Below, one piece after another: positions 1-62,954 of a stretch of DNA of 62,954 nt. The notes under the pieces are model-generated. The model saw only the letters and a program-made list of their open reading frames with translations, was not told the origin of the DNA and made no database searches. The DNA comes from a virus (Duplodnaviria > Caudoviricetes). The translations under genes and the position numbers were made by a program. The first letter of the stretch is position 1, and every line of letters starts with the position of its first letter. Location of the stretch: positions 1-62,954 of IMG/VR virus record IMGVR_UViG_3300035703_000093; one strand, 5' to 3'.

Positions 1-162
1 ATGTGTGAGCGCGGCATGATCGGCACGGCGCTCTGGATCGGCTCGGCCGACCAGTCCATCGCGCTCCAGAATTACCAGCACGGTGTCGGCCAACTGGCCG
101 CCCGCAGCAACAACCGCGGGCATTCCCAGCGGGCTAAAATTCGAACCAAACGAGGATACTGA
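1..162 (+). CDS. 3' part of a probable virion gene (partial at window start)
   Basis: Open frame MCERG...KRGY* stops 2 nt before the next ATG. It may be the C-terminus of the gene that starts at 62888. Confidence 0.45.
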   Translation: MCERGMIGTALWIGSADQSIALQNYQHGVGQLAARSNNRGHSQRAKIRTKRGY

Positions 163-163
163 T

Positions 164-460
164 ATGCTGACCATCACCCACGTCCCCGCCACGAACCGCT
201 CTGGCAGCATCTCCGCTGGAGGCACCGCCCAGGATGTTTACACCGCCGACCAGCAGCCTAAGCACGGGTTCGAGTTCTACAACAAGTCGGACACGGCGAT
301 GTATCTCGACTGGGACACCGACGCGACGGCAGCCAATGGGGTGCCGGTGCCTGCGGGTGGCAGCTATTACCTGCCTGGGCCTGGTGGGGCGGTGCCTCCA
401 GGCCGCATGAGTGTGCTGTGCGCCACCACCGGGAAAACCTTCACCTGCAAAACCTTCTAA
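164..460 (+). CDS. Small beta-rich virion protein
   Basis: ATG at 164 (MLTITHVP...). The FYNKSDTAMYL...GVPVPAGGSY pattern is typical of small phage structural proteins, and the gene is tightly packed. Confidence 0.65.
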   Translation: MLTITHVPATNRSGSISAGGTAQDVYTADQQPKHGFEFYNKSDTAMYLDWDTDATAANGVPVPAGGSYYLPGPGGAVPPGRMSVLCATTGKTFTCKTF

Positions 461-464
461 CGCC

Positions 465-1469
465 ATGCCTGCCGGATCTACACCTTCGACTTTTGGGACT
501 CTCGGCGGCGCTCCCACCGACAACGCGGCGCTGGCGGCGGCGCTGGCGAGCGCTGGAGGATCGACTATTGATCTTACTCTGCAATCATGGGTGGATGCCA
601 CGGCAGGCGACGACCTCACGGGCGAGGTGGGCTCTCCGGCGGCCCCGTATGAAACCATCCAAGCAGCTTACGATGATGGTGCGAGGGTGTTTCATGTGAA
701 TGGCAGTGTAGGTGCGCTGTCCTTGGCGGATGCCACGCAGCATGTAGTCCTCTTGGGTGTAGGACGTGATCGCTCATTGGTAGGAGCTATCACGCTGGCG
801 GCAGGGAGTAGCCGCACTGTGCAAATTTCGGGCAACGGTGCGGCGCTCGTCAGCGTGGCAAGTATTACAACGACTTCTCCGTCGGACACGACGGGAGCCT
901 ATTTGTTGATCTCCAGTCTTTACCTGAGTGGGACACTTGTCAGGTCTGGCATGACCGGCTCACACTCTACCTCCAGCACCCCAAGCAATCCCGGAGCGCC
1001 GGGAGGCACTGGCGGTTACTCAGGTCCAACCAAGATGACCGGTGTGGAATTTAATGGTCACATCACCTTTACGGGCGGCAATGGAGGGACTGGTGGGCCA
1101 GGAGATGTGGTGGAGGATTTCGGCTCAGACGGAGGCGAGGGAGGCGCGGGCGGCTTCGGAGGCGAGCTGCACATGGTCCGGTGCTCAAGCGCCGGGACAT
1201 TAAACATCGTGATGTCTGGCGGATATGGTGGAGCTGGCGGCGATCCAGGATCGGGCGCGGAATCCACTGGAAATCCGGGCAATTCCGGCCCCACAGGCGA
1301 CGGCGGGAATCTAACCTTGGAGTATTGCAACATGCCGAATGTGACGCCGATCCTGTCGGGTGGCAATCCAGGCAACCTGATCTCTCAATTCTCCATTTAC
1401 TCGACTCCAGCCGATTACGCCCCAGGAGGCGAAGTCGCCAACATCATCGCCGGGGTCTGGACACCCTAA
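465..1469 (+). CDS. Glycine-rich tail fibre/spike-like protein
   Basis: WVDATAGDD...GSPAAPYETIQAA (DUF1565-like start of a beta-helix) followed by repeated GGxGGxGG tracts. Confidence 0.65.
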   Translation: MPAGSTPSTFGTLGGAPTDNAALAAALASAGGSTIDLTLQSWVDATAGDDLTGEVGSPAAPYETIQAAYDDGARVFHVNGSVGALSLADATQHVVLLGVGRDRSLVGAITLAAGSSRTVQISGNGAALVSVASITTTSPSDTTGAYLLISSLYLSGTLVRSGMTGSHSTSSTPSNPGAPGGTGGYSGPTKMTGVEFNGHITFTGGNGGTGGPGDVVEDFGSDGGEGGAGGFGGELHMVRCSSAGTLNIVMSGGYGGAGGDPGSGAESTGNPGNSGPTGDGGNLTLEYCNMPNVTPILSGGNPGNLISQFSIYSTPADYAPGGEVANIIAGVWTP

Positions 1470-1515
1470 AACCAAACCATGAGCCTCCTCGCCCAAACCT
1501 TCGAGTGACAGAATT

Positions 1516-1833
1516 ATGAGTGAAATTCTCCGCAACCTCAAAGCCTTTGGACTGACGCCCTGGCAGCTCGTGCTGGGGGCGGCCATAGCCTATGGGTGGG
1601 TCAATAGCCTCATGCCGATGCCATCGGCCATGCAGGCGATGAACGGCGAGGTTCGGGCACTCAACAAGACTGTGCAGGATCTGGGGACCAAGGTGGAAAT
1701 TCATGCAGTGCTCATCTCGCAGATTACCGAGATCAAGACCGAGATGTCGAGCATGCGACGCGAACTTTCCACCATCGAGGGCCGGCTGGCGCACTCCTCC
1801 AATTACCGCGCCAAGGGCGGTTCTGAACCGTGA
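1516..1833 (+). CDS. Membrane-anchored coiled-coil protein (holin/spanin-like candidate)
   Basis: N-terminal hydrophobic segment WQLVLGAAIAYGWV followed by a heptad-like helix. Confidence 0.5.
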   Translation: MSEILRNLKAFGLTPWQLVLGAAIAYGWVNSLMPMPSAMQAMNGEVRALNKTVQDLGTKVEIHAVLISQITEIKTEMSSMRRELSTIEGRLAHSSNYRAKGGSEP

Positions 1834-1903
1834 CGCCGGCGCTTGACACTTTTCCGACCTGCCACCCTTTTTTTCAAAGAACCCCTAACACCCAAAAACG
1901 ACC

Positions 1904-2692
1904 ATGAAACACATCGCACTCCTCCTCACCACGGCCCTGCTGTGGTTTTCCCATGTCCCCGCCTCCGGGCAGGTTGCCAACATCACCCAGACCCGCCAGG
2001 GCATCTCCTACGCGGCCTCGGCGAAGACAGTGATGAGCGCTTACACGGCCCAACGCGAGGACCACACGCTCCTCGCGAACGCCACGTCGGCGGCTTTCAC
2101 GATCTCGCTGCCCCCGGTGAGCACGAAGGCCTACCCTTACCTGGTGATCAAAAAGAGCGACAGCAGCACCAATGCCGTCACGGTTGACCCTTACGGCAGC
2201 CAGACCATCGACGGGCAGTCCTCGCTGACGCTGGCGGTGCAGTATGCCGGTGTCGTGCTCCATGCGGACGCCACCGAATGGCGGGTGATTGCGACCATGC
2301 CAGTGATCGAGCTGACGGAAAACACGACGACCACCAATGCCATCACGGCGGCTGAGAGTGGCAAGACCTTCCTGCTCAACTCCGCCACTGAATTCGTCAG
2401 CACTTTGCCCGCGCCGCAGGTCGGTCTGCGATACACGTTCATTGTGGCGGCGGCTCCGACGGGAGCCAGCTACACCGTGGTGACCACCAGCTCCGCCAAC
2501 GTCATCAAAGGCATGCAGGTCTGTGCTGCCGACGCCGCCGGCGACACGGGCACCGCGGATGACACCATTAGCTTCGTCGATGGGCAGGCGGTGGCAGGCG
2601 ATATGGTCACGGTCTGGTCGGATGGCACCTCTTGGTTTGCGGTGGCGCATTCCCGCGTGGCAGCAGGCATCACCTTCACCCAGGCCAGCTAA
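1904..2692 (+). CDS. Protein with two tail-fibre-type beta repeats and an N-terminal signal peptide
   Basis: MKHIALLLTTALLWFSHVPASG signal-like leader. Two repeats of the form LL.N...F..tLP......Y..I...........V......I.G.............V....D...W. Confidence 0.65.
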   Translation: MKHIALLLTTALLWFSHVPASGQVANITQTRQGISYAASAKTVMSAYTAQREDHTLLANATSAAFTISLPPVSTKAYPYLVIKKSDSSTNAVTVDPYGSQTIDGQSSLTLAVQYAGVVLHADATEWRVIATMPVIELTENTTTTNAITAAESGKTFLLNSATEFVSTLPAPQVGLRYTFIVAAAPTGASYTVVTTSSANVIKGMQVCAADAAGDTGTADDTISFVDGQAVAGDMVTVWSDGTSWFAVAHSRVAAGITFTQAS

Positions 2693-2696
2693 CCCC

Positions 2697-3188
2697 ATGC
2701 GCACGATCACGGCTGACCACCAACCGGATGTCCGTCCTATCAGGGACGCGGGCTTTTTGTGGGGAAAGCCGTGGTATCGCGTGCAGTCCGACTGGGAGCT
2801 GGAATACAATGGCATTTTAATCCTGGCGCGGAAACACTACGGATTTGACGGGGCCAGTGTGCCCCGTCTTTGCTGGGGCCTCATGGGTTACACTCCCGAC
2901 GGCCTGCACCGTGCGGGTGCGCTGGCGCACGACATCGGGTGCGACCGTGAGGGCATGCTCATCACCGGCGCGGCGATTGGACGGCCGGAATACCCGGCGG
3001 TGCTGTTGGGGGATTCGTCGGTTCGCATCACCTTGAGCACCTTTGCCGGACAGATGGAATCTGATGAGGTGCATCAAATGTTTCGGGACATCCTCGACCA
3101 CACGGAAGGGAGCCGTCCGCGAAAGAACAAGATTTTCCACGGATCGGTGCGGGCCTTCGGACCGCGCTGGCCGACGCTCCAGCCATGA
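2697..3188 (+). CDS. DUF1353-like protein
   Basis: Motifs GFDGASVPRLCW and AGALAHD, and C-terminal VRAFG. Confidence 0.75.
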   Translation: MRTITADHQPDVRPIRDAGFLWGKPWYRVQSDWELEYNGILILARKHYGFDGASVPRLCWGLMGYTPDGLHRAGALAHDIGCDREGMLITGAAIGRPEYPAVLLGDSSVRITLSTFAGQMESDEVHQMFRDILDHTEGSRPRKNKIFHGSVRAFGPRWPTLQP

Positions 3189-4261
3189 GCAAGAATTTCG
3201 ACTGGTATGACCTGCCGGACCCGACGAAGCGCGGGTTCACGGTGCTGGCGCGTGAAACAGACCGGGATGTGGACATTCCAGACTTCCTTGGGACGCCGAC
3301 AACCTTTGCCGATTGCCCCGCCTGGATCACCCATGGGTGCAACGTCATCAGCCCCTTGGATGAGTATGTGCTGGTCCACGCCGAAAAGGCCGGGGAGCTG
3401 CAACGGCGGTTTTACTTTGCCCCAGATTTGCCGCGTGAGACAGCCCAGACGCCGTTCCGCACCTACTATGAAACCGAGCCAAGCATGTATTGGCCCAAAG
3501 TGCTGCTTTCTCTCAAGGCCTACAGGCGGTCTGAAAATGATGCCTACATTGTCCGTCCGCGCTACAAAGAAGCCTATCAAGGGCCGACGCGGGTGAAAAT
3601 TGAGGAGTTTTTCTCCCCAACGCCGTTTGAGATCCCGCTTTATGAGCCGATGGTCGAGCGCGGGCTCAATGAAGAAATCGGGTTTGAATACTACGATGGG
3701 GTGGATGGGCCGTATTGGCTTTCGGTGGGGAGCTTGAATTTGGACTCATGCTTGCATCCAGCCATCTCCATCACGGTTCCACTGAACCCTGCCATCGAGA
3801 TCGGCATTGTCACTTACACGACCGCCAGCCTCTCGGACACAGCCACCAATTACGAGGACTGGCCGGATGAGCTGGTGATTGATGACAGGCCGCGTCAGGT
3901 GCTCGGTGGCTGGGTGCGTCGGCGTGTGACGGCTTTGCGGCCCATGATTGTGAGTGTCACCTTGCCAACCAGCGCCAGCATCACCAGCACGGGGGCAACC
4001 TTGGGCGGCACTGTGGCGATAGAAGACAATGCCGTGGTGACGAGTCGCGGCGTGGTCTATGCGCCGACCGCACAGGATGCCAACCCAGAAGTTGGCAACT
4101 CCACCGCCACCTCTGCCACCACCTCCGGCACGACTGGAACCTTTACCTTGGCAGTCACGGGTTTGACGCCGAGCACGGCTTACAGCTACAAGCCTTGGGC
4201 GCTGACGAGCCAGGGAGTGCGGGTGTATGGGCCAGTCGGAACCTTCACCACCTCCGCGTGA
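3185..4261 (+). CDS. Virion protein with C-terminal fibronectin-III-like domain
   Basis: C-terminal ITSTGATLGG...SRGVVY...VTGLTPSTAYSYKPWA...YG. ATGA overlap with the upstream gene. Confidence 0.7.
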   Translation: MSKNFDWYDLPDPTKRGFTVLARETDRDVDIPDFLGTPTTFADCPAWITHGCNVISPLDEYVLVHAEKAGELQRRFYFAPDLPRETAQTPFRTYYETEPSMYWPKVLLSLKAYRRSENDAYIVRPRYKEAYQGPTRVKIEEFFSPTPFEIPLYEPMVERGLNEEIGFEYYDGVDGPYWLSVGSLNLDSCLHPAISITVPLNPAIEIGIVTYTTASLSDTATNYEDWPDELVIDDRPRQVLGGWVRRRVTALRPMIVSVTLPTSASITSTGATLGGTVAIEDNAVVTSRGVVYAPTAQDANPEVGNSTATSATTSGTTGTFTLAVTGLTPSTAYSYKPWALTSQGVRVYGPVGTFTTSA

Positions 4262-5283
4262 TGCTGCCTGCTTTGCGAGCTTTGTTCAACGAGCCGCGCC
4301 GCTTGTGGGCAGGCAAGGGAACGAAAATGCAGGGATACGGCCAAAAGAAGTCTATCAGTGGGGTGCAGGCCACCGGCACGGGTGGTGTGCTGACTTTGGG
4401 GCGGTCGGATAAATCAGGCACCACGCCTGACCAAGGTAGCGCCGAAGAACCAGTGGAACTTCGTGCCGGCCAGGGGGTGCGCCTTCATGGCTACGGGGGC
4501 ATTCACACACTGGAGCGGTTGCCAGTGCCACCGGTCGAAGACAAGCCAATCCTCGGCACCGCCCGGCTTGAGTGGGACATTGAGGTGTCGCGAGGTTATG
4601 CAACCCTCTGCCATTTGGGGGAGAGTTCTGAAAACCCAGGAAACTGGGTGATCAGCAATGAAACCCAGCAGATTTACACGCTCGGCTCGTATGTGGAAAG
4701 CAATACCGCCAGCGGCGTGGTGCGTGCTTGGGGTGCTGGCGAGACGCCGCCTGACGCCTGCGATGCGCCGGTTTTTGAGTCGGATGAGGACCCAGGCTTC
4801 GATTACGGCGATTTTGTTAGCTCGTCCTACTCGGAGGAGGTTATTCCTTTTGAGGATATCATTCCTGATGCCATTGCAGCCATCGAGGTGGATGGATCTA
4901 TTGCTAGCTCCGCCCAGGAATGGCCGAGTGAATCATGGGAGGATGTCAGCAAAGGGGTGATTGCTTTTTCTCAGTATCTGGGCGCTGTCGCCGCTTTTGT
5001 GACTCAGGATTTTGACGTGGTGCCAGGCGAGGCAGATGGCGCGGTGGCGACCCGCACACGCTTTCGGCTGCGCAACGCGGGAGACTGCATGCTCCGCGTC
5101 AATTGCGGTTTCTACGGCAGCGGGCTGCCAGGAGGCGCAACCGATGACGCTCGCGACATCTACCTGCCCAAGGGGGCGCAAACTGGCTGGATCGAATCTG
5201 CGGCTGTTAATCCCGACCCGCTCAAAGGGCTCTCTGCCTCCATCCAGCGGGTGCGAATTGGTCCATGGAAGTATGTGGCGTGA
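4261..5283 (+). CDS. Hypothetical virion-associated protein
   Basis: ATG overlaps the TGA of the previous gene. Last gene of the plus-strand operon, abutting the integrase stop. Confidence 0.6.
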   Translation: MLPALRALFNEPRRLWAGKGTKMQGYGQKKSISGVQATGTGGVLTLGRSDKSGTTPDQGSAEEPVELRAGQGVRLHGYGGIHTLERLPVPPVEDKPILGTARLEWDIEVSRGYATLCHLGESSENPGNWVISNETQQIYTLGSYVESNTASGVVRAWGAGETPPDACDAPVFESDEDPGFDYGDFVSSSYSEEVIPFEDIIPDAIAAIEVDGSIASSAQEWPSESWEDVSKGVIAFSQYLGAVAAFVTQDFDVVPGEADGAVATRTRFRLRNAGDCMLRVNCGFYGSGLPGGATDDARDIYLPKGAQTGWIESAAVNPDPLKGLSASIQRVRIGPWKYVA

Positions 5284-6483
5284 TCAGGCCACGGTCGCGG
5301 AGATGGCACGTTGCAAGACAGCGGCCAGTTTTGAAGCGGAGCGGTGCGTGTATCGTTCGTTTTGGCGTGCGCTGGAGTGCCCGGTGATGTCTTTGCGGAC
5401 TTCATAGGGCACGTCGGCCTCGTCGAGCAAAGTGTTCGTGGTGTGGCGGAAGCTGTGGAAGGTTTTGTTGGTGAATCCCCGCCCTTTGGAGGTGGGGTCT
5501 TTCTCGCGGCGTTCGCGCACGACGCCGGCGGCGTCCAGGATGGCGCTGAATTGCTCGCTAAGGCCCCCATTACCTCCGGTGGGCGTTCCAGCCAGGCTGG
5601 GAGCCAAAGGCACGCCTGGGCGCAAGGAAAGCGTGCGGAGATGGCTTTCCAGCGGCTCCACGATGGGGATGTGGAGGAGCTTACCGGTCTTGCCCTGTGT
5701 GTTGTGCCACACGCGGGGTTCTTTTTTGGTCGCCGCGGTGAAGTCCTCCGGCTTGGCGTCGGCGCAGTCCTGGAGGCGCTGTCCGGTGCAAATGCCCAGC
5801 AGGCAGACGGTCAGCCAGTCGGTCTGCTTCGTCCTCCGCAGGTGAGCGAGGATCTTGGCGAGATCGTCGGTGTTGAACGGCTCCCGGATGTCAGCGGTGC
5901 CATACTGGCGGAGCACCAGCTCTGCCGGATTTCGCGGGCAGAAGCCCTCCGCACGGGCTCGGTCGAAGATGGCCTGGAGCGTTTTGACGGCATTGTTGGC
6001 CGTGGCGGGCTTCCGCCCCTCGTCAATCATGTCGAAATACCATTCCTGGAGCGTGTCGCCGTCCATGAGGTTCAGCGGCCGGGTTTTGTCGGGACCAAGC
6101 CATCGGGTGAGCAGCCGGACATGGCCGGCGTAGGATTCCAGCGAGCGGGCGGCGATGCGGGACTTTTGCAGCGCCAGCCATTCGTGCGAGTATTCGTCCC
6201 ATTGACGGGTTTCCAGCACAGGGCGGTGTCCGGCGGTTTTGAGGATGTCGTTCACGACTTCGAGCACGTCCTCGCGTGTGAGGCGGACGGTGCTGCGGTC
6301 TGGTGCCACACGAAAAGCGACAGCCTGGAATTCATCGGCCACTTTCTGGGCGGTCTTCGCCTCGCTGCATTTGGTCGATTTCATCACCCTGCGCCAGCGG
6401 CCCTGGCTGGCGTCGTAAACCCAAAATTGAGCCTGCCAGAACTGACTGTTCGGGTGGTGGCGAATGGAGGCGGTGTAGTTCAT
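5284..6483 (-). CDS. int: Phage tyrosine integrase
   Basis: Complete catalytic set: TGQR, QGKTG, HSFRH, TGH, ERY. N-terminal arm-binding-like region. Adjacent to attP. Confidence 0.93.
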   Translation of the reverse strand: MNYTASIRHHPNSQFWQAQFWVYDASQGRWRRVMKSTKCSEAKTAQKVADEFQAVAFRVAPDRSTVRLTREDVLEVVNDILKTAGHRPVLETRQWDEYSHEWLALQKSRIAARSLESYAGHVRLLTRWLGPDKTRPLNLMDGDTLQEWYFDMIDEGRKPATANNAVKTLQAIFDRARAEGFCPRNPAELVLRQYGTADIREPFNTDDLAKILAHLRRTKQTDWLTVCLLGICTGQRLQDCADAKPEDFTAATKKEPRVWHNTQGKTGKLLHIPIVEPLESHLRTLSLRPGVPLAPSLAGTPTGGNGGLSEQFSAILDAAGVVRERREKDPTSKGRGFTNKTFHSFRHTTNTLLDEADVPYEVRKDITGHSSARQNERYTHRSASKLAAVLQRAISATVA

Positions 6484-6655
6484 CTGGCGGGGGCGGGTTG
6501 GATGATGTTCAACGCAAACTTCAACGGTGGTTCCGCTGATTCTTCAACAGAAAGCAAATAAGCGAATCGCGCAACTGAAAAAGCTAAACGGGCATTTTCC
6601 CTGCGTAGAGCGTATTTTGTGGGGTTGGAGTTGAGGGTGTTTTAAGTGGTTCTAT

Positions 6656-6689
6656 CGTGTCGGCGGTTCGATCCCGTCCCGAGCCACCA
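6656..6689 (+). other. attP core, equal to the 3' half of a tRNA-Phe-like gene
   Basis: CGTGTCGGCGGTTCGATCCCGTCCCGAGCCACCA contains a T-arm, the 3' acceptor strand and CCA. It closely resembles bacterial tRNA-Phe 3' ends as I recall them. No 5' half is present upstream. Confidence 0.85.
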
Positions 6690-6719
6690 CGAGGCCGGAA
6701 GCCTTGATTTTCCTTGGAT

Positions 6720-6742
6720 GCAGCGCGAACGCTGCTTTTTTT
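6720..6742 (+). terminator. Rho-independent terminator downstream of the att core
   Basis: GCAGCG-CGAA-CGCTGC followed by T7. Confidence 0.7.
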
Positions 6743-6818
6743 ATGATGGAGGTTCAACGCAAAGTTCAACACATTAAGCCGTAGTTGCGCGTTTTGCTCA
6801 AGTGGCTAGCTTGCTCCC

Positions 6819-7076
6819 GTGCCAATCGCTGACCCCCATGCCCGCCGAGAGTACATGCGTGACTACCACGCGGAGTTCCGGCTTGGGCTGCGGCGCTCGG
6901 AAGCGCCGGCGGTGGCGGAGGCAAAGATGGACACCCGCCGGGCGGAGCGTGAGGAGTATTTGCGGCGCTGGGCGGCGGAGAACAAGGAGCGCCGAACCGC
7001 GCAGCGCCGTGAACAGCGCCGGGCGGCGCGGCAGGCGGCCCTGGCGTCGGCGCTGGGCAAGGTAACGACGACATAA
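6819..7076 (+). CDS. Small Arg/Ala-rich hypothetical protein
   Basis: GTG start, charged helical sequence, 8 nt before the next gene. Confidence 0.5.
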   Translation: MPIADPHARREYMRDYHAEFRLGLRRSEAPAVAEAKMDTRRAEREEYLRRWAAENKERRTAQRREQRRAARQAALASALGKVTTT

Positions 7077-7084
7077 CCGATTTT

Positions 7085-7735
7085 ATGAGCACAACCCAAA
7101 TCACAACGATTGAACTGGAGGTGGAGGGCATCACGCGGGCGGAGCGCGAGGTGCTGGCGGACATTTTGAACGATGCGCGGTTGTCTGCGGAGCGGCTGGC
7201 GAGGGCGGCGAGCAAATGGGTGGCGCTGTCGGTGGAGTCGCGGGAGAAGATCGCGGCGCAGAGCAATCCCTCGCTGCGGGAGTTTTGGGCGCGGTTGACC
7301 CGCGTGGGAGAGGGTTTGCTGCACCCGCAACTGGTGATGATCGGCGGAAAGGCGGCGACGTGCCTGGGGAAGCTGCCGCTGGAAGATCAGGAGCGGTATT
7401 TGCGCGAGCGGGTGCCGGTGGTGGTGCGGCGCGGTCGCGGTTTTGATGTGCGCCTGGTGGATGTGGCGGAGATGAACGACGAGCAGCGTCGGCAGGTGTT
7501 CAAGGTGTCGGACAGTGGCGCGGTGGTGGTGCGTGATGAAGAAGCGCAGAAGGCCTATTTTGCGAACCGGGCCGCGCAGCTTCTCGTGGAGCGGGAGAAG
7601 GCGGACGCGATGAAGAAGGTGGAGCGCGTGGGCTGGCGCGTGGAGGGTGGCAAGGTGTGGGTGAAGCCGGACAAGGTGGAGAGCGGTCTTACGCGGCGGG
7701 ACGTGGTGACGATGCTGCGGGATCTGGGGGAGTGA
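7085..7735 (+). CDS. Hypothetical protein
   Basis: 216-aa ORF with protein-like composition. Confidence 0.7.
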   Translation: MSTTQITTIELEVEGITRAEREVLADILNDARLSAERLARAASKWVALSVESREKIAAQSNPSLREFWARLTRVGEGLLHPQLVMIGGKAATCLGKLPLEDQERYLRERVPVVVRRGRGFDVRLVDVAEMNDEQRRQVFKVSDSGAVVVRDEEAQKAYFANRAAQLLVEREKADAMKKVERVGWRVEGGKVWVKPDKVESGLTRRDVVTMLRDLGE

Positions 7736-7771
7736 GAGGAGATGATGAAGCCCGAATGAGGAATGACGAAT

Positions 7772-8467
7772 TCACCAGCGGTCGCGTTCGGTCCATGAGT
7801 GGTGGTTGGACCCACTCGCTGGGCTTTTCATGAAAACGAGCCAGTGGGTTTTCGCTGTCTTCCCACAGCGTTGACCGACGAGCGGACGCTCAGGAGTCAG
7901 CGCGAGAATTTGCGACACTGGCACCTCATGTTCGTTCCATTTGAAGATCAGCGTCCCCTCTGGCTTGAGGACTCGGAAGCACTCAGTGAATCCTTGGCGG
8001 ATCATCTCGCGCCAGTCCCCTTCCAGTTTCCCGTATTTCTTGGCCTGCCATCCTTTTTTCCCAGCGCGGACAAGATGCGGCGGATCGAACACAACCATTG
8101 CAAAATGATCGGCAGGGAACGGCAGTTCGGTGAAGTCCGCCACAATATCGGGATTGATTTCGAGAGTGCGGACCCCGCCCGCGCTGCTCACGTCTGGCAG
8201 AGCATGAGTCTCACGGCGGTTGTCCACGAAAACGGCTCGGCTATCTTGCCGGTCGAACCAGAACATTTTAGAGCCACAACAGGCGTCAAGGACGGGAGCT
8301 GGTGGTGGAGGTGTCCAGCCCAACTCAATCAATTTTTCACGCACGCAGCGCTCTTTGAAGCAGGCGATTTCACGGTGGATGTCGTGGAGCATGCCCGCAG
8401 TCTCGAAAAGCAGGGTTTGGGTTTCTGGGTCCCATTTGGGAGTGATGTTGAGTTTGAAGGCGTTCAT
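7772..8467 (-). CDS. Class I SAM-dependent (DNA) methyltransferase-like protein
   Basis: VLDACCGSKMFWFD (SAM motif I), VVFDPPH (motif IV), FRVLKPEGTLIFKW. ATGA overlap with the upstream gene. Confidence 0.85.
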   Translation of the reverse strand: MNAFKLNITPKWDPETQTLLFETAGMLHDIHREIACFKERCVREKLIELGWTPPPPAPVLDACCGSKMFWFDRQDSRAVFVDNRRETHALPDVSSAGGVRTLEINPDIVADFTELPFPADHFAMVVFDPPHLVRAGKKGWQAKKYGKLEGDWREMIRQGFTECFRVLKPEGTLIFKWNEHEVPVSQILALTPERPLVGQRCGKTAKTHWLVFMKSPASGSNHHSWTERDRW

Positions 8468-8820
8468 GCTTCTTCGGGGGTGTTCTGTGGACAATAGTGG
8501 GCGTTTCCTAGCTGATAGTCGCCGCGATCACACGCAGCGCAGCCACGTTTGAGGCTTCTGGCCTTGATCTGCTCGAAGCGACGTGTTTGTAGGGCTTCCA
8601 GCGTTGTTTCTCGTTTCGCGGCGAACTGTGACAGCACAATCAGTGCGTCTCCTAGCTCCTGGTCGAGATCGGCGGCGGTTGCTCGGAGTTCGGGAATTTT
8701 GACGACAGCGCCCGCGATTTTACCCGTTTCTTCGGCGAGTTTGACGGCGAGGCGCTCCAGGGTCTTCTCACCCCATTGTTCCGTGGCAAATTTCAGGATC
8801 TCTGATTCGATGGTCTTCAT
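8464..8820 (-). CDS. MazG-like nucleotide pyrophosphohydrolase
   Basis: KLAEETGK...DQELGDALIVL helical MazG motif, with a C-terminal CAAC...HYC tail. Confidence 0.7.
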   Translation of the reverse strand: MKTIESEILKFATEQWGEKTLERLAVKLAEETGKIAGAVVKIPELRATAADLDQELGDALIVLSQFAAKRETTLEALQTRRFEQIKARSLKRGCAACDRGDYQLGNAHYCPQNTPEEA

Positions 8821-9110
8821 GCTTTTTCGGTGGCGGGTTGGTCTGGGGGGCGGGTGTTGAGGCGCAGAATGAGCGATTTGTCCTCGTTTTTCATTGCATC
8901 GAGAGGGTGGCCAACGTGCGGGTTGGCGAGAATGTCCGGCACCGATGATTGGCGCACCCACCCGCCGCGGCAGTCGTAGAAGCTGCCAATGAACACGTTG
9001 GTTTGGGGTTTTTTGCCTTGGAGGGAGTGAACAACGTTTTTCTCGAACTCGTTTTCCGGGGTGAGCACCACCTGGATGGTGCCGTCTTCAATGTAAATGG
9101 CAGTTTTCAT
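8817..9110 (-). CDS. Hypothetical protein
   Basis: MKTAIYIEDG...; ATGA overlaps at both ends. Confidence 0.65.
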   Translation of the reverse strand: MKTAIYIEDGTIQVVLTPENEFEKNVVHSLQGKKPQTNVFIGSFYDCRGGWVRQSSVPDILANPHVGHPLDAMKNEDKSLILRLNTRPPDQPATEKA

Positions 9111-9520
9111 GGGGTGTCTGCTTTTGGTGTGGCGGGAGTGACTGTGTTGAGGGTGAGGTTGTGGGTGGTGAGGAGGCTGGCGTTGACGACGTTTTGGACG
9201 GTCTGGAGGGTGGAGTCGAGGAGGCGGGTGGTGTGCTCCAGGTGGCGCTCGGTGGCGGCGAGCTGGCCGGTGGAGCCGTGGCCTTCGGTGGGGCGAATGC
9301 CGAGCTGCCAGAGCTGGTCGATGAGGGATTGGAGGTCGGCACGTTCCAAGGTGAGCCATGGGTCGCAGGTCTGAGGCGCTTCTTCCAGCTTCATCGAGCG
9401 CATGGTGACCGTGGTTTCTGGGATGGCGACGCGGTCGGGACTGAGTCGCTGCCAGAGGTGCAATTCGTAACGTCCGAGGAAGGGGTGAGGAGTGAAAGAG
9501 AAATGTGTGGTGGCGTTCAT
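9107..9520 (-). CDS. Conserved-looking phage hypothetical protein
   Basis: LIDQLWQLGIRPTEG.GS.GQLAATERHL motif; translationally coupled. Confidence 0.7.
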   Translation of the reverse strand: MNATTHFSFTPHPFLGRYELHLWQRLSPDRVAIPETTVTMRSMKLEEAPQTCDPWLTLERADLQSLIDQLWQLGIRPTEGHGSTGQLAATERHLEHTTRLLDSTLQTVQNVVNASLLTTHNLTLNTVTPATPKADTP

Positions 9521-9561
9521 GAAGTGACGAAGGGGTGACAGGATTGACCGCATTGACGGGA

Positions 9562-10215
9562 TTAGATGGCGGTGTGGGCTTGATCGCGGGCGGTGTTGAG
9601 TTCACTCATGGCTTCGTGGCTGCCGCCGGGCAGGTCGGGGTGGCAGACTTTGGCGCGGTCGCGCCATGCGGCGTCGATGACGGCGGGGTCGCGGGTGGGT
9701 GGAATACCGAGCACCGTCCAACAGGTGCGTGCCTGGACATCACCGGGAGCTGGTAGGGCTTCAAAACCGGTGAAGGCGCGGTTGCACTCGCTGACGCCCC
9801 AGCGTTCGATGCTGCGGAGCGCATCGAGTGTGGCAGCGATGCCGGCGATGTTGTCGGCGACGCGGCTCCATTTATCGCAGCACATCACCTTGTCTTTGCC
9901 ATCGAGGCGGAAGTAGATGGCTGCTCCGGGGTCGGCGGGCTCGGGTTGTCCGCTGGAGGGGAGTCCGTCGAGGCGGGTGCGCAGGTTGGTGGAGAGAATA
10001 GCGTCCGGGACGTGGCAGCGGTCGTAATGGGTGCGGCTGTTGAAGCCATCGAGCGCAGATTGGAGGCGTTTCACGGCCTCGGCAATGGTGAGGCGCTGCC
10101 GGTTTTTCCATTGAGATGCACCAGCGTTTTTGATGGTGCCGAATTGAGCGTTGGAGCGCGATGTGGTGCGCTGGTAGCCAGTAGGCCAGGCGAGAGGGTA
10201 GCGAGTGACGGACAT
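9562..10215 (-). CDS. J-domain (DnaJ-like) phage protein
   Basis: N-terminal YPLAWP.G..RT; C-terminal WTVLGI...AKVCHPD..GGS..AMSELN (HPD motif). Confidence 0.85.
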   Translation of the reverse strand: MSVTRYPLAWPTGYQRTTSRSNAQFGTIKNAGASQWKNRQRLTIAEAVKRLQSALDGFNSRTHYDRCHVPDAILSTNLRTRLDGLPSSGQPEPADPGAAIYFRLDGKDKVMCCDKWSRVADNIAGIAATLDALRSIERWGVSECNRAFTGFEALPAPGDVQARTCWTVLGIPPTRDPAVIDAAWRDRAKVCHPDLPGGSHEAMSELNTARDQAHTAI

Positions 10216-10235
10216 GGGGGCGGGGGTGTGTGGTT

Positions 10236-11081
10236 CTATTCGGCGAATTGGTCGGGTTTGGAGGTGAGGTGCCAGAAGCTGCAACGGGGGCACTCGTAGG
10301 CGCGGAGGTAGGCGGGGCGGGTGTTGCGGCGAGGTTGGCGGCCTTGGGTGCGGTGGTTGATGGCGGTCTGGGCTTCTTTGAGGGTGCCGTAGCAGTGTTT
10401 GGTGCATTGGGTGGTGCCGTCTGGCATCTCGCGATGGAACTGGGGGCCGGCGGGATTGTCGGCGGTGGCGTGGCCGTGGGTTTTGCGCCAGTCGTCGGCG
10501 TCGGCGGCTGCGGCGCGGGTGCTGACGAGGCTGGCCCCGAGGTCGAGGGCGATTTTTTGAGCGGCGGGGGTGAGGAGATAGTGAGGCGGGGCGGTGGCGT
10601 CTGCGGGACGAAACCACTGCCGCCAGAGGTCGAGAGCGCCGTGGGCGAAGGCGTGGAGGTAGGGGAGGTGGTCGTCCTGGGTGACGTAGAGCCGGGACGC
10701 GCCCTCGCGGAAGATGCCTTTGGAGCCGGGGTGGATGCGGACGGCATCGACGGTGAGGGTGATTTCCGGCAGGGGCGCGGGTGGCAGGGGGAAGCGGGAG
10801 AGGTAGTCGCGCACGGGCTGCCATTCGCGCCAGGTGGCGGCCCATGGCTGGGCGTCGATCCAGCGGAGGTAGTCGGTGGGGACGGCGCGGAGGTGTTTGC
10901 CGCTATGGTCGCCGATGGGCATGAAGTCGTCGGGCATGAGGACGCGTCCGCCGTCGGTTTTGACGCTGCGGCGGGCGTGGTAGGGCATGCCGGCCTTGGC
11001 GGCGGCCTGGGTGGGGTCAAACTGAGGGCCGTTGAAGAGCCGGTGGCGGCGGCGGTCGTCGGCGTTGAAGATGGCGGGCAT
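10236..11081 (-). CDS. Multidomain protein: DUF3820-like + DUF4031-like + C-terminal zinc finger
   Basis: MPIGDHSGKHLRAVPTDYLRW; LHAFA...RQWF...PHYLLT; RAYECPRCSFWHLTS. Confidence 0.7.
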   Translation of the reverse strand: MPAIFNADDRRRHRLFNGPQFDPTQAAAKAGMPYHARRSVKTDGGRVLMPDDFMPIGDHSGKHLRAVPTDYLRWIDAQPWAATWREWQPVRDYLSRFPLPPAPLPEITLTVDAVRIHPGSKGIFREGASRLYVTQDDHLPYLHAFAHGALDLWRQWFRPADATAPPHYLLTPAAQKIALDLGASLVSTRAAAADADDWRKTHGHATADNPAGPQFHREMPDGTTQCTKHCYGTLKEAQTAINHRTQGRQPRRNTRPAYLRAYECPRCSFWHLTSKPDQFAE

Positions 11082-11113
11082 GGCGGGGAGTGGGGAATGA
11101 CGAATGCGGAATG

Positions 11114-11692
11114 TCAGGGATGGATGAGGTGGGCGTGTTCTTCGAGGAGTTCGAGCAAGCGGCAGAAGGAGCGGAAGGACAAAGTGCGGCAGAAGGTTTC
11201 GTAAAGCTCGCTGGTGTCTGGGTCCGTGATGAAGGGATAACAGCCACCGGTGCCGGTGGAGTGGTCGTTGTAAACGCGGAGACGGAGCGCCTCGTAGAAC
11301 GGCCTGAGTCTGGCATTGCGCTCGGTGGTGGGCAGATTGCGCATCTTGCCGAAGAAAAGTTGGGGCACGGGGCCTGACAGCTCGGGCATTTCACGCACGA
11401 GTTTTGTAAAGAGCTGGTTGGCAAGTTCTGCGAGGAAGTGTCCGGGTTGTTTGAGTCCGGCCATGGCGCGGCGGTCCACTTGGACCGCGACGCAATAGAC
11501 CTCTCCTGGGGGAGTCTCATGAACGGAGGTGACGCCGATGGAGGACAGCCGGCTCTTGAGGGATTCTATCTGCCGCTGTTTTTCGCTGACGATGCGGTTG
11601 ATGGCGTCGTAACGGGTTTGGGCCTCCTTTTCGGACTCGCGCAACTGGCGGCGGAGGAGTTTGGTTTTGGAGAGATTTTTGGGGCGGCTCAT
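11114..11692 (-). CDS. Hypothetical protein with N-terminal coiled coil
   Basis: MSRPKNLSK...; ATGA overlap. Confidence 0.6.
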   Translation of the reverse strand: MSRPKNLSKTKLLRRQLRESEKEAQTRYDAINRIVSEKQRQIESLKSRLSSIGVTSVHETPPGEVYCVAVQVDRRAMAGLKQPGHFLAELANQLFTKLVREMPELSGPVPQLFFGKMRNLPTTERNARLRPFYEALRLRVYNDHSTGTGGCYPFITDPDTSELYETFCRTLSFRSFCRLLELLEEHAHLIHP

Positions 11693-11946
11693 GGTGGTGG
11701 CAGGAGGGTGCGGAGGTGGGCGGTGAGGCGGTCGATGACTTGATGGCCGGTGTCGGTAATCTCGTAGAAGGGACTGTGGGCGCGGCGCGGATCGGGGGAG
11801 GCCTTGGATTGGCTGAGCCAGCCTGCGGCCACCATGGGAGCCAGGTGCTCGGTGGTGAGGCCGGGGATGTTGAGCAAGCCGACCTGCATGCGGCGGTTGA
11901 GGCGTGCGAAACGCAGCAGGGCTTCGAGGGAGAGGTCGCAGATCAT
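11689..11946 (-). CDS. Small winged-helix-like protein
   Basis: HLAPMVAAGWL...FYEITDTG pattern. Confidence 0.55.
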   Translation of the reverse strand: MICDLSLEALLRFARLNRRMQVGLLNIPGLTTEHLAPMVAAGWLSQSKASPDPRRAHSPFYEITDTGHQVIDRLTAHLRTLLPPP

Positions 11947-12218
11947 GGGTGTTTAGTCGGTGTGGGTGAGGAGGGGATGCGGTAGATGTCGTAGCCGCCA
12001 TTTTCTTTGCGTACTTTGAAGGTGGCTCCGGTCAGGGTGGCGACGGCGGCGGCTGTGTGGTAGGCTTTGGAGCGTGCGTGCGGTTGGGTTGGCCTCCAGC
12101 GGAGCACTTCACCCTCCTGCAACTGCTCCAGTTTCAGCCGCAGGTCTGATTTAGGGCTGCCACGCCCGATGATGGGCGGGGCCTCAGCGCGTTCGATGGT
12201 GAATTCTTCTGGCGGCAT
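11943..12218 (-). CDS. Small putative DNA-binding protein
   Basis: LEQLQEGE...FKVRKENGGYDIYR. Confidence 0.55.
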   Translation of the reverse strand: MPPEEFTIERAEAPPIIGRGSPKSDLRLKLEQLQEGEVLRWRPTQPHARSKAYHTAAAVATLTGATFKVRKENGGYDIYRIPSSPTPTKHP

Positions 12219-12396
12219 GGGGGTTAACTGCGGCGTGGCGTGGTGTGGGAGGAATCGCGCCAGTTTGGTCGATGGTATGGGTCAGCCCAGACGCGTCCGT
12301 AGGGTGATTTGATGAGGGTCTTGATCCAAGACCTGGGAGAATTTGGCGGCGCGGGAGATTTCATGACGTGATGGACTGGATTGACCGGAGGGACGG

Positions 12397-13410
12397 TTAG
12401 GAGGCGAAGGGCAGCGGGGTGAAGGTTTGGAAGCCGGCGGCGCAGGGGTGGCCGCCTCCGCCGGGGGCCATGGCGGCGGCGATTTCGGAGACGTTGACGT
12501 GACCGTGCGGGTGGCCTAACTGGCGGCTGCGGAGGGAATAGACGGCGGCCCCGGTGGTAGGATGGATAAACCAGGAAGCGGCAAAGGGCGTGTCGGGGTA
12601 GGCGCGGAGAAGCTCGGTGCAGGCGTCGGAGATGAGGCCGGTGTCGAGGCCGTTGACGGCGGGGATGCGTTTCAACTTCCAAGTTCCAAGTTCCAAGTTG
12701 GGAAGCTGGGAGAAGTCGAGCCAGTGGCAGGCGTTGACGGCGCTGGCGATGATGCAGCCGTCGGCGACGCGGAGGCGGGCACCGATGGCGATGGCCTCGA
12801 TCAACGATGGGTTGTGATTGAGGGGATTGCCAGACAGCAACTTCCACCAAACACCGAATTCTCGCGGAATGCAGCGGAAGAGGTAGGCGTGAAGATTGAG
12901 CGCCTTGGTGGACAGTGGGTGATCCGGCTGTTGGAAGGCGTGGCCGAGATCCCGCCATTCGATCAAAGAGGTGGCTGGGCTTGTGTCGGCGGTTTGGAAA
13001 AAGTGTTTCCATGTCAACCCTGCGCCGGAATGGATGAAGCTAAAAATGGACTTGAAAGGCGGGATTGATTTTTTGTGTCTAAACAGGGGGGTGTCGCCAG
13101 GAGAGTACCCGTGCAAAGGAGAGGCTTTCTCGTGGTGGTCGATGATGGTGAGGGGGATGATGTTGTCCGGGTAGTCCTCCAGGAAGCGGTCGATGACGTT
13201 TTGCGGGGGCGTGTAGTCGAGGTAGGTGAGGGTGTCGCCGGTGTAGAGCACCTGGTCAGCGCCGAGCGGCATTTGGTCGCGGTCGCCGTAATTGACGGGC
13301 TGCGGGTTGATGTGTTCGAGCGCGACTCCTTGTGAGAGCAAGGCATGGCGGGCGATGCAGGCGGCGGCGAAACCGTCGGCGCAGTTGGCGTGGTAGAGGA
13401 GGTGGTGCAT
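12397..13410 (-). CDS. DHH/DHHA1 family phosphoesterase
   Basis: YHANCADG, IIDHH, YSLRS, GGGHPCAAGF. Confidence 0.9.
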   Translation of the reverse strand: MHHLLYHANCADGFAAACIARHALLSQGVALEHINPQPVNYGDRDQMPLGADQVLYTGDTLTYLDYTPPQNVIDRFLEDYPDNIIPLTIIDHHEKASPLHGYSPGDTPLFRHKKSIPPFKSIFSFIHSGAGLTWKHFFQTADTSPATSLIEWRDLGHAFQQPDHPLSTKALNLHAYLFRCIPREFGVWWKLLSGNPLNHNPSLIEAIAIGARLRVADGCIIASAVNACHWLDFSQLPNLELGTWKLKRIPAVNGLDTGLISDACTELLRAYPDTPFAASWFIHPTTGAAVYSLRSRQLGHPHGHVNVSEIAAAMAPGGGGHPCAAGFQTFTPLPFAS

Positions 13411-13449
13411 GGTGGGAAAGGTGGAATGACGAATGTGGAATGACGGGGA

Positions 13450-13785
13450 TCAGGACAGGAGGATGTGGCGGAGGGTTTCGAGGGTGGCGGCGCGGAGCTT
13501 GGTTTTGGTTTCGGTTTTGCCGTTGGCCTTGGGAACGTCCTCGTTGCGGAGCTTGCCGGTGACGAGGATGCGGTCGCCTTTGGTGAGCTTCATGGCGCGG
13601 TCGCGGACGGGGCCGTAGCAGACGACACCGATGAAGTCGGTGCGCTCCTGGAGCTGCTTGTCCTTGTCGCGCCACTGGTCGGCGACGGCGAGGGTGAAGT
13701 CGCAGCCTTCGCCGGTGTCGGTGACAAAAGGCCGGGGGTCGGCGGTGAGGTGGCCGGAGAGGTGGGTGTCGTTGTGGTCGCGCAT
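13450..13785 (-). CDS. ssb: Single-stranded DNA-binding protein
   Basis: LSGHLTADP...FTLAV...ERTDFI.VVCYG...LTKGDRILVTGKLR. No acidic tail. Confidence 0.88.
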   Translation of the reverse strand: MRDHNDTHLSGHLTADPRPFVTDTGEGCDFTLAVADQWRDKDKQLQERTDFIGVVCYGPVRDRAMKLTKGDRILVTGKLRNEDVPKANGKTETKTKLRAATLETLRHILLS

Positions 13786-13822
13786 GCTTTTTTAAGGGTT
13801 CTCGGTTCGCTGTTCTCGGTTC

Positions 13823-14500
13823 TCAGTTGTTGGCGGATTCGAGGGTTTCGATGCGTTCTTCGAGTTTGAGGAGGTGGTTGCGCAGGCCGGAGAGGATGGT
13901 GGCAAGGTCGTTGTCCTTGAGGGGATCAAGCTGGATGCCGTGCTCGATGACTTTGGCCTGGAGTGCCGCGAGGTCGATGTTGTGCGCGGGCTCGGCGGCG
14001 GGTTTGGCGGGCTTCACCTTGTCGATGCCGAGGATCTTGCGCATGCTGGCGATGTTGCCGGCGGTGATGGTGATGGCTTTCTCGGCGAGGTCTTGCGTGG
14101 CTTTGATGGCTGCGGCGTTGTCGGACTCGGTGGCGACGTAGGCTTCATTATCGGCCTGCTGCATCCAGTATTGCAGGGTTGCCCGTTCGGTGAAGGTGAG
14201 GGCGTTGGTGGTGCGGGTGCGCTTGTTGGCCGGGGGTGGTGGGATGGAAGGAATGTGTAGGGTGAGGGCGACGCTGGCCTCGCGGTCCCAGTGCTTGGAG
14301 AGGGCGCGGTTGAGGTAGTCGTGCTGGGATGGACTGGTGAGGATGTCGTAGCTGTGCGGGGTGGTGACTTCGGCGAGGATGTGGTCGTCGCCGATGTGGG
14401 TGACGAGGATGTCGAGCAGGGCGGCGGAGATGAGGGGGCGCTCGGCGTCGATGAGGGCGGCGAGTTTCGGGAAGGCGGTGGCGAGGGGTGTGGGCTGCAT
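13823..14500 (-). CDS. Hypothetical protein
   Basis: MQPTPLATAF...; codon pattern matches neighbours. Confidence 0.6.
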   Translation of the reverse strand: MQPTPLATAFPKLAALIDAERPLISAALLDILVTHIGDDHILAEVTTPHSYDILTSPSQHDYLNRALSKHWDREASVALTLHIPSIPPPPANKRTRTTNALTFTERATLQYWMQQADNEAYVATESDNAAAIKATQDLAEKAITITAGNIASMRKILGIDKVKPAKPAAEPAHNIDLAALQAKVIEHGIQLDPLKDNDLATILSGLRNHLLKLEERIETLESANN

Positions 14501-14553
14501 GGTGCTGTGTAGGGTTGACGGTTGTTGACTTGGTTGACGTTGTTGACGGTGGT

Positions 14554-15087
14554 TTAGGAGGCGGGTTTTGAGGGTGGGAGGGGTTTGGGGAGGTGGCGCT
14601 GGAGGGAAGCGAGGTGGCGGAGGAGTTCGCGGTATTCGTCGGTGCCGGGGGCGATGTTGGCGCTGGCTGCCTCGATGGCGGGGGTGAGCCAGGCCAGGGC
14701 CTCCTCGTTGGTGGCGGGGCGCACGATCACAGCGCGGGCGGCGGGGCGGTGAGAGACGTGGCTGACGATGATCTGGGCGGGGGTGAAAAGCTGGATGAAC
14801 CAGGTGGCCTTGTCCTCGGGGTGCAGTTTGATGAGACGGCCGGTGGGCATGCCAAGGCCGCTGGCCTTGACGATGATGACGGCGGCGATGTGCTGGAGGT
14901 CGCCATTGAGCGGCGGTTCCTCGGTGATCTCCGTGGCGCACTGGCGGCAGTGGGGCGGGTGCTCGGTGAGCAGGTTGAGGAGGGTGGCGGGATCGGTGAC
15001 GGGGTAGGCGTGGTAGACGCCGAGGGTTTTCTCACAGCGGTGGCATTGGCCGCCGCGGAGGGCGAGGAGAGTGGCGGGGGTGAGCAT
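14554..15087 (-). CDS. Hypothetical protein with two CxxC motifs
   Basis: CHRC and CRQC. Confidence 0.6.
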   Translation of the reverse strand: MLTPATLLALRGGQCHRCEKTLGVYHAYPVTDPATLLNLLTEHPPHCRQCATEITEEPPLNGDLQHIAAVIIVKASGLGMPTGRLIKLHPEDKATWFIQLFTPAQIIVSHVSHRPAARAVIVRPATNEEALAWLTPAIEAASANIAPGTDEYRELLRHLASLQRHLPKPLPPSKPAS

Positions 15088-15091
15088 GGTA

Positions 15092-15136
15092 GAATGAGGA
15101 ATGAGGAATGAGGAATGAGGAATGAGGAATGACGAA
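15092..15136. repeat. Heptamer tandem array GAATGAG/GAATGAC
   Basis: About 6 units. Related GAATG(A/C)(G/C) runs at about 7754, 11095, 13424, 16844, 17500, 49560 and 52147, mostly intergenic. Confidence 0.9.
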
Positions 15137-15138
15137 GG

Positions 15139-15345
15139 TCAGGTTTCTGGAGGGGAAGCGGGTTGTTTTTCTTGCTGCCATTCCCGCCCAGCCATGCGGA
15201 TGGCGTCGATGCTGTCGAGCCCGGCCTTGATGAAGAGCGGCACAAACAGCCAGCGTGGACAACCTGCTTCGAGGGCGCAAAAAGCGACGATGAACCAGAG
15301 GGCGGAGATGACTTCTTCGACTTTGGAGGGGGTCCAGGAGCGCAT
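15139..15345 (-). CDS. Small membrane protein
   Basis: Two hydrophobic segments. Confidence 0.45.
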   Translation of the reverse strand: MRSWTPSKVEEVISALWFIVAFCALEAGCPRWLFVPLFIKAGLDSIDAIRMAGREWQQEKQPASPPET

Positions 15346-15391
15346 GGGGAGAGTAGAAGCAGGAGGACGAGCAGGAGTGCCGGTGGTGAGG

Positions 15392-15679
15392 TTATTGGCA
15401 CATGGGGAGATCGGCGAAGGGGATGCCGAGTTCGTGGCAGTGGGTGGTGGCGTGCGGGTGGGAGGCGGGGCGGCGGTGGTGATGGAGGCCGTGGTTGGAG
15501 GACATCAAGCTGCGTGGCAGGGCGTTGAGGCCGGTTTCCGGCATGAGGGAGCCGTCGTCGTCACGCGGGGCGAGATCGGCGGGGACGCAGGGGGCGATGT
15601 CGTGGAGGAAGCAGCCGGAGAGGAGCCGGTGGCAGAGGTGGCAGTTGCCGTCCTGGTCGGTGTCATTGGGGCAGTTCAT
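15392..15679 (-). CDS. Cys/His-rich hypothetical protein
   Basis: CPNDTDQDGNCHLC; ATGA overlap with the replication gene. Confidence 0.55.
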   Translation of the reverse strand: MNCPNDTDQDGNCHLCHRLLSGCFLHDIAPCVPADLAPRDDDGSLMPETGLNALPRSLMSSNHGLHHHRRPASHPHATTHCHELGIPFADLPMCQ

Positions 15680-16833
15680 GCGGCGGCGGGGTTTGTTGCG
15701 ACGGTGGCGAGGTGGGAGGGGATTTTACCGCCCTGGGCGGCGAGGAGGCCGAGGAAGGCGTTTTCGTTGGCGGCGGGGGTCGGCGGGGTCGTGTTTGCGC
15801 GGGTGGACAGGCTGGCAGCTTGTTTCACGACGGGAGGGCCGAGGCGGGGCTTTTTGCAAAGTTTCCAAGTGGTGGTCGCTCGTTTGATGATGCCGTCGAG
15901 GCCGTCGATGAAGACGCCTTTTTTTGCGGTGAGCCGCTCGGGGTTGTTTTGATTTTGGTTGGCGGGCGAGTCGATCCACTGCGCGAACCAGCGTAAGAGT
16001 TGCCATTGCTGGTCGGTCACGGCTTCGAGCGAGGCTAGATGCTGAAGAACTTTGCTTTCGTCCTCGTATCCCCAGAGTTTTAGCTGGTTCCATTCGTCGC
16101 AGACGGCGTCAATCCTGGCCTTTTGGCGGTTGATGCGTGACAGGGTAGAGTTGGGGTCTGAGGCGGAAAGCCGGATGCGGACGGGGGCGTCCGCGCTCCG
16201 TTCAGAGTCAGAGTCAGAGTCAGAGTCAGAGATAGATGAAGAACAAGATAAAGAGGGCGTTACGTTATTCTCCTCGTGATGTTGCGTGACGGGGGGCGTG
16301 ACGCGTGACGTTACGGCGTCACGGGGGGTGTTGACCGTGTTGGCGGCGTTGACGGAGGGTGACGGTGCTTCCTGGAATTGTTCCTCAGCGGCTTTGCGCC
16401 GGTCGCGCAGGCGCTGCTGACGCCTCGCGGCGGCGGTCTTGCTGCGCTCGCCGTTTTTGTCGGGCGCGTTGTGTTCCACAAACCGGGGGAGGGTGACGGT
16501 GTGGGCTTCGGCGTCGTGGATGGCGTAGCCGACGGAGGCCATGGCGGCCCCGAAGCCGGGGATGTGGGCGAGGTCGTCGAGGTAGGAGAGATCGGCGTGA
16601 CGGAAGACGCCGTCGGTGGTGTGGTCGTTGGCGGCGAACCAGACGCGTGACAGGCCCATCACCGTCACGTCACGCAGGGCGTTACGCGTGACGGTGTCCG
16701 TCACGCTTCCAAACAAGTCCTTGGACTGGTAGGTGAGGATGTAGCCGGGGGCGGATTTGGCGATGTGGGCGGCCATGCGGTGGACGCGGGGGTCGCTTTC
16801 AAGGTCGGCGCGGATTTTGATCCAGGAGGGCAT
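15676..16833 (-). CDS. Phage replication initiator-like protein
   Basis: N-terminal WIKIRADL..DPRV..MA...GLSRVW; LPRFVEHN; A.RQQR.R; (SD)n linker encoded by (TCAGAG)5 at 16202-16231. Confidence 0.75.
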   Translation of the reverse strand: MPSWIKIRADLESDPRVHRMAAHIAKSAPGYILTYQSKDLFGSVTDTVTRNALRDVTVMGLSRVWFAANDHTTDGVFRHADLSYLDDLAHIPGFGAAMASVGYAIHDAEAHTVTLPRFVEHNAPDKNGERSKTAAARRQQRLRDRRKAAEEQFQEAPSPSVNAANTVNTPRDAVTSRVTPPVTQHHEENNVTPSLSCSSSISDSDSDSDSERSADAPVRIRLSASDPNSTLSRINRQKARIDAVCDEWNQLKLWGYEDESKVLQHLASLEAVTDQQWQLLRWFAQWIDSPANQNQNNPERLTAKKGVFIDGLDGIIKRATTTWKLCKKPRLGPPVVKQAASLSTRANTTPPTPAANENAFLGLLAAQGGKIPSHLATVATNPAAA

Positions 16834-16878
16834 GGGTGGTGGAAATGACGAATGCGGAATGCGGAATGTTGGCGTGGG

Positions 16879-17205
16879 TTACTGTGGCTGAACGGTGGTT
16901 GACGGTGGTGTCTGGGAGGTTGGAAGGATGAATTCGAGGTTGATCCGCTCGCAGTGTTTTTTGAACTCGTCCGGGCTCAAACGAAGGCCGCCGGCGTAGC
17001 AGATGCCACGTGACTGGGCGGCGAGGTAAGGTTGGCACATGCTTTCAGGCTTGCCTGGCTCGTAGCGGGTGGCACACACGTCGCGGCAGGGTGGAAGGTT
17101 GCTGAGATCGCCGTGGAATCGGTAGTCCACGAAGCAGACGATGCGGTGGTGGGGCATCAGGCTCAGGAGCAGGTCGTAGTCGCGGCTTGTGGTGTAGGTG
17201 GGCAT
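16879..17205 (-). CDS. Hypothetical protein
   Basis: MPTYTTSRDY...IVCFVDY...CRDVCAT. Confidence 0.65.
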   Translation of the reverse strand: MPTYTTSRDYDLLLSLMPHHRIVCFVDYRFHGDLSNLPPCRDVCATRYEPGKPESMCQPYLAAQSRGICYAGGLRLSPDEFKKHCERINLEFILPTSQTPPSTTVQPQ

Positions 17206-17253
17206 GGGGGCGGGGGGGTGGATTGAGGACAGGCTGGCAGCCTGTTTCACGGG

Positions 17254-17490
17254 TCAGGCGGGGCGGCGTTTGGCGAGGCGTTTGGTGATGTGGTAGTAGA
17301 GGCGGCGGGCCTCGGCCTCGGTGAGCTTTTTTTCTTGCGCGATGGCGTCCTTGATGCGCACGGCGGGCCAGTCCTGGTCGGCGAGGTAGTCGATGGTGGG
17401 ATCGACGCTGGCGTAGGCGAGTTTGGAGCGGGCCGGGGTGGCGGGCCGGGTCCAGGTGCGGGCTTTGGCGAGGAGGTCGGCGGCGGTCAT
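17254..17490 (-). CDS. Hypothetical protein
   Basis: MTAADLLAKAR... Confidence 0.55.
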   Translation of the reverse strand: MTAADLLAKARTWTRPATPARSKLAYASVDPTIDYLADQDWPAVRIKDAIAQEKKLTEAEARRLYYHITKRLAKRRPA

Positions 17491-17646
17491 GGGCGGGGGA
17501 AATGACGAATGCGGAATGCGGAATGCGGAATGTTGGCGTGGTTTACTGTGGCTGAACGGTGGTTTGGGTGCCCCGATACCTGGCGCTAGCTGCCGGGTTT
17601 GCGATTGTGCTCGGGGCCACACACCGGGCCGGTTTGGCGGCGAGGG

Positions 17647-17871
17647 TTACTTGCTGGGCTCGGGACTGACGAGGGTGATCTCGGGCGCGGCCGGGGTGAT
17701 GAGGATCTGGCCGGTCTGGCGGGCGAGGTCGGCGTCCTCGGGCTTGAGGACTTTCTTGGCGACGAGGACACGCAGTCCGAGATCGCCGATGGCGACGGCT
17801 TTCTGGGTGGTGGCGGGGTTCTGGCAGCTTGTGAGGGCGGCGAGGATGAGGAGGGGGAGGATGTGTTTCAT
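17647..17871 (-). CDS. Small lipoprotein
   Basis: MKHILPLLILAALTS-C lipobox. Confidence 0.65.
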   Translation of the reverse strand: MKHILPLLILAALTSCQNPATTQKAVAIGDLGLRVLVAKKVLKPEDADLARQTGQILITPAAPEITLVSPEPSK

Positions 17872-17920
17872 GGGATGTGTTTGCGGTGGTTTGCTGTTGT
17901 TGGCGTTGTTGGCGGTGGTT

Positions 17921-18865
17921 TCAGATGCCGAGGGAGAGGGGTTCGGGTGCGCTGGGAGCGGTGCCGGAGTAGATGGGGGCGATGTTCTCGAAGGCGGTGC
18001 GAAGGAAGGTGACTTCCTCCTCGAAGAGTTTGTCGATGATCTCGTCGAGGTGGCGGAGGGCGAACCAGAAGCGGAGGCTCTTGGTGCCGGTGCAGTTGCC
18101 TTCCTTGTCTTTGTTGTCCACGATGCGGTGGAAGAGGCGGGCTTCGATGGCGACTTTTTCCCCGCCCTGCCAGATGGGGATGCCGATGGTGAAGCGGTCG
18201 ATGATGGCGGTGGAGACATCGCCTTCGCGGGCGTCGGTGAAGGTGTAGTTGGTTTCGCCGGAGGCGAGCTTCACGGCGGCTTTGAAGACCTGGGTGGAGG
18301 TGGCTTCGAGGTTTTCCGCGAAGGAGAGCACCTCGGCACCGGTGGGGGTGGCGATGTCGTGGATGACCTCGTCGAGGAAGAGGGCAAACTGCTCCTGGGT
18401 CATGTGCTGGTTGTTGACCTTCTTCCAGCGGTCGAACTGGTGGGAGTTTTTGAAGGCGACCTTGGCGGTGTGGTTGAGCCAGCGAGCGTCGCTGCCGGCG
18501 TGGTGGTAGTCGAGGAAGGCTTTGATGGTCATGCTGTCGCGGTCGGCGAAAATCACGGGCAGGTCAGGGTTGGCGACAGTTGCTTTATTGTCGGTCGAGG
18601 TGCGCACAGTCTGCGCGATGACGTAGGCGTGGAGGTCGCGGGCGGTGTGCAGCGCGATGTGGATCTGCGGCCGCAGGGGTGCGGGCATGAAGCGCTCCAT
18701 GGACTCCAGGGTGATGTCCTGGGGAGCGATGAGGAGCGGCGGGAGGTAGTCGCGCTCCTCGGTGATGCGGGCCTGGGAGGGATCGCGGTGGGAGAGGGCG
18801 AGGGCGGCTGCGACGCCGGCTTCGGTGGTGAGGTCGGGGTTGTGGAGGATGTCGATGGGTTTCAT
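17921..18865 (-). CDS. DUF2303 (YfdQ-like) family protein
   Basis: AFLDYH...W..H.A; MTQEQFALFLDE...DI..P.GAEVL; F.IGIPIWQG. Adjacent to its usual partner gene. Confidence 0.85.
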   Translation of the reverse strand: MKPIDILHNPDLTTEAGVAAALALSHRDPSQARITEERDYLPPLLIAPQDITLESMERFMPAPLRPQIHIALHTARDLHAYVIAQTVRTSTDNKATVANPDLPVIFADRDSMTIKAFLDYHHAGSDARWLNHTAKVAFKNSHQFDRWKKVNNQHMTQEQFALFLDEVIHDIATPTGAEVLSFAENLEATSTQVFKAAVKLASGETNYTFTDAREGDVSTAIIDRFTIGIPIWQGGEKVAIEARLFHRIVDNKDKEGNCTGTKSLRFWFALRHLDEIIDKLFEEEVTFLRTAFENIAPIYSGTAPSAPEPLSLGI

Positions 18866-18924
18866 GGGGTGGTGGGTGGGGAGTTGACGTTGTTGACGGT
18901 GGTTTACTGTTGTTGGTTGGGGGA

Positions 18925-19377
18925 TTAGGCGATTTTGCGGGCGGGGGTTTCTTCTTCCACGTCGATGACGCGGCGGGCTTCGACATCGTGGGTTTTGACG
19001 ACGCGGAGGTCCATGCGCTGCTGGTCGGGGTCGTGAGCGAGGAGCTGGCCGTCGGGGGTGACGAAGAGGGTGGTGTCGGCGCGTTCTTCCTGGGGCACTT
19101 TTTTGGAGATGCTGGCCGTGATGCCCATCTTGCGGGCACCGTTGGGGCTGAATTTCAGCTTGATGGTGACCTCGCCTTTTTTGGTGAGGTTGTAGGATGC
19201 GGCGGCGACTTCGAGGAGCGTGGCACCGAGTTCTTCGATGAAGCCACCGCCTTCAAGACGGCAGAGGGCGACGACAGCGGGGCTGGCGATGGTGGTGGGG
19301 CGGAGATCGGCGGGGACTTCGATGGTCTGGATGTCGAGGGATTGCTCGGCTTGTTTGCTGGGGGCGAGTTTATTCAT
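18925..19377 (-). CDS. Partner of DUF2303 (YfdP-like)
   Basis: EVAAA....KKGEVTIKLK...LFVTPDGQL...DP.Q. Confidence 0.75.
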   Translation of the reverse strand: MNKLAPSKQAEQSLDIQTIEVPADLRPTTIASPAVVALCRLEGGGFIEELGATLLEVAAASYNLTKKGEVTIKLKFSPNGARKMGITASISKKVPQEERADTTLFVTPDGQLLAHDPDQQRMDLRVVKTHDVEARRVIDVEEETPARKIA

Positions 19378-19429
19378 GGTGTTGGCGGTGGTTTGCGTTG
19401 TTTGCTGTGGTTTGCGATGGTTGGGAGGA

Positions 19430-19645
19430 TTAGCGGGCGTGGAGGTCGTAGCTGAGGGTGTGATGGGTGAAGCAGGTTTTGCCGAAAAGGGCGGTGGCGT
19501 AGGGGTTGTAGCGGTAGGGTTGGCGGGGGGCGGGGTGGTCGGTGTCGGCGTAGATCTCGATGCAGTGGGCGGGAACGTCGTCCATGTCTTCGCCATCGAG
19601 CGGGCCGCCGATGAGGTGGACGGTTTGGACGGTGGTGAGGCTCAT
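19430..19645 (-). CDS. Hypothetical protein
   Basis: LIGGPLDG motif; translationally coupled. Confidence 0.55.
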   Translation of the reverse strand: MSLTTVQTVHLIGGPLDGEDMDDVPAHCIEIYADTDHPAPRQPYRYNPYATALFGKTCFTHHTLSYDLHAR

Positions 19646-19887
19646 GGGATGGGAAGCCAGCCGAGGAGGTGGGCGGCGTAGGTGAGGGCGGTGAAGGCCA
19701 AGAAGGCGATGCCGGCGTATTTGATGATGCGGGCGGTGTCTTCGGCGTCCTGGCGGGCTTCGATGCGCCAGCGGGGCTCGGGGGAGCAGCCGGGGGTGAG
19801 GCTGCCGTGGGGAAGGTCGAGGTGGCGGTTGAGGTCGATGCCTCGGAGGTGGGTGACGATGGGGCAGGTGTCGCGGGGGAGTTGCAT
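19642..19887 (-). CDS. Small protein with C-terminal transmembrane segment
   Basis: YAGIAFLAFTALTYAAHLLGWL. Confidence 0.55.
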   Translation of the reverse strand: MQLPRDTCPIVTHLRGIDLNRHLDLPHGSLTPGCSPEPRWRIEARQDAEDTARIIKYAGIAFLAFTALTYAAHLLGWLPIP

Positions 19888-19892
19888 GGGGT

Positions 19893-20014
19893 GTTCTCGG
19901 TTCTCGGTTCTCGGTTCTCGGTTCTCTGTTCTCTGTTCTCGGTTCTCGGTTCTCTGTTCTCGGTTCTCTGTTCTCTGTTCTCGGTTCTCTGTTCGCGGTT
20001 CTCTGTTCGCGGTT
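19893..20014. repeat. Heptamer tandem array, about 17 units of GTTC(T/G)C(G/T)
   Basis: GTTCTCG/GTTCTCT/GTTCGCG units read directly. Shorter copies at about 13798, 25611, 26990, 30296, 36584, 37661, 39731, 42535, 42751 and 43581. Confidence 0.95.
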
Positions 20015-20016
20015 GG

Positions 20017-20784
20017 TCAGGCGGTGAGTTGCAGGATGTTGGTGGCGGTGGAGGTTTGGGCGGGAAGGTTGAGGCGGCGGCGGAGCCATTCGACGCCTTT
20101 GGGGGTGATGCGGGTTTGCGTGAAGGCGTGCTCGTGGGCCTCGCCGGTGCGGACGGTGAAGTAGCCGTCGCGCAGGTGCTCGGCGTAGGGCTGGAGGTGG
20201 CCGCCTTCGCGGAAGCAGAGGCGCTGCTTCTCAAGGCGGGTGGTGAACTGCTTCGGGGGCAGGCCGAGCAGCTTGGCCGTCTCCCGCAGGCCGAAGGTGC
20301 CCTCGGTCTGGACGTAGGACTCGACGAACTCGACGGCGGGGCGCTGGGCCTCGACCTGGAGTTTGAGGGCCTCGGCCTGCTCGCAGGAGTCGGCCAGCAG
20401 GCGGAGGGCCTCGGAGAAGGTCTTTGGCAGGTCGAAGGGCGGCGGGGGAGGGGCTGGGACGACGGTGTAGGTGCCGGTGCGGCGGAGGGTGGGGAGGACT
20501 TCACTGGTCACCCATTTGCGGAAGGTCTGGGCTTCGGGCTTGCGGGACTTGAAGACGAGAGTGTAGAGGCCGGACTCGGTTATGGTGACCACGGTTCTCT
20601 TGCCGTCGGCTGTCTCAGTAATACTTAGACCGCGCTCATCTTCGGCTAGACCTTTCGCGGCTTCGGTTGGGTTGGTAAGGCCTAAAGCGTTACATATATC
20701 GTGCATAACGAACTTGACCTGCCCGTCCTCGATGACGGTGCGGACGTTTTGCGTGCCGAAGGTGAAGGTTTGGAGGGTGGTCAT
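20017..20784 (-). CDS. Antirepressor, BRO-N + ANT/KilAC domains
   Basis: ITESGLYTLVFKSRKPEA..FRKWVTSEVLP.LRRTG.Y; LPKTFSEALRLLAD; TRITPKGVEWL. Confidence 0.92.
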   Translation of the reverse strand: MTTLQTFTFGTQNVRTVIEDGQVKFVMHDICNALGLTNPTEAAKGLAEDERGLSITETADGKRTVVTITESGLYTLVFKSRKPEAQTFRKWVTSEVLPTLRRTGTYTVVPAPPPPPFDLPKTFSEALRLLADSCEQAEALKLQVEAQRPAVEFVESYVQTEGTFGLRETAKLLGLPPKQFTTRLEKQRLCFREGGHLQPYAEHLRDGYFTVRTGEAHEHAFTQTRITPKGVEWLRRRLNLPAQTSTATNILQLTA

Positions 20785-20819
20785 GGTGCGGGTGGGGCTG
20801 GACAGGCTGGCAGCCTGTT

Positions 20820-21377
20820 TCACGCGGGGAGGTAGTGGGTGTCCCAAGGGTTGCCGTCGGCCTCGATGTTCCGCACGAGGCCGCGGTCGGTGAGGGCGTA
20901 GAGGTAATCTTGGACCTCATCGGCGGTGCGGTTGCAGTGCATGGAAACATCGTCCGGGGAGAAGCCGCCGGTGGGCTGCGGGGCGGCGTTTTTGACAAGG
21001 TGGCGCAGGGCGGCGAGAATTGATTCTTCGGCGGGCAAGAGGGCACCGTCCTTCATTTCTGCGCGGGCAGCGGTCATAGCTGCGCGGGCAGCGGTCATAG
21101 CTGCGCGGACGTAAGCGACGTAGGCGGTGAGGGCAGCTTTGGTTTCTGGGAGGTTGGGTTCAGTGAGGTTTGATTCTTCAATGGCGGTGAGACAGTTTTC
21201 CAATGCCTGTGGGTCAGCTTCCTCCAGGACGATAGGCAGCCATGCGGCGACACTGGCCAGCACATGACCAGATCTGTTATTTTTAACGAGGTAAACCGCA
21301 TGCGGCGTGCTTTGCAGGGTGTGTTCAAGGAAGGACGCGTGGTGATAATCTTCGAGGGTGGGAAGTGGGTCTTGCAT
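20820..21377 (-). CDS. Hypothetical protein with C-terminal winged helix
   Basis: EVQDYLYALTDRGLV; internal 21-bp tandem duplication at 21060-21108 (AAMTAAR x2). Confidence 0.6.
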   Translation of the reverse strand: MQDPLPTLEDYHHASFLEHTLQSTPHAVYLVKNNRSGHVLASVAAWLPIVLEEADPQALENCLTAIEESNLTEPNLPETKAALTAYVAYVRAAMTAARAAMTAARAEMKDGALLPAEESILAALRHLVKNAAPQPTGGFSPDDVSMHCNRTADEVQDYLYALTDRGLVRNIEADGNPWDTHYLPA

Positions 21378-21420
21378 GGCGGGTGTGGATTGAGGACAGG
21401 CTGGCAGCCTGTTTCACGGG

Positions 21421-21630
21421 TCAGGCGGGTTCGAGGGTGATGCCGGCGTGGGTGAGCTTGCGGCTGATGAGCTTGGCGAGCAGGCCGGCGGGGGTGGTGC
21501 GCTGGAGGTGGGCGTTGGCCTCCAGGTCGGCTCGGAGATCGGCGGGGAGGTTGCGGGTGTTGAGCTTGAGGAGGACGATGCCGTCGTCCTGGTCAGGCGG
21601 GGAGGCGGCGGGAGCGGGGTGTTTTTCCAT
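21421..21630 (-). CDS. Small RHH-like protein, first gene of the leftward operon
   Basis: LNTRNLPADLRADLEANA...TTPAGLLAKLI. Confidence 0.55.
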   Translation of the reverse strand: MEKHPAPAASPPDQDDGIVLLKLNTRNLPADLRADLEANAHLQRTTPAGLLAKLISRKLTHAGITLEPA

Positions 21631-21669
21631 GTTGCGGGTGGGTGGTTGCGGGTTCAGGGTGGGGGCGCT

Positions 21670-22017
21670 ATGAAAGACGGGATCGAGAAAATCGTCGGGG
21701 CAGTGGTTGCCATTCTGGGCGTCGCGCTTGGAGTGTTTGTGACCTTTGTGGTGTATTTACAGGCGGCCAGCGTGATGGCTGGATTTGCCGCGGCTTGCGG
21801 CATCATTTTGCTGCTGACGGTGGCGTTCTGGCCCTTGTATTTGCTGCTGGGAGTCCTGCTGAAATGTTGGGACAACCGGGAGCCTGTTGTCGAAATGCTG
21901 AGGCATTGGGCCTGGGTGGTGCAGCGGGCGCTTTTGTGGGCGCTGGGATTGTTTTTCGCCGTTCTCGTGACGTATGCCATTCTCATGGCTGTCTTTGGCT
22001 GGATTGATGGGCGGTGA
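21670..22017 (+). CDS. Membrane protein with about 3 TM helices
   Basis: Strongly hydrophobic ORF upstream of the repressor. Confidence 0.6.
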   Translation: MKDGIEKIVGAVVAILGVALGVFVTFVVYLQAASVMAGFAAACGIILLLTVAFWPLYLLLGVLLKCWDNREPVVEMLRHWAWVVQRALLWALGLFFAVLVTYAILMAVFGWIDGR

Positions 22018-22120
22018 TTTGCTGGTATGTGCATATCGTGCTGCTCTGTGTTTTTCGCACAGGCGGCTCGGGTTGGCAACTTTTATTTGCATATTCTGCG
22101 ATTTTGTGCATTTTGCACCC

Positions 22121-22738
22121 ATGACAATCGACGCAACTTCATTGAAGAGCTGGCGCGAAAGCCGAAAGCTTTCCCAGCTCGATCTTGGTGGAATGCTTGG
22201 CGTTTCACACTCGGCGGTGAACCGCTGGGAGAACGGGCAGGAGATCCCCGGACCGGTGCAGATGCTCCTGCGTCTGCTCATCCACGGCGAGATGCCGTTT
22301 GGCGGCGGGCAGGAGGACACGGTGAAGGAGGAGGCGAAGCACTTCTGGTCGCTCAAGCTGACGCTGGGGGACTGGCACAAGCTGGAAGGGTTGGCGTCCT
22401 CGGCGGGCTTTCCCACGGTGCGGGACTACCTGCTGCATCTTATCCGTGAGCATTTGGAGGAGGAAACCTCCAAAACTTTGTTTATCAGCAATAATCAAGA
22501 TGCCGATACCGTTGGAAATGAGTGCTGCCCGCCCTCGTCAAGTGTCTCGACTGCAACTTCCTGCGAAACCGGCCCCACAGCGCGATCACCCCTGGCCTCG
22601 GCTGCGCCCATTGTCCCGCTACCGACAGCGCACTGGTCCGGGACCGGCGGCGGCGCACCCGCCGCAGGCGCGGGCGGCGAAATGGCGCGGCAGGATGTGG
22701 TGTATGAGAAGCCGAGGAGGCGGCGGAAAGCGGAGTGA
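22121..22738 (+). CDS. XRE-family HTH repressor (CI-like)
   Basis: LKSWRESRKLSQLDLGGMLGVSHSAVNRWENG. Divergent from the early operon. No peptidase domain seen. Confidence 0.82.
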   Translation: MTIDATSLKSWRESRKLSQLDLGGMLGVSHSAVNRWENGQEIPGPVQMLLRLLIHGEMPFGGGQEDTVKEEAKHFWSLKLTLGDWHKLEGLASSAGFPTVRDYLLHLIREHLEEETSKTLFISNNQDADTVGNECCPPSSSVSTATSCETGPTARSPLASAAPIVPLPTAHWSGTGGGAPAAGAGGEMARQDVVYEKPRRRRKAE

Positions 22739-23013
22739 AACCTTACGCCAGACAATGCGGCGGATCTCCGCCTGAACTATCCACGCAGTCCCATGCAGGC
22801 CGTCACAGTTTGGGAATGCAAGGGCGATCACCGAACGGACGCTTCATCGCCGACAAAACTCAATACTGCGAGTCCAGGCCTGGGGCGAAAGAGAAAATAC
22901 GCAACGCCAAACGCGCCTTGAAAAAACGTGCCAGACAACAACTCAAGCGCGAAATGCTGAGTGAGAACAATCAAACTGTGCCGACCGCTGGGGCGCTCGG
23001 TGCATCCGACTAA
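22735..23013 (+). CDS. Small basic protein (distal cassette-like gene, stop codon inside attC1)
   Basis: GTGA overlap with the repressor; NAKRALKKRARQQLK. Confidence 0.6.
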   Translation: MKPYARQCGGSPPELSTQSHAGRHSLGMQGRSPNGRFIADKTQYCESRPGAKEKIRNAKRALKKRARQQLKREMLSENNQTVPTAGALGASD

Positions 23014-23062
23014 ACCCAAAAGCCCAACCGCCCCAGCGGTTGGCACCAGTGCCGGGTTTAGC
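22962..23062 (-). other. attC site 1 (101 bp)
   Basis: Minus strand: GCTAAAC-CCGGC-ACTGGTGC-...stem...-GCACAGT-TTGATT-GTTCTCA, i.e. R'', 5 nt, 8-nt L'', 7-nt L', 6 nt, R'. Confidence 0.85.
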
Positions 23063-23073
23063 CCCGAATCACT

Positions 23074-23391
23074 ATGGACCCACTAATCACAAAAATCGAA
23101 GACCTCACAGAGTTTGCCGGACTGGAGCCAGAAACGATCACGCTGCTAAAGATGGCCGCCGAAGCTCAAAGGACGGGGAAAATGCCGCCGCTACCGATCA
23201 CGACTGCACCGGAACCAACAGTGGGATGGGTAAAATCACCGCGCCGAAACGATTTGGCTGAACGACCAAGCTCACGGCACTGCCGGGGGCGGAAACCAAC
23301 CTCAAACACACTGACTCTATGGCTAAGAAAAAAGCATCCAAAACACCCAGCGCCCCGGCAGTTGACCGTGCAGTGCCTGGTTCGCGCTTGA
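23074..23391 (+). CDS. Cassette E hypothetical protein (reads through attC2)
   Basis: ATG 12 nt after attC1; the C-terminal part is encoded by attC2. Confidence 0.5.
   Translation: MDPLITKIEDLTEFAGLEPETITLLKMAAEAQRTGKMPPLPITTAPEPTVGWVKSPRRNDLAERPSSRHCRGRKPTSNTLTLWLRKKHPKHPAPRQLTVQCLVRA
23257..23386 (-). other. attC site 2 (130 bp)
   Basis: Minus strand: CGCGAAC-CAGGC-ACTGCACG-...CTGCCGGGG/CCCCGGCAG...-CGTGAGC-TTGGTC-GTTCAGC. Confidence 0.88.
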
Positions 23392-23567
23392 TGCGAGTGT
23401 CTGACTTTGAGAACGCTTGCTCCGCTGATCTGAACTGCGACCTGTGGGATGGCTCGCTAAATGCACAGTATGGAGGTAAGATCACGCTGGCTGTGTCGGA
23501 GATGCGATACATCGCAAACGCCTTGCGCTTCATGCAGGGTAGAAGGCAACGCACATGCCTAGACTGA
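23319..23567 (+). CDS. Cassette D hypothetical protein (start inside attC2)
   Basis: MAKKKASK...; AVDRAVPGSR is encoded by the attC arm. Confidence 0.6.
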   Translation: MAKKKASKTPSAPAVDRAVPGSRLMRVSDFENACSADLNCDLWDGSLNAQYGGKITLAVSEMRYIANALRFMQGRRQRTCLD

Positions 23568-23568
23568 G

Positions 23569-23662
23569 CGCGAACGCGGAGGTAAACCAGCCATGAGCGC
23601 CTTTGATATTGACCCTGTGACAGCCCTGCCGCGAATGGCTTGGCTTCACCGTTTTGTTCAGG
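23569..23662 (-). other. attC site 3 (94 bp)
   Basis: Minus strand: CCTGAAC-AAAAC-GGTGAAGC-...AGCCAT/ATGGCT...-GTTTACC-TCCGC-GTTCGCG. Confidence 0.8.
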
Positions 23663-23895
23663 CTTTTCGGGCGTGGAGGCGTGGACGGCTGGAGAGACGA
23701 GCAGTTGCCATCGGAGCCAGATTGGAGCGCATCGAAATAGCTCGCGAGGTGATGAAGATATTTGGAGAAGATGCACTCAAGATCGGCTCGGGCTTTATTG
23801 TCGAGATCATCATGGATAGAATGGAGGCCGAGCGTTCCGAACATGGCCGCCTCAGTAACGAACTCGCACAGATCGAGAAAAGCCTGAACCGATAA
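23593..23895 (+). CDS. Cassette C hypothetical helical protein (start in attC3, stop in attC4)
   Basis: 100-aa ORF filling the cassette. Confidence 0.65.
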   Translation: MSAFDIDPVTALPRMAWLHRFVQAFRAWRRGRLERRAVAIGARLERIEIAREVMKIFGEDALKIGSGFIVEIIMDRMEAERSEHGRLSNELAQIEKSLNR

Positions 23896-24020
23896 AACGC
23901 AGCAACCCCATAGGGCATAAACACGATGGACTCTCCACTACCAACACCCGCCGCCGAAGCGGCAGACTCTCAACCTCCGACAGACGGCCCTATGGGGGTG
24001 GCTGCCGTGCCGTGTTCTGC
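23883..24020 (-). other. attC site 4 (138 bp)
   Basis: Minus strand: GCAGAAC-ACGGC-ACGGCAGC-...CCCCATAGGGC/GCCCTATGGGG...-GCTGCGT-TTTATCG-GTTCAGG. Confidence 0.85.
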
Positions 24021-24207
24021 GTTGGACGCGCTCGACTACGCAATTTACACCTGCAACAATAGGGCGGGAAGCCTGCGTCACGTTGCTTACAACGCAGCGT
24101 GTCACGACATCATTTGTTTTCTTGAGGCGGCAAAGGGTCGCCTCTTGGATGGCGGAGAATTATACGATTATGCGGTTACGCAGAACGACAAGGCTGAGGC
24201 ACCGTAG
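23926..24207 (+). CDS. Cassette B hypothetical protein (start in attC4, stop in attC5)
   Basis: 93-aa ORF filling the cassette. Confidence 0.62.
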   Translation: MDSPLPTPAAEAADSQPPTDGPMGVAAVPCSALDALDYAIYTCNNRAGSLRHVAYNAACHDIICFLEAAKGRLLDGGELYDYAVTQNDKAEAP

Positions 24208-24231
24208 GTTGCCTCCAGCCGCTAGTTCTCA
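24180..24231 (-). other. attC site 5 (52 bp)
   Basis: Minus strand: TGAGAAC-TAGCG-GCTGGAGG-CAACCTACGGTG-CCTCAGC-CTTGTC-GTTCTGC. Confidence 0.85.
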
Positions 24232-24273
24232 TTCCGTGGTCTATGTCGCCGAAAAATAATTTCACTTTGGCCG

Positions 24274-24302
24274 TTGAAAACCTAGCTAGGTTGTGGTTTA
24301 AT
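24274..24302 (+). promoter_or_regulatory. Sigma70-type promoter with palindromic operator
   Basis: TTGAAA-17 nt-TTTAAT with extended -10 TG. Perfect palindrome AACCTAGCTAGGTT (24279-24292) in the spacer. Confidence 0.7.
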
Positions 24303-24367
24303 GGTCGTGTTCTCAATCGAGGACACCGCGCCGGGCGGTTCCCGGCCACTGCTCAAAGCACACTGAC

Positions 24368-25087
24368 ATGAAACACACCATCGAAATCCGCAACGGCTCC
24401 GGCTGGAACAACTATGCTGGCCTCAAAGACCTCAAATCCCTGCCCGCAGGCACCAAGGGGTTGATGAAGAAAAACGGCGTCGCTGAAATCCACATCGGCC
24501 CCGCCGATGATGAAAAACCATTCGGAGTCGCCGCTCGCTATTACGACGCAGACGGCGAAATGATCTGGGAGCAATCGTTTGGCGAAGACAGTTCAGCAAG
24601 CTGGATCAGGAGCCGAGTGACCGCGCTGCTTGAAGAAACAATCAGCGTCCGCCGTGAAAAAGTCCGCGCTGAACGTGCGGCGGAGGCACTCAAGAAAGCC
24701 AACGCAGCAGGCTTCGCGACCGCAAAAGAACACAGCGATCATCTCGCTGCGATGGCGGCCGAGTCGAAAGCAAAAGCAGCAGCAGAACGTGATGCCCGTT
24801 GGGCATGGCTCAAGGGCGAAAATGGCGGACAAGAAGCCGCCGCTGCGGCTCTTGAGAAAATGCGTGAACTGCGCAAAGCCTGCCCGCAAGCCGACGGCAT
24901 GACTCGCGGCGGCAAGCTCGGTAAGCTCATCAATCCTGCCTCCCCATCGGGAGGGTGGGCCGAAGTGTTCGAGGCTTTCGTGATCGACAACGAAACCCGC
25001 AGCAATGGAATGCTCGCATGGCTGCTGCAAAACGGCCACCGCGCCGGTCTCGATGACCGTCATTTCTTCTTCGTCGCAGCCGCATGA
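24368..25087 (+). CDS. Cassette A hypothetical protein
   Basis: 239-aa ORF with A/C-rich codon usage distinct from the phage backbone. Confidence 0.75.
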   Translation: MKHTIEIRNGSGWNNYAGLKDLKSLPAGTKGLMKKNGVAEIHIGPADDEKPFGVAARYYDADGEMIWEQSFGEDSSASWIRSRVTALLEETISVRREKVRAERAAEALKKANAAGFATAKEHSDHLAAMAAESKAKAAAERDARWAWLKGENGGQEAAAAALEKMRELRKACPQADGMTRGGKLGKLINPASPSGGWAEVFEAFVIDNETRSNGMLAWLLQNGHRAGLDDRHFFFVAAA

Positions 25088-25263
25088 AACGTGAATCTCT
25101 CGAACTCCAAGAATCAGACTGGCAGCGGCTCACGGAAGTGGCCGCTGCCACGTCGTCAATTTACTCCGACCGGCCATCATGGCGCAGGCTCATCCTGCGC
25201 ATCGCTCGCGGCGAAGTCCGCTGCTCGGAAGCGCCGAAGGCCAAGAAGCGCCCGAAGGAATGA
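25084..25263 (+). CDS. Cassette A small RHH-like protein (59 aa; not in ORF track)
   Basis: ATGA overlap; MKRESLELQESDWQRLTEVAAATSSIYSDRPSWRRLILRIARGEVRC...; its stop TGA is the first 3 nt of the att box. Confidence 0.65.
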   Translation: MKRESLELQESDWQRLTEVAAATSSIYSDRPSWRRLILRIARGEVRCSEAPKAKKRPKE

Positions 25264-25290
25264 GAACACTGATTCTCAAACAAAAGTCGC
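25261..25290 (-). other. Putative attI
   Basis: Minus strand TTGAGAA-TCAGT-GTTCTCA, with no attC hairpin, 36 nt from the intI start. Its R box is complementary to R'' of attC5. Confidence 0.7.
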
Positions 25291-25302
25291 CGATTAACCC
25301 CG

Positions 25303-25599
25303 ATGAAAACGCGCTCTCCATCCGCTCGTGCTACATTGCAAAAATGCGTCGATCTCCTTCGCAGGAAGCATTACGCGCTCACCACGGAACAGAGTTACTG
25401 TCAGCACATTGGTTCGTATATTGACTGGCTGCGTGATGTGCAGGAACTGCTGGGCCACGCCATCCTGAACACGACGATGATCTACGTCCATGGCGACGGC
25501 GAACGGGTGAGGAGTCCGCTGTCTGCGATGCCGCTGCCTGCCAACGTGGTGCCGTTTGAGTCGCAACAGTCGCAACAAAACCTGGGGAGGGTTGCGTGA
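25303..25599 (+). pseudogene. intI: Internally deleted integron integrase (98-aa open frame)
   Basis: IntI N-terminal motif LRRKHYALTTEQSY joined in frame to the C-terminal RDVQELLGH...TTMIY.H....VRSPL. The central catalytic domain is missing. Confidence 0.88.
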
Positions 25600-25645
25600 T
25601 GGAAACGCCAGTTCTCAGTTCTCAGTTTCCTGCTAACGAATCATC

Positions 25646-26071
25646 ATGAAAGCCCGAGCCGCCATTTGGAAAACACTGGTCGATGAATGCCTGGACAAGG
25701 GGATGTCCCTGCGGGCGACGGCGGCGTTTCTGGCGCTGCCGGTGGGGACGGTGAAGACCTGGAGGCATCGGCAGAGGAAGCAGGCGGACAAGAGTGTCCG
25801 CGTTTCCATGAAACCAGCGATGAAACCGGCTCCTGCGAAGGAGAGGGCCACGGCCATGAAACCAGGCATGAAACCGGGGGTGCATCGCGGGCTGACGGTG
25901 GAGATGATGCCGGGGCGGACGGGGTGGGAGCGGCGGATGACGTGGAGCCTGTTTAGGCGCGGGGAGTGGCCGCCGAAGGAGTGGCGCATTCCGGCGGATT
26001 TGGAAGGCCCGGCGCTGGCGTCGGCGCTGGGGGAGAGGGCGTTCAAGAGCAAACCGAGGGGGGAGGCGTGA
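25646..26071 (+). CDS. HTH protein with MKP repeats
   Basis: GMSLRATAAFLALPVGTVKTWRHR; ATGAAACC repeated 4 times. Confidence 0.6.
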   Translation: MKARAAIWKTLVDECLDKGMSLRATAAFLALPVGTVKTWRHRQRKQADKSVRVSMKPAMKPAPAKERATAMKPGMKPGVHRGLTVEMMPGRTGWERRMTWSLFRRGEWPPKEWRIPADLEGPALASALGERAFKSKPRGEA

Positions 26072-26496
26072 GTTTGGAGTTTCAAGTTTCAAGTTTCACG
26101 TTGGAAGCCGGGCCGGAGAGGCCGGTGGTGCCGGGGTGTGTGGAGATGGCGAAGTTGCCGAAGACGCGGCAGGTGGTGCGGCGGCCGATGACGGCGGACG
26201 AGGCGGAGATGGTGAAGGCCATCCGGCGCTGCGTGACGTTTTCGGTGGGGCACTGGGACAAGAAATTCATGCGGCAACTGCCGGAGGAGATCACGGAAAA
26301 GCAGGCGGTGCAGGTGTGGCGCATTTTCAGAACCTACCGGCGGCAGATCGTGACGAAGGTGCCGGAGGCGGTGATGACGTGGGAGCGGAAGGAGGAGCTG
26401 CTGCGGGCGGCGGAGGTGGTGGTGGAGGCATTTCAAGCAGAGGGACTGGACACCGCGAGAGGTGGGATAACCGCAGAGAAGAAGGAGCCTTTATGA
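26068..26496 (+). CDS. Hypothetical protein
   Basis: GTGA overlap (alternative ATG at 26146); DKKFMRQL...ITEKQ...YRRQI. Confidence 0.6.
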   Translation: MSLEFQVSSFTLEAGPERPVVPGCVEMAKLPKTRQVVRRPMTADEAEMVKAIRRCVTFSVGHWDKKFMRQLPEEITEKQAVQVWRIFRTYRRQIVTKVPEAVMTWERKEELLRAAEVVVEAFQAEGLDTARGGITAEKKEPL

Positions 26497-26798
26497 GCAC
26501 GAATGTGGCCTTGAAATACCTTCGTGACAAAGAGTGGGCGATGGGCAATGGACAGTGTCATGACTGCTGCGGAAAACAGCCGCGAAAGGGTTGGTGGACT
26601 GACACCGTTGGGCACCGCCGCGGATGTGCTCTTGCCCTCGCGATTGAATCTTTGGGTGCTACCGTGGTGTGGGAGCGAGAAAACCGCTCTAAGGCGCGGC
26701 TGGAGCATGAAAGGTGGGGTAAGCAGATGTTCCGAGAAATCATGAAAGGTGTGATGGAAGAACTGAAAACTAAAAATGGAGGAACTGAGAATGGCTGA
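26493..26798 (+). CDS. Hypothetical Zn-binding protein
   Basis: CHDC...GHRRGC; ATGA overlap. Confidence 0.6.
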   Translation: MSTNVALKYLRDKEWAMGNGQCHDCCGKQPRKGWWTDTVGHRRGCALALAIESLGATVVWERENRSKARLEHERWGKQMFREIMKGVMEELKTKNGGTENG

Positions 26799-26831
26799 GA
26801 CGGACCAGACACCGGGAGGGACGGGATTGAC

Positions 26832-27383
26832 ATGAGTAACCGGATTGACGGGGAATCCCCTGCCCTGCGGCTGTGGCTGCCGGGGTATCATACGCCGTCG
26901 TTGAACCGGACGGCGGGAAAGCACTGGGCGAAGGTGCGGCGGCTGCGGCTGGAAACGGCGGAGGCGCTGTATGAGGCGCTGCGGGGCGGGTTCTCGGTTC
27001 TCGGTTCGCGGTTCGCGGTTGAGGAGGCGCGGAGGGTGTTGTCGAAGATGCTGCTCAAGGTGCCGCTGGAGACGCGGCGGGGCAAGAAGCCGGACAAGCC
27101 CCTGGTGCCGGCGTATCTGCGCATTGAGCGGGTGGCGTGCGTGCTCCTCGATGAGGAAAACTTCAAGGGCGGCACGAAGGGCCTGACGGATCTGCTGCGC
27201 TACGCGTTTCCCACGGTGCTGCTGGACGACGGGCCGGGGTATGTGGTGATGGAGCACGTCCAGACCAAGTGCTCGAAGCGGTGCGAGGAGGGGACGTGGG
27301 TGGAGCTGAGGCTGGGGAAGGCGGAGAACGAAGGGCGGAGGGCGGAGGGGATGTCGGCGGCGGTCATGGGCGGTGGAGGATGA
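26832..27383 (+). CDS. RusA-like Holliday junction resolvase/endonuclease
   Basis: PSLNR; LDEENFKGGTKGLTDLL; LLDDGP. In-frame heptamer insert at about 26990-27020. Confidence 0.65.
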   Translation: MSNRIDGESPALRLWLPGYHTPSLNRTAGKHWAKVRRLRLETAEALYEALRGGFSVLGSRFAVEEARRVLSKMLLKVPLETRRGKKPDKPLVPAYLRIERVACVLLDEENFKGGTKGLTDLLRYAFPTVLLDDGPGYVVMEHVQTKCSKRCEEGTWVELRLGKAENEGRRAEGMSAAVMGGGG

Positions 27384-27570
27384 GGGTGGTGCCGGGGGTG
27401 TTGAGGAGGTCGAGGAGGGATTGGAGGCGTTTGGCGCGAGCCTGAACGGCGGCTTGGGTGAAGGGGGGAGCATCCCACAAGGCCGCGCTGGCTTCGTTGG
27501 CAGCTTGGACTGCGGAGGTCACGGCACCAGTGATGTCGGTGCGCTGTTCGGGGGTGAGTTCGAGGGTCAT
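27364..27570 (-). CDS. Hypothetical protein
   Basis: 68-aa ORF, MTLELTPEQR... Confidence 0.5.
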   Translation of the reverse strand: MTLELTPEQRTDITGAVTSAVQAANEASAALWDAPPFTQAAVQARAKRLQSLLDLLNTPGTTLILHRP

Positions 27571-27589
27571 GGGGCGGGTGGTGGAAGTT

Positions 27590-27814
27590 TCAGGTTTCAG
27601 GTTTGGCTTCGCCTGTCTCGCAGGCTCGGCTCAAGAGTGGGAAGGTGGCGATGATGAGGGCGCTGGGGGTTTTGTGTCCGGCGGCTTTGGCGGTGCGCTG
27701 GAGGTGTCGGCGGAAGTCAGCGTTGGGAAGTGTGAGGGTAAGGGTGACGGCGCGGGCGCGTTTGGGTTTGCGGGGGCGGCCGGGGCCGCGGCGTTTGCGG
27801 GGAGCGGAGGGCAT
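27590..27814 (-). CDS. AT-hook + RHH-like small DNA-binding protein
   Basis: KRRGPGRPRK then VTLTLTLP...HLQRTAKAAG..TPSALI. Confidence 0.6.
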   Translation of the reverse strand: MPSAPRKRRGPGRPRKPKRARAVTLTLTLPNADFRRHLQRTAKAAGHKTPSALIIATFPLLSRACETGEAKPET

Positions 27815-27826
27815 AGGGCGGAGGGT

Positions 27827-28333
27827 TTAGATCTGGATGCCGTGCTGGGTGAGGGTGTGCTTGGTGGAGGCGACGAGCATGCGGCGCTGGTCGAGGTTCT
27901 CGGGCGTCATGTGCCGGCCTTGGTGGAGGAGAACGGTGTCGAGGGCGGCGGTGACGTTGGCGAGGGTGTCGAGGAGGCTGCCAGGGCTGGTTGGGAGCGT
28001 GGTGGCGGGCTCGATGCCGCGCTTGAGGATGTCCTGGCAGCGGCCGAGGACGAAGCCGGGGCCGCCTTCGAGGTTGATGGGGTGGCCGTCGAGTTCATCG
28101 ACAAACCGGCGCAGGTTGTTGAGGACCTGCTGCGGGGTGTAGGGTTTGGAGGCGGTGGGGATGGGTTCGTTGTTGGCGAGGGCGGTTTTGGCGGCGAGGT
28201 AGCTTTCGGTGCTGACGACGCGGAGTGATGTTTCACCGTCGGCCGTCTCAATTTCCTCGACGAGATCAGCGAGGGCTTTGGTGACGCGATTGACGGGGAG
28301 AGGGGCGGTTTCTTTGGGGGCTTTGGCTTTCAT
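27827..28333 (-). CDS. Hypothetical protein
   Basis: 168-aa ORF downstream of an AT-rich promoter-like region. Confidence 0.65.
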   Translation of the reverse strand: MKAKAPKETAPLPVNRVTKALADLVEEIETADGETSLRVVSTESYLAAKTALANNEPIPTASKPYTPQQVLNNLRRFVDELDGHPINLEGGPGFVLGRCQDILKRGIEPATTLPTSPGSLLDTLANVTAALDTVLLHQGRHMTPENLDQRRMLVASTKHTLTQHGIQI

Positions 28334-28368
28334 GAGGCGTGCGGTTGAGGGTTTTGTTGCGACACGTC

Positions 28369-28396
28369 ATAATAAGGGTAGCGTGGATTATTTCAA
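28369..28396 (-). promoter_or_regulatory. Sigma70-like promoter
   Basis: Minus strand TTGAAA-16 nt-TATTAT with an AT-rich upstream tract. Confidence 0.5.
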
Positions 28397-28409
28397 CGAG
28401 AATATTTAT

Positions 28410-28871
28410 TTATTTCATTGAGGAAACCCGCCTGCGGCGGGAATGACGAAACCCGAATAGCGAAGGAGGAATGAACAGGCTGGCAGCCTGTCTCACGGTG
28501 GGGCGGTCGTGTTGGAGGTAGAGGTTCCAGGCTTTGCGGCCGTGGGGTTTGAGGGCGCAGTCGTGCGGCCCTCGGGGCTCGTCGATGCGCTTGTGCTCGG
28601 CTGCGACCATGTCGTCGATTTCTTCGGTGGCGGCCCAACTGCCGCATTCCTGCTGGAGCATTTCCCGGTAATCGAAGGCTCCGAGCTGGGCCTTCAAAGC
28701 CAGCATGAGGGTTTCAGCCTCCACGGCGGCGGTGGTCCAAGGCACGGCGATGAGGTCGAGATCGGTGGTGACGGTGCCGTGGATGGCTAGGGCGTAGCCG
28801 TGCTCTCTGGCTTTGTCACACAAGGCCGGGTAGAGACAGGCGTAGAAGGGCGCGGGGTTGGCGGGTTTCAT
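28410..28871 (-). CDS. Nucleotidyltransferase-like small phage protein
   Basis: AREHGYALAIHGT...DLDLIAVPW...KPHGRKAW. Confidence 0.65.
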   Translation of the reverse strand: MKPANPAPFYACLYPALCDKAREHGYALAIHGTVTTDLDLIAVPWTTAAVEAETLMLALKAQLGAFDYREMLQQECGSWAATEEIDDMVAAEHKRIDEPRGPHDCALKPHGRKAWNLYLQHDRPTVRQAASLFIPPSLFGFRHSRRRRVSSMK

Positions 28872-29137
28872 AGGTGACAAAGAGGATGTCCGGGGTGGCG
28901 TTTGGCTTGCTGGGCGCGGTAGGCTTTCATTTTGGCGGCGTGGTCGGGATCGCCCATCCAGCGGAGGAGAAGGTCATTGACGGCGATGTCGCAGGCGAGG
29001 CAGAGAGGGCGGTAGAGGCGTTTGTCGGAGCAGATTTGCCACTGGTGGAGCGCGGTGGCTCCGCAGCGGACGCAGGGGATGCGCTCGATGCCGATGGAGG
29101 TGTAGGGGCGGCGGCGGCCGTGGCGTTTGTGGGGCAT
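28868..29137 (-). CDS. Zinc-finger protein
   Basis: CVRC...WQICSD...PLCLACD. Confidence 0.65.
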   Translation of the reverse strand: MPHKRHGRRRPYTSIGIERIPCVRCGATALHQWQICSDKRLYRPLCLACDIAVNDLLLRWMGDPDHAAKMKAYRAQQAKRHPGHPLCHL

Positions 29138-29148
29138 GGGGAGCGGGA

Positions 29149-32100
29149 TCACAGGCTGGCAGCCTGTCTCACGAGGAGAGGGGCGCGTTGTTTGATGCGC
29201 TGGAACTCCTGAAGGGCGTTTTCGAAGGCGGCGCGGGCCTCGCCGGTGAGGGAGGCGCGGAACATGGATTGAGCGTCTTGAGCTGAAATGCCTTTGCGCT
29301 TGATTCCACCGACTACCATCAAAGGATTGCGGTAGAAGAGGAGCTTGTTGATGTCCTGCTCGGTGCGGACGGGGTGGCCCATTTTTTCGAGTGATCCAAG
29401 GATGTTTTTGATCGCTTTAAGGTTTGGTTCGTCCTGCGCGAGCTGGGCAAAGAGGGCCTTGCGGGCGCGGGAGGCGGGCGTTGTTGAGCCGTAGTCCATG
29501 CCTTCCTGCACTTCTCCTCCTTGGGCGATGATCCAATCGTGGGCTTTGCGGTAGAGGTCCGGGGTGGCGTTCTTGACGTTGAGGCCGACGACGGCGCGGG
29601 TGAAGGCCTGGGCGGGGTCGTAGGTTTCGAGGGTCTTGTTCGTGGCGCGGTCGCCGGCACGCATGAGGGTGTTGAAGGCGGTGCCACCGGGGGCGAGGGG
29701 TGGCAGGGCGACGCCGGCGGCGTGCTTGGTGTAGGCTTTGATCTTCTCGAGCGGCGTCATGCCGAACTCGGCGATGGGGCGGCGGGTGAAGGCGTCCTCG
29801 TTGTGCCTCCAGGCATCGACCAGGGAGAGCACGGGGCCGCCGGAGACGATGCCGCGCCAGAAGCGGTTCCACGGGTCCTCGGTGGCATCGGTGACGGCGA
29901 CGCGGGTGCCGAGGAGATCGGCGAAGGGCATGATGGCGGAGATGTCGAACTGCTGGACGGCCCCTTGGGCGCTGCGGAAGGGCAGCAGCATGGAGAACAG
30001 CGGGGTGTCAAAGGCGAAGAGCTTCCCCTTCCCTGCCATGTCTTTCTGGATTTCCTCCATGTCGTCGTCATCGAGGCCGAGCAGCATGGCGGAGATCGCG
30101 GTCACGATGGCCGGGAAGCTGAGGGCTGCGGTGAGGGCGAGCGGGCGCTCGGCGACGGCGGTGCCGAGGATGCGGGTGGACTCGCGGAAGAAGGAGAAGA
30201 ACGGGTTCACGAAGCGGCCGACGGCGCGGGTGGTGCCGGACTGGCCGAGGCGGTCGTAGTAGGGGAACCATTTCCGCACATGTTCCGCTGCGCGGGTTCT
30301 CTGTTCGCTGTTCTCGGTTCCCTGTTCAGCGAGTTCGGCCTTAGCTTTGAAGTAGGCGGCGGCTTTGAAGAGGTCGTCGGGGAGGCGGCGGAGGCTGGCG
30401 AGGAACTCGTGGGAGCCGTGGAGGGTGGCACCAAAGCCGAAGAGCATGCGCTGGACGAGGCCGGGGTCGTAGTCCTCGATGGTCTTGGGGTCGGGCAGGA
30501 GGCCTTTCAGGCGCTCCTTCACGAGGCCGGTGTAGGCGTCGCCACCGATGACCTGCTGTTCGATGAGTTCGGCGAAGTCTTTGCCCCCGGTGCGGAGGGC
30601 GGCGATGGCCTGCTGGTAGTAGGGCCAGTTGCCGGGGTTCCAGAGGCTGTTGCCGGCGAGGGTGGCGAACATGGTGTTGCCGACGGCGTCGCGGATGTGG
30701 GAGCCGGGGTTCCAGACGAGTTTCCCAGCCTTCCACTTGCGCAGGATGGCGTCGTAGAACTGGAGCGCGGCGTTTGGCACATCGACGAGGTCGAGGATCT
30801 GCGCGGCGATGTCCTTGCGGACGTGCTTGCCGGCGAGAGGGCCGAAGCGGGAGGCGTCGGGAATGGCGGTGAAGCCGTTGAGGGCGATGTCGCTCACCCA
30901 TTCGGGGTGCTGGGCGGTTTTGCGCAGCAGCTCCATGGTGGCGGCGTTGTGGGTCTGGCCGAGGACGTAGCGGGCAACGGCATAGACGGGGTCCTTCACG
31001 AGTTTGGCGGGCTCGAAGGGGTCCTTCGGCAGGAAGCGGTCGTATTGGTGCTTCTTGGCCTGCTTCACGATGCCGGCGAGCATGGGGGAGAGCTTCGCGG
31101 TGTTGGCGATCTGGTCCACGGTGAGGGACTTGATCTGGTCGCGCATCGAGGCGCGTTCGGAGCGCGAGAGCGGGGCGAGCATGTCGGCCACGGTCTTGTC
31201 GCCACGGTCCTGGAGCATGTTCAGCGTCTGCTGGCGCACGAAGTCGTGGTAGAAGGCGTCGCGGGAGGCGGCGTCGCGGAAGCGCCAGCGGTTGCGTTTG
31301 CCGCCCTCGTCGCGGGAGACAGTCACATACTGGCCGGTCTTGTCCTTCCGGGTGGTATCGACGATGTGGTAGGCGGTGGAGCGCTGCTGGAGGAGATCGC
31401 GCACGCCGAGCTTGAACGCGGCGAGGAAGGAGCCGGCGGACTCGCGGGCCTCGTCCTCGGTGTAACGGGGCATCCAGCCGTTCGACTGGAGTTCCTCGAA
31501 GGTGTCCGGGTTCATGAGGCCCTGGCGCACGAGTTCGGAGCCGGTCTGGCGGAGGAGATCGCGCAGGCGCTCCCCGAGGCGCTGCATTTCCGGCGGCAGT
31601 GTGGCCATGGGGACGCGGCCCTCCATGGCATCGAAGAGCTGGGCGCGGGCGGCGGGGTTCTCGGCGAACTCCTTCGGGTAGGCGAGATCGGAGAGGCGGG
31701 GATTGCCGGAGAGGGCGCGGATGAGGTCGTTCGCCGTCTCCTGGCCGTGGGCGGATTTGCGCTGCATCTCGTGGTGCAGGGCGAGCCATTCACGGGGCAG
31801 GAGGGCGGTGGGGAGGACTTGATCGACGAGGCCTTTGATGGACGGGGCGAGGCCGTCCGGCTTGTCGAGCCAGGTTTCGACGGCAGCTTTGGCGCTGCGG
31901 AGCTTGGGGCCGGCGAGCTTGTCGAGCTGGGCGGCGAGGCGTTTGTCGAGGTTGTTCGAGCCGAAGGTGGCGAGGGGTTGCTGGATGCCGAGGGCGTCGG
32001 CAAGGTAGCCGTTCACGCGCAAGGGCACGAGAGGTGCCTGGACGAGGCCTTTGATGACCTTTGAGGCCAGTGCGCCCGTGAGATCGACGGCTTTGCCGGC

Positions 32101-35100
32101 GAGGTCGAGGGACTGGGCGGCACCGGGGACGGTGAGGAGTTTGCGGTCGAGGGCGACGGCTGTTTCGGCGATTTCGCGAGCGTTGGGAGTGGCGGCTCCG
32201 ATGGCGGTGCCGATTGTGCCGCCGATGGCTGCACCGGGGGCTCCTGCGACCAAAGCGCCTGCGCCTGCGCCGATGCCGCCCCCGATGAGGGCACCGCTGG
32301 TGGTGTTTTTGAGGCGGTTGGAGGCGTAGAGAACGCCTGTCAGTCCGTCGGGCAGGCCTTCTCGGCTTCCAATCTGAGAAAGTAAACCCTCAGATTCGCC
32401 TCTTTGAAATGTTTCAAGCGCGGATGCCGTGACGATTGCTCTTTGAAGCGTTGCCAGTCCAATTCCAGATGTGTCGGGATGGGCGTCAAGGACCGCACGC
32501 TCGATTTGCTGCTGCCCCACGGGCTGTCCGGTGCTGTCGATGAACTCGTCACGAGTGAAATCGTAGCGCCAGTTCCGGGCTTCCGCAACCGCCTTGAAAG
32601 CGTTGTCCATCTCCTTGGTCAAAAGCGCGGCGGTGTTGATGGCGGCATTTTTCCCCCACGGCACCTTCTGGCGGTCGTGAGGTTTGAGGTGCTTGGTGGT
32701 GCCGTGGCGCAACGCACTGCTGGCAAAATTCGACGTGCGGCGGATGGCGTTGATGCTGGTAAGCCCGCCCGGATCGTCTTTGATGCGTTTGCCGTTGTTG
32801 TGAATCCAATCCAGCGCTGCCTGGTAAATTTGCGCTCCTCCCCCGCCTTTTTTGCCTTTGGATTCGGCCGCAGTGCTGCGGATGTAGGGGCGGTCAGTGT
32901 CGGCATCATGGATGTCCAAGTAGCCGTTTTTGCCGTGAAAACGCACGGTGTCACCCTGACTCGCGGCCGTGACGAGCTTGCCTGGAATCGACACCGCCTC
33001 AGCGATTTTGCTGGCGCTGGCGTTGCTGGTGCGTCCGTATTGGAATGCCTCATCATGGGCCGCCAGAGCACGCCAGACCTTGGCGACAAACGTGCGGGCC
33101 GGAGCGCGGGCTTCTTCGTCACGCTGATCCAGAATGTCCTGCCACCAAGACGCCGTGCCCATCGGCTGGGCGGGCGTGTTGGGTGGGAACCACTGCGGCA
33201 GCCAGCGGCGGTTGAGTGCGTCCATGTCCTCCTGCTGCTGGCTGGCCTCTTGCTGGAGAAATTCCAGCGCCAGTCGGGATGACTGCTTTTCCATGCGCTC
33301 CTGAACCACCTCGGAAGAATAGATGTCAACATCCGCCCCCAATTTGATCAGCTTGAGGCGTTTTTCCAAGTGTTCACCCCAGCCATTGATCTCGTTGGGT
33401 GTTACGAAAGACAGTAGCTCTAGCGCCCTGTTGAGATACTTTTGGAACTGCTCATCAAGCAGTGTTTGCGGGTAGATGTTTGAGGCGGCTCCTTGGTCAA
33501 TGAGGGCGGCACGGGCGGCTTTTCTTGAATCTAAAACTTCAGCGGCTTTGTTAGCCGTTGGGTGGATGCCATATGAAAGAAGCGACTCATTCGCCAGCCG
33601 CTTCAACTGGTTGTTTTTGTCGATCTTGCTGCGGATTTCCTGAAGTGCTGGCGTTCCGTTGAGGAACCATTGTTGATCCTGCGGTAAATCGTCATGCGTG
33701 CCGCCGTTCCTCTGGAGTTTTTCCAAAAATGTCCGCATGGCAGGCAGCGCCTCCTGCTGGAGCTTGGCACGGCGCTGTTTTTCAGCATCTTGTTCAGCTT
33801 GGAGACTGGCTTGTTTCGCCTGAGCGTCGGACAATGCCGACTCGTTTTTCTTGATGCGCGTCTCGATCTGCCAGCGGGCCGCTTGGCCGGTGTCTCCCAC
33901 GGTTTCACCGCCGCCGTCATACCTGGACCCCAGCACGGGCACGGTGCGGTTTTCGGTGGCAGAACCGATCTGGAAACCCACGATCTCCACCTTGTCACCT
34001 GCGGCTTTTCGCAGATCCTTGATCATGTCCGCCATGTAGCCGGAGCGCGTGTCCGGGCCGTCGCTGAAGTCGATGCCTGGCAGGTTTTCCACCGCCAAAC
34101 CCGTCGCCACATGGCCGGGCTGCTGCGGCTGGGCCAGGAACCGCAGGAGTCCAAGTTCCTCATAGTCGTCATTTTGCGGCGGGCGTGGTGGCAGAGCGCG
34201 GGCGCGGCGACTCCAGAAGTTCAGCAGAGCGGTGCGGGGGTTGGTGTAATTGCTGCTGGTTTGCCGCTCTCCAGCGGAGTTCTCGACCCGAAACTCACCG
34301 CGCTCTGTGCGGCCCATTTTGAAACCTTCGGGTAGATCTGGAAGTTTTTGGTAGGTTACAACAAATTCAGCCGCATTCATCTTGATCCGGTCACCGGCCT
34401 TATTGACCACAATGACCGCATTGATAGGCTCGTTGTGGTTGAGGTAATAGCCGGTGCGACTATGGGGTAGCGAGCGAGTGAGAGCCGCCTTATCGGCAGC
34501 AATGGACTCAATCAGTCCTGACACCTTGCGCTGAACAGAACTGATTTCATCCCGCTGGCTCTGGGATGTGAAGGGGTTTGTCATTGACCACCAATCGGCA
34601 ATTTTGGCAGCCGCGTCAGAATCCAATTGCGGAAGCGCTTCAGTTGGTTTATTATTCCCCGTCGCAGCGACAACATCCTCTGCCAGGGAGGATTCTCCGC
34701 TCCCCTCAATCTGGTTTGGGGAGCGGCCCCGTTGAAGCAATGACATGGGCTGGTTCGCCAACTCACTCTGCGACATCTCCCCGCCCTGGGAAACTGGGGC
34801 GGGGTTTTTTGTGCGTCCGGCGCTGGCAAGCAAAACCGGCTTGTCGTGGGGGCTGGTGGGTTGGGGCAGCGTCTTGGCGAGTTTTTCGATCTGCTCCTTG
34901 GTGACGGGCTGGGTGGTGTCGTGGGTGGTGAGCCAGTGTTTGAAGACGGGGATCGTGGTGGGGATGGCGCTTTGCAGGCCTTTCCAGCCTTTGGTGTAGC
35001 TGGCCATGTAGCCGCGGGCGGCTTCGGCGGGGGTGTTGAAGCCGAGCATGACCTTGTGCTCGTCGAAGTGGCCGTTGCCGGGTTTGCGCTGGTTCACGAT

Positions 35101-38100
35101 CAGCACAAGCTGGGAGTCGGGGTTCGGGCCGAGGAAGAAGTCGAGGTGGCCTTTGTCGCGGCCCACGGTGCCGAGGATGCGGCCGTAGTGATGCGGCAGG
35201 GTGACGGACCAGGGCTTGCCGGTGGCGTCGGTGCCGCTGCGGGTGCTGCCGGCGGGGTTTTCGATGCTGAGGCGCAGGCCGTGGACGTCCACCTTGCCGG
35301 TTTTGTAGTTCTCGGCGTCCTTCTGGGGCTGGGTGGGGTTGGTGTTTGTCGCTGCTGCCGCAGCGGCCACTTGCGTGGCGAGATCGGAGCGGACAGGAGT
35401 GTCCGCGCCCCCTTGGCGGTCGGAGGCGGCGAGAGGGGAGCGCTCGGTGGCGAGGCGTTCAAAGGTGGCGCGGAGGGCTCCGGTGGGGTGGAGGATGATG
35501 TTGTCGAAGACGCGGAGGAATGTGCCGTTGTCCTGGGTGATGGCGTTTTCGGTGTGGAGGTCGAGGACGGCGAGGTTGTCTGCCGGGCGGTAGTAGGCGG
35601 AGGGGGGATCAAGTTGGATGAAGCCTGCGGCTTCCATGGCGGGCTTGATGGCGGTTTCCTGCGCGGCGTATGCGCCCTGGTAGTGCGGCTGGGAGGTGAT
35701 GAGGGCGACGTTGCCGACGCGATCCGCCCAGACGGCGTGGAGGACGATGTCGTCGTGGAAGATGCTGTTGTGGAGCAGCAGCTTTTCGAGGTAGGAGGCG
35801 GCGTCCGCGCCTTCGCGGGCGATGTCCCATTCATCACGGTAGTCGCGGGGCTGGTAGCCGTAGGAGGTGCCGTCTCCACGGGTGATTTTCACCCAGCGGC
35901 CTTCCTGGTCGCGGAAAACGTGGTGTTCAGAGCCGCCTTTGTCGAGGGGACCGTCGAGGTCGTAGCGGGAGGGTGGGTCTGTGATGAGGATGCCGGCGGC
36001 GCGTGCCCAGTCGGTCAGGAGGGCTTTGTCGCGGCGGCGGTCTGCTGCTCTTCGAGCTGCCGCATCCGGCGCAGATGATCCGCCTGTGCGTTGGCTTCGG
36101 CGGAGGTGTGAGAGGAGAGCCGGGAGTTGAGCGCGGCTGCTTCCTGCCTGGTCGGCAGGCGGGGTTTCGGCGATGGGGCGGCGTTTTCCATGGAGGTAGG
36201 CATCTATCGCATGAATGCGGGTTTCTTCCAGTGCTTTAGCTTCGGGCGTGGAGAAAGGTGGCTCGGTGATGCGGGCGCTGGAGGCGAGGGGGACCATCAT
36301 ATCGGTGGACATGATGCCGGAGGCGTTGCGGAGTTTGAAGGGGCCGGCGGCGGCGACGGTGGCGGCGGACTCGGGCGGGGAGAGGAGGACGGCGCCGGTG
36401 TCGTCGCCTTCCTTCACGCCGCGCATGAAGGCGGCGGGGGTGACGGCGGGGTTTTGGGCGTGGAACTGGTTCCACACGGCGCGGATGGGGAGCCACTGCG
36501 AGGACTGGCCGCGCAAGGCGGACTGGTAGGCGCGGGAGATGAGGACCGGGGTGACGGGAATGAGGGCGGTGAGGCCCTGGCCGGTTTGCGGTTCGCGGTT
36601 CGCGGTTCTCTGTTCGCGGTTGCGGAAGAACGCGGCGCTGGAGCCGAGGGTGGTGGGCGTGAGAGCGCGGTCGAGCGGGAAGCGCTGGGAGGCGAAGAGG
36701 GCCTGGCCGGCGAGGGCGGAGTCGCGCATCTGGTGGGTGATGCGGATGAGGTGGATGGGGGTTTCGGAAGCAGGGAGACTTGAAGACGGGGAGACAGGCG
36801 GAGTGGTGGGGTTGTCGAGTTCTTCCTGGAGGCGAATCTGAGCGCGTTGTTGAGACGGGTATTGACCGAAGACGCCGTTGGGGAATTCAATGCCCCACGT
36901 TCCGGGCTGCATTTGGACAACGCCAATTGGGGGGCCTTGGGGCTGGGAGTCGGAGGTGGCACGCTGTTTTGCGGTGATGCTGCTGCTTTCCACGGTGCCG
37001 CCCCAGGGTTTGACGTATTTGGCGAACTCTTTGACGAGGATGTCGTCGTAGAATTTGCGCATGCCCTGGCCGCCGACGCGGAGGTCGAGGCCGGTGTAGT
37101 TTACGACGCGAGAGGGTGAGGCGAATCGGAGGTCGCTGACGATGCGTTCGGCGAGTTCTTTGCCAACGATTTCCGGCAGTTCCTCGGCGGTGAAGGCTTC
37201 CTTGGGCAGCCGCACTTCGTGGTCGTTTTTATCGAGGACGGCGATCTCGTAGCGTGTCTGGTCGAACTTCTTGGCGTCGATGCGTTTGACCTGCTTGCTG
37301 AGGTCGTAGCGGTCGGCCTGGGTGTCGCCGGTGGTCCAGCCGATCCACTGCTTGCCGGACTGGACGGCATCGAGCAGGGCGCGTTTGAAGAGCATCAGGG
37401 GCCAGGAGGCGCGGTAGGGGGCGTCGGGGACTTTGGCTGCTTCTTCGGGCGATGCGGGCACGGTGCCGCCAAACACACCGGGGACCGTCTGCATGGTGTC
37501 CCGGTAACCCTTGTCCCGGCCCATCTGGTGCCATTTGGACTGGAATTCTTCGACGAGGAGGCCGTTGCCGGCGGCATTGGTGCGGTCGGTGGTGCGATAC
37601 CAGGCGAGTGCGTCGAGATCGCCGTAGTGGGTGCGGTCGGTGTCGAGGTTGGGGGAGTTGGTTCTCGGTTCGCTGTTCTCGGTTCGCGGTTGGTTCCAGG
37701 TGATGACGACTTCCTGGGGATTGGTACCGCCGGGGAGGGTCAACTGGGTGTTGCGGGTGGTGGACTGCATGCCGCCGGGGTTCACGCGGTTGTAGCCGTC
37801 GTTCATGTCGGCAACGGTTTCCTGGGCGGAGGCTTCGGTGGGCTCCCAAATGACGAATTCGCCGGCGGGATTGATGACGTCGAAGCCTTGGCCGTTGCGC
37901 TCCGGGCGCAGGGTGGGGCGATAGGTGAAGCGGTCGCTCAGGTTGCCGAAGCGGGTGACGGTGAACTTCACGCTGCCTTCGGTGGCGAGGTAGGCGAGGA
38001 CCTGGTCCTGGGTGATGGGGCCGTCCTGGGCCTGGGACTGGAGCCACTGGCGGATGCCGGTCCATTTCATCTCCTCTTCTTTGAGTCCGGCGTTTTTGAG

Positions 38101-41100
38101 GATGCCGAGGATATGCTCGGGGGTGGCGCGGGCGGGCATCTTGGCGCGGACGGCTTCCGCAAGGGCGGAGTAGAAGCCGGGCTCGACGTATTCGACGCGG
38201 CGGTTGGAGGCGCTTAGGCTGACGTCATTGACGTCGTTGTCCTCATTGACGGATGGGGAGCTGAAGCGGTCGGCGTCTTCTTGGAGCTGGGCTTCGAGGT
38301 CGGCGAGATCGATCTCGGGGGAGGTTTCGAGCGGGTCGTCGCCGGGGCGGCGGTCGGCGTCGAGTTCGGCGGCGACGCGGGCGCTGGTTACGCGGTCCCA
38401 GCCGGGGCCGCCGGCGAGGGTGGCGTCGAGGGCGGGGGTGTATAGGCCGGATTGAGGATCACGCTTTCCAGTTTGGCGCGGTTCTCCGGCAGGTAGTCCG
38501 CGTTGATTTTGCGCAGCTCCTCCAGACTGAGTTTGGAGAGGTCCGTCACTGTCTCCGAGGGGGATGCCGCCGGGGCCGTAGGTGCGGACGGGGGCGGAGG
38601 GGAGACGGAGGTCTGCGACGGCGGCGGGAGAGAGGGCAATGAATTCATGGCTCGGTTTCTTGGGACTACCACGGAAGGTTCGGAGGACGGTCCAACCAGC
38701 CTTTTCAAGCTGATCGACGACGCGACCGTTGAAATTGTTGGTCACCACATACCGCACATCGCTCCCCTTGGGAAGCAGATACTTTTCGAACTTCTGGAAC
38801 CAGAGGGCGGGGTTGGCATCGCCGAGGGTGGTGTTGCCGTAGTTCATGACGGCCGCGCCGGCGGCGGTCTGCTCGTCGGTGGGGAAGTAGGAGGTATCGA
38901 CGAAGACGAGGGCACCGGCGGGGGCATCGGCGGCGAGCTGCCAGCCGTCGCCCTGGCGGATGGTGGCCTCGGTGAAGCGGCGGGAGGCGTCGCGAATGAG
39001 AGCTGGCATGTCCGCACTCCAGACGCGGGAGGGGCGGTTGTGCTTCATCGAGTTCGAGGGGTTGTCCCAGTAGATGAAGGCGAAGTCGTCCTTGCCGTTG
39101 AGTTTGCCGCCGGTGAACGTGCGCGGTTTGCCCTCGGCATCGAGGTCGAAATCCACGACGCGGTTTTCCGCCATGTTGTTCTGGAGGAAGAGGTAGAGGG
39201 CTGCGGTGCGCGGGGTGTCGGGCAGCGGGAAGCGGCCCATGGCGTCACGGGCCTGCGTGGGGAGGTAGTCCTCCAGCGTCTGGTTGATCCAGGCGTGGAT
39301 ATTCCGGCGCTTCTCCATGGTGGCCTCGTAGGTGGGCTGGATATCGGTGATGGGGAAGGCGGTGTCGAAGGCAGAGCGCAGGCTGATGAGTTCGCGCACG
39401 ACGGCGGCGGGGGCGTCCTTGATCTGGCGGTTGGTGATGCTGCGGGAGTATTCCCATTCGTTCCAGGTGGAGCCGGCGGGGAGGTTGCCCTGCTGGGCGA
39501 GGAAGTGGGTGTAGATGGCGGCTCCGCCGAAGGCATCGAGCACGACGGTGGCGGGCTCGACGAGGGAGAGGTAGAAGGTGCCGTGGCGGCCGAGGAGGTC
39601 GCCTTTGTTGCCGCTGATGAGGTAGGGGGCGATGGCTTTGATGGCGTTCGCCGTCATCGGTGAGCCTTCGGGGACGGGGAGGGTTTCGAGGCGGTAGTCG
39701 TCGAAGGAGGTGCCCCAGAAGTCGGCCTGTTTGTTCTCGGTTCCTGGTTCGCTGTTCTCGGTTGAAACAGGGCGGACAGGAGTGTCCGCGCTCCCTTGAG
39801 GAACAGCGACGGGGAAGCTCATGTCATCTTCGTCGAGGGCGGCTTGGCGGCGGGCGATGTCCGGGGGCATCTCACCGAAGCGGCGTTCGATATGGGGCGC
39901 GTAGGGGCGGAGGGCCTGCTGGGCGGCCTCGGGGGTGATCTCGGGGAGGTCACGCTCGGCCATGACGGTGTTCCAGGCGCTGCGGAGGTGCGGGTGCTTG
40001 AGCGCGTGGAAGGCGTCGGCGGGGAGGCGTTTGACGAGGTGGGCGAGGAGCTGCGGGAAGGCGGTGATGCCGTGGCGCTCGACCGCGCCATCGACGAGGC
40101 GGGAGGCGGCGTCACGGAGGCGGGGGGAGGCGGCGAGCAATCCTGCCTCCTGGAGGGCGGCGATGACTTCGGCGTCGTCAGCGGCGTCCAAGGCATCGCG
40201 GGCAGGATTGCCCGCGCTATTGTTGAGGCGCAGGTGGTTGGGGCCGGCGGTGAGGTTGAGGGTCTGGCCGGGCTGGGGGGTGACGGAGCCGAAGCGGTCG
40301 CTGTCGAGGGTGAGGGGGTCGGTGTCCTGGACGGTGAACCATTCGGAGCCGATCTGGATCTCGTCCTCGGGCTCGAGTTCGCGGGCGAGTTCCTCGGTGG
40401 TGAAGGGCTGGCCAGTGGCTCCGGCGGCGTAGGCGGCGAAGTCCTGGGCGCTGGCGAGGGCTTCTGCGGCATCGCGGGCTTCGATGTCCTGCACGCTGTC
40501 TGTGTTCTTGGCGGCCATGCGGGCATCGAGGGCATCGAGGATGGCAAGGCCGAGTTCCTGGCCGGAAGAAACGGACCACGGGCGGGCGATGCGGGTGTCC
40601 TGCTCGGTGGTTTGCTCGGTGTCAGAAAGCTGACCGGCGGCTTCGTCGATGCTGGATGGCTCGGAAAGGTTAACGATGCCTTCCTGAAGCAGCCAGGCGC
40701 GTTTGCGGGCGGGGTCGCTCACATCCCCCTTCCGTGCAGCGGTCTGCGCTTCACGTTTGCTTTGAGTTGGGCCGTTTTCGGCGTCGCGGGTGAGGTCGCG
40801 CCACCAGTCCCAGTTGGAGCTTTCATTTGGGCCGCCGATGCCGCCAAAGCGCTCCTTGAGTTCGGAGATGATGTCTCCTCCCACGGGTGGTGGCAGGGCT
40901 TTGGATTTCGACTCCGGCATTTTGGCCCAGGAGCGAAAACTGACGGGGCGGAAGATGGAGAATGACGAGGCTTTGGGCGCTTCCTCGACAAGGTGGTCAT
41001 GGTAGGCTTTGAGCTTTTCCTCGATTTCGGCGGAGGTGAGCGTGGTGTGCTCCATGAGCCTGGCGATGAGCGCGAGTCCACGCTGCTGCGCTTTTTGCTT

Positions 41101-44100
41101 CTCCGCCTTGGTCGCAGTGTCGGACTCCATGATTTTCGCATCGAGCTTGAACTGGAAGGCGGCGAGGGAGTCGGCGTCGGGGAAGGAGGCTTCCCGGCTG
41201 GTGCCTTTCTTGGCGAGGGGGATTTTGAAATCGAGTTTTACCTTTTGCGGAGGTGTGTCCCGAGTTTGCACCACGGGCATTCCGTCGGATCGCATTCCTT
41301 GCGGCCATGCAGCCACATTGTCAGTTCCCGTGGGCACTCCGGCGGGGTTTCCGCCTGCATTCTCTGGCGAAAGGCCCGAGCCTGTTGCAGCGTCTGCTGA
41401 ACCGATACCGGGCAGTCCGGCTTGAGAGGCGGGCGCTGGTAAAGCGGTGCTGGCAGATGCGCTATCACGGTTTGAACTCTTAGTAGCAGGCCGGCCGATG
41501 CGCAAGATTTCTTCTGTTCCGGCGTTATTGGTAGAGGGGCTGGTGTTTCCTCCACCAAGAATGGGTTGTTCTCCTCCAGCCATTTTTCGTGAGTCATTTC
41601 GTGAGTCATTGTTTTTATTGGGTAGATTATTTTGGGAAACTGGGGATTCGGCTACGGCAGGCGCAGGCGTGGTGGTGGCGGGCTGGGGGCGGCGGCTGAT
41701 GCGCAGGAGGCGCTCGGCTTCGCTGTGGGGGATGGTTGCGGCGACGTGGGGGTAGGTGAGGGCGAGGTCGTCAAGGGCCTGCTGGCGGATGACGACGCGG
41801 TCGTTGCGCACGTAGGCGGCTCCGGCGGGATCTTCGGCGGTCTGCCATTTGGCGGGCTGGGACTGGACGTAGGCGAGGTCGTCGAGCGCGAGCTGGTGCT
41901 CCAGGCTGCCGGCGAGGGTGAACTCGACGGCGAGGAGGGCGGACTTGAGGCGGGAGAGGGTGTAGATGCGGGCTCCGCCTTCGTCGATGGCGGACTGATC
42001 CACGCCGAGGCCGAGGGCGGCGAGCATGCGCTGCTCGCTGATGCCGATGGTGCGCCAGTCGGCGGCACGGCGGCGCTGGCCGATCTTGCCGGTGCCGAGG
42101 AGCATGAGGAGGGCGGCCTTGGTGGCGTCCTGGCGTCCGGCCTGGCGGGCGAGTTCGAGTTCGCGGGCGGCGTTGTCCTCCAGGAAGAAGCGGGCGCGGT
42201 TCTGGGCCACGACCACGGCGCGGGCGGCGGCGGCACGCTCCTGCTCCTCCAGGCGGTATTTGGCGGTGACGAGGTTGTCGAGCTTGTTGGCCTTGGCGAA
42301 GTCCTCGATCTCGGCGTCGCGGGCGGCGAGCGCTTCCTCAACCTGGGCCATGCGGGCGGTGCGCTGCCGGGCCTGTTGCACCATGGCCTCGACGGCGGCC
42401 TCGTTGATGAAGGCGGGCTTGATCTGGCCGGGGCGCGGGGCCTCGGTGATCTGCAACTTTGGCAGGGTGACGGGCGGCCTATCTTTGACAAGCTCGGAAG
42501 GTAGAGAAGCAAACGCGGCGAGGCGTTTGTTGGTGTTCTCGGTTCGCTGTTCGCTGTTCGCGGTTGTCGGAGGCAGGGACTGGACGAAGCGGGCTCCGGC
42601 GAGGTCGGCGGCGGCTTTAAGCAGGCCGACGTGGAGGGTGGCGAGGGCGGTTTTGGCGGCGTCCGGCTGGGCGGAGAGCAGGCGCTGGAGGTCGGTGCGC
42701 TGGTCCGGGGCCGTGCGGGAGACGAGGCTGGAGACGAGGCGGGTGAGGAGGTTCGCTGTTCGCTGTTGGCTGTTCGCGGTTGGGGCGCGGGGGGCGGAAG
42801 GAAGCGGGCCGCCGGAGGCACGCGAGGGGTTAAAAGAGTTGACTTCGGGCGGAGTGGCTTCACCCTTCGTCGGCGATTGCTGCTGTGCATCTTCAATGGT
42901 GCCAACCGGACCCCTGCCTAGCACGTCCGATTGATTCCGAGCTTCATCTATATCCGGGTTCCCGGTGCGAATAGCACGAGCAGCAATCGCCTTTTCTGTT
43001 TTTGGATCGTTTTCGGCAAGCCACTCAACAGCCTCTATCAGTCCAATAGTGATTTGCACAAAATCTAAGGCGTCATCAACCATCACATAGTGGTCAACTG
43101 GCCTCAGAACTTTTGCGTGATCTCGAACGGAAACTTCCAAATTGCCGCCACGACCAAGGATATACCAAGAACCATGAAATGTTGCTCCAGAATTGCGGTA
43201 GCCAAAAGACAACAGCTTGTCAGATAATTCTCTTTTTAACCTGAATCCAAGCTGGCGAATTTCTTCATCTACCTCGGCTTCTGTCAGGCCAAAACCTGAC
43301 TCAACGGCATCTTTGCGATACTCTCGGCGAATTTCTGCCGACTCATTTTCAAATTCGCTGCGAAAATCATCAATGGCATCAAGGGCTTGCTTGCTTGCCT
43401 CCGCCTCAGTCAGACCGCCCGGCGAAGGCTCATTGTTTTGGGCGGCCCCGGAGTCGGATGCCATGGGGGAATCTGCGCGGTCGGCGCTGCCAAGCAAGGT
43501 GTTTTGGACTTGCCGGCGGGTGAGGTCGCTGGCGGCCATGTCGGCGAGGAGGTGACGCATCAGGGCGTCCTTGGGGGCTTTGTTCCCGGTTCGCTGTTCT
43601 CGGTTCGCGGTTCGCGGTTGGGCGGAGCGCCAGCTTTGGAAGGCGAGGGACTGGAGGGCGGGGGTGAGCAGGTCGAAGAGGCGGGCGAGTGGCTCAGGGG
43701 CGAGGGCGGGGTCGGTCTTGGCGAGGTGCTCGAAGAGCACGCCGGTGCGCATGGCCTGGACGGCGATGGAGCCGGGATCGCGCAGGATGACGGGACGGGC
43801 GGCGGCGTCGGGGTTGGCTGCGGCGGCTGAATCCACCTGCGCGAGGTGGGCGTCGATGGCCTGGGCCATCTGGTCGAGCTGCTGCTTGAACTCGGGCTGC
43901 ATGCGGCCGGCGATCTGGCGCACGAGATCGGCGAGGGCGGCGAGCATGTCCCGCAGCCAGCCGATGAGGCCGGCGGGTGGGTCCACGGCCTCGGTGACGG
44001 CTCCCTGGCGGAAGACGCTCTGGAAATACATGCGCTCATACTCGCGCATGAGGTGGTAGGCCTGGGCGTCAGAGAGCGCGGTCTTCGGCAGGGTGGCGTC

Positions 44101-47100
44101 CTCCTTGCGGCTCTTCTGACGGAACTTGCTGTTGTGGTAGGCGACGTAGATGCTGCGCTGGTCCTCACGGGAGAGGGAGCGCCATTTCGCGATGGTGGCG
44201 GCGCGGCCGAACTGCTCCGGGAACTGCTGCTCAAGGCGAAGCTGGCCGGCGTGGACGTTTTCCTCCTCGTTCGTGGCGGCGAGGGCCTGGGCGGGGCTGC
44301 CGAGGTAGCCGAACTGGGCGAGCATGGCGTCCAGGTCGATGAGGCGGGTGATGCGTCCGTCGATGTTCTCCACGGCGGTCATCTGGCCGCCGAGGCGTTT
44401 CACAGCCACGGGGCCGATGGCGAGGGCGTCGTAGAGTCCGCCGGCGAGCTTCGCGGCGACGTCGTTCTCGAGCAGGTTGAGGAACTGTCGCGCCCAGGCT
44501 TTGCGGGCGTTGAGGGCCTTCTGCCTGGCTTCCTTCTTCGCCTTGTCCTTGGTGCGGGCGATGGAGGGGTCTTTGATGCGCGAGAGGCTGGCAAGGCGGG
44601 CACGGGTCCAGGCGGCGGACTTGCGCAGGGCCTTCGCAGGCGCGGTGCTGCCCTGCGGGATCTCGATGCGGCCGGCGGTGGGGTCGGAGGCGGTGGGTGA
44701 GGGTTTGCCGTTGTTGGCGGTGGTTTGCCGTTGTTTCTTGGCGGCGGCGAGGGGGATGGAGGACTGGGATTTGTCACCGAAGTGGAGGGCGGCGGCGGTG
44801 TTGGCGCGGGTGGGGTTCCAGCCGAGTTTGTTTTCGAGCGCCTGGCGCAGTTCGGTGTGATCTAGAGCGCCGGACTGCTGGGCGACGATGGCGGCGGACT
44901 GCTGCTCGGTCATTTCCTTGGCCTGCACCGCTTTTTTGACGGCGGCAAAGACTTCCTGGGAAGGTTGACCGGGGATGGCGTCGTCGAGGGCGGTTTGGAC
45001 GGCTGGAGGAAGGTTGGAAGCGGGAGCGGAAGCCACGGCAGACGCGGAGGTCTGCCCTCCGGTGGCGGCGGCGGCCTTGGCTTCCATCTCGGCCTTGACC
45101 TTTTCGAGGCGTCCGCCGGGGTTGGCCTTGAGGGGGTTGGTGGCGATGTCCTTGGAATTGAGCGAGCCGGTGATGCCGAGGTCGTCGAGGGCGGCGCGGA
45201 ACTTCGGGCCTTCGGCGATGATCTGCTCGTAGGACAGGCCGTCGAACTCCGGCAGGGCGGTGATCTTCGCGGCGGCGGCCTTGGCATCCGCCTCTGGCAG
45301 ACCGCGTTGGACGAGGTGATTGGCGAGGGTGTCGGCGACAGTGGCGGGGGCTTCGGTCACGGCAGACGCGGATGTCTGCCCTCCTACCTCATTCCCAGGC
45401 TGTGGAGCAGGCTGCCCGCTTGGTGACGGCTGAGTCCCTTGTCCAGCAGGATTTTGAACTGGGCTTTGGTTGGGGCCTGCGACAGCGTCAGGTGCAGCAC
45501 CTTGCGCTGGTCCGGGTTGAGGTTGCTGAGGTCCGGGTTGAGTTTGTCCGGCAGGCTGCTGTCCGGGCTGGGTGGTTTGGGCATAACGGTTGCGGGTTGC
45601 GGTTTCGGTGCCGGGGATGGCGTTGGCGACGGCTTCGAGGCCGTGATCGCGCAGGGCCTGGACGTAGCTGTCCTTGATGACTGGCAGGCCGCCTTTGTCG
45701 ATGTCGAGCACCTTCGGTCCCTGGTAGTCCTTGAGCGGCTTGAAGTCGGTGCCGTCACGGGTCCAGCCAGCGGCGTTGAGGTCGGCCTCGTCCACGTCGA
45801 AGAGTTCACCCCCTTGGGCGAGGTGCAGGGCGAGCGATGCGCGGCGCTGCTGCTGCTCGGTGAGCGCGGCGTCCACCTTGCCAGCGGCGTCGATAGCCTG
45901 GTGGTTGTCGATGGCGGTCCAGGCGGTGGCGACGGTTTCCGGGAGGTTGGCGGGGTTGCGCTCGTTTTCCGGCAGGACGGTGCTGTCCTGGAAGGCGGCG
46001 GCTCCCTGGCCTGCGCCACCGAGGACGGTGGTGGCGACGGCGAGTTCGGGAAGGCCTTTGCCGAGGAAATCGACGAGGGCCTGCTTGGCGGCGGCGTTCT
46101 CCTGGCCGGGCTTGGCGGTGGCGGCAGCGGCGAGCATCTGGGAGATCGCCTCATCCGGGGCTTCCTCGAGGGTTTCCCAGGCTCCGCCTTTGATGAATTC
46201 TTTCCCCACGAGGCCCATCTGTTGCAGGCGGCTGGTGAAGACCTTGGCGGCGAGTTCCTTGGCCTCCTGCGGGCGGGTGAGGAAGCGCTCGATGCCTTTG
46301 GAGCCGAAGGTGAGGGTGAGGAGGCTGGTGGAAAGACCAGACCAGAGCGCGGGCATCTGGGCCTGCTGGAGGGCCTCGGCGTGCGTCATCTCCGGGTGGT
46401 CCTTGCGGAGTTGGGTGTAGATGTCGCCAAGCTGGGCGGCGTAGGTCTGCGCACCTCCGGCGGTGGCGGCCCCGGCCATGCCGGCGCGGCGCAGAGTATC
46501 GACCGCCTTGACCATCTGCGGCATGCTGGCGGATTCCGCCACGGCGGCGGACAGGCTGGGCAGGAAGCGGGCACCGAGCTTGGTGGCAGCGAAGGCGCGG
46601 GTGGCGGACATGGCGACCTTGGCACCGCCGGCGGCGGGCACGAGGGAGCCGGCGAGGCGGGGGAGCTGGTCGAACAGGCCTCGGGTGAGGAAGTTGTCGC
46701 TGGTCTGACCATAGACAGCCTTCTGCTGGCCGAGGGCCTCGGCGCTGTTCGAAGCACGCTGGCTGAGGCCCATGAGTTCTTCGTCGGCGATGCCACGGGT
46801 GACGCGGTTCGAGCCTAGGATGCCCGCACCGAGGGCGGCGGACTGGCCGACGAGGTCGGCGACGGACTGGAGCAGTCCGACGCCAAACTGCTTGGTTTTG
46901 GCGAGCATGGTGCCCAGTGGTCCTTCGGCGGCGGTCTTGTTCTTCTCGACAAACTGCAAGGCCCATTCCTCGGGCGTCACATCTTTGGGGCGTTTGGTTT
47001 CCCAGGCTTTCCAGGTGGCGTCCTCACCGAGCACTTTCTGGTAGTGCTGGATGGTGTCGAGCGTTTGCTTTGCCTGCTGGGCGCGGATCTCGGGATAGCG

Positions 47101-49038
47101 GTCGAGCGCGTCCTGCTTGGCCTCCGGGGAGGCGTTGGAGGCCTGGACAGCTTCCTGGTAATCCTTTTCGGAGGTCAGGCTGGGGTGGACGATGACAGCG
47201 CCGTTGCTGAGGAGGCGGGTTTTGCGGGCGTCCTCGGCCTGGGTCATGTTCTTGCCAGACTTCCACGACTCGGACACGAGGCCCTGGTTCATCTCGTCGG
47301 CGGTGACCTGGTCCCAGTCGAGCGCCTCGGCGTCGGCGAGCAGGCGGCGGGCCTCTGGCTCGGAGAGGCCGGTGGCGTTCATGAGTTTCTGACGGGCGGC
47401 GATAAAGAGATCACCGGCGCTGGCGTGCAGGTCGGGATTGTCGGCGAGCTGCTTCTGGATGTCCGCATAGATCTGCACGGCGGTCTGGATGCGCTGCTGG
47501 CCGGTGGCGATGGAAGCCTGGGCCTTGGCGTCGATGTCCTGCTGGAGGGCCTGCTGGGCGGCCTCGGGGACGCCGTCCGGGTACATCTCGGCGAGGGCCT
47601 GCTGGCGCATCTCGGCATCGCTGCGGAGGGCGTCGAGTTCCTGCGCGGTCTGCTCCATGCCGGGGGTGAACTGGAGGCGGCGGCGGCCGGTGTCGATCTG
47701 CTGCTTCTGCTGGGCCTGCTGGCGGGTCTGGAGGTGTTGGGCGGCTTCGTTCAGGAGCTGGACCTCGCGCTCGTGCTCCTGCTGCTCGATCTGGAGGCGT
47801 GCCCAGTCGTCCTGCTGCATGGCCTGGGTGTCCTGGGCGCGGGCGGTGATCTCCTCGCGCTTCGCGGCGAGGTCCTTCGGCCAGTGCTCGACGGTGCCGT
47901 CCGGCAACTGGTAAACGACCATTTCGCCGGCGGTGAGGCCCTGCTGGCGGCGCTGGGCGGCTTCGGAGTTTAAGGTTTCAAGTTTCAGGTTCCAGGTGTC
48001 AAGCTGGGCGTTGAGCGCGGTGGCTTTCTCCTCGATGGCGGCGCGGCGCTGGTCGAGGTCGGCGGCACTGGCCTCGAGGTCGGCCTTGAGTTCCTCCGGC
48101 GGGAGACGGAGACGGCGCTGGCGCTCGGCTTCGAGCCAGGCGTCGGGGTTGTCGCGCTTGAGTTTGAGATTGTAAATGGCCGCGGCATTCTGGTCGTGCC
48201 ATTGCTGGTTTTCGTCGTCCTTGGCAAGACTGGCGCGGAGATCGCGGATTTTCTGGGCGTGAGGTTTTGTCGCGTCGTTGGCCTCCAGCAACGCCAGATC
48301 CTCGTCGGTGAGTTCTGGATTGGTGGGGTCGAGACTTTGCAGCCGTTGGAGGTGCTGCTGGGCTTTTTGGGCGTCCTCGGTGGGGGATTCGTTCCAAGGA
48401 ATCCAGTCGTTGCCGTTGTTGAGCGCCTTGGCGCGTTCCTGCAACGCGGTTTGGAGACCTGGGAGCGCGTAGTTCTGCGTGATGTTTTTGATTTCCTCGA
48501 CTGTTTTGTCCCGGTCGGTGGATTTCATGCGGCGGCGTGCCGGGTCGCCCATGGTCGCTCCCAAGGCGCGGAGCTTCTCGTCGTAAATCTCGCGGCGCTT
48601 TTTCTGCGCTTCCTGCGCCATGCGGGCGGCGACGTCGGCCTCGGTTTCGTGGGCGATGGGGCTGCCATCGACGGGGTTGAGGCTGTGGCGCACGCCTTTG
48701 CGGGTGAGATCGGCGCGGGCCTGCTTGTTCTTGAGTTCGAGGGCGTCTTTCTCAGCCTTGGCCTGGGCTTCGGCGGCTTTTTCGGCCTGCTTTTGCTCCC
48801 AAAGGGGATCGGGGTGGAGGTTGCCGTCGGCGGTGGTGACGGGGATCATGCCCTGGCGGCGGTATTCCAGCTCTTTCTGGGACAGCTCGGCCTTGCGGGC
48901 CTCCCTGGCCTGGGCTTCGGCCTGTTTGGCGGCGGCCTTGGCGGCCTGGTCCTGCTCGCGCTGGCGCTGGGCGACGAGGCGCTCGGCGTCGGCTTGTTCT
49001 TGCTGGGCGCGGCGGTAGGGGTCGGGTTGAGTGGGCAT
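29149..49038 (-). CDS. Giant (6629 aa) polyvalent internal-virion/DarB-like protein
   Basis: Uninterrupted ORF containing a Dam-like MTase (about 38630-39640), a FYSAL...EEMKW.G domain (about 36700-38180), a polyvalent-type kinase (about 35470-35940), a polyvalent inorganic-pyrophosphatase-like domain (about 34940-35335), a GNAT-like segment (about 32580-33090) and a helical LPD-type C-terminus. Confidence 0.88.
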   Translation of the reverse strand: MPTQPDPYRRAQQEQADAERLVAQRQREQDQAAKAAAKQAEAQAREARKAELSQKELEYRRQGMIPVTTADGNLHPDPLWEQKQAEKAAEAQAKAEKDALELKNKQARADLTRKGVRHSLNPVDGSPIAHETEADVAARMAQEAQKKRREIYDEKLRALGATMGDPARRRMKSTDRDKTVEEIKNITQNYALPGLQTALQERAKALNNGNDWIPWNESPTEDAQKAQQHLQRLQSLDPTNPELTDEDLALLEANDATKPHAQKIRDLRASLAKDDENQQWHDQNAAAIYNLKLKRDNPDAWLEAERQRRLRLPPEELKADLEASAADLDQRRAAIEEKATALNAQLDTWNLKLETLNSEAAQRRQQGLTAGEMVVYQLPDGTVEHWPKDLAAKREEITARAQDTQAMQQDDWARLQIEQQEHEREVQLLNEAAQHLQTRQQAQQKQQIDTGRRRLQFTPGMEQTAQELDALRSDAEMRQQALAEMYPDGVPEAAQQALQQDIDAKAQASIATGQQRIQTAVQIYADIQKQLADNPDLHASAGDLFIAARQKLMNATGLSEPEARRLLADAEALDWDQVTADEMNQGLVSESWKSGKNMTQAEDARKTRLLSNGAVIVHPSLTSEKDYQEAVQASNASPEAKQDALDRYPEIRAQQAKQTLDTIQHYQKVLGEDATWKAWETKRPKDVTPEEWALQFVEKNKTAAEGPLGTMLAKTKQFGVGLLQSVADLVGQSAALGAGILGSNRVTRGIADEELMGLSQRASNSAEALGQQKAVYGQTSDNFLTRGLFDQLPRLAGSLVPAAGGAKVAMSATRAFAATKLGARFLPSLSAAVAESASMPQMVKAVDTLRRAGMAGAATAGGAQTYAAQLGDIYTQLRKDHPEMTHAEALQQAQMPALWSGLSTSLLTLTFGSKGIERFLTRPQEAKELAAKVFTSRLQQMGLVGKEFIKGGAWETLEEAPDEAISQMLAAAATAKPGQENAAAKQALVDFLGKGLPELAVATTVLGGAGQGAAAFQDSTVLPENERNPANLPETVATAWTAIDNHQAIDAAGKVDAALTEQQQRRASLALHLAQGGELFDVDEADLNAAGWTRDGTDFKPLKDYQGPKVLDIDKGGLPVIKDSYVQALRDHGLEAVANAIPGTETATRNRYAQTTQPGQQPAGQTQPGPQQPQPGPAQGAAPDAVAGPNQSPVQNPAGQGTQPSPSGQPAPQPGNEVGGQTSASAVTEAPATVADTLANHLVQRGLPEADAKAAAAKITALPEFDGLSYEQIIAEGPKFRAALDDLGITGSLNSKDIATNPLKANPGGRLEKVKAEMEAKAAAATGGQTSASAVASAPASNLPPAVQTALDDAIPGQPSQEVFAAVKKAVQAKEMTEQQSAAIVAQQSGALDHTELRQALENKLGWNPTRANTAAALHFGDKSQSSIPLAAAKKQRQTTANNGKPSPTASDPTAGRIEIPQGSTAPAKALRKSAAWTRARLASLSRIKDPSIARTKDKAKKEARQKALNARKAWARQFLNLLENDVAAKLAGGLYDALAIGPVAVKRLGGQMTAVENIDGRITRLIDLDAMLAQFGYLGSPAQALAATNEEENVHAGQLRLEQQFPEQFGRAATIAKWRSLSREDQRSIYVAYHNSKFRQKSRKEDATLPKTALSDAQAYHLMREYERMYFQSVFRQGAVTEAVDPPAGLIGWLRDMLAALADLVRQIAGRMQPEFKQQLDQMAQAIDAHLAQVDSAAAANPDAAARPVILRDPGSIAVQAMRTGVLFEHLAKTDPALAPEPLARLFDLLTPALQSLAFQSWRSAQPRTANREQRTGNKAPKDALMRHLLADMAASDLTRRQVQNTLLGSADRADSPMASDSGAAQNNEPSPGGLTEAEASKQALDAIDDFRSEFENESAEIRREYRKDAVESGFGLTEAEVDEEIRQLGFRLKRELSDKLLSFGYRNSGATFHGSWYILGRGGNLEVSVRDHAKVLRPVDHYVMVDDALDFVQITIGLIEAVEWLAENDPKTEKAIAARAIRTGNPDIDEARNQSDVLGRGPVGTIEDAQQQSPTKGEATPPEVNSFNPSRASGGPLPSAPRAPTANSQQRTANLLTRLVSSLVSRTAPDQRTDLQRLLSAQPDAAKTALATLHVGLLKAAADLAGARFVQSLPPTTANSEQRTENTNKRLAAFASLPSELVKDRPPVTLPKLQITEAPRPGQIKPAFINEAAVEAMVQQARQRTARMAQVEEALAARDAEIEDFAKANKLDNLVTAKYRLEEQERAAAARAVVVAQNRARFFLEDNAARELELARQAGRQDATKAALLMLLGTGKIGQRRRAADWRTIGISEQRMLAALGLGVDQSAIDEGGARIYTLSRLKSALLAVEFTLAGSLEHQLALDDLAYVQSQPAKWQTAEDPAGAAYVRNDRVVIRQQALDDLALTYPHVAATIPHSEAERLLRISRRPQPATTTPAPAVAESPVSQNNLPNKNNDSRNDSRKMAGGEQPILGGGNTSPSTNNAGTEEILRIGRPATKSSNRDSASASTALPAPASQAGLPGIGSADAATGSGLSPENAGGNPAGVPTGTDNVAAWPQGMRSDGMPVVQTRDTPPQKVKLDFKIPLAKKGTSREASFPDADSLAAFQFKLDAKIMESDTATKAEKQKAQQRGLALIARLMEHTTLTSAEIEEKLKAYHDHLVEEAPKASSFSIFRPVSFRSWAKMPESKSKALPPPVGGDIISELKERFGGIGGPNESSNWDWWRDLTRDAENGPTQSKREAQTAARKGDVSDPARKRAWLLQEGIVNLSEPSSIDEAAGQLSDTEQTTEQDTRIARPWSVSSGQELGLAILDALDARMAAKNTDSVQDIEARDAAEALASAQDFAAYAAGATGQPFTTEELARELEPEDEIQIGSEWFTVQDTDPLTLDSDRFGSVTPQPGQTLNLTAGPNHLRLNNSAGNPARDALDAADDAEVIAALQEAGLLAASPRLRDAASRLVDGAVERHGITAFPQLLAHLVKRLPADAFHALKHPHLRSAWNTVMAERDLPEITPEAAQQALRPYAPHIERRFGEMPPDIARRQAALDEDDMSFPVAVPQGSADTPVRPVSTENSEPGTENKQADFWGTSFDDYRLETLPVPEGSPMTANAIKAIAPYLISGNKGDLLGRHGTFYLSLVEPATVVLDAFGGAAIYTHFLAQQGNLPAGSTWNEWEYSRSITNRQIKDAPAAVVRELISLRSAFDTAFPITDIQPTYEATMEKRRNIHAWINQTLEDYLPTQARDAMGRFPLPDTPRTAALYLFLQNNMAENRVVDFDLDAEGKPRTFTGGKLNGKDDFAFIYWDNPSNSMKHNRPSRVWSADMPALIRDASRRFTEATIRQGDGWQLAADAPAGALVFVDTSYFPTDEQTAAGAAVMNYGNTTLGDANPALWFQKFEKYLLPKGSDVRYVVTNNFNGRVVDQLEKAGWTVLRTFRGSPKKPSHEFIALSPAAVADLRLPSAPVRTYGPGGIPLGDSDGPLQTQSGGAAQNQRGLPAGEPRQTGKRDPQSGLYTPALDATLAGGPGWDRVTSARVAAELDADRRPGDDPLETSPEIDLADLEAQLQEDADRFSSPSVNEDNDVNDVSLSASNRRVEYVEPGFYSALAEAVRAKMPARATPEHILGILKNAGLKEEEMKWTGIRQWLQSQAQDGPITQDQVLAYLATEGSVKFTVTRFGNLSDRFTYRPTLRPERNGQGFDVINPAGEFVIWEPTEASAQETVADMNDGYNRVNPGGMQSTTRNTQLTLPGGTNPQEVVITWNQPRTENSEPRTNSPNLDTDRTHYGDLDALAWYRTTDRTNAAGNGLLVEEFQSKWHQMGRDKGYRDTMQTVPGVFGGTVPASPEEAAKVPDAPYRASWPLMLFKRALLDAVQSGKQWIGWTTGDTQADRYDLSKQVKRIDAKKFDQTRYEIAVLDKNDHEVRLPKEAFTAEELPEIVGKELAERIVSDLRFASPSRVVNYTGLDLRVGGQGMRKFYDDILVKEFAKYVKPWGGTVESSSITAKQRATSDSQPQGPPIGVVQMQPGTWGIEFPNGVFGQYPSQQRAQIRLQEELDNPTTPPVSPSSSLPASETPIHLIRITHQMRDSALAGQALFASQRFPLDRALTPTTLGSSAAFFRNREQRTANREPQTGQGLTALIPVTPVLISRAYQSALRGQSSQWLPIRAVWNQFHAQNPAVTPAAFMRGVKEGDDTGAVLLSPPESAATVAAAGPFKLRNASGIMSTDMMVPLASSARITEPPFSTPEAKALEETRIHAIDAYLHGKRRPIAETPPADQAGSSRAQLPALLSHLRRSQRTGGSSAPDAAARRAADRRRDKALLTDWARAAGILITDPPSRYDLDGPLDKGGSEHHVFRDQEGRWVKITRGDGTSYGYQPRDYRDEWDIAREGADAASYLEKLLLHNSIFHDDIVLHAVWADRVGNVALITSQPHYQGAYAAQETAIKPAMEAAGFIQLDPPSAYYRPADNLAVLDLHTENAITQDNGTFLRVFDNIILHPTGALRATFERLATERSPLAASDRQGGADTPVRSDLATQVAAAAAATNTNPTQPQKDAENYKTGKVDVHGLRLSIENPAGSTRSGTDATGKPWSVTLPHHYGRILGTVGRDKGHLDFFLGPNPDSQLVLIVNQRKPGNGHFDEHKVMLGFNTPAEAARGYMASYTKGWKGLQSAIPTTIPVFKHWLTTHDTTQPVTKEQIEKLAKTLPQPTSPHDKPVLLASAGRTKNPAPVSQGGEMSQSELANQPMSLLQRGRSPNQIEGSGESSLAEDVVAATGNNKPTEALPQLDSDAAAKIADWWSMTNPFTSQSQRDEISSVQRKVSGLIESIAADKAALTRSLPHSRTGYYLNHNEPINAVIVVNKAGDRIKMNAAEFVVTYQKLPDLPEGFKMGRTERGEFRVENSAGERQTSSNYTNPRTALLNFWSRRARALPPRPPQNDDYEELGLLRFLAQPQQPGHVATGLAVENLPGIDFSDGPDTRSGYMADMIKDLRKAAGDKVEIVGFQIGSATENRTVPVLGSRYDGGGETVGDTGQAARWQIETRIKKNESALSDAQAKQASLQAEQDAEKQRRAKLQQEALPAMRTFLEKLQRNGGTHDDLPQDQQWFLNGTPALQEIRSKIDKNNQLKRLANESLLSYGIHPTANKAAEVLDSRKAARAALIDQGAASNIYPQTLLDEQFQKYLNRALELLSFVTPNEINGWGEHLEKRLKLIKLGADVDIYSSEVVQERMEKQSSRLALEFLQQEASQQQEDMDALNRRWLPQWFPPNTPAQPMGTASWWQDILDQRDEEARAPARTFVAKVWRALAAHDEAFQYGRTSNASASKIAEAVSIPGKLVTAASQGDTVRFHGKNGYLDIHDADTDRPYIRSTAAESKGKKGGGGAQIYQAALDWIHNNGKRIKDDPGGLTSINAIRRTSNFASSALRHGTTKHLKPHDRQKVPWGKNAAINTAALLTKEMDNAFKAVAEARNWRYDFTRDEFIDSTGQPVGQQQIERAVLDAHPDTSGIGLATLQRAIVTASALETFQRGESEGLLSQIGSREGLPDGLTGVLYASNRLKNTTSGALIGGGIGAGAGALVAGAPGAAIGGTIGTAIGAATPNAREIAETAVALDRKLLTVPGAAQSLDLAGKAVDLTGALASKVIKGLVQAPLVPLRVNGYLADALGIQQPLATFGSNNLDKRLAAQLDKLAGPKLRSAKAAVETWLDKPDGLAPSIKGLVDQVLPTALLPREWLALHHEMQRKSAHGQETANDLIRALSGNPRLSDLAYPKEFAENPAARAQLFDAMEGRVPMATLPPEMQRLGERLRDLLRQTGSELVRQGLMNPDTFEELQSNGWMPRYTEDEARESAGSFLAAFKLGVRDLLQQRSTAYHIVDTTRKDKTGQYVTVSRDEGGKRNRWRFRDAASRDAFYHDFVRQQTLNMLQDRGDKTVADMLAPLSRSERASMRDQIKSLTVDQIANTAKLSPMLAGIVKQAKKHQYDRFLPKDPFEPAKLVKDPVYAVARYVLGQTHNAATMELLRKTAQHPEWVSDIALNGFTAIPDASRFGPLAGKHVRKDIAAQILDLVDVPNAALQFYDAILRKWKAGKLVWNPGSHIRDAVGNTMFATLAGNSLWNPGNWPYYQQAIAALRTGGKDFAELIEQQVIGGDAYTGLVKERLKGLLPDPKTIEDYDPGLVQRMLFGFGATLHGSHEFLASLRRLPDDLFKAAAYFKAKAELAEQGTENSEQRTRAAEHVRKWFPYYDRLGQSGTTRAVGRFVNPFFSFFRESTRILGTAVAERPLALTAALSFPAIVTAISAMLLGLDDDDMEEIQKDMAGKGKLFAFDTPLFSMLLPFRSAQGAVQQFDISAIMPFADLLGTRVAVTDATEDPWNRFWRGIVSGGPVLSLVDAWRHNEDAFTRRPIAEFGMTPLEKIKAYTKHAAGVALPPLAPGGTAFNTLMRAGDRATNKTLETYDPAQAFTRAVVGLNVKNATPDLYRKAHDWIIAQGGEVQEGMDYGSTTPASRARKALFAQLAQDEPNLKAIKNILGSLEKMGHPVRTEQDINKLLFYRNPLMVVGGIKRKGISAQDAQSMFRASLTGEARAAFENALQEFQRIKQRAPLLVRQAASL

Positions 49039-49126
49039 GGTTCAGGTTTGGCTACGCCTGTCTCGTGGACTCGGCTCAGGTTTCACGTTGACCGCCCTAT
49101 GAGGCCGGGCGGCGGTGGCGCGGGGA

Positions 49127-49513
49127 TTAATGGAGGAAAGGCTCGGACTCGTCTTTGGGTGTGACAGTGAGTTTCCATTCGCGATAAGCGGTTTCGGTTT
49201 GTATTGAATAGAAGCCGCTGTCGTCACTCACGTCGTCCATGGTTTGAGCGGTTTTTGCTCCAGAGCGTTGCTGGTGTTCCCAGAAGGCCTGCCGGTAAAA
49301 GAGGTTGATTCGTTTATTCAACAAATTCAGAAGGTTCTGCATGCATTCCATCTGCTCTCCTAAAAATTTTCTTTCTGAAAAACAGAGCGCTGGAAACTGC
49401 GGGGATTGGTCAATAAAAATCCTCAACTTCGAAAGGCGGAGGGCGAGTTCATCACGTTCGGCGATGACGCGGAGCTGATGAGGGGCGAGGATGGGGGGAT
49501 GGGGTATGTTCAT
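49127..49513 (-). CDS. Small helical protein (crAss001_48-like)
   Basis: HQLRVIAERDEL..RLSKL..FI....F...L.EQ...M..L..LL..RI. Confidence 0.65.
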   Translation of the reverse strand: MNIPHPPILAPHQLRVIAERDELALRLSKLRIFIDQSPQFPALCFSERKFLGEQMECMQNLLNLLNKRINLFYRQAFWEHQQRSGAKTAQTMDDVSDDSGFYSIQTETAYREWKLTVTPKDESEPFLH

Positions 49514-49556
49514 GGGGCGTTGGTCTTTGTTTGTGTCTGTGGTGGGTTGGGAGAAA

Positions 49557-49751
49557 TCAGAATGGCGAATGACGAACGTCGAGGAGAAGCAGGGGGTAGC
49601 TGGAGCCGATGGGTTGGTCGTAGGGCACGCAGGAGGGAATGTGGGAGGTCTGTTCGCTCGTGTTCTGCCCGCGCTGCAAATACCGCAGACAAGCGGCGTT
49701 GTGCGGGCAGCCTGAATCATGGCAGCGAGTTTTGTCGGCGGGGAGGGTCAT
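49557..49751 (-). CDS. Small Cys-rich protein
   Basis: D.TRC....CP....CLRY; ATGA overlap with the endolysin. Confidence 0.5.
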   Translation of the reverse strand: MTLPADKTRCHDSGCPHNAACLRYLQRGQNTSEQTSHIPSCVPYDQPIGSSYPLLLLDVRHSPF

Positions 49752-50290
49752 GCTTCGTTGGTGGAGAGGCCGCCGGAGGCCTTGAGGAGGTAGGGCTTCA
49801 CGCTGGCGGGCATGTTGTTGTAGGGAGGGCGGCGGGCGGCGATGAGGCGGTTTTTCTTGATGCGGGTGATGCAGGCCTTGTTGGACTGGTTGCCACCGAG
49901 GACGTGGTAGGCGGTGGCATCTTCGGCGACGTAGAAGCCGACGTGGCCGCCGGTGCCGCGCTCAAACACGAGGACGTCACCCAGCGCTGCGCGGGGGGCT
50001 TTGGTGCCGAATTTGGCCCAGTTGCGAGCCCAGAGCGGATCTTTGACGACGGGTTTGCCGGCGCGGTGGCAGACGATGGCGGCGTAGAGCCCGCACCAGG
50101 GGATGTCGTCGTCGGAGTAGCCGGTGATCTTGACGCCGGCGAGGTTCAGCTCGTCGCGCCAGTCGAGGATGGTCTTATTGCTCCCCTTCCCCACGATCTC
50201 CTGGACGCCGTAGAGGCGCATGGCCTCCTGGAGGGTGCGGGGGAGCTGGCCGAGGGTGGACAGCCAGGCATAGGCGGGCGGTGGGTTCAT
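49748..50290 (-). CDS. TIGR02594-like CHAP/NlpC-P60 peptidoglycan hydrolase (endolysin)
   Basis: DDIPWCGLY; ARNWAKFG; GDVLVFERGTGGHVGFY; VLGGNQSN. Confidence 0.88.
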   Translation of the reverse strand: MNPPPAYAWLSTLGQLPRTLQEAMRLYGVQEIVGKGSNKTILDWRDELNLAGVKITGYSDDDIPWCGLYAAIVCHRAGKPVVKDPLWARNWAKFGTKAPRAALGDVLVFERGTGGHVGFYVAEDATAYHVLGGNQSNKACITRIKKNRLIAARRPPYNNMPASVKPYLLKASGGLSTNEA

Positions 50291-50399
50291 GCGGGGGGGA
50301 GGGGCAAGGGGCAAAAGGAGAGGGGAAAGGTGACGGGAGGCAGGGTGCCGAGGGCTTCCCATTCGGCGCGTTCGATGTCTCCAAATTCGGGCGGCGGGG

Positions 50400-51854
50400 T
50401 CATGGGAGTAGGTTTTTGCCGGCGAATTTGGAAGGCGGAGCGATTTTAGTTTTTGTGGGCTGGTTGGTGGTGAGTCTTCCAAAAACTCCCAAAGGATTGC
50501 GTGCCGCCTGCTGCTGCATGACTCCGGTGATGGTTTTGATGGCGTTTTGTCCGGCCTGCTTGGCGCGGAGCAGCGGGGAGGCGGCAATGGGGGCGACGAC
50601 TTGGGCGGCGTTTGTGATGTTTTGTCCGCCGGTCTTGATGCTGTTTTGGAGCATGCCTGCGGCTTCGATGCCTTTGGAGATGATGCCGTCAGGGTTATTG
50701 GCGGCTTTTTGGGCAAAGTAGCCTGGAGTTGGGGGAGTTTGCGGCGGTTGGCTGTTGTTGGCGATGGTTTGCGGTGGAGAGGGAGAAGCAGGGGCGGGGG
50801 TAGGTGGGAGGACTCCTTGCTTGGCACGCTGGGCATTGACGCCGGGGCGGATGGCTTCGGCGAGGTCTTGGGCCGGTGTGGTTATTTGTGCTCCTGGGCC
50901 CGTTGCGTCGATACTGGCGATGCCATTGTTGAGTTGTTTGACGGGCGCATAGGGCTTCATCATGTCCTTTTGCAACTGGCGATGCGGCGCTTCACGCTGG
51001 GTTTTAAGGGTGTTTTGGGCGTCCGCGATTTGTCCGCGTCTTTCGGCTGCGAGCGCGTCGGTCTGGGCCACCGTCATGACGTTGGGGTTGGCTGCGTTGA
51101 AATCGGAGAGGGCTTTGGCGGCTGGCCCCTGTGACGGTGACGGTGGCGTCACGGGCGGCGTCACGCGTGACGTGACGTTACGCGTGACGTTATTCGTCAC
51201 GGGGGGCGTGATGGCGCTGGCGACGGTGGGGAGCTGGACGGCGGGCGGGGCCACGCCATTGCGGGCGGTCTGGCGCGGGATTTGGGTCTGGGCGGCCTTG
51301 GTGGCGGCGATTTCCTCGGTGGCGGGGCGTCCGTTGATGAGGCCGCCGGGGCGCGGCGCGGCGGGGCGTTTGAGGGTGGGCGGGAGAACGGAGGGCGGGC
51401 TGGGGACGTCTGTTTGCTGAAAACTGGAGGCCGGAGCCGTGGCCCGGACCTGTCCTTTGTTGTTCACCTCGCCGCCGGGCACGGGAGTCCATCCTGGGGT
51501 GCCGTTGACGGTGGTTGACGGTGGTTGTCCTGGTTGACTGGCGGGAGTATCGGACTGCCAAATATAGGAGCCTGGGCTGTGGCCGGGGATGAGCTGTCCG
51601 CCGGGTTTGGCGGTGGTGGCGGCGGGCGGCGGGGCGATGATGTTGCCCGCCTCGTCCATGCTGTGGCCGGTGGCCTGGCCTGCCTGGTTGTAGGCGGCGC
51701 GTTTGGCTTCGAAGGTGCCGTCGGCACGGGAGGCAAGGATGTTTCCCTGCCGGGTGGGAGGCGGGCTGACCGTGGGGAGGCCTGCCTGCGTGCGGGAGGG
51801 TTTGGCGGCGATGCGGGCGGCGTCTTCGGCGACCAGGCGGGAGGTGGTTCTCAT
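50400..51854 (-). CDS. Pro/Ala/Gln-rich low-complexity protein (possible ejection protein)
   Basis: Long ORF between the portal and the giant protein. Confidence 0.6.
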   Translation of the reverse strand: MRTTSRLVAEDAARIAAKPSRTQAGLPTVSPPPTRQGNILASRADGTFEAKRAAYNQAGQATGHSMDEAGNIIAPPPAATTAKPGGQLIPGHSPGSYIWQSDTPASQPGQPPSTTVNGTPGWTPVPGGEVNNKGQVRATAPASSFQQTDVPSPPSVLPPTLKRPAAPRPGGLINGRPATEEIAATKAAQTQIPRQTARNGVAPPAVQLPTVASAITPPVTNNVTRNVTSRVTPPVTPPSPSQGPAAKALSDFNAANPNVMTVAQTDALAAERRGQIADAQNTLKTQREAPHRQLQKDMMKPYAPVKQLNNGIASIDATGPGAQITTPAQDLAEAIRPGVNAQRAKQGVLPPTPAPASPSPPQTIANNSQPPQTPPTPGYFAQKAANNPDGIISKGIEAAGMLQNSIKTGGQNITNAAQVVAPIAASPLLRAKQAGQNAIKTITGVMQQQAARNPLGVFGRLTTNQPTKTKIAPPSKFAGKNLLP

Positions 51855-51856
51855 GG

Positions 51857-52141
51857 TCAAATGTGCTGTTTCAGTTTGTGGGCTGCGGTGGCTTTCTCTT
51901 GCCGACAGGCGGCGACGATCTCGTGGAGGCCGTGGTAGGTGGCGAGGTCTTTGGGGGCGGGAGCCTCGCCCTTGGCATGGGCGGCGAGAATGGCCTCTCC
52001 AGCGGCATCGTAGGCCTTGAACAGCTTCGGGGCCAGCCATTGCGTGAAGCCGTGGCAGCGCTCCAGCGAGGCGATGTGCGCGAGCGTGCGCTCGGCACTG
52101 GAGCGCTCGGCGGTGGCTTTGATCTCGGCGGGAGTGGGCAT
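51857..52141 (-). CDS. Small protein downstream of portal
   Basis: 94-aa helical ORF in a position common in podovirus head modules. Confidence 0.6.
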   Translation of the reverse strand: MPTPAEIKATAERSSAERTLAHIASLERCHGFTQWLAPKLFKAYDAAGEAILAAHAKGEAPAPKDLATYHGLHEIVAACRQEKATAAHKLKQHI

Positions 52142-52283
52142 GGGGGAATGACGAAATCAGAATGAGGAATGACGAATTTCAATGACCCGGTCCGGCCAGC
52201 GCCGTTGGGCGAGCGTCAGCATGCGGTCGAGCGAGGATTGTGGTCTGATGAGGACAACGACTTTCATATGGCGGGCTTGGGCG

Positions 52284-52514
52284 TCAGACGAAGCAATTGT
52301 AAGCGTGGTAGGTGTTTATGCTGGTGATGCGGCAGTTGTCGGCCTGTGTGAACCCTCCTTTTGCGGCGCGGTGGAAGATGACGAAGAAGCCAAACCTTGG
52401 CGCGTTACGATGCGGTTTTTTGAGCAACGGCAATGGAATGGGGAGTTGGATGCGGTTCTCGTAGCGAAAGCATTCGCGGAGCCCAGAGCGGAGGAATGTG
52501 AGCAGTGTTTTCAT
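52284..52514 (-). CDS. Hypothetical protein
   Basis: 76-aa ORF after the portal stop. Confidence 0.4.
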   Translation of the reverse strand: MKTLLTFLRSGLRECFRYENRIQLPIPLPLLKKPHRNAPRFGFFVIFHRAAKGGFTQADNCRITSINTYHAYNCFV

Positions 52515-52534
52515 GGTGTTTAGGTTGAGGGAAA

Positions 52535-54724
52535 TTAGAGCGCGGGCTGGGGCGGTTCGGCGGGGGCGGGGCTGGCTCCGGGGGTGGGAGAGCCCGTTGG
52601 CGGCAGGAGAGCCATGAGGGGAGCGATGATGGCGTCGGCATTTTTGACCCCGTTGGCCTTGAGGATCTGGCGGAAGAGCGGGGCCAGGCGGGCCTGCACC
52701 TCGACGTTGGGCTGGGCGTAGAACGAGGTGGCGGCGGAGGCGGCCTGGGAGTTTTGCTGGAGTTCCTGTTCGCCACGATACTTGGTGAGCTGGAGATCGA
52801 CGTCGAGTGTGAGGTTCTTCACCTCGTCCGGGGTGATCTGGGCGAGGGAGCCGAGGTTGCCGTCGAAGAAGCGGAAGGTTTTTTCGGTTTGCAGGTTGGC
52901 GGCGGCGAGGAGCATCAGTGACTTCAACACGTCGCGGATGCCGCTGCGGAGGTCGGACACCATTTTGTCCGTGAGTTCCTGTCCGCTCTTTTCCAGGTTG
53001 CGGACGCCGGTGGCGAGCTTGGTGGTGTCGAGCCCGAGGGCCTGGCCGTCGTTGACGTTGCTGACGCCGCTCATGTTCATGGCGATCTGCATGAGGAACT
53101 CGATCATCTCACGCAGGGGCTGGCCTTTGGTGTCGTAGATGTCCACCTGCTGGACCGTCTCGGAGAGGGTCTTGCCAGGCTTGAGGTGGAGTGTCTCCCC
53201 GCCGTTGAGTTCGAGATCCGGGTTGGCCTCGCCTTCGGTGGTGTTTTCCGGCTGCCAGGCGATGATCTTGCCGCTGCGGGACATGGAGAACTGCCAGCGG
53301 TTGAAGAGCAGGTCGATGGCGGTCTGGAGGGGCTCAAACAGCTCGGCGAGGCCCTGGCCGTGGGCGCGGCCGGGGATCTTGTTGACGGAGGGCAGGCGGT
53401 AGGGGCGGCGTTTGTCCGGGGTGATGTTTTCGATGTAGTCGTAGAACAGCGGGGTGGTGCCGTCCCTCGTCATGATGAGGAGGATGTTACCCTGGTTGCC
53501 GGTGTTGAGCGCATCATACCAGAGGCAGAAGCGGGACCAGTTCACCTGGGGCTCTCGTTTGTCCTGGCCGATGCCATCGAGGGGCTCATTGAGATCTGCG
53601 CGGCCTTTGTTGGCGGCGGCGCGGGCCTCCGGGGTGGACACGGCTAGCAGGCGGTGAGTGAGATTGGCGACATACTCCATGACCTGATCGGGGGCCACGT
53701 CGTCGAGGGTGAGTAAACGGTGGACGAGGGTGATGAGAGGCTCGTCGTAGTGGTGGACGGTGGCGTCCGCGAGGTCGAGGTTTTTGCAGTTGAGCGGGTA
53801 GAGGAAGTCCGAGGGGAGAAGGATCTCGGCCTGGGGGCCTTCTTCCACAATCGTCCTGCGCCAGATGATCTGCGTCTGGTAGTTCTCGGTGCCGGGGTGA
53901 GGGGTGGTGCCGTCGCGTTTGAGCACGAGCTGACCGGTGGGCTGCATGAGCGGCTGACCGGTCTGGGGATCGGCGGCGGGCTGCTGGGTGGCGGGGTCGA
54001 TGACCGGGGCCTGGGCCTCGATGAACTGGTCCTCGCCCTGGATGATGACGTCGCCATCGGCTCCGGTGATGGGTTTGCCATCCGGGCCGATGAGGATGGC
54101 TTTTTCTGCCTGGTAGTAGCTGACGCGCTTCTGGTAGAAGAGCGAGACGGGGCACTCGCCGCAGATCAAGACGCGCTCGATGATGGAAGCGAGCGCGCTT
54201 TTGGTGTCGTTTTCGCTGTCGAGGACGTGGCGGAGCCATTTGTCGAGGCGGTCGGCGAGTTCCTGGTCCTCGATGCCGACATCGTAGGCGGCGAAGTAGG
54301 GGTCGCTGCCGAGGTAGTAGTTGATCATTCGGGCGATGACCTGCTGCAGGATGCGCCGGGTGAGAGGAATGTGGAGATTGGAATCCGCGAAGATGCCGCC
54401 GAGGACGGCTGGCCGCCATTCGAAGCGCATTTCATAGGACATGAGGGCCATGTGGCGGGTGTCGAGGTGTCGGCGGCGGAAAGTGCCGTCCTCCTCGAAG
54501 GCGGAGGCGTGCCAGTTGGGCGAGTCGAAGTCGCGCAGGCCCAGTTCTTCGCCCAGCTCCGCGGCGCGGGTCTTGGCGTGGAGCAGGAGGGCGTCCTCCT
54601 GGGCGCGGGTCATGGACCTGGACAGCGCTGAGGGGATGAGCACGCGAGGCTGGTCGGGGGCGGTCTCCAGGAGCGGCGGGAGCTTGGAGGCAAGGGCCTG
54701 GGCCTGTGGCAGAGCAGAATCCAT
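52535..54724 (-). CDS. Portal protein (P22-like)
   Basis: About 729 aa; PGRAHGQGLAELFEPLQ..ID; SGVSNVNDG; TKLATGV; Pro/Gln-rich insert and tail. Confidence 0.8.
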   Translation of the reverse strand: MDSALPQAQALASKLPPLLETAPDQPRVLIPSALSRSMTRAQEDALLLHAKTRAAELGEELGLRDFDSPNWHASAFEEDGTFRRRHLDTRHMALMSYEMRFEWRPAVLGGIFADSNLHIPLTRRILQQVIARMINYYLGSDPYFAAYDVGIEDQELADRLDKWLRHVLDSENDTKSALASIIERVLICGECPVSLFYQKRVSYYQAEKAILIGPDGKPITGADGDVIIQGEDQFIEAQAPVIDPATQQPAADPQTGQPLMQPTGQLVLKRDGTTPHPGTENYQTQIIWRRTIVEEGPQAEILLPSDFLYPLNCKNLDLADATVHHYDEPLITLVHRLLTLDDVAPDQVMEYVANLTHRLLAVSTPEARAAANKGRADLNEPLDGIGQDKREPQVNWSRFCLWYDALNTGNQGNILLIMTRDGTTPLFYDYIENITPDKRRPYRLPSVNKIPGRAHGQGLAELFEPLQTAIDLLFNRWQFSMSRSGKIIAWQPENTTEGEANPDLELNGGETLHLKPGKTLSETVQQVDIYDTKGQPLREMIEFLMQIAMNMSGVSNVNDGQALGLDTTKLATGVRNLEKSGQELTDKMVSDLRSGIRDVLKSLMLLAAANLQTEKTFRFFDGNLGSLAQITPDEVKNLTLDVDLQLTKYRGEQELQQNSQAASAATSFYAQPNVEVQARLAPLFRQILKANGVKNADAIIAPLMALLPPTGSPTPGASPAPAEPPQPAL

Positions 54725-54819
54725 GCCGGTCACGGTGGGTGGCAGAATGACGAATTGGCAAGCGGGTTTTGTTGCGATGTTGGGGGAAATGGGGTAGGGT
54801 GGGACGATAAAGGCCGCAG

Positions 54820-55014
54820 ATGAATGGTGACACTCCAATCGACAATGACTTTGAGTGCCCGGTGTGTGGCTCCGATTGCTTCGAGCTTTTCGAGGGCTAT
54901 TGCAAGCCTTGCCTCGACGAGAGGCAGCGTCAACTCGACGATCACAATCACAGTTTCTCCGAATGGGAGAGCCTGACCTCAGACCAAAAAGAACAACGAA
55001 TCAAAAACGGGTGA
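54820..55014 (+). CDS. Small zinc-ribbon protein
   Basis: CPVC...CKPC. Confidence 0.55.
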   Translation: MNGDTPIDNDFECPVCGSDCFELFEGYCKPCLDERQRQLDDHNHSFSEWESLTSDQKEQRIKNG

Positions 55015-55222
55015 CGGTGCCGTTTGCGTATAGAAATTCCAGTCTTGGATTTTGGCCTGATAGCAGCGAAAATGTCGCATGACTCCCCGCCGCTCCGGGC
55101 AGTTCCTTCCCGCCGTGTGAGCCACGTAAAAGCAGAGACCCCCGCGACTACTACCAACCAGGACAGGAAGAAAGGAAATCGCGGAGGTCTCAGGGAGGGA
55201 ACCCTCACCAAAACTCAAACAT

Positions 55223-55295
55223 GGGCACGTAGGTTAAAGGCAGACCACCATGGCTAGGCACCCCGGAAGTCTGGGTTCAATTCCCAGCGTGTCCA
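55223..55295 (+). tRNA. tRNA-like element with aberrant anticodon arm (pseudo-tRNA)
   Basis: Acceptor GGGCACG/CGTGTCC; D stem GGTT/GACC; T arm CTGGG-TTCAATT-CCCAG. The anticodon stem is mismatched and no CCA is encoded. Confidence 0.65.
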
Positions 55296-55420
55296 CACTG
55301 AGTTTCGATTTGAAACTACACTCATCATTTCACTTTTCAACACCATTCTGACCATCAAGCCACTCGCCAAGCAGGCGATCTAGCAGTGCCGCATGTTCAA
55401 GGTGGGTGTGCAAATCGCCA

Positions 55421-55455
55421 TTGACTTAATGACTTAAATATGTATTATGTAAGTC
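55421..55455 (+). promoter_or_regulatory. Sigma70-like promoter with GACTTA repeats
   Basis: TTGACT-16 nt-TATTAT. GACTTA occurs twice directly and once inverted (TAAGTC). Confidence 0.55.
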
Positions 55456-55458
55456 GTT

Positions 55459-55569
55459 ATGAGCAACAAAACGCCACCCGTCGGAACCTTCGCTGAACGC
55501 AAAGCCGCCTTCGATGCGGTGTATGACTACAAACTCTCCATCCTGCCGAAGGAGGATGGAGATGAGTAA
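55459..55569 (+). CDS. 36-aa peptide
   Basis: MSNKTPPVGTFAERKAAFDAVYDYKLSILPKEDGDE*, immediately after the promoter and overlapping the next start. Confidence 0.45.
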   Translation: MSNKTPPVGTFAERKAAFDAVYDYKLSILPKEDGDE

Positions 55570-55912
55570 GCTGGTGATAAGTCCGCCGCCTGGCTGTTTG
55601 AAAGCGTGGCAACGCGCCGCCGATGCGGCGGCGTTGCCGGTGGACAAGTGGGCTATCAAAGCCTGCAACACTGCCGCCGGTCACAGGCCCAGTAACACGG
55701 GGTTTCTCGGAGTCTCTGACTCCGCACCGAAGCGAATGGCCTTCCGTGTGAATTGGTCGGAAGGCGGTGTGAAGAAATCGACCACGATGGCCTACACGCC
55801 CGCCACGCGTGAGGAGCGGTTAAAAGAAGCCTTCGAGTTCCTCGAAGCCCGCGAACGTGGCGAGCCTCGGCCCCCAACGCGTCGAGGACGGAAGCCTTTG
55901 GAGAACAAATAG
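55562..55912 (+). CDS. RHH-like + AP2-like DNA-binding protein, stop inside attC6
   Basis: WQRAADAAALPVDKWAIKAC; NTGFLGVS...FRVNW; ends ENK* on GAGAACAAATAG. Confidence 0.6.
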   Translation: MSKLVISPPPGCLKAWQRAADAAALPVDKWAIKACNTAAGHRPSNTGFLGVSDSAPKRMAFRVNWSEGGVKKSTTMAYTPATREERLKEAFEFLEARERGEPRPPTRRGRKPLENK

Positions 55913-55953
55913 CTGACCGACCGCGGAGCGGGTCGGTCCAGCGCATGTTCGGG
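55900..55953 (-). other. Isolated attC-like site 6 (54 bp)
   Basis: Minus strand: CCCGAAC-ATGC-GCTGGACC-GACC..GGTC-GGTCAGC-TATTT-GTTCTCC. Spacers are 4 and 5 nt, one shorter than canonical. Confidence 0.65.
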
Positions 55954-55993
55954 GGTGGACAACGGCGGGGAGTGATGCCTATGAGGCGGGATT

Positions 55994-56788
55994 GTGGCGA
56001 AAAAGAAGAGCCAGCAGCCCCCTCAGAGCAACCGCACCGAGCCTGTGCCTGTGAGCACGGTGGCGGTGCCGTCGGCATTGGGCGAGGGCGAGGTGAGGCT
56101 CTACGACCTGCGCAAGAGCAGGCTGCCGGAGGTGGCGGTGCCTCCCCCGGAGATGGAGCTGGCGGAGTGGTCGTTCTGGCTGGTGCATTTCCCCTCCCGC
56201 CGCTGTGCGCCTGTGAAGGGGGACCGTGGCGAGGCGCTGGCTGCCATGAAAAAACTGGGGCGCGGGCAGGATATGGCGGGTGTTTTGCCTGCGAAACCGG
56301 CCAAAATCACGCGTGCGCGTGCGCGTGTGTGTGTGACCGATGAACCCGCCGGGGAGGCTGCGGAAGCCGGACACGGGGAGCCGAAGCCGCCGGCGAACCG
56401 GATGGCCTACACCTCGGTGCCGGAGGGCGCGGACTTTGACCAGGCGATGGCGCATGTGTTTCCGGTGGCGAGGTTGACGCAGCATTTTGAGCGGCTGCTC
56501 ATGGCGGAGGAGGATGTCTTTGACAAGGACGGGAACTGCACGGGGTCGAAGCCGGCCTTCGCGACGCAATTCCAGACGCTCAAGGCGCTGACTGAGTGGC
56601 ACCAGGGGCGTCCTCGGGAGCGCGAGAAGAAGAAGGACACGCGCCCGGTGCTTGGCATCCAGGAACTGCGGCAGAAGCTGCTCATCTCGCCGGAATACCG
56701 GCAGGCCATGCTGGAGATGATCCGTGACTGCGAGGCCCAGGCGGCGGCGATGGCGGGCAGCGGAACCAAACCACCGGCGGGAGGCTGA
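55994..56788 (+). CDS. Putative terminase small subunit
   Basis: Directly upstream of TerL; helical C-terminal half. Assigned by position only. Confidence 0.5.
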   Translation: MAKKKSQQPPQSNRTEPVPVSTVAVPSALGEGEVRLYDLRKSRLPEVAVPPPEMELAEWSFWLVHFPSRRCAPVKGDRGEALAAMKKLGRGQDMAGVLPAKPAKITRARARVCVTDEPAGEAAEAGHGEPKPPANRMAYTSVPEGADFDQAMAHVFPVARLTQHFERLLMAEEDVFDKDGNCTGSKPAFATQFQTLKALTEWHQGRPREREKKKDTRPVLGIQELRQKLLISPEYRQAMLEMIRDCEAQAAAMAGSGTKPPAGG

Positions 56789-56792
56789 GGCC

Positions 56793-58751
56793 ATGGCATA
56801 CAAGCAAATCTGCCACGACAACCTGACGAGCACGGGCACCATGCAGGCGGTGCATGCGGCGGAGCTGCGTGGCATGAGGGGGGAGACGCACGAGGATCTC
56901 GACCAGCTCGTGGTGCGCAGCCGTCCGGGGGCGTGGTTTGAAACGGAGGGGCACATCATCGACAAGGCCGGCGTGGAGCGTGGATCGCGCAGCCAGGAAG
57001 GCGCGGCGCTGCATGCGAACTGGCTGCAAAAGCGGCTGTTTGAGATTGCCCAGTGGTGTTTGGAGAACAACGAGCCGTGCCGGCTCCTCGTTTACAAGCC
57101 TCGTCAGAAGGGCTGTAGCACGGGCACGATGGCGCTGGCCTACTGGTGGAGCCGGAGGCAGCGGTCGAACTGCCTGCTCATGGGCGGCCAGTATTCGCAG
57201 GTGGAGAACCTGTGGGGTATTTTCAGCCACTACGCGTCTCGGGACAGTTTTGAGTGGGGGAACACCATCGACAAGCTGAACACGGACAGCGCCTCGTTCT
57301 CCAACGGGTCGGAGTGGCAGTGGGAGACGGCGCGAGATCCTGAGGCCGGGCGGTCGGGCACCTATCAGGTGGCCGTGCTCACGGAGGTAGCACGCTGGGC
57401 CGAGCAGGGCGTGGCGAATGCCTCAAAAGTCCTTAACGGCGTGCAGAACTGCGTGCCCAAACTGCCCGGCACGCTGGTCATCATGGAAACCACCGTCAAA
57501 GGAGGCTTCGGTGAGTTTTTCCTCAAGTGGTGCGGGGACAAGGACAAAAACGTGCCCGGTGCGGTGAGTTTCGAGGACTTCAAACGCGGCAAGCGTGGCA
57601 ACGGCTGGATCAAGGTCTTCGCCCCGTGGTTTGTGTTTGAGGACTCACGCATCGCGTGCCGTGATGAGCAGGAGGCGGCGGACATCATGGCGGGAATCGG
57701 GGCCATTTCCGAGGAGGAAAAGAGCGCGGAGCAGGAGATGATCCGGCGTTTTCGGCTGGGGCCGGAGCAGATCAAGTACTGGCGCGACGTGCTCATCAAC
57801 GAGTGCCAGCGCGATCCTGACAACCGGGACCGGGAGTATCCGCCGACGCCGGAGGCTGGATTCAAGAGCACACTGCCAGGACGGTTCAACCGCATCGGTC
57901 TGCGGAAACTGCGGGAGCTGGCGGAGAGGCAGCGGGATGCCATGCGGCGGGTCATTCTGGAGAATCCCAGCGGGGACCGGAAGAGCTATGTGCCGCGCAT
58001 TGTGCGCGAGGACAGCGATGCCAGCTACTACATCTGGGAGCCGCCGAAGGTGGGTTATCGCTATTTGCTGGCGGCGGATTTGGCGGCGGGCGAGGAAATC
58101 ACCGAGGGTGGTGACCGGGACTGCCAGACAGTGCTCGTCATCCGGCAAGGGTTCATGTCCGCCCAGCGGGGCGTGTGGATGCCTCCGAAAGTGGTGGCGA
58201 CGATCAAGCCCAACTGCCGGGTGGACCAGCTTGTGCTGGCTGACATGGCCTGGAGGCTGAGTCGCTACTATGGCGGGTGCTTGATCGTGCCGGAGGTGAA
58301 CTACGACAAGGGTTTCATCCGCGCCTTGCGGGACCGGGGAGCGCATCTTTACGAGCGGGAGCGTGCCGCGACGGAGAAGGAGGACCAGAAGCCGACGAAG
58401 AAGTATGGCTTCCTCACACGGGGCACGGATGGCGAGGGCATGCGCGGCTGGTGTATCGAGCGGCTGGCGGCGGCGATTCGCGAGTGGGACGTGCAGGGCA
58501 GCGGCATCGACTGCCCGGCGGAGTTCATCCTGGCCGAGCTTGAATACTTCATCCGCACTGAATCGGGCCGTGAAGAGGCGGCCCCTGGCAAGCATGACGA
58601 CTGGGTGCTGGCGCTGTGCATCGGCCTGGCGACGCTGGACGGGGCGACGCTTTACCGTGCGGAGGTCACGCGGAGCGCGGAGCCGGCGTATCGTGAGAAG
58701 CAGCGGCAGCGGGAGCTGGCGGCAAAGCGGGGGCAGCGCGGGATGAGGTGA
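56793..58751 (+). CDS. terL: Terminase large subunit
   Basis: YKPRQKGCST (Walker A), VLTEV (Walker B), IMETT, REYP, YLLAAD, VPEVN, HDDWV. Confidence 0.92.
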   Translation: MAYKQICHDNLTSTGTMQAVHAAELRGMRGETHEDLDQLVVRSRPGAWFETEGHIIDKAGVERGSRSQEGAALHANWLQKRLFEIAQWCLENNEPCRLLVYKPRQKGCSTGTMALAYWWSRRQRSNCLLMGGQYSQVENLWGIFSHYASRDSFEWGNTIDKLNTDSASFSNGSEWQWETARDPEAGRSGTYQVAVLTEVARWAEQGVANASKVLNGVQNCVPKLPGTLVIMETTVKGGFGEFFLKWCGDKDKNVPGAVSFEDFKRGKRGNGWIKVFAPWFVFEDSRIACRDEQEAADIMAGIGAISEEEKSAEQEMIRRFRLGPEQIKYWRDVLINECQRDPDNRDREYPPTPEAGFKSTLPGRFNRIGLRKLRELAERQRDAMRRVILENPSGDRKSYVPRIVREDSDASYYIWEPPKVGYRYLLAADLAAGEEITEGGDRDCQTVLVIRQGFMSAQRGVWMPPKVVATIKPNCRVDQLVLADMAWRLSRYYGGCLIVPEVNYDKGFIRALRDRGAHLYERERAATEKEDQKPTKKYGFLTRGTDGEGMRGWCIERLAAAIREWDVQGSGIDCPAEFILAELEYFIRTESGREEAAPGKHDDWVLALCIGLATLDGATLYRAEVTRSAEPAYREKQRQRELAAKRGQRGMR

Positions 58752-59190
58752 TGGATTGCTCCTCGTCTTCGATGGCCTGCAATTCGGCGGTGAGTTCATC
58801 CTCGTCGATCAAGATCAAGGTGTCGTTATCGAACCACTGCAAACTGCCGCTTTTAGGTTGGAGTGAAGCCTCCTGGTGCTTGTCGTTTGGTGCAGCAAAC
58901 TCGTGTTTTTTGAGCGTCCAATGGTAAGGAGGGTGGCGCTGGCCTGCTGGTAGGTCACTTTTGTCCCCTTCTCCTATGATTTTAAGCGTGGCGGCATCAA
59001 CCAACTGCCACCAATCCACTTCCAGGGATTGCAGATGCTTTTCGGCGGCTTCGGGACTGGGAAAAACACCACACATGTCTTTCAATCCTCTCTTTGGGTA
59101 ATAATCACTGCCGGCGAACAGGATGAGCCGTGCGGTTTCTTCCAAGTTGTGGAATGTCCGTGTTTTGGTGGAGGAAGGGGGCGTTTCCAT
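58666..59190 (-). CDS. Inserted hypothetical protein (moron-like)
   Basis: LFAGSDYYP..GLKD...DWWQLVD; lower GC; antisense to its neighbours. Confidence 0.6.
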   Translation of the reverse strand: METPPSSTKTRTFHNLEETARLILFAGSDYYPKRGLKDMCGVFPSPEAAEKHLQSLEVDWWQLVDAATLKIIGEGDKSDLPAGQRHPPYHWTLKKHEFAAPNDKHQEASLQPKSGSLQWFDNDTLILIDEDELTAELQAIEDEEQSITSSRAAPALPPAPAAAASHDTPAPRSA

Positions 59191-59270
59191 TCCGGAACCT
59201 ACCACGTCCGGTGAACGTCGCAACAAATCCCGATTGACAGTTTGAGGCAAGGATGCCTCCCATCTGCGGC

Positions 59271-60518
59271 ATGTTTGCGGTTTCAACCCACACAGCCCCG
59301 CCCCCAGCCGACACGGTCCAGCCTGTCGCAGGAGCACCCACGTCCGCACCCGTCTCTCCGGCGGGTGACAACACCACCCCCAACCCCAACGCAAATCAAC
59401 CGGCTGCTACTTTGGAGACGCAGGCTGGAGCGGGAGGGGGCGTGGACTTCGAGAAGATGGATGCCAATGCCTACGAGCGCTACATCGAGAGCCTGCCTGA
59501 TGACGGCGCGGTGATCGAGTCCGACGACCTGGACAAAGGGTCTGCGGCGGCTCCGGCGGCCACTCCTGCTGCTGCCGCGCCTGCGGCGGCCCCTGCTCCC
59601 CCACCGCCCGAGGTCAAGCCCGGCGAAGGCACGGAGCACGAAGAAGGGATTCTGGCTCCGGGAAAACTGCCGGCGAGGCTCAAGGTGCCGACCGATGACG
59701 AGCTTTCCTTCCACACGGCCCGGTTCTTCAAGGAATCGCGGCAAAGCGGAGGTAAGATGACCTTTGGCGAGGCGGAAGCCCTGGCGAAGCAGTTTTTGGG
59801 TCTGGGCGGTGACACAGCGGCTCCGGCCGCAGGTGCCACGGCTGAACCTGGGGCCGCTGAACCGGCGGCGACACCCACGGAGGCCCCGGCAACGGGGCGT
59901 CTGGCGGAGCTGAACCAGGCTTTGGAAGCCGCCACGACCGCCTTTGAAGAGGCGTCGGGGTTGTTTGATGCCAATGCCCAAGGCAAGGCCCTGCGGGAAA
60001 TCAACCGGCTCAACCGGGAGATCGCCCAGGCCACGGTGGAAGCACAACGCGACGAGGCCGCAGCGGTGACGCAGCAGGCCGCCGCGCAGGAGGCTTTCAT
60101 GCAGCAATGGCAGGCCACCGAGGCGCAGGTGCATGGGATGTTTGCCCATGCCAAGGCCGCCGACCCGGCCAGCCCCCTGCACCAGAGAGCCGCCGAGATC
60201 CAGGCCAGCTACCGCGACAGCCAGGACCCAGCCATGCAGGCGATCTATAACAGCCCGAACAGCGTGCTGTTGTATTTCACCCAAGCTGCCGCCGAACTCG
60301 GCATCCAGCCGTCTGCGGCCCCGGCCCCGGCGGTTGCCTCCCCACCATCTTCTGTCAAGTCCACGCCTCCCCCCGTTTCACGTCACGTCCCCGTCGGAGC
60401 AGCCCTGCTCGCCACCCAACAAAGTGGCAACAAACCGGCAGTTCCTGGAGGACTCAATCTCGACGCGATCACCACGTCTCATCAGCTCGAAGCGCTGATT
60501 GAGCGGATGGCCGCGTAG
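59271..60518 (+). CDS. Capsid scaffolding protein
   Basis: Acidic, Ala/Pro-rich, coiled coil; immediately upstream of the capsid gene. Confidence 0.7.
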   Translation: MFAVSTHTAPPPADTVQPVAGAPTSAPVSPAGDNTTPNPNANQPAATLETQAGAGGGVDFEKMDANAYERYIESLPDDGAVIESDDLDKGSAAAPAATPAAAAPAAAPAPPPPEVKPGEGTEHEEGILAPGKLPARLKVPTDDELSFHTARFFKESRQSGGKMTFGEAEALAKQFLGLGGDTAAPAAGATAEPGAAEPAATPTEAPATGRLAELNQALEAATTAFEEASGLFDANAQGKALREINRLNREIAQATVEAQRDEAAAVTQQAAAQEAFMQQWQATEAQVHGMFAHAKAADPASPLHQRAAEIQASYRDSQDPAMQAIYNSPNSVLLYFTQAAAELGIQPSAAPAPAVASPPSSVKSTPPPVSRHVPVGAALLATQQSGNKPAVPGGLNLDAITTSHQLEALIERMAA

Positions 60519-60562
60519 GGGCCGAGGCTGACAGGGGCCGCCATACCCCAAACACCACGATT

Positions 60563-62068
60563 ATGGCATACTCACTCGACGGCCCCAATGACGGAGCCTC
60601 ACTCGCCGCGCAGTCGGACCCGCGCTTTCTTTGGTCCAAAGCCATCAGCATTTATGAAGGAGAAGAAGATCCCTTCATGGCGATGGAAGGTGGCGGCGAC
60701 GCCATCATCGAAACGAAAACCGAAACCGGCGCGGACGCCGGCACCACCATCCGCTTCCAAGTCACCTCCGAGTTCGGGGATGAGGGCAAGCAGGGTGACG
60801 AAACCTTCGAGGACAGCGACGACTACGAGGAAATGCTCCTCGGAGACTTCGAGCTGACCGTCGATTGGCTGCGTCACGGCACCCGCTGGAAGAAACGAGG
60901 CATGGAGATCATGGGCATCGGTGGCGAACTCAAGCGCCACATTCCCAAACTCCTGGGCCGCTGGCTCGGCAAGGCGAAGTCTCACAGCATGCAGATGACC
61001 ATGCTGCACAAGACCAACGCCGCCAATCACTTCTACACGGCTGGCAGCCAGGACGGCATCACCATGGGCGACTGCCTGACCTACGACGAGATCGTCAAAG
61101 GTGGCGCAATCCTCAAGCCTCTCGGCGGCACTCCAGCCCGCATCGGCCGCGACAGCGCGGGCAATCCGATCTGGGGCGCGACAATCCTGGCCACAGACAA
61201 CGCCACCTACGGCCTCAAGCTGGACCCGGTTTACCGGCTCAACCTCCAGAACGGGTTCACCCGTGGAGGTGACAACTACCTGTTCTCCGGCGGCGTCGCC
61301 AATGTGGACGGCCATCTCATCAAGGAGTATGTGCCGAAGCGTGGTGACATCGAAGGCGCGGTGGGTTCTCCCCTCAACCCGCAGGCGCTGCTCGGCGTCG
61401 CCATCACCGGCGCCACCACTGCCCTGGAAATCAAGGGCGGCGGCAACGCCACCTCGGCGGCGAAGACGAAGAAGAAATACTTCAAATATTTCCCCAAATT
61501 CGCCTATTCCTGGCGTGCCGCGCAGGGCAGCCGCACGGCTGACACCCTTTCCGCCACGTCCGAGATCTGCTGGGACCTCACGGCGCTCGGTGCGGATGGT
61601 GCCACGGCGAACGTGTTCTACGTCCGCATCACCAATCCTCCGAATGCTGCCACGGACCCCGGCAAGTGGTGCATTTATGAGATCACCACCAACGATGGCA
61701 ACATCCTGACCACCAGTGCCCGGCTGGGTGCTTCTTCCTCCGGTCAGCGCTACACCACGGTGGGAGCGGTGACATGGGATGCCAACAAGCACACCGTCAC
61801 GCATGGTGTCGGCTCCCTCGTCACCCTGTGCAACGCCTCCGGCGTGCCTCTCGGTGCCACCCTGGTGCTCTACCGCCAGGCTGCCTACCGTGGCTACGGC
61901 TCGGTGCGCAACAACCGCGTCGAAGACTCGAAGGAAGGCGGCTTCATCCAGGAGCGCTACATCGAGAGCGTCTTCGGCCAGTGTTTGCGTGAGGACCGTG
62001 TCGGGAACAAACCCGGCATCGCGGTCATCAAGCATGCCATTCACTACCCCGGCATCATTGATGCCTAA
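60563..62068 (+). CDS. Major capsid protein (DUF4043/N4-gp56-like)
   Basis: AGTTIRF...G.EG..GDE; LTVDWLRHG; L.RWLG; LK.DP.Y; YLFSGGVANVDG. Strong codon bias. Confidence 0.82.
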   Translation: MAYSLDGPNDGASLAAQSDPRFLWSKAISIYEGEEDPFMAMEGGGDAIIETKTETGADAGTTIRFQVTSEFGDEGKQGDETFEDSDDYEEMLLGDFELTVDWLRHGTRWKKRGMEIMGIGGELKRHIPKLLGRWLGKAKSHSMQMTMLHKTNAANHFYTAGSQDGITMGDCLTYDEIVKGGAILKPLGGTPARIGRDSAGNPIWGATILATDNATYGLKLDPVYRLNLQNGFTRGGDNYLFSGGVANVDGHLIKEYVPKRGDIEGAVGSPLNPQALLGVAITGATTALEIKGGGNATSAAKTKKKYFKYFPKFAYSWRAAQGSRTADTLSATSEICWDLTALGADGATANVFYVRITNPPNAATDPGKWCIYEITTNDGNILTTSARLGASSSGQRYTTVGAVTWDANKHTVTHGVGSLVTLCNASGVPLGATLVLYRQAAYRGYGSVRNNRVEDSKEGGFIQERYIESVFGQCLREDRVGNKPGIAVIKHAIHYPGIIDA

Positions 62069-62074
62069 CCCCTC

Positions 62075-62113
62075 GGTGGAGCCGGGGGCCAGTGATGGCC
62101 CCCGGTTTCTACC
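62075..62113 (+). terminator. Long GC hairpin after the capsid gene
   Basis: GGTGGAGCCGGGGGCCA-GTGA-TGGCCCCCGGTTTCTACC followed by a pyrimidine tract. Confidence 0.6.
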
Positions 62114-62150
62114 TTTCCTCTGCCTCCCCTCCCCTGCCCCCCTCTTTTTT

Positions 62151-62861
62151 ATGAAACAAGTTCTTGGCCTCATTTACATCCCCGTCGTGTCACGCAGCGT
62201 GTCGCGGGTGAAGGAATTCCGGCGCTGCCCGGAGCACGACAACCTGCTGGCCTACGAAGGCCGGGCTTTGTCGGTCGAGGAATTCAACAAAGCCGCGCCC
62301 AAGGTCATGGGTGCGGGGGCTACGTCGCTTTACGGCGTGCAACCCATCGCCAAGCTCGTCGAAGTCGAGGTGGCGGAATCCGCCCCGGTCGAGGCACCGC
62401 CGGCGAAACCCGCGCCCAAAGCCAAGCCTGCGCCGGTCATCGAGCTGCCCAAGGTCACGCTGGAGCCTTCCGGCGACGGCTTTGTGCTGGTGAACTACGA
62501 AGGCGACGAGGCCCGCTACATGGGCGAGTCACTAGCCTGGGAGTCGGATGTGTCCCTGGTCATTCCTTTTGCCACCGAAGATGCCGCACGGGCGGCGTGT
62601 CCTGGCGTGCTCGTTGACAAAGCCCCGGCTGCCAACGAGCCAAGCGAATCTCTGACGGCGGACTCGGGGGCGAGTCCAAAGTTGGTTGAGGAAAGCGCCC
62701 CGGCTCCGCAAGAGCCGGAGGCGCAGCCCTCGTCGCCTGCCGTCGATCCGGCGAACATCCGCAACACGGTGATGAAGGCCCAGTCTGAAAAGCGGGCTGC
62801 CAAAGCCGCCCGGAATGCTCCGGCCCCCAAGAAAGTCACGCCGCCTCCTGCGGCCAAGTAA
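62151..62861 (+). CDS. Hypothetical Pro/Ala-rich head-module protein
   Basis: MKQVLGLIYIPV... Confidence 0.6.
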   Translation: MKQVLGLIYIPVVSRSVSRVKEFRRCPEHDNLLAYEGRALSVEEFNKAAPKVMGAGATSLYGVQPIAKLVEVEVAESAPVEAPPAKPAPKAKPAPVIELPKVTLEPSGDGFVLVNYEGDEARYMGESLAWESDVSLVIPFATEDAARAACPGVLVDKAPAANEPSESLTADSGASPKLVEESAPAPQEPEAQPSSPAVDPANIRNTVMKAQSEKRAAKAARNAPAPKKVTPPPAAK

Positions 62862-62887
62862 CCCCTGCCATGCTCCTGCTGCTCGCC

Positions 62888-62954
62888 ATGACCATTGCCC
62901 AACTGTTCACGCAAATGTCGCAGAACCTCTCGAAGGTTCCGGCGTCCATGGACT
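62888..62954 (+). CDS. 5' end of a probable head-tail adaptor gene (partial)
   Basis: MTIAQLFTQMSQNL..., open to the window end. Confidence 0.45.
   Translation, partial: MTIAQLFTQMSQNLSKVPASMD

Follow-up and report, generated by a model that had tools for sequence, protein, structure and literature searches.

The short gene Delta-intI of the phage analysed here, 98 codons in length, is what an internal deletion has left of the integrase gene of a phage-borne integron, and its product is catalytically dead. In it, the N-terminal 43 codons of an IntI-type tyrosine recombinase run straight into the C-terminal 55, and the catalytic core was lost through what, from the alignments, looks like one deletion. 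The window, that is, the whole stretch of DNA under analysis, is an entire IMG/VR record of 62,954 bp (100% complete according to CheckV) and is a temperate phage. Taken together, the observations are probably best explained by a dead integrase of a phage-borne integron which arose by one in-frame deletion and whose frame has been kept open for the downstream genes. The features found are listed in Table 1.

Table 1. Coordinates of the features in the window
Feature	Coordinates	Strand	Remarks
Classic phage integrase, intact	5284..6483	-	phrog_1, 9.5e-40
HTH repressor-like gene	21974..22738		PHROG/Pfam scans
H1, last array site	22966..23062	-	R1 100 bits; strongest hairpin in the window
H3, attC-like site of cassette 4	23261..23386	-	R1 14.6 bits (23269-23376)
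H6, attC-like site of cassette 3	23573..23662	-	R1 9.3 bits only (23573-23657)
H2, attC-like site of cassette 2	23896..24020	-	Fold z -3.6 and complementarity; no R1 match on the + strand
H4, attC-like site of cassette 1	24184..24231	-	AAC at 24184, short bulged hairpin, GTT at 24225; R1 25.8 bits, E ~5e-5 over the whole window (24184-24226); supported by the fold
Cassette ORFs	23074..23391, 23319..23567, 23593..23895, 23926..24207, 24368..25087, 25084..25263	+	Array 23074..25263
attI-like region (putative)	25261..25302	+	Palindrome TGAGAA-CACTGA-TTCTCA at 25261-25278; core GAACACT at 25264-25270, GTTCTCA on the minus strand
Delta-intI	25303..25599	+	Codons 1-43, N-terminus; codons 44-98, box II with catalytic Tyr and C-terminal tail
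Deletion junction	25428..25431, break between 25429 and 25430	+	TG at 25430-25431 is the sole microhomology; 744 nt missing relative to L013
Downstream chain	25599..26071	+	TGATG joins the Delta-intI stop to a 16-codon ORF (25599..25649); ATGA joins this to a 141-aa HTH-like ORF (25646..26071)
6629-aa ORF	29149..49038		PHROG/Pfam scans
tRNA-Pro	55223-55296
Solo attC-like site	55904..55953	+	R1 19.5 bits (55904-55949)

Structure of the remnant

The 98-aa translation (...LRRKHYALTTEQSY...IDWL/RDVQELLGH...TTMIYVHGDGERVRSPL..., the slash marking the junction) begins at an ATG at 25303 and ends at a TGA at 25597-25599, in agreement with the earlier note, which had described, from the sequence alone, an open frame with intact start and stop in which an IntI N-terminal motif is joined near 25430 to box II. 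In the Pfam scan, positions 2-34 of 85 of PF13495 matched remnant residues 12-44 (18.8 bits, below the cut-off of 27) and positions 147-169 of 172 of PF00589 matched residues 43-65 (18.7 bits, below the cut-off of 27.1). These two matches correspond to both ends of an integrase, and the ends therefore abut at remnant residue 43. PF13495 represents the N-terminal, SAM-like domain of integrases, and the remnant covers its first 34 positions; PF00589 is the catalytic domain, of which the last 23 positions are covered.

At the protein level, residues 59-305 of a 358-aa relative (P0009) were found to be missing. The first Arg, the beta-hairpin Lys and the HxxR motif (R159, K184 and H289-R292 in P0009 numbering) as well as the IntI-specific additional segment all fall inside this block, and their absence had been recognized correctly beforehand. 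The His of LLGH and the Tyr of MIY are all that is left of the catalytic set, and only 43 of the approximately 100 residues of the N-terminal domain remain. The start and the frame are preserved, and so are box II, which holds the catalytic Tyr, and the family-specific N..PF tail; N344 and F348 of this tail were invariant in all 22 aligned sequences, deletion alleles included. These findings show that the remnant cannot be a recombinase.

The deletion and its occurrence in other assemblies

When the window was aligned with each of five intact relatives, a single gap of 744-753 nt was found and the sequences were otherwise colinear. Compared to L013, the closest relative, 744 nt or 248 codons are missing in frame, which agrees with the one-step deletion that had been proposed. 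The edges of the gap in this comparison (...GACTGGC before TG on the left and ...GGCAACG before TG on the right) share the bases TG only, so the microhomology that was to be looked for when mapping the deletion amounts to 2 nt.

The region was then compared with contigs assembled from sequencing runs. In run X1, from the probable source sample, a 5080-nt contig crossed the region at a depth of 201 with 0 differences. In run X2, a second sample of the same study, a 159-nt contig (25333-25491) bridged the junction, again with 0 differences, and in run X4, from another study on groundwater, a 357-nt contig (25307-25621) bridged it with 4 differences in 315 nt. Stretches without cover in runs X2-X4 were taken as neither for nor against. 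A full-length allele of this lineage was present in no contig, and contigs drop rare variants. The earlier advice to look for the same deletion elsewhere was thus answered by one further sample of the same study and one other study.

The earlier note had also allowed that the deletion could be an artefact of assembly. The window is indeed a metagenome-assembled record, and beyond this no support for an artefact was found. The independent assembly of the probable source run repeats the junction at high depth, no joint or alternative form was reported, and the junction is shared by contigs from a second sample and from a second study, which makes an assembly artefact next to inconceivable.

Intact relatives and assignment to the integron integrases

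Intact relatives in the protein collection were 313-366 aa long. The search for longer relatives gave 29 matches, including one 176-aa deletion allele, one frameshifted form and one distant protein, and five intact genes were retrieved as DNA (L013, L014, L016, L009 and L005). On TIGR02249, the integron integrase model, the intact relatives scored 275.7, 270.1, 277.0 and 275.2 bits, and P0009 scored 259.3 bits, so that four of five were above the family cut-off of 265 bits; on the XerC/D models they scored 107-128 bits. The best solved structure for the intact relatives in the PDB was VchIntIA (2a3v, E 3.5e-42) compared to 2e-24 for a XerC-like structure, and the alignment with VchIntIA was ungapped through the IntI-specific segment (query residues 233-271). 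The intact relatives thus resemble the integron integrases (IntI, TIGR02249, VchIntIA) both in score and in this segment. In contrast, the window gene, without residues 59-305, is no enzyme.

For the remnant itself, TIGR02249 was the top NCBIfam family (E 3.7e-9, 36.4 bits, model positions 279-315 of 315; the family cut-off is not reached by the mini-protein) and XerC was second (E 4.6e-6). The XerC and XerD models gave 26.2 and 22.2 bits, respectively, far short of their curated cut-offs of approximately 330-335 bits. The tyrosine recombinase fold and the box II motif (LLGH...TT..Y.H) are common to IntI and XerC/XerD, and the Xer models scored far below the IntI models for the remnant and the intact relatives alike. 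Xer proteins are without the IntI insertion, and their site of action is dif, not cassette arrays. The assignment of the remnant as IntI-type and not XerC/D-type, made beforehand from the letters, therefore held.

No close IntI-clade relative was found in one genome per species of 185,579 species; the best match was 41% identical and came from a Rhodoferax MAG, followed by Verrucomicrobiota MAGs with 38-39% identity. A search for relatives via the 239-aa gene upstream was without result. As a query, the 43 N-terminal residues by themselves proved too short, and an N-terminal alignment was used instead, with which only 2 viral and 5 true metagenome loci were found; L018 and L019, which also came from this search, were discarded as spurious.

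attC-like sites

H1 has four near-identical copies elsewhere, two of them upstream of the intact L009 gene and the others in two separate viral contigs. A covariance model, R1, was made from H1 and these four copies and run without filters; because the five copies are near-identical, its E-values are rough. At E<0.01, three sites were found in the window with the H1 mirror image excluded, all of them on the + strand and two of them just upstream of the remnant. In ten related loci, 10 non-mirror matches were obtained at the same threshold, six in L009, whose intI is intact, and one each in L007, L015, L010 and L004. All 10 of the matches share the strand of the intI gene or remnant and lie to its 5' side. 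A further + strand match to R1 in the window was at 25108-25161 (10.7 bits). The solo site sits exactly where relatives of 85% identity (L006-L008) carry an IntI remnant of their own.

The R1 matches keep a 5' AAC(G/A) box, a stem that changes yet stays complementary, a one-base bulge at GGTTG and a 3' GTT. In an alignment of 18 sites, T96 and T97 at the 3' end and the C of the 5' AAC box were invariant, and G95 was present in at least 90%. In the model-fitted alignment 95.6% of cells were paired and 19 of 20 stem pairs had changed on both sides, which 0 of 500 shuffles reached, and the covariation score was 0.60 compared to 0.15 in shuffles and 0.04-0.09 for slid partners; the compensatory counts are inflated, since the fitting of this alignment (A8) followed the model structure and mirror-strand reads of the same sites account for 4 of its 17 rows. 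The strength of the individual sites is uneven: H1 and H4 are clear, and H3, H6 and H2 are weaker. Altogether there are five attC-like sites in 22966-24231 and six in L009.

Like the attC sites of an integron platform, the window sites are imperfect hairpins framed by AAC and GTT. Their core sites are of the form GTTCNNN rather than GTTRRRY: the window cores are GTTCTCA, GTTCTGC, GTTCGCG and GTTTTAT, and those of L009 are near canonical (GTTAGGT, GTTGGGC, GTTATGC and GTTCAGC). A strict RYYYAAC/GTTRRRY scan, run without a positive control, gave 0 hits in the window, and a generic AAC-hairpin-GTT scan was non-specific, with 12 hits on the + strand and 14 on the - strand across the window. Inverted repeats overall look like background (29 pairs in 63 kb), and part of H1 resembles a minus-strand intrinsic terminator. 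H1 is not tied to IntI in L020 or L021, and in the records G006 and G007, both incomplete, an H1 copy is present and IntI is absent. A reading without any array, drawn from the strict scan, the background-like inverted repeats and the unlinked H1 of L020 and L021, was considered and was overturned by the H1 covariance model.

Cassettes and the attI-like boundary

A cassette of an integron starts with bases that pair with the inverse core of the attC belonging to that cassette. For each site, the 3' flank was therefore set beside the reverse-complemented 5' flank of the following site, and the scores were judged against 500 trials with random flanks. From H4 to attI the match was GTTCTCATTCC (11/11), located at 24225-24235 and repeated exactly, in inverted orientation, at 25257-25267; GTTCTCATTCC has no further exact copy in the window, and the two copies mark either end of cassette 1. 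From H2 to H4 and from H3 to H6 the flanks GTTCTGCGT and GTTCGCGCT, respectively, were complementary in 9/9 positions. From H6 to H2 the match was CGTTTT[ATCG]GTTCAGGCTTTTC, 19 nt with one 4-nt gap, a score reached by 0 of 500 random controls. Complementarity from H1 to H3 was not significant compared to random flanks. In L009, GTTAGGTGC, GTTATGCTT and GTTGGGCCT were complementary by automatic comparison (each 9/9), and GTTCAGCCT, between sites 1870 and 2836, was read by eye from the flanks with the weak site 2640 skipped (9/9). Complementarity was thus found in four of the five neighbouring pairs of the window and in four pairs of L009. All of the matches begin at GTT, and random flanks reached the scores in 0-1.2% of 500 trials.

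The cassettes measure 1082, 288, 323, 312 and 295 nt between AAC boxes. Cassette 1 is without a hairpin on the intI side and the array ends with H1, so that the canonical reading is on the minus strand, away from intI. All six ORFs between H1 and attI lie on the + strand and run towards intI, antisense to the canonical cassette direction; three of them start inside hairpin loops and three stop in or beside the AAC box. None of the six had a Pfam or PHROG match. L009 has the same orientation: eight ORFs were called from its start up to the attC-like site at 3195-3284, the last one, and all of them are + strand. A weak call on the minus strand (3621..3833) falls past that site and before intI. 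Sense-oriented cassettes expressed from a Pc near attI were not found in the window.

Conservation among eight homologous loci sets in 38-44 nt ahead of the ATG, at GAACACTGATTC. L015 and L016, whose proteins are identical, have unrelated DNA to the left of the attI-like boundary, as do L014 and L017, which are nearly identical up to the L017 frameshift. In run X3, cassette 1 is shared up to 25270 and other DNA follows, indicating that cassette 1 exists in another context; the break coincides with the boundary that was predicted. In run X4, a 176-nt contig shares window DNA only from 25264; its depth is 6.8 compared to 3.4, so that it may or may not be linked to the deleted allele. The putative attI-like region thus lies next to the 5' end of intI and has variable DNA beyond it, as an attI would.

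Judged by these sequence criteria, the array beside the remnant that had been suspected earlier is real: attC-like hairpins, complementarity and an attI-like boundary were all found. It may be frozen or may still be moved in trans by a host IntI, the two alternatives of the earlier note. On its 5' side the remnant is flanked by the putative attI-like site and by five cassettes delimited by attC-like hairpins, in the canonical geometry of a platform, which points to a phage-borne integron. The resemblance to an integron platform extends to the position of the array, which lies 5' of intI and is set off by a sharp attI-like boundary, to the attC top strands, which point away, and to the complementarity of the cassette start with its own inverse core. 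The window element differs in that its cassette ORFs are on the strand opposite to those of textbook cassettes, in that no Pc-like promoter was found in 22700-26300 and in that it sits in a phage which also has a classic integrase.

Other deletion alleles and the genes downstream

Short relatives of P0009 were kept at a weighted identity of at least 62%, which gave 23 proteins. In-frame fusions of N- and C-terminal parts made up 13 of them, with 13 different junctions: the window gene, P0002, P0003, P0004, P0006, P0007, P0011, P0038, P0042, P0043, P0048, P0105 and P0126. The C-terminal matches of P0006 and P0126 comprise only 11 and 8 residues and were read by eye. Three of the 23 were N-terminal fragments (P0040 and P0071 with foreign tails, and P0037, perhaps cut by a contig end) and seven were C-terminal fragments. 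Two further alleles, P0035 and L017, were frameshifted, the latter by an extra G at GACTGG^GCTG, precisely where the left junction lies in the window. Besides that of the window, metagenomes therefore contain 12 independent in-frame deletions within the intI gene. The pieces kept differ among the 13 alleles, and all of them have in common only approximately 27 N-terminal and 8-12 C-terminal residues.

The proportion of in-frame events, 13 of 15 compared to an expected one third, gave P = 3e-5. Shared k-mers in the five intact genes were in phase in 38% (k=2) to 57% (k=8) of cases; with the window left out, 12 of 14 compared to this expectation gave P = 0.0004 to 0.023, and when four Met-initiated C-terminal fragments were added as out-of-frame events, 12 of 18 gave P = 0.014 to 0.27. 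The excess of in-frame deletions is thus suggestive and is not robust.

The intI stop overlaps the next start in five of eight distinct contexts, and gaps of 8-45 nt are present in the other three. In L013 the intact intI stop overlaps by GTGA onto the homologue of the window's 25646 ORF, and in L009 and L005 it overlaps by ATGA onto methyltransferase genes. In L004 an ATGA overlap onto a DnaG-type primase gene was found behind a C-terminal-only remnant in a new ORF with a new start. In the window the link from Delta-intI to the 141-aa ORF passes via the extra 16-codon ORF, and two tandem copies of GTTCTCA follow right after the remnant (25611-25624). The stretch 22700-26300 yielded no promoter-like (sigma-70-like) site. 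For the C-terminal ...AA, a degradation tag of the ssrA kind was considered and set aside, as the GCN-GCA-TGA ending is explained equally well by the overlapping start codon.

These observations suggest that the cassette ORFs, Delta-intI and the following genes may be read as one rightward unit. Where the intI stop overlaps the start of the next gene, as would commonly be the case in this family, only deletions that keep the start, the frame and the native stop would preserve downstream expression. The remnant would then be a translated spacer, kept open for downstream expression and not as a protein. In bacteria an active IntI carries a cost (Starikova et al., 2012), and for that reason loss of the enzyme was probably either favoured or tolerated.

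The phage

With an intact classic integrase of its own, the phage would not depend on intI for lysogeny. Other genes recognized by PHROG and Pfam encode a DNA methyltransferase, a DHH phosphoesterase, an SSB, a replication initiator and an anti-repressor, and tail lysozyme, portal, terminase and capsid genes are also present. The remnant lies in a run of small unknown ORFs. No second intI was found in the window. In all five related viral records a classic integrase is found besides the IntI-type gene, which makes the latter an accessory second recombinase; the IntI-type gene is intact only in the L009 record. When the terminase was searched against 401 Verrucomicrobiota genomes, only two matches of 33-34% identity were obtained. 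Tandem arrays of 7-nt units, many of them GTTCNNN, occur 23 times across the genome and are not shared by the relatives with intact intI.

Alternative explanations

Could the gene be the remnant of a Xer-like or ordinary phage recombinase, with the hairpins being terminators or other phage signals and no integron being present? The intact relatives barely reach the TIGR02249 cut-off, which P0009 misses (259 vs 265 bits), the sites are without textbook 7-mers, and the terminator-like part of H1 and the H1 copies in two incomplete records without IntI would fit such an explanation. However, the IntI models are ahead of the Xer models by approximately 150 bits, the best-matching structure is that of VchIntIA and the intact relatives have the IntI-specific segment. 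Moreover, terminators would not give GTT-anchored, cassette-specific complementarity eight times (seven by automatic comparison and one by eye), would not all fall on one strand and on one side of intI (10/10 matches) and would not show compensatory stems. We regard this explanation as highly improbable.

A different question is whether the open frame has any meaning. The same dead IntI remnant could owe its frame to a chance in-frame deletion, with help from the phase bias of microhomology in a codon-periodic gene, and be too young to have gathered stops. Shared k-mers are in phase at 0.38-0.57 in the five intact genes, so that P rises to 0.27 in the worst case (12/18), and the X4 allele differs at only 4 of 315 nt. 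The earlier suggestion to estimate dN/dS was followed and the calculation itself could be made; over the 98 codons the ratio was 0.17-0.34 between the window and the intact relatives, a value that is uninformative at a dS of 0.65-1.1 and no different from that among intact genes (0.12-0.35), which places most of the divergence before the deletion. Against a frame without meaning stand the 13 different in-frame junctions compared to two clear N-terminal fragments with foreign tails, and the microhomology of just 2 nt in the window, for which the in-phase expectation is 38%. Furthermore, P0126, P0105 and P0006 retain only the last 8-16 residues and still rejoin the native frame, and the C-terminal-only remnant of L004, in its new ORF, still overlaps a primase-like gene by ATGA. 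An open frame of no significance thus seems unlikely, if by no means far-fetched. The opposite possibility, put forward in the earlier note, is that the 98-aa product is a working mini-protein which binds att sites via its N-terminal helix or which poisons or modulates an intact IntI, from the host or from a co-infecting phage, via its retained C-terminal segment. In tyrosine recombinases the C-terminal segment packs against the neighbouring subunit. The intact frame, start, catalytic Tyr, box II and tail, the persistence of the allele in two studies, the recurrence of in-frame alleles and the invariance of N344 and F348 in all 22 aligned sequences are in line with such a product. In contrast, the three placeable differences (of four) in the X4 allele are all non-synonymous (I54S, M76V and Q89H), no common core exists among the alleles beyond the short terminal pieces, and of the two truncated Pfam domains neither reaches its cut-off. 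There is no sign of protein-level constraint in these sequences, a function for the 98-aa product is unsupported, and the stop-start overlap is a simpler reason for the open frame. A working mini-protein is therefore very unlikely, and a remnant kept open for the downstream genes is the explanation that we prefer.

Relation to known integrons and implications

In the accessible part of Starikova et al. (2012, PMC3510236), active IntI1 is described as costly, its inactivation as restoring fitness, its loss in experiments as quick and by frameshifts, and non-functional intI genes as frequent in surveys. The loss of a costly integrase with retention of the cassettes would be the same here. The lesions in the bacterial genes, as described there, are frameshifts and nonsense mutations, whereas 13 in-frame deletion alleles and 2 frameshifts (P0035 and L017) were found in the present family. 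On phage integrons, Qi et al. (2023, PMC9892861) was the only paper retrieved by the literature search. Integron parts are rare in phages according to its accessible part, which reports, from 10,705 genomes, 17 CALINs and four temperate phages that carry an integron or In0. Both temperate and virulent phages are among the carriers, one such part is the truncated intI1 of a P1-like phage, and complete integrons and In0 are found in Vibrio, E. coli P1-like and Shewanella phages or prophages. According to the same text, the Vibrio cases are pieces of the host chromosomal integron picked up on excision and the P1-like case is a class 1 integron mosaic. The words 'opposite', 'antisense' and 'reverse' do not occur in the accessible main text of that paper. 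Integron parts are carried by phages there as in the window; the difference, as far as that text goes, is that intI belongs here to a phage clade whose best match in 185,579 species genomes is only 41% identical.

A much broader picture can be drawn, and we hold it to be doubtful. A clade of freshwater and groundwater phages of approximately 57-65 kb might have an integron lineage of its own, with backward cassettes in a phage operon, an integrase repeatedly lost by in-frame deletions and arrays that still exchange cassettes in trans via the intact IntI of co-infecting relatives. The 7-nt arrays, with two exact copies of the attI core after the remnant, might be footprints or secondary targets at GTT cores.

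A broken integrase alone is ordinary; its context is less so. A phage-specific integron lineage is documented here by an intact member (L009), by sites supported by covariation and by the classic cassette signature, and in this lineage the direction in which the cassettes would be read, within a phage operon, is towards the integrase. The family provides, as a natural series, at least 13 cases in which one recombinase was knocked out independently and in frame. With this series it becomes testable whether integrase loss is selected in phages as it is in bacteria, and whether the frame is kept for downstream expression or for a function of the protein.

Sequence conservation at the deletion edge and in the H1 hairpin

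When the window was compared with the same codons in seven diverged sequences (L005, L009 and L013 to L017), the 21-nt stretch GGTTCGTATATTGACTGGCTG at the left edge of the deletion in the integrase gene remnant was found to be identical in five of the seven, third codon positions included. The copy in L005, an intact integrase gene, carries one synonymous T, and that in L017 an extra G. The stretch is AT-rich relative to the genome of the window. Both the frameshift in L017 and the left deletion edge of the window lie at its 3' end.

Approximately 90 nt of H1, the last attC-like site of the array, were near-identical in phage contigs that otherwise share nothing with the window. The right arm of H1 is a small hairpin in itself; read on the minus strand it has a T-run after it, an arrangement that resembles a terminator.

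Features of the window and of related loci

Feature	Sequence	Positions	Strand	Remark
Conserved stretch, region	window	25409-25431
H1 segment	window	22978-23046
H1 copies	L009	1604-1665; 3212-3273
H1 copies	L020, L021	near 2000
AAC-hairpin-GTT units (two)	window	6418-6641	+	adjoin 5' end of classic integrase gene
7-nt arrays, examples among others	window	19893-20014; 15092-15136; 13797-13828; 25609-25627; 26078-26102; 36582-36625; 43582-43619
Giant ORF (single, 6629 codons)	window	29149-49038	-	one third of phage genome
Solo attC-like site	window	55904-55953		between portal and terminase genes
Corresponding locus, attC-like site and IntI remnant	L007	4076-4167; 5001-5135
Distant IntI (324 aa)	L010, another viral contig	1998-2972		398 bits on TIGR02249

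Repeats and integron-related sites elsewhere

The two AAC-hairpin-GTT units could be the attP region of the classic integrase. Tandem arrays with 7-nt units numbered 23 in the window (3.7 per 10 kb) compared to 0-1 per 10 kb in relatives. Most have the unit GTTCNNN or GAATGNN, and one of them comprises 17 copies. Many lie in short intergenic gaps and several within the giant ORF. The two unit classes overlap in GTTCTCATTCC, the motif at the cassette-1 junction.

In L010, a large terminase gene (3706..5661) lies approximately 0.7 kb downstream of the IntI gene, beyond an uncharacterised stretch, and two weak attC-model matches were found upstream of the IntI gene. In L006-L008, phages 85% identical to the window, an attC-like site and a C-terminal IntI remnant of their own occupy the exact position of the window's solo site, indicating that the integron, or a second one, is placed differently in close relatives.
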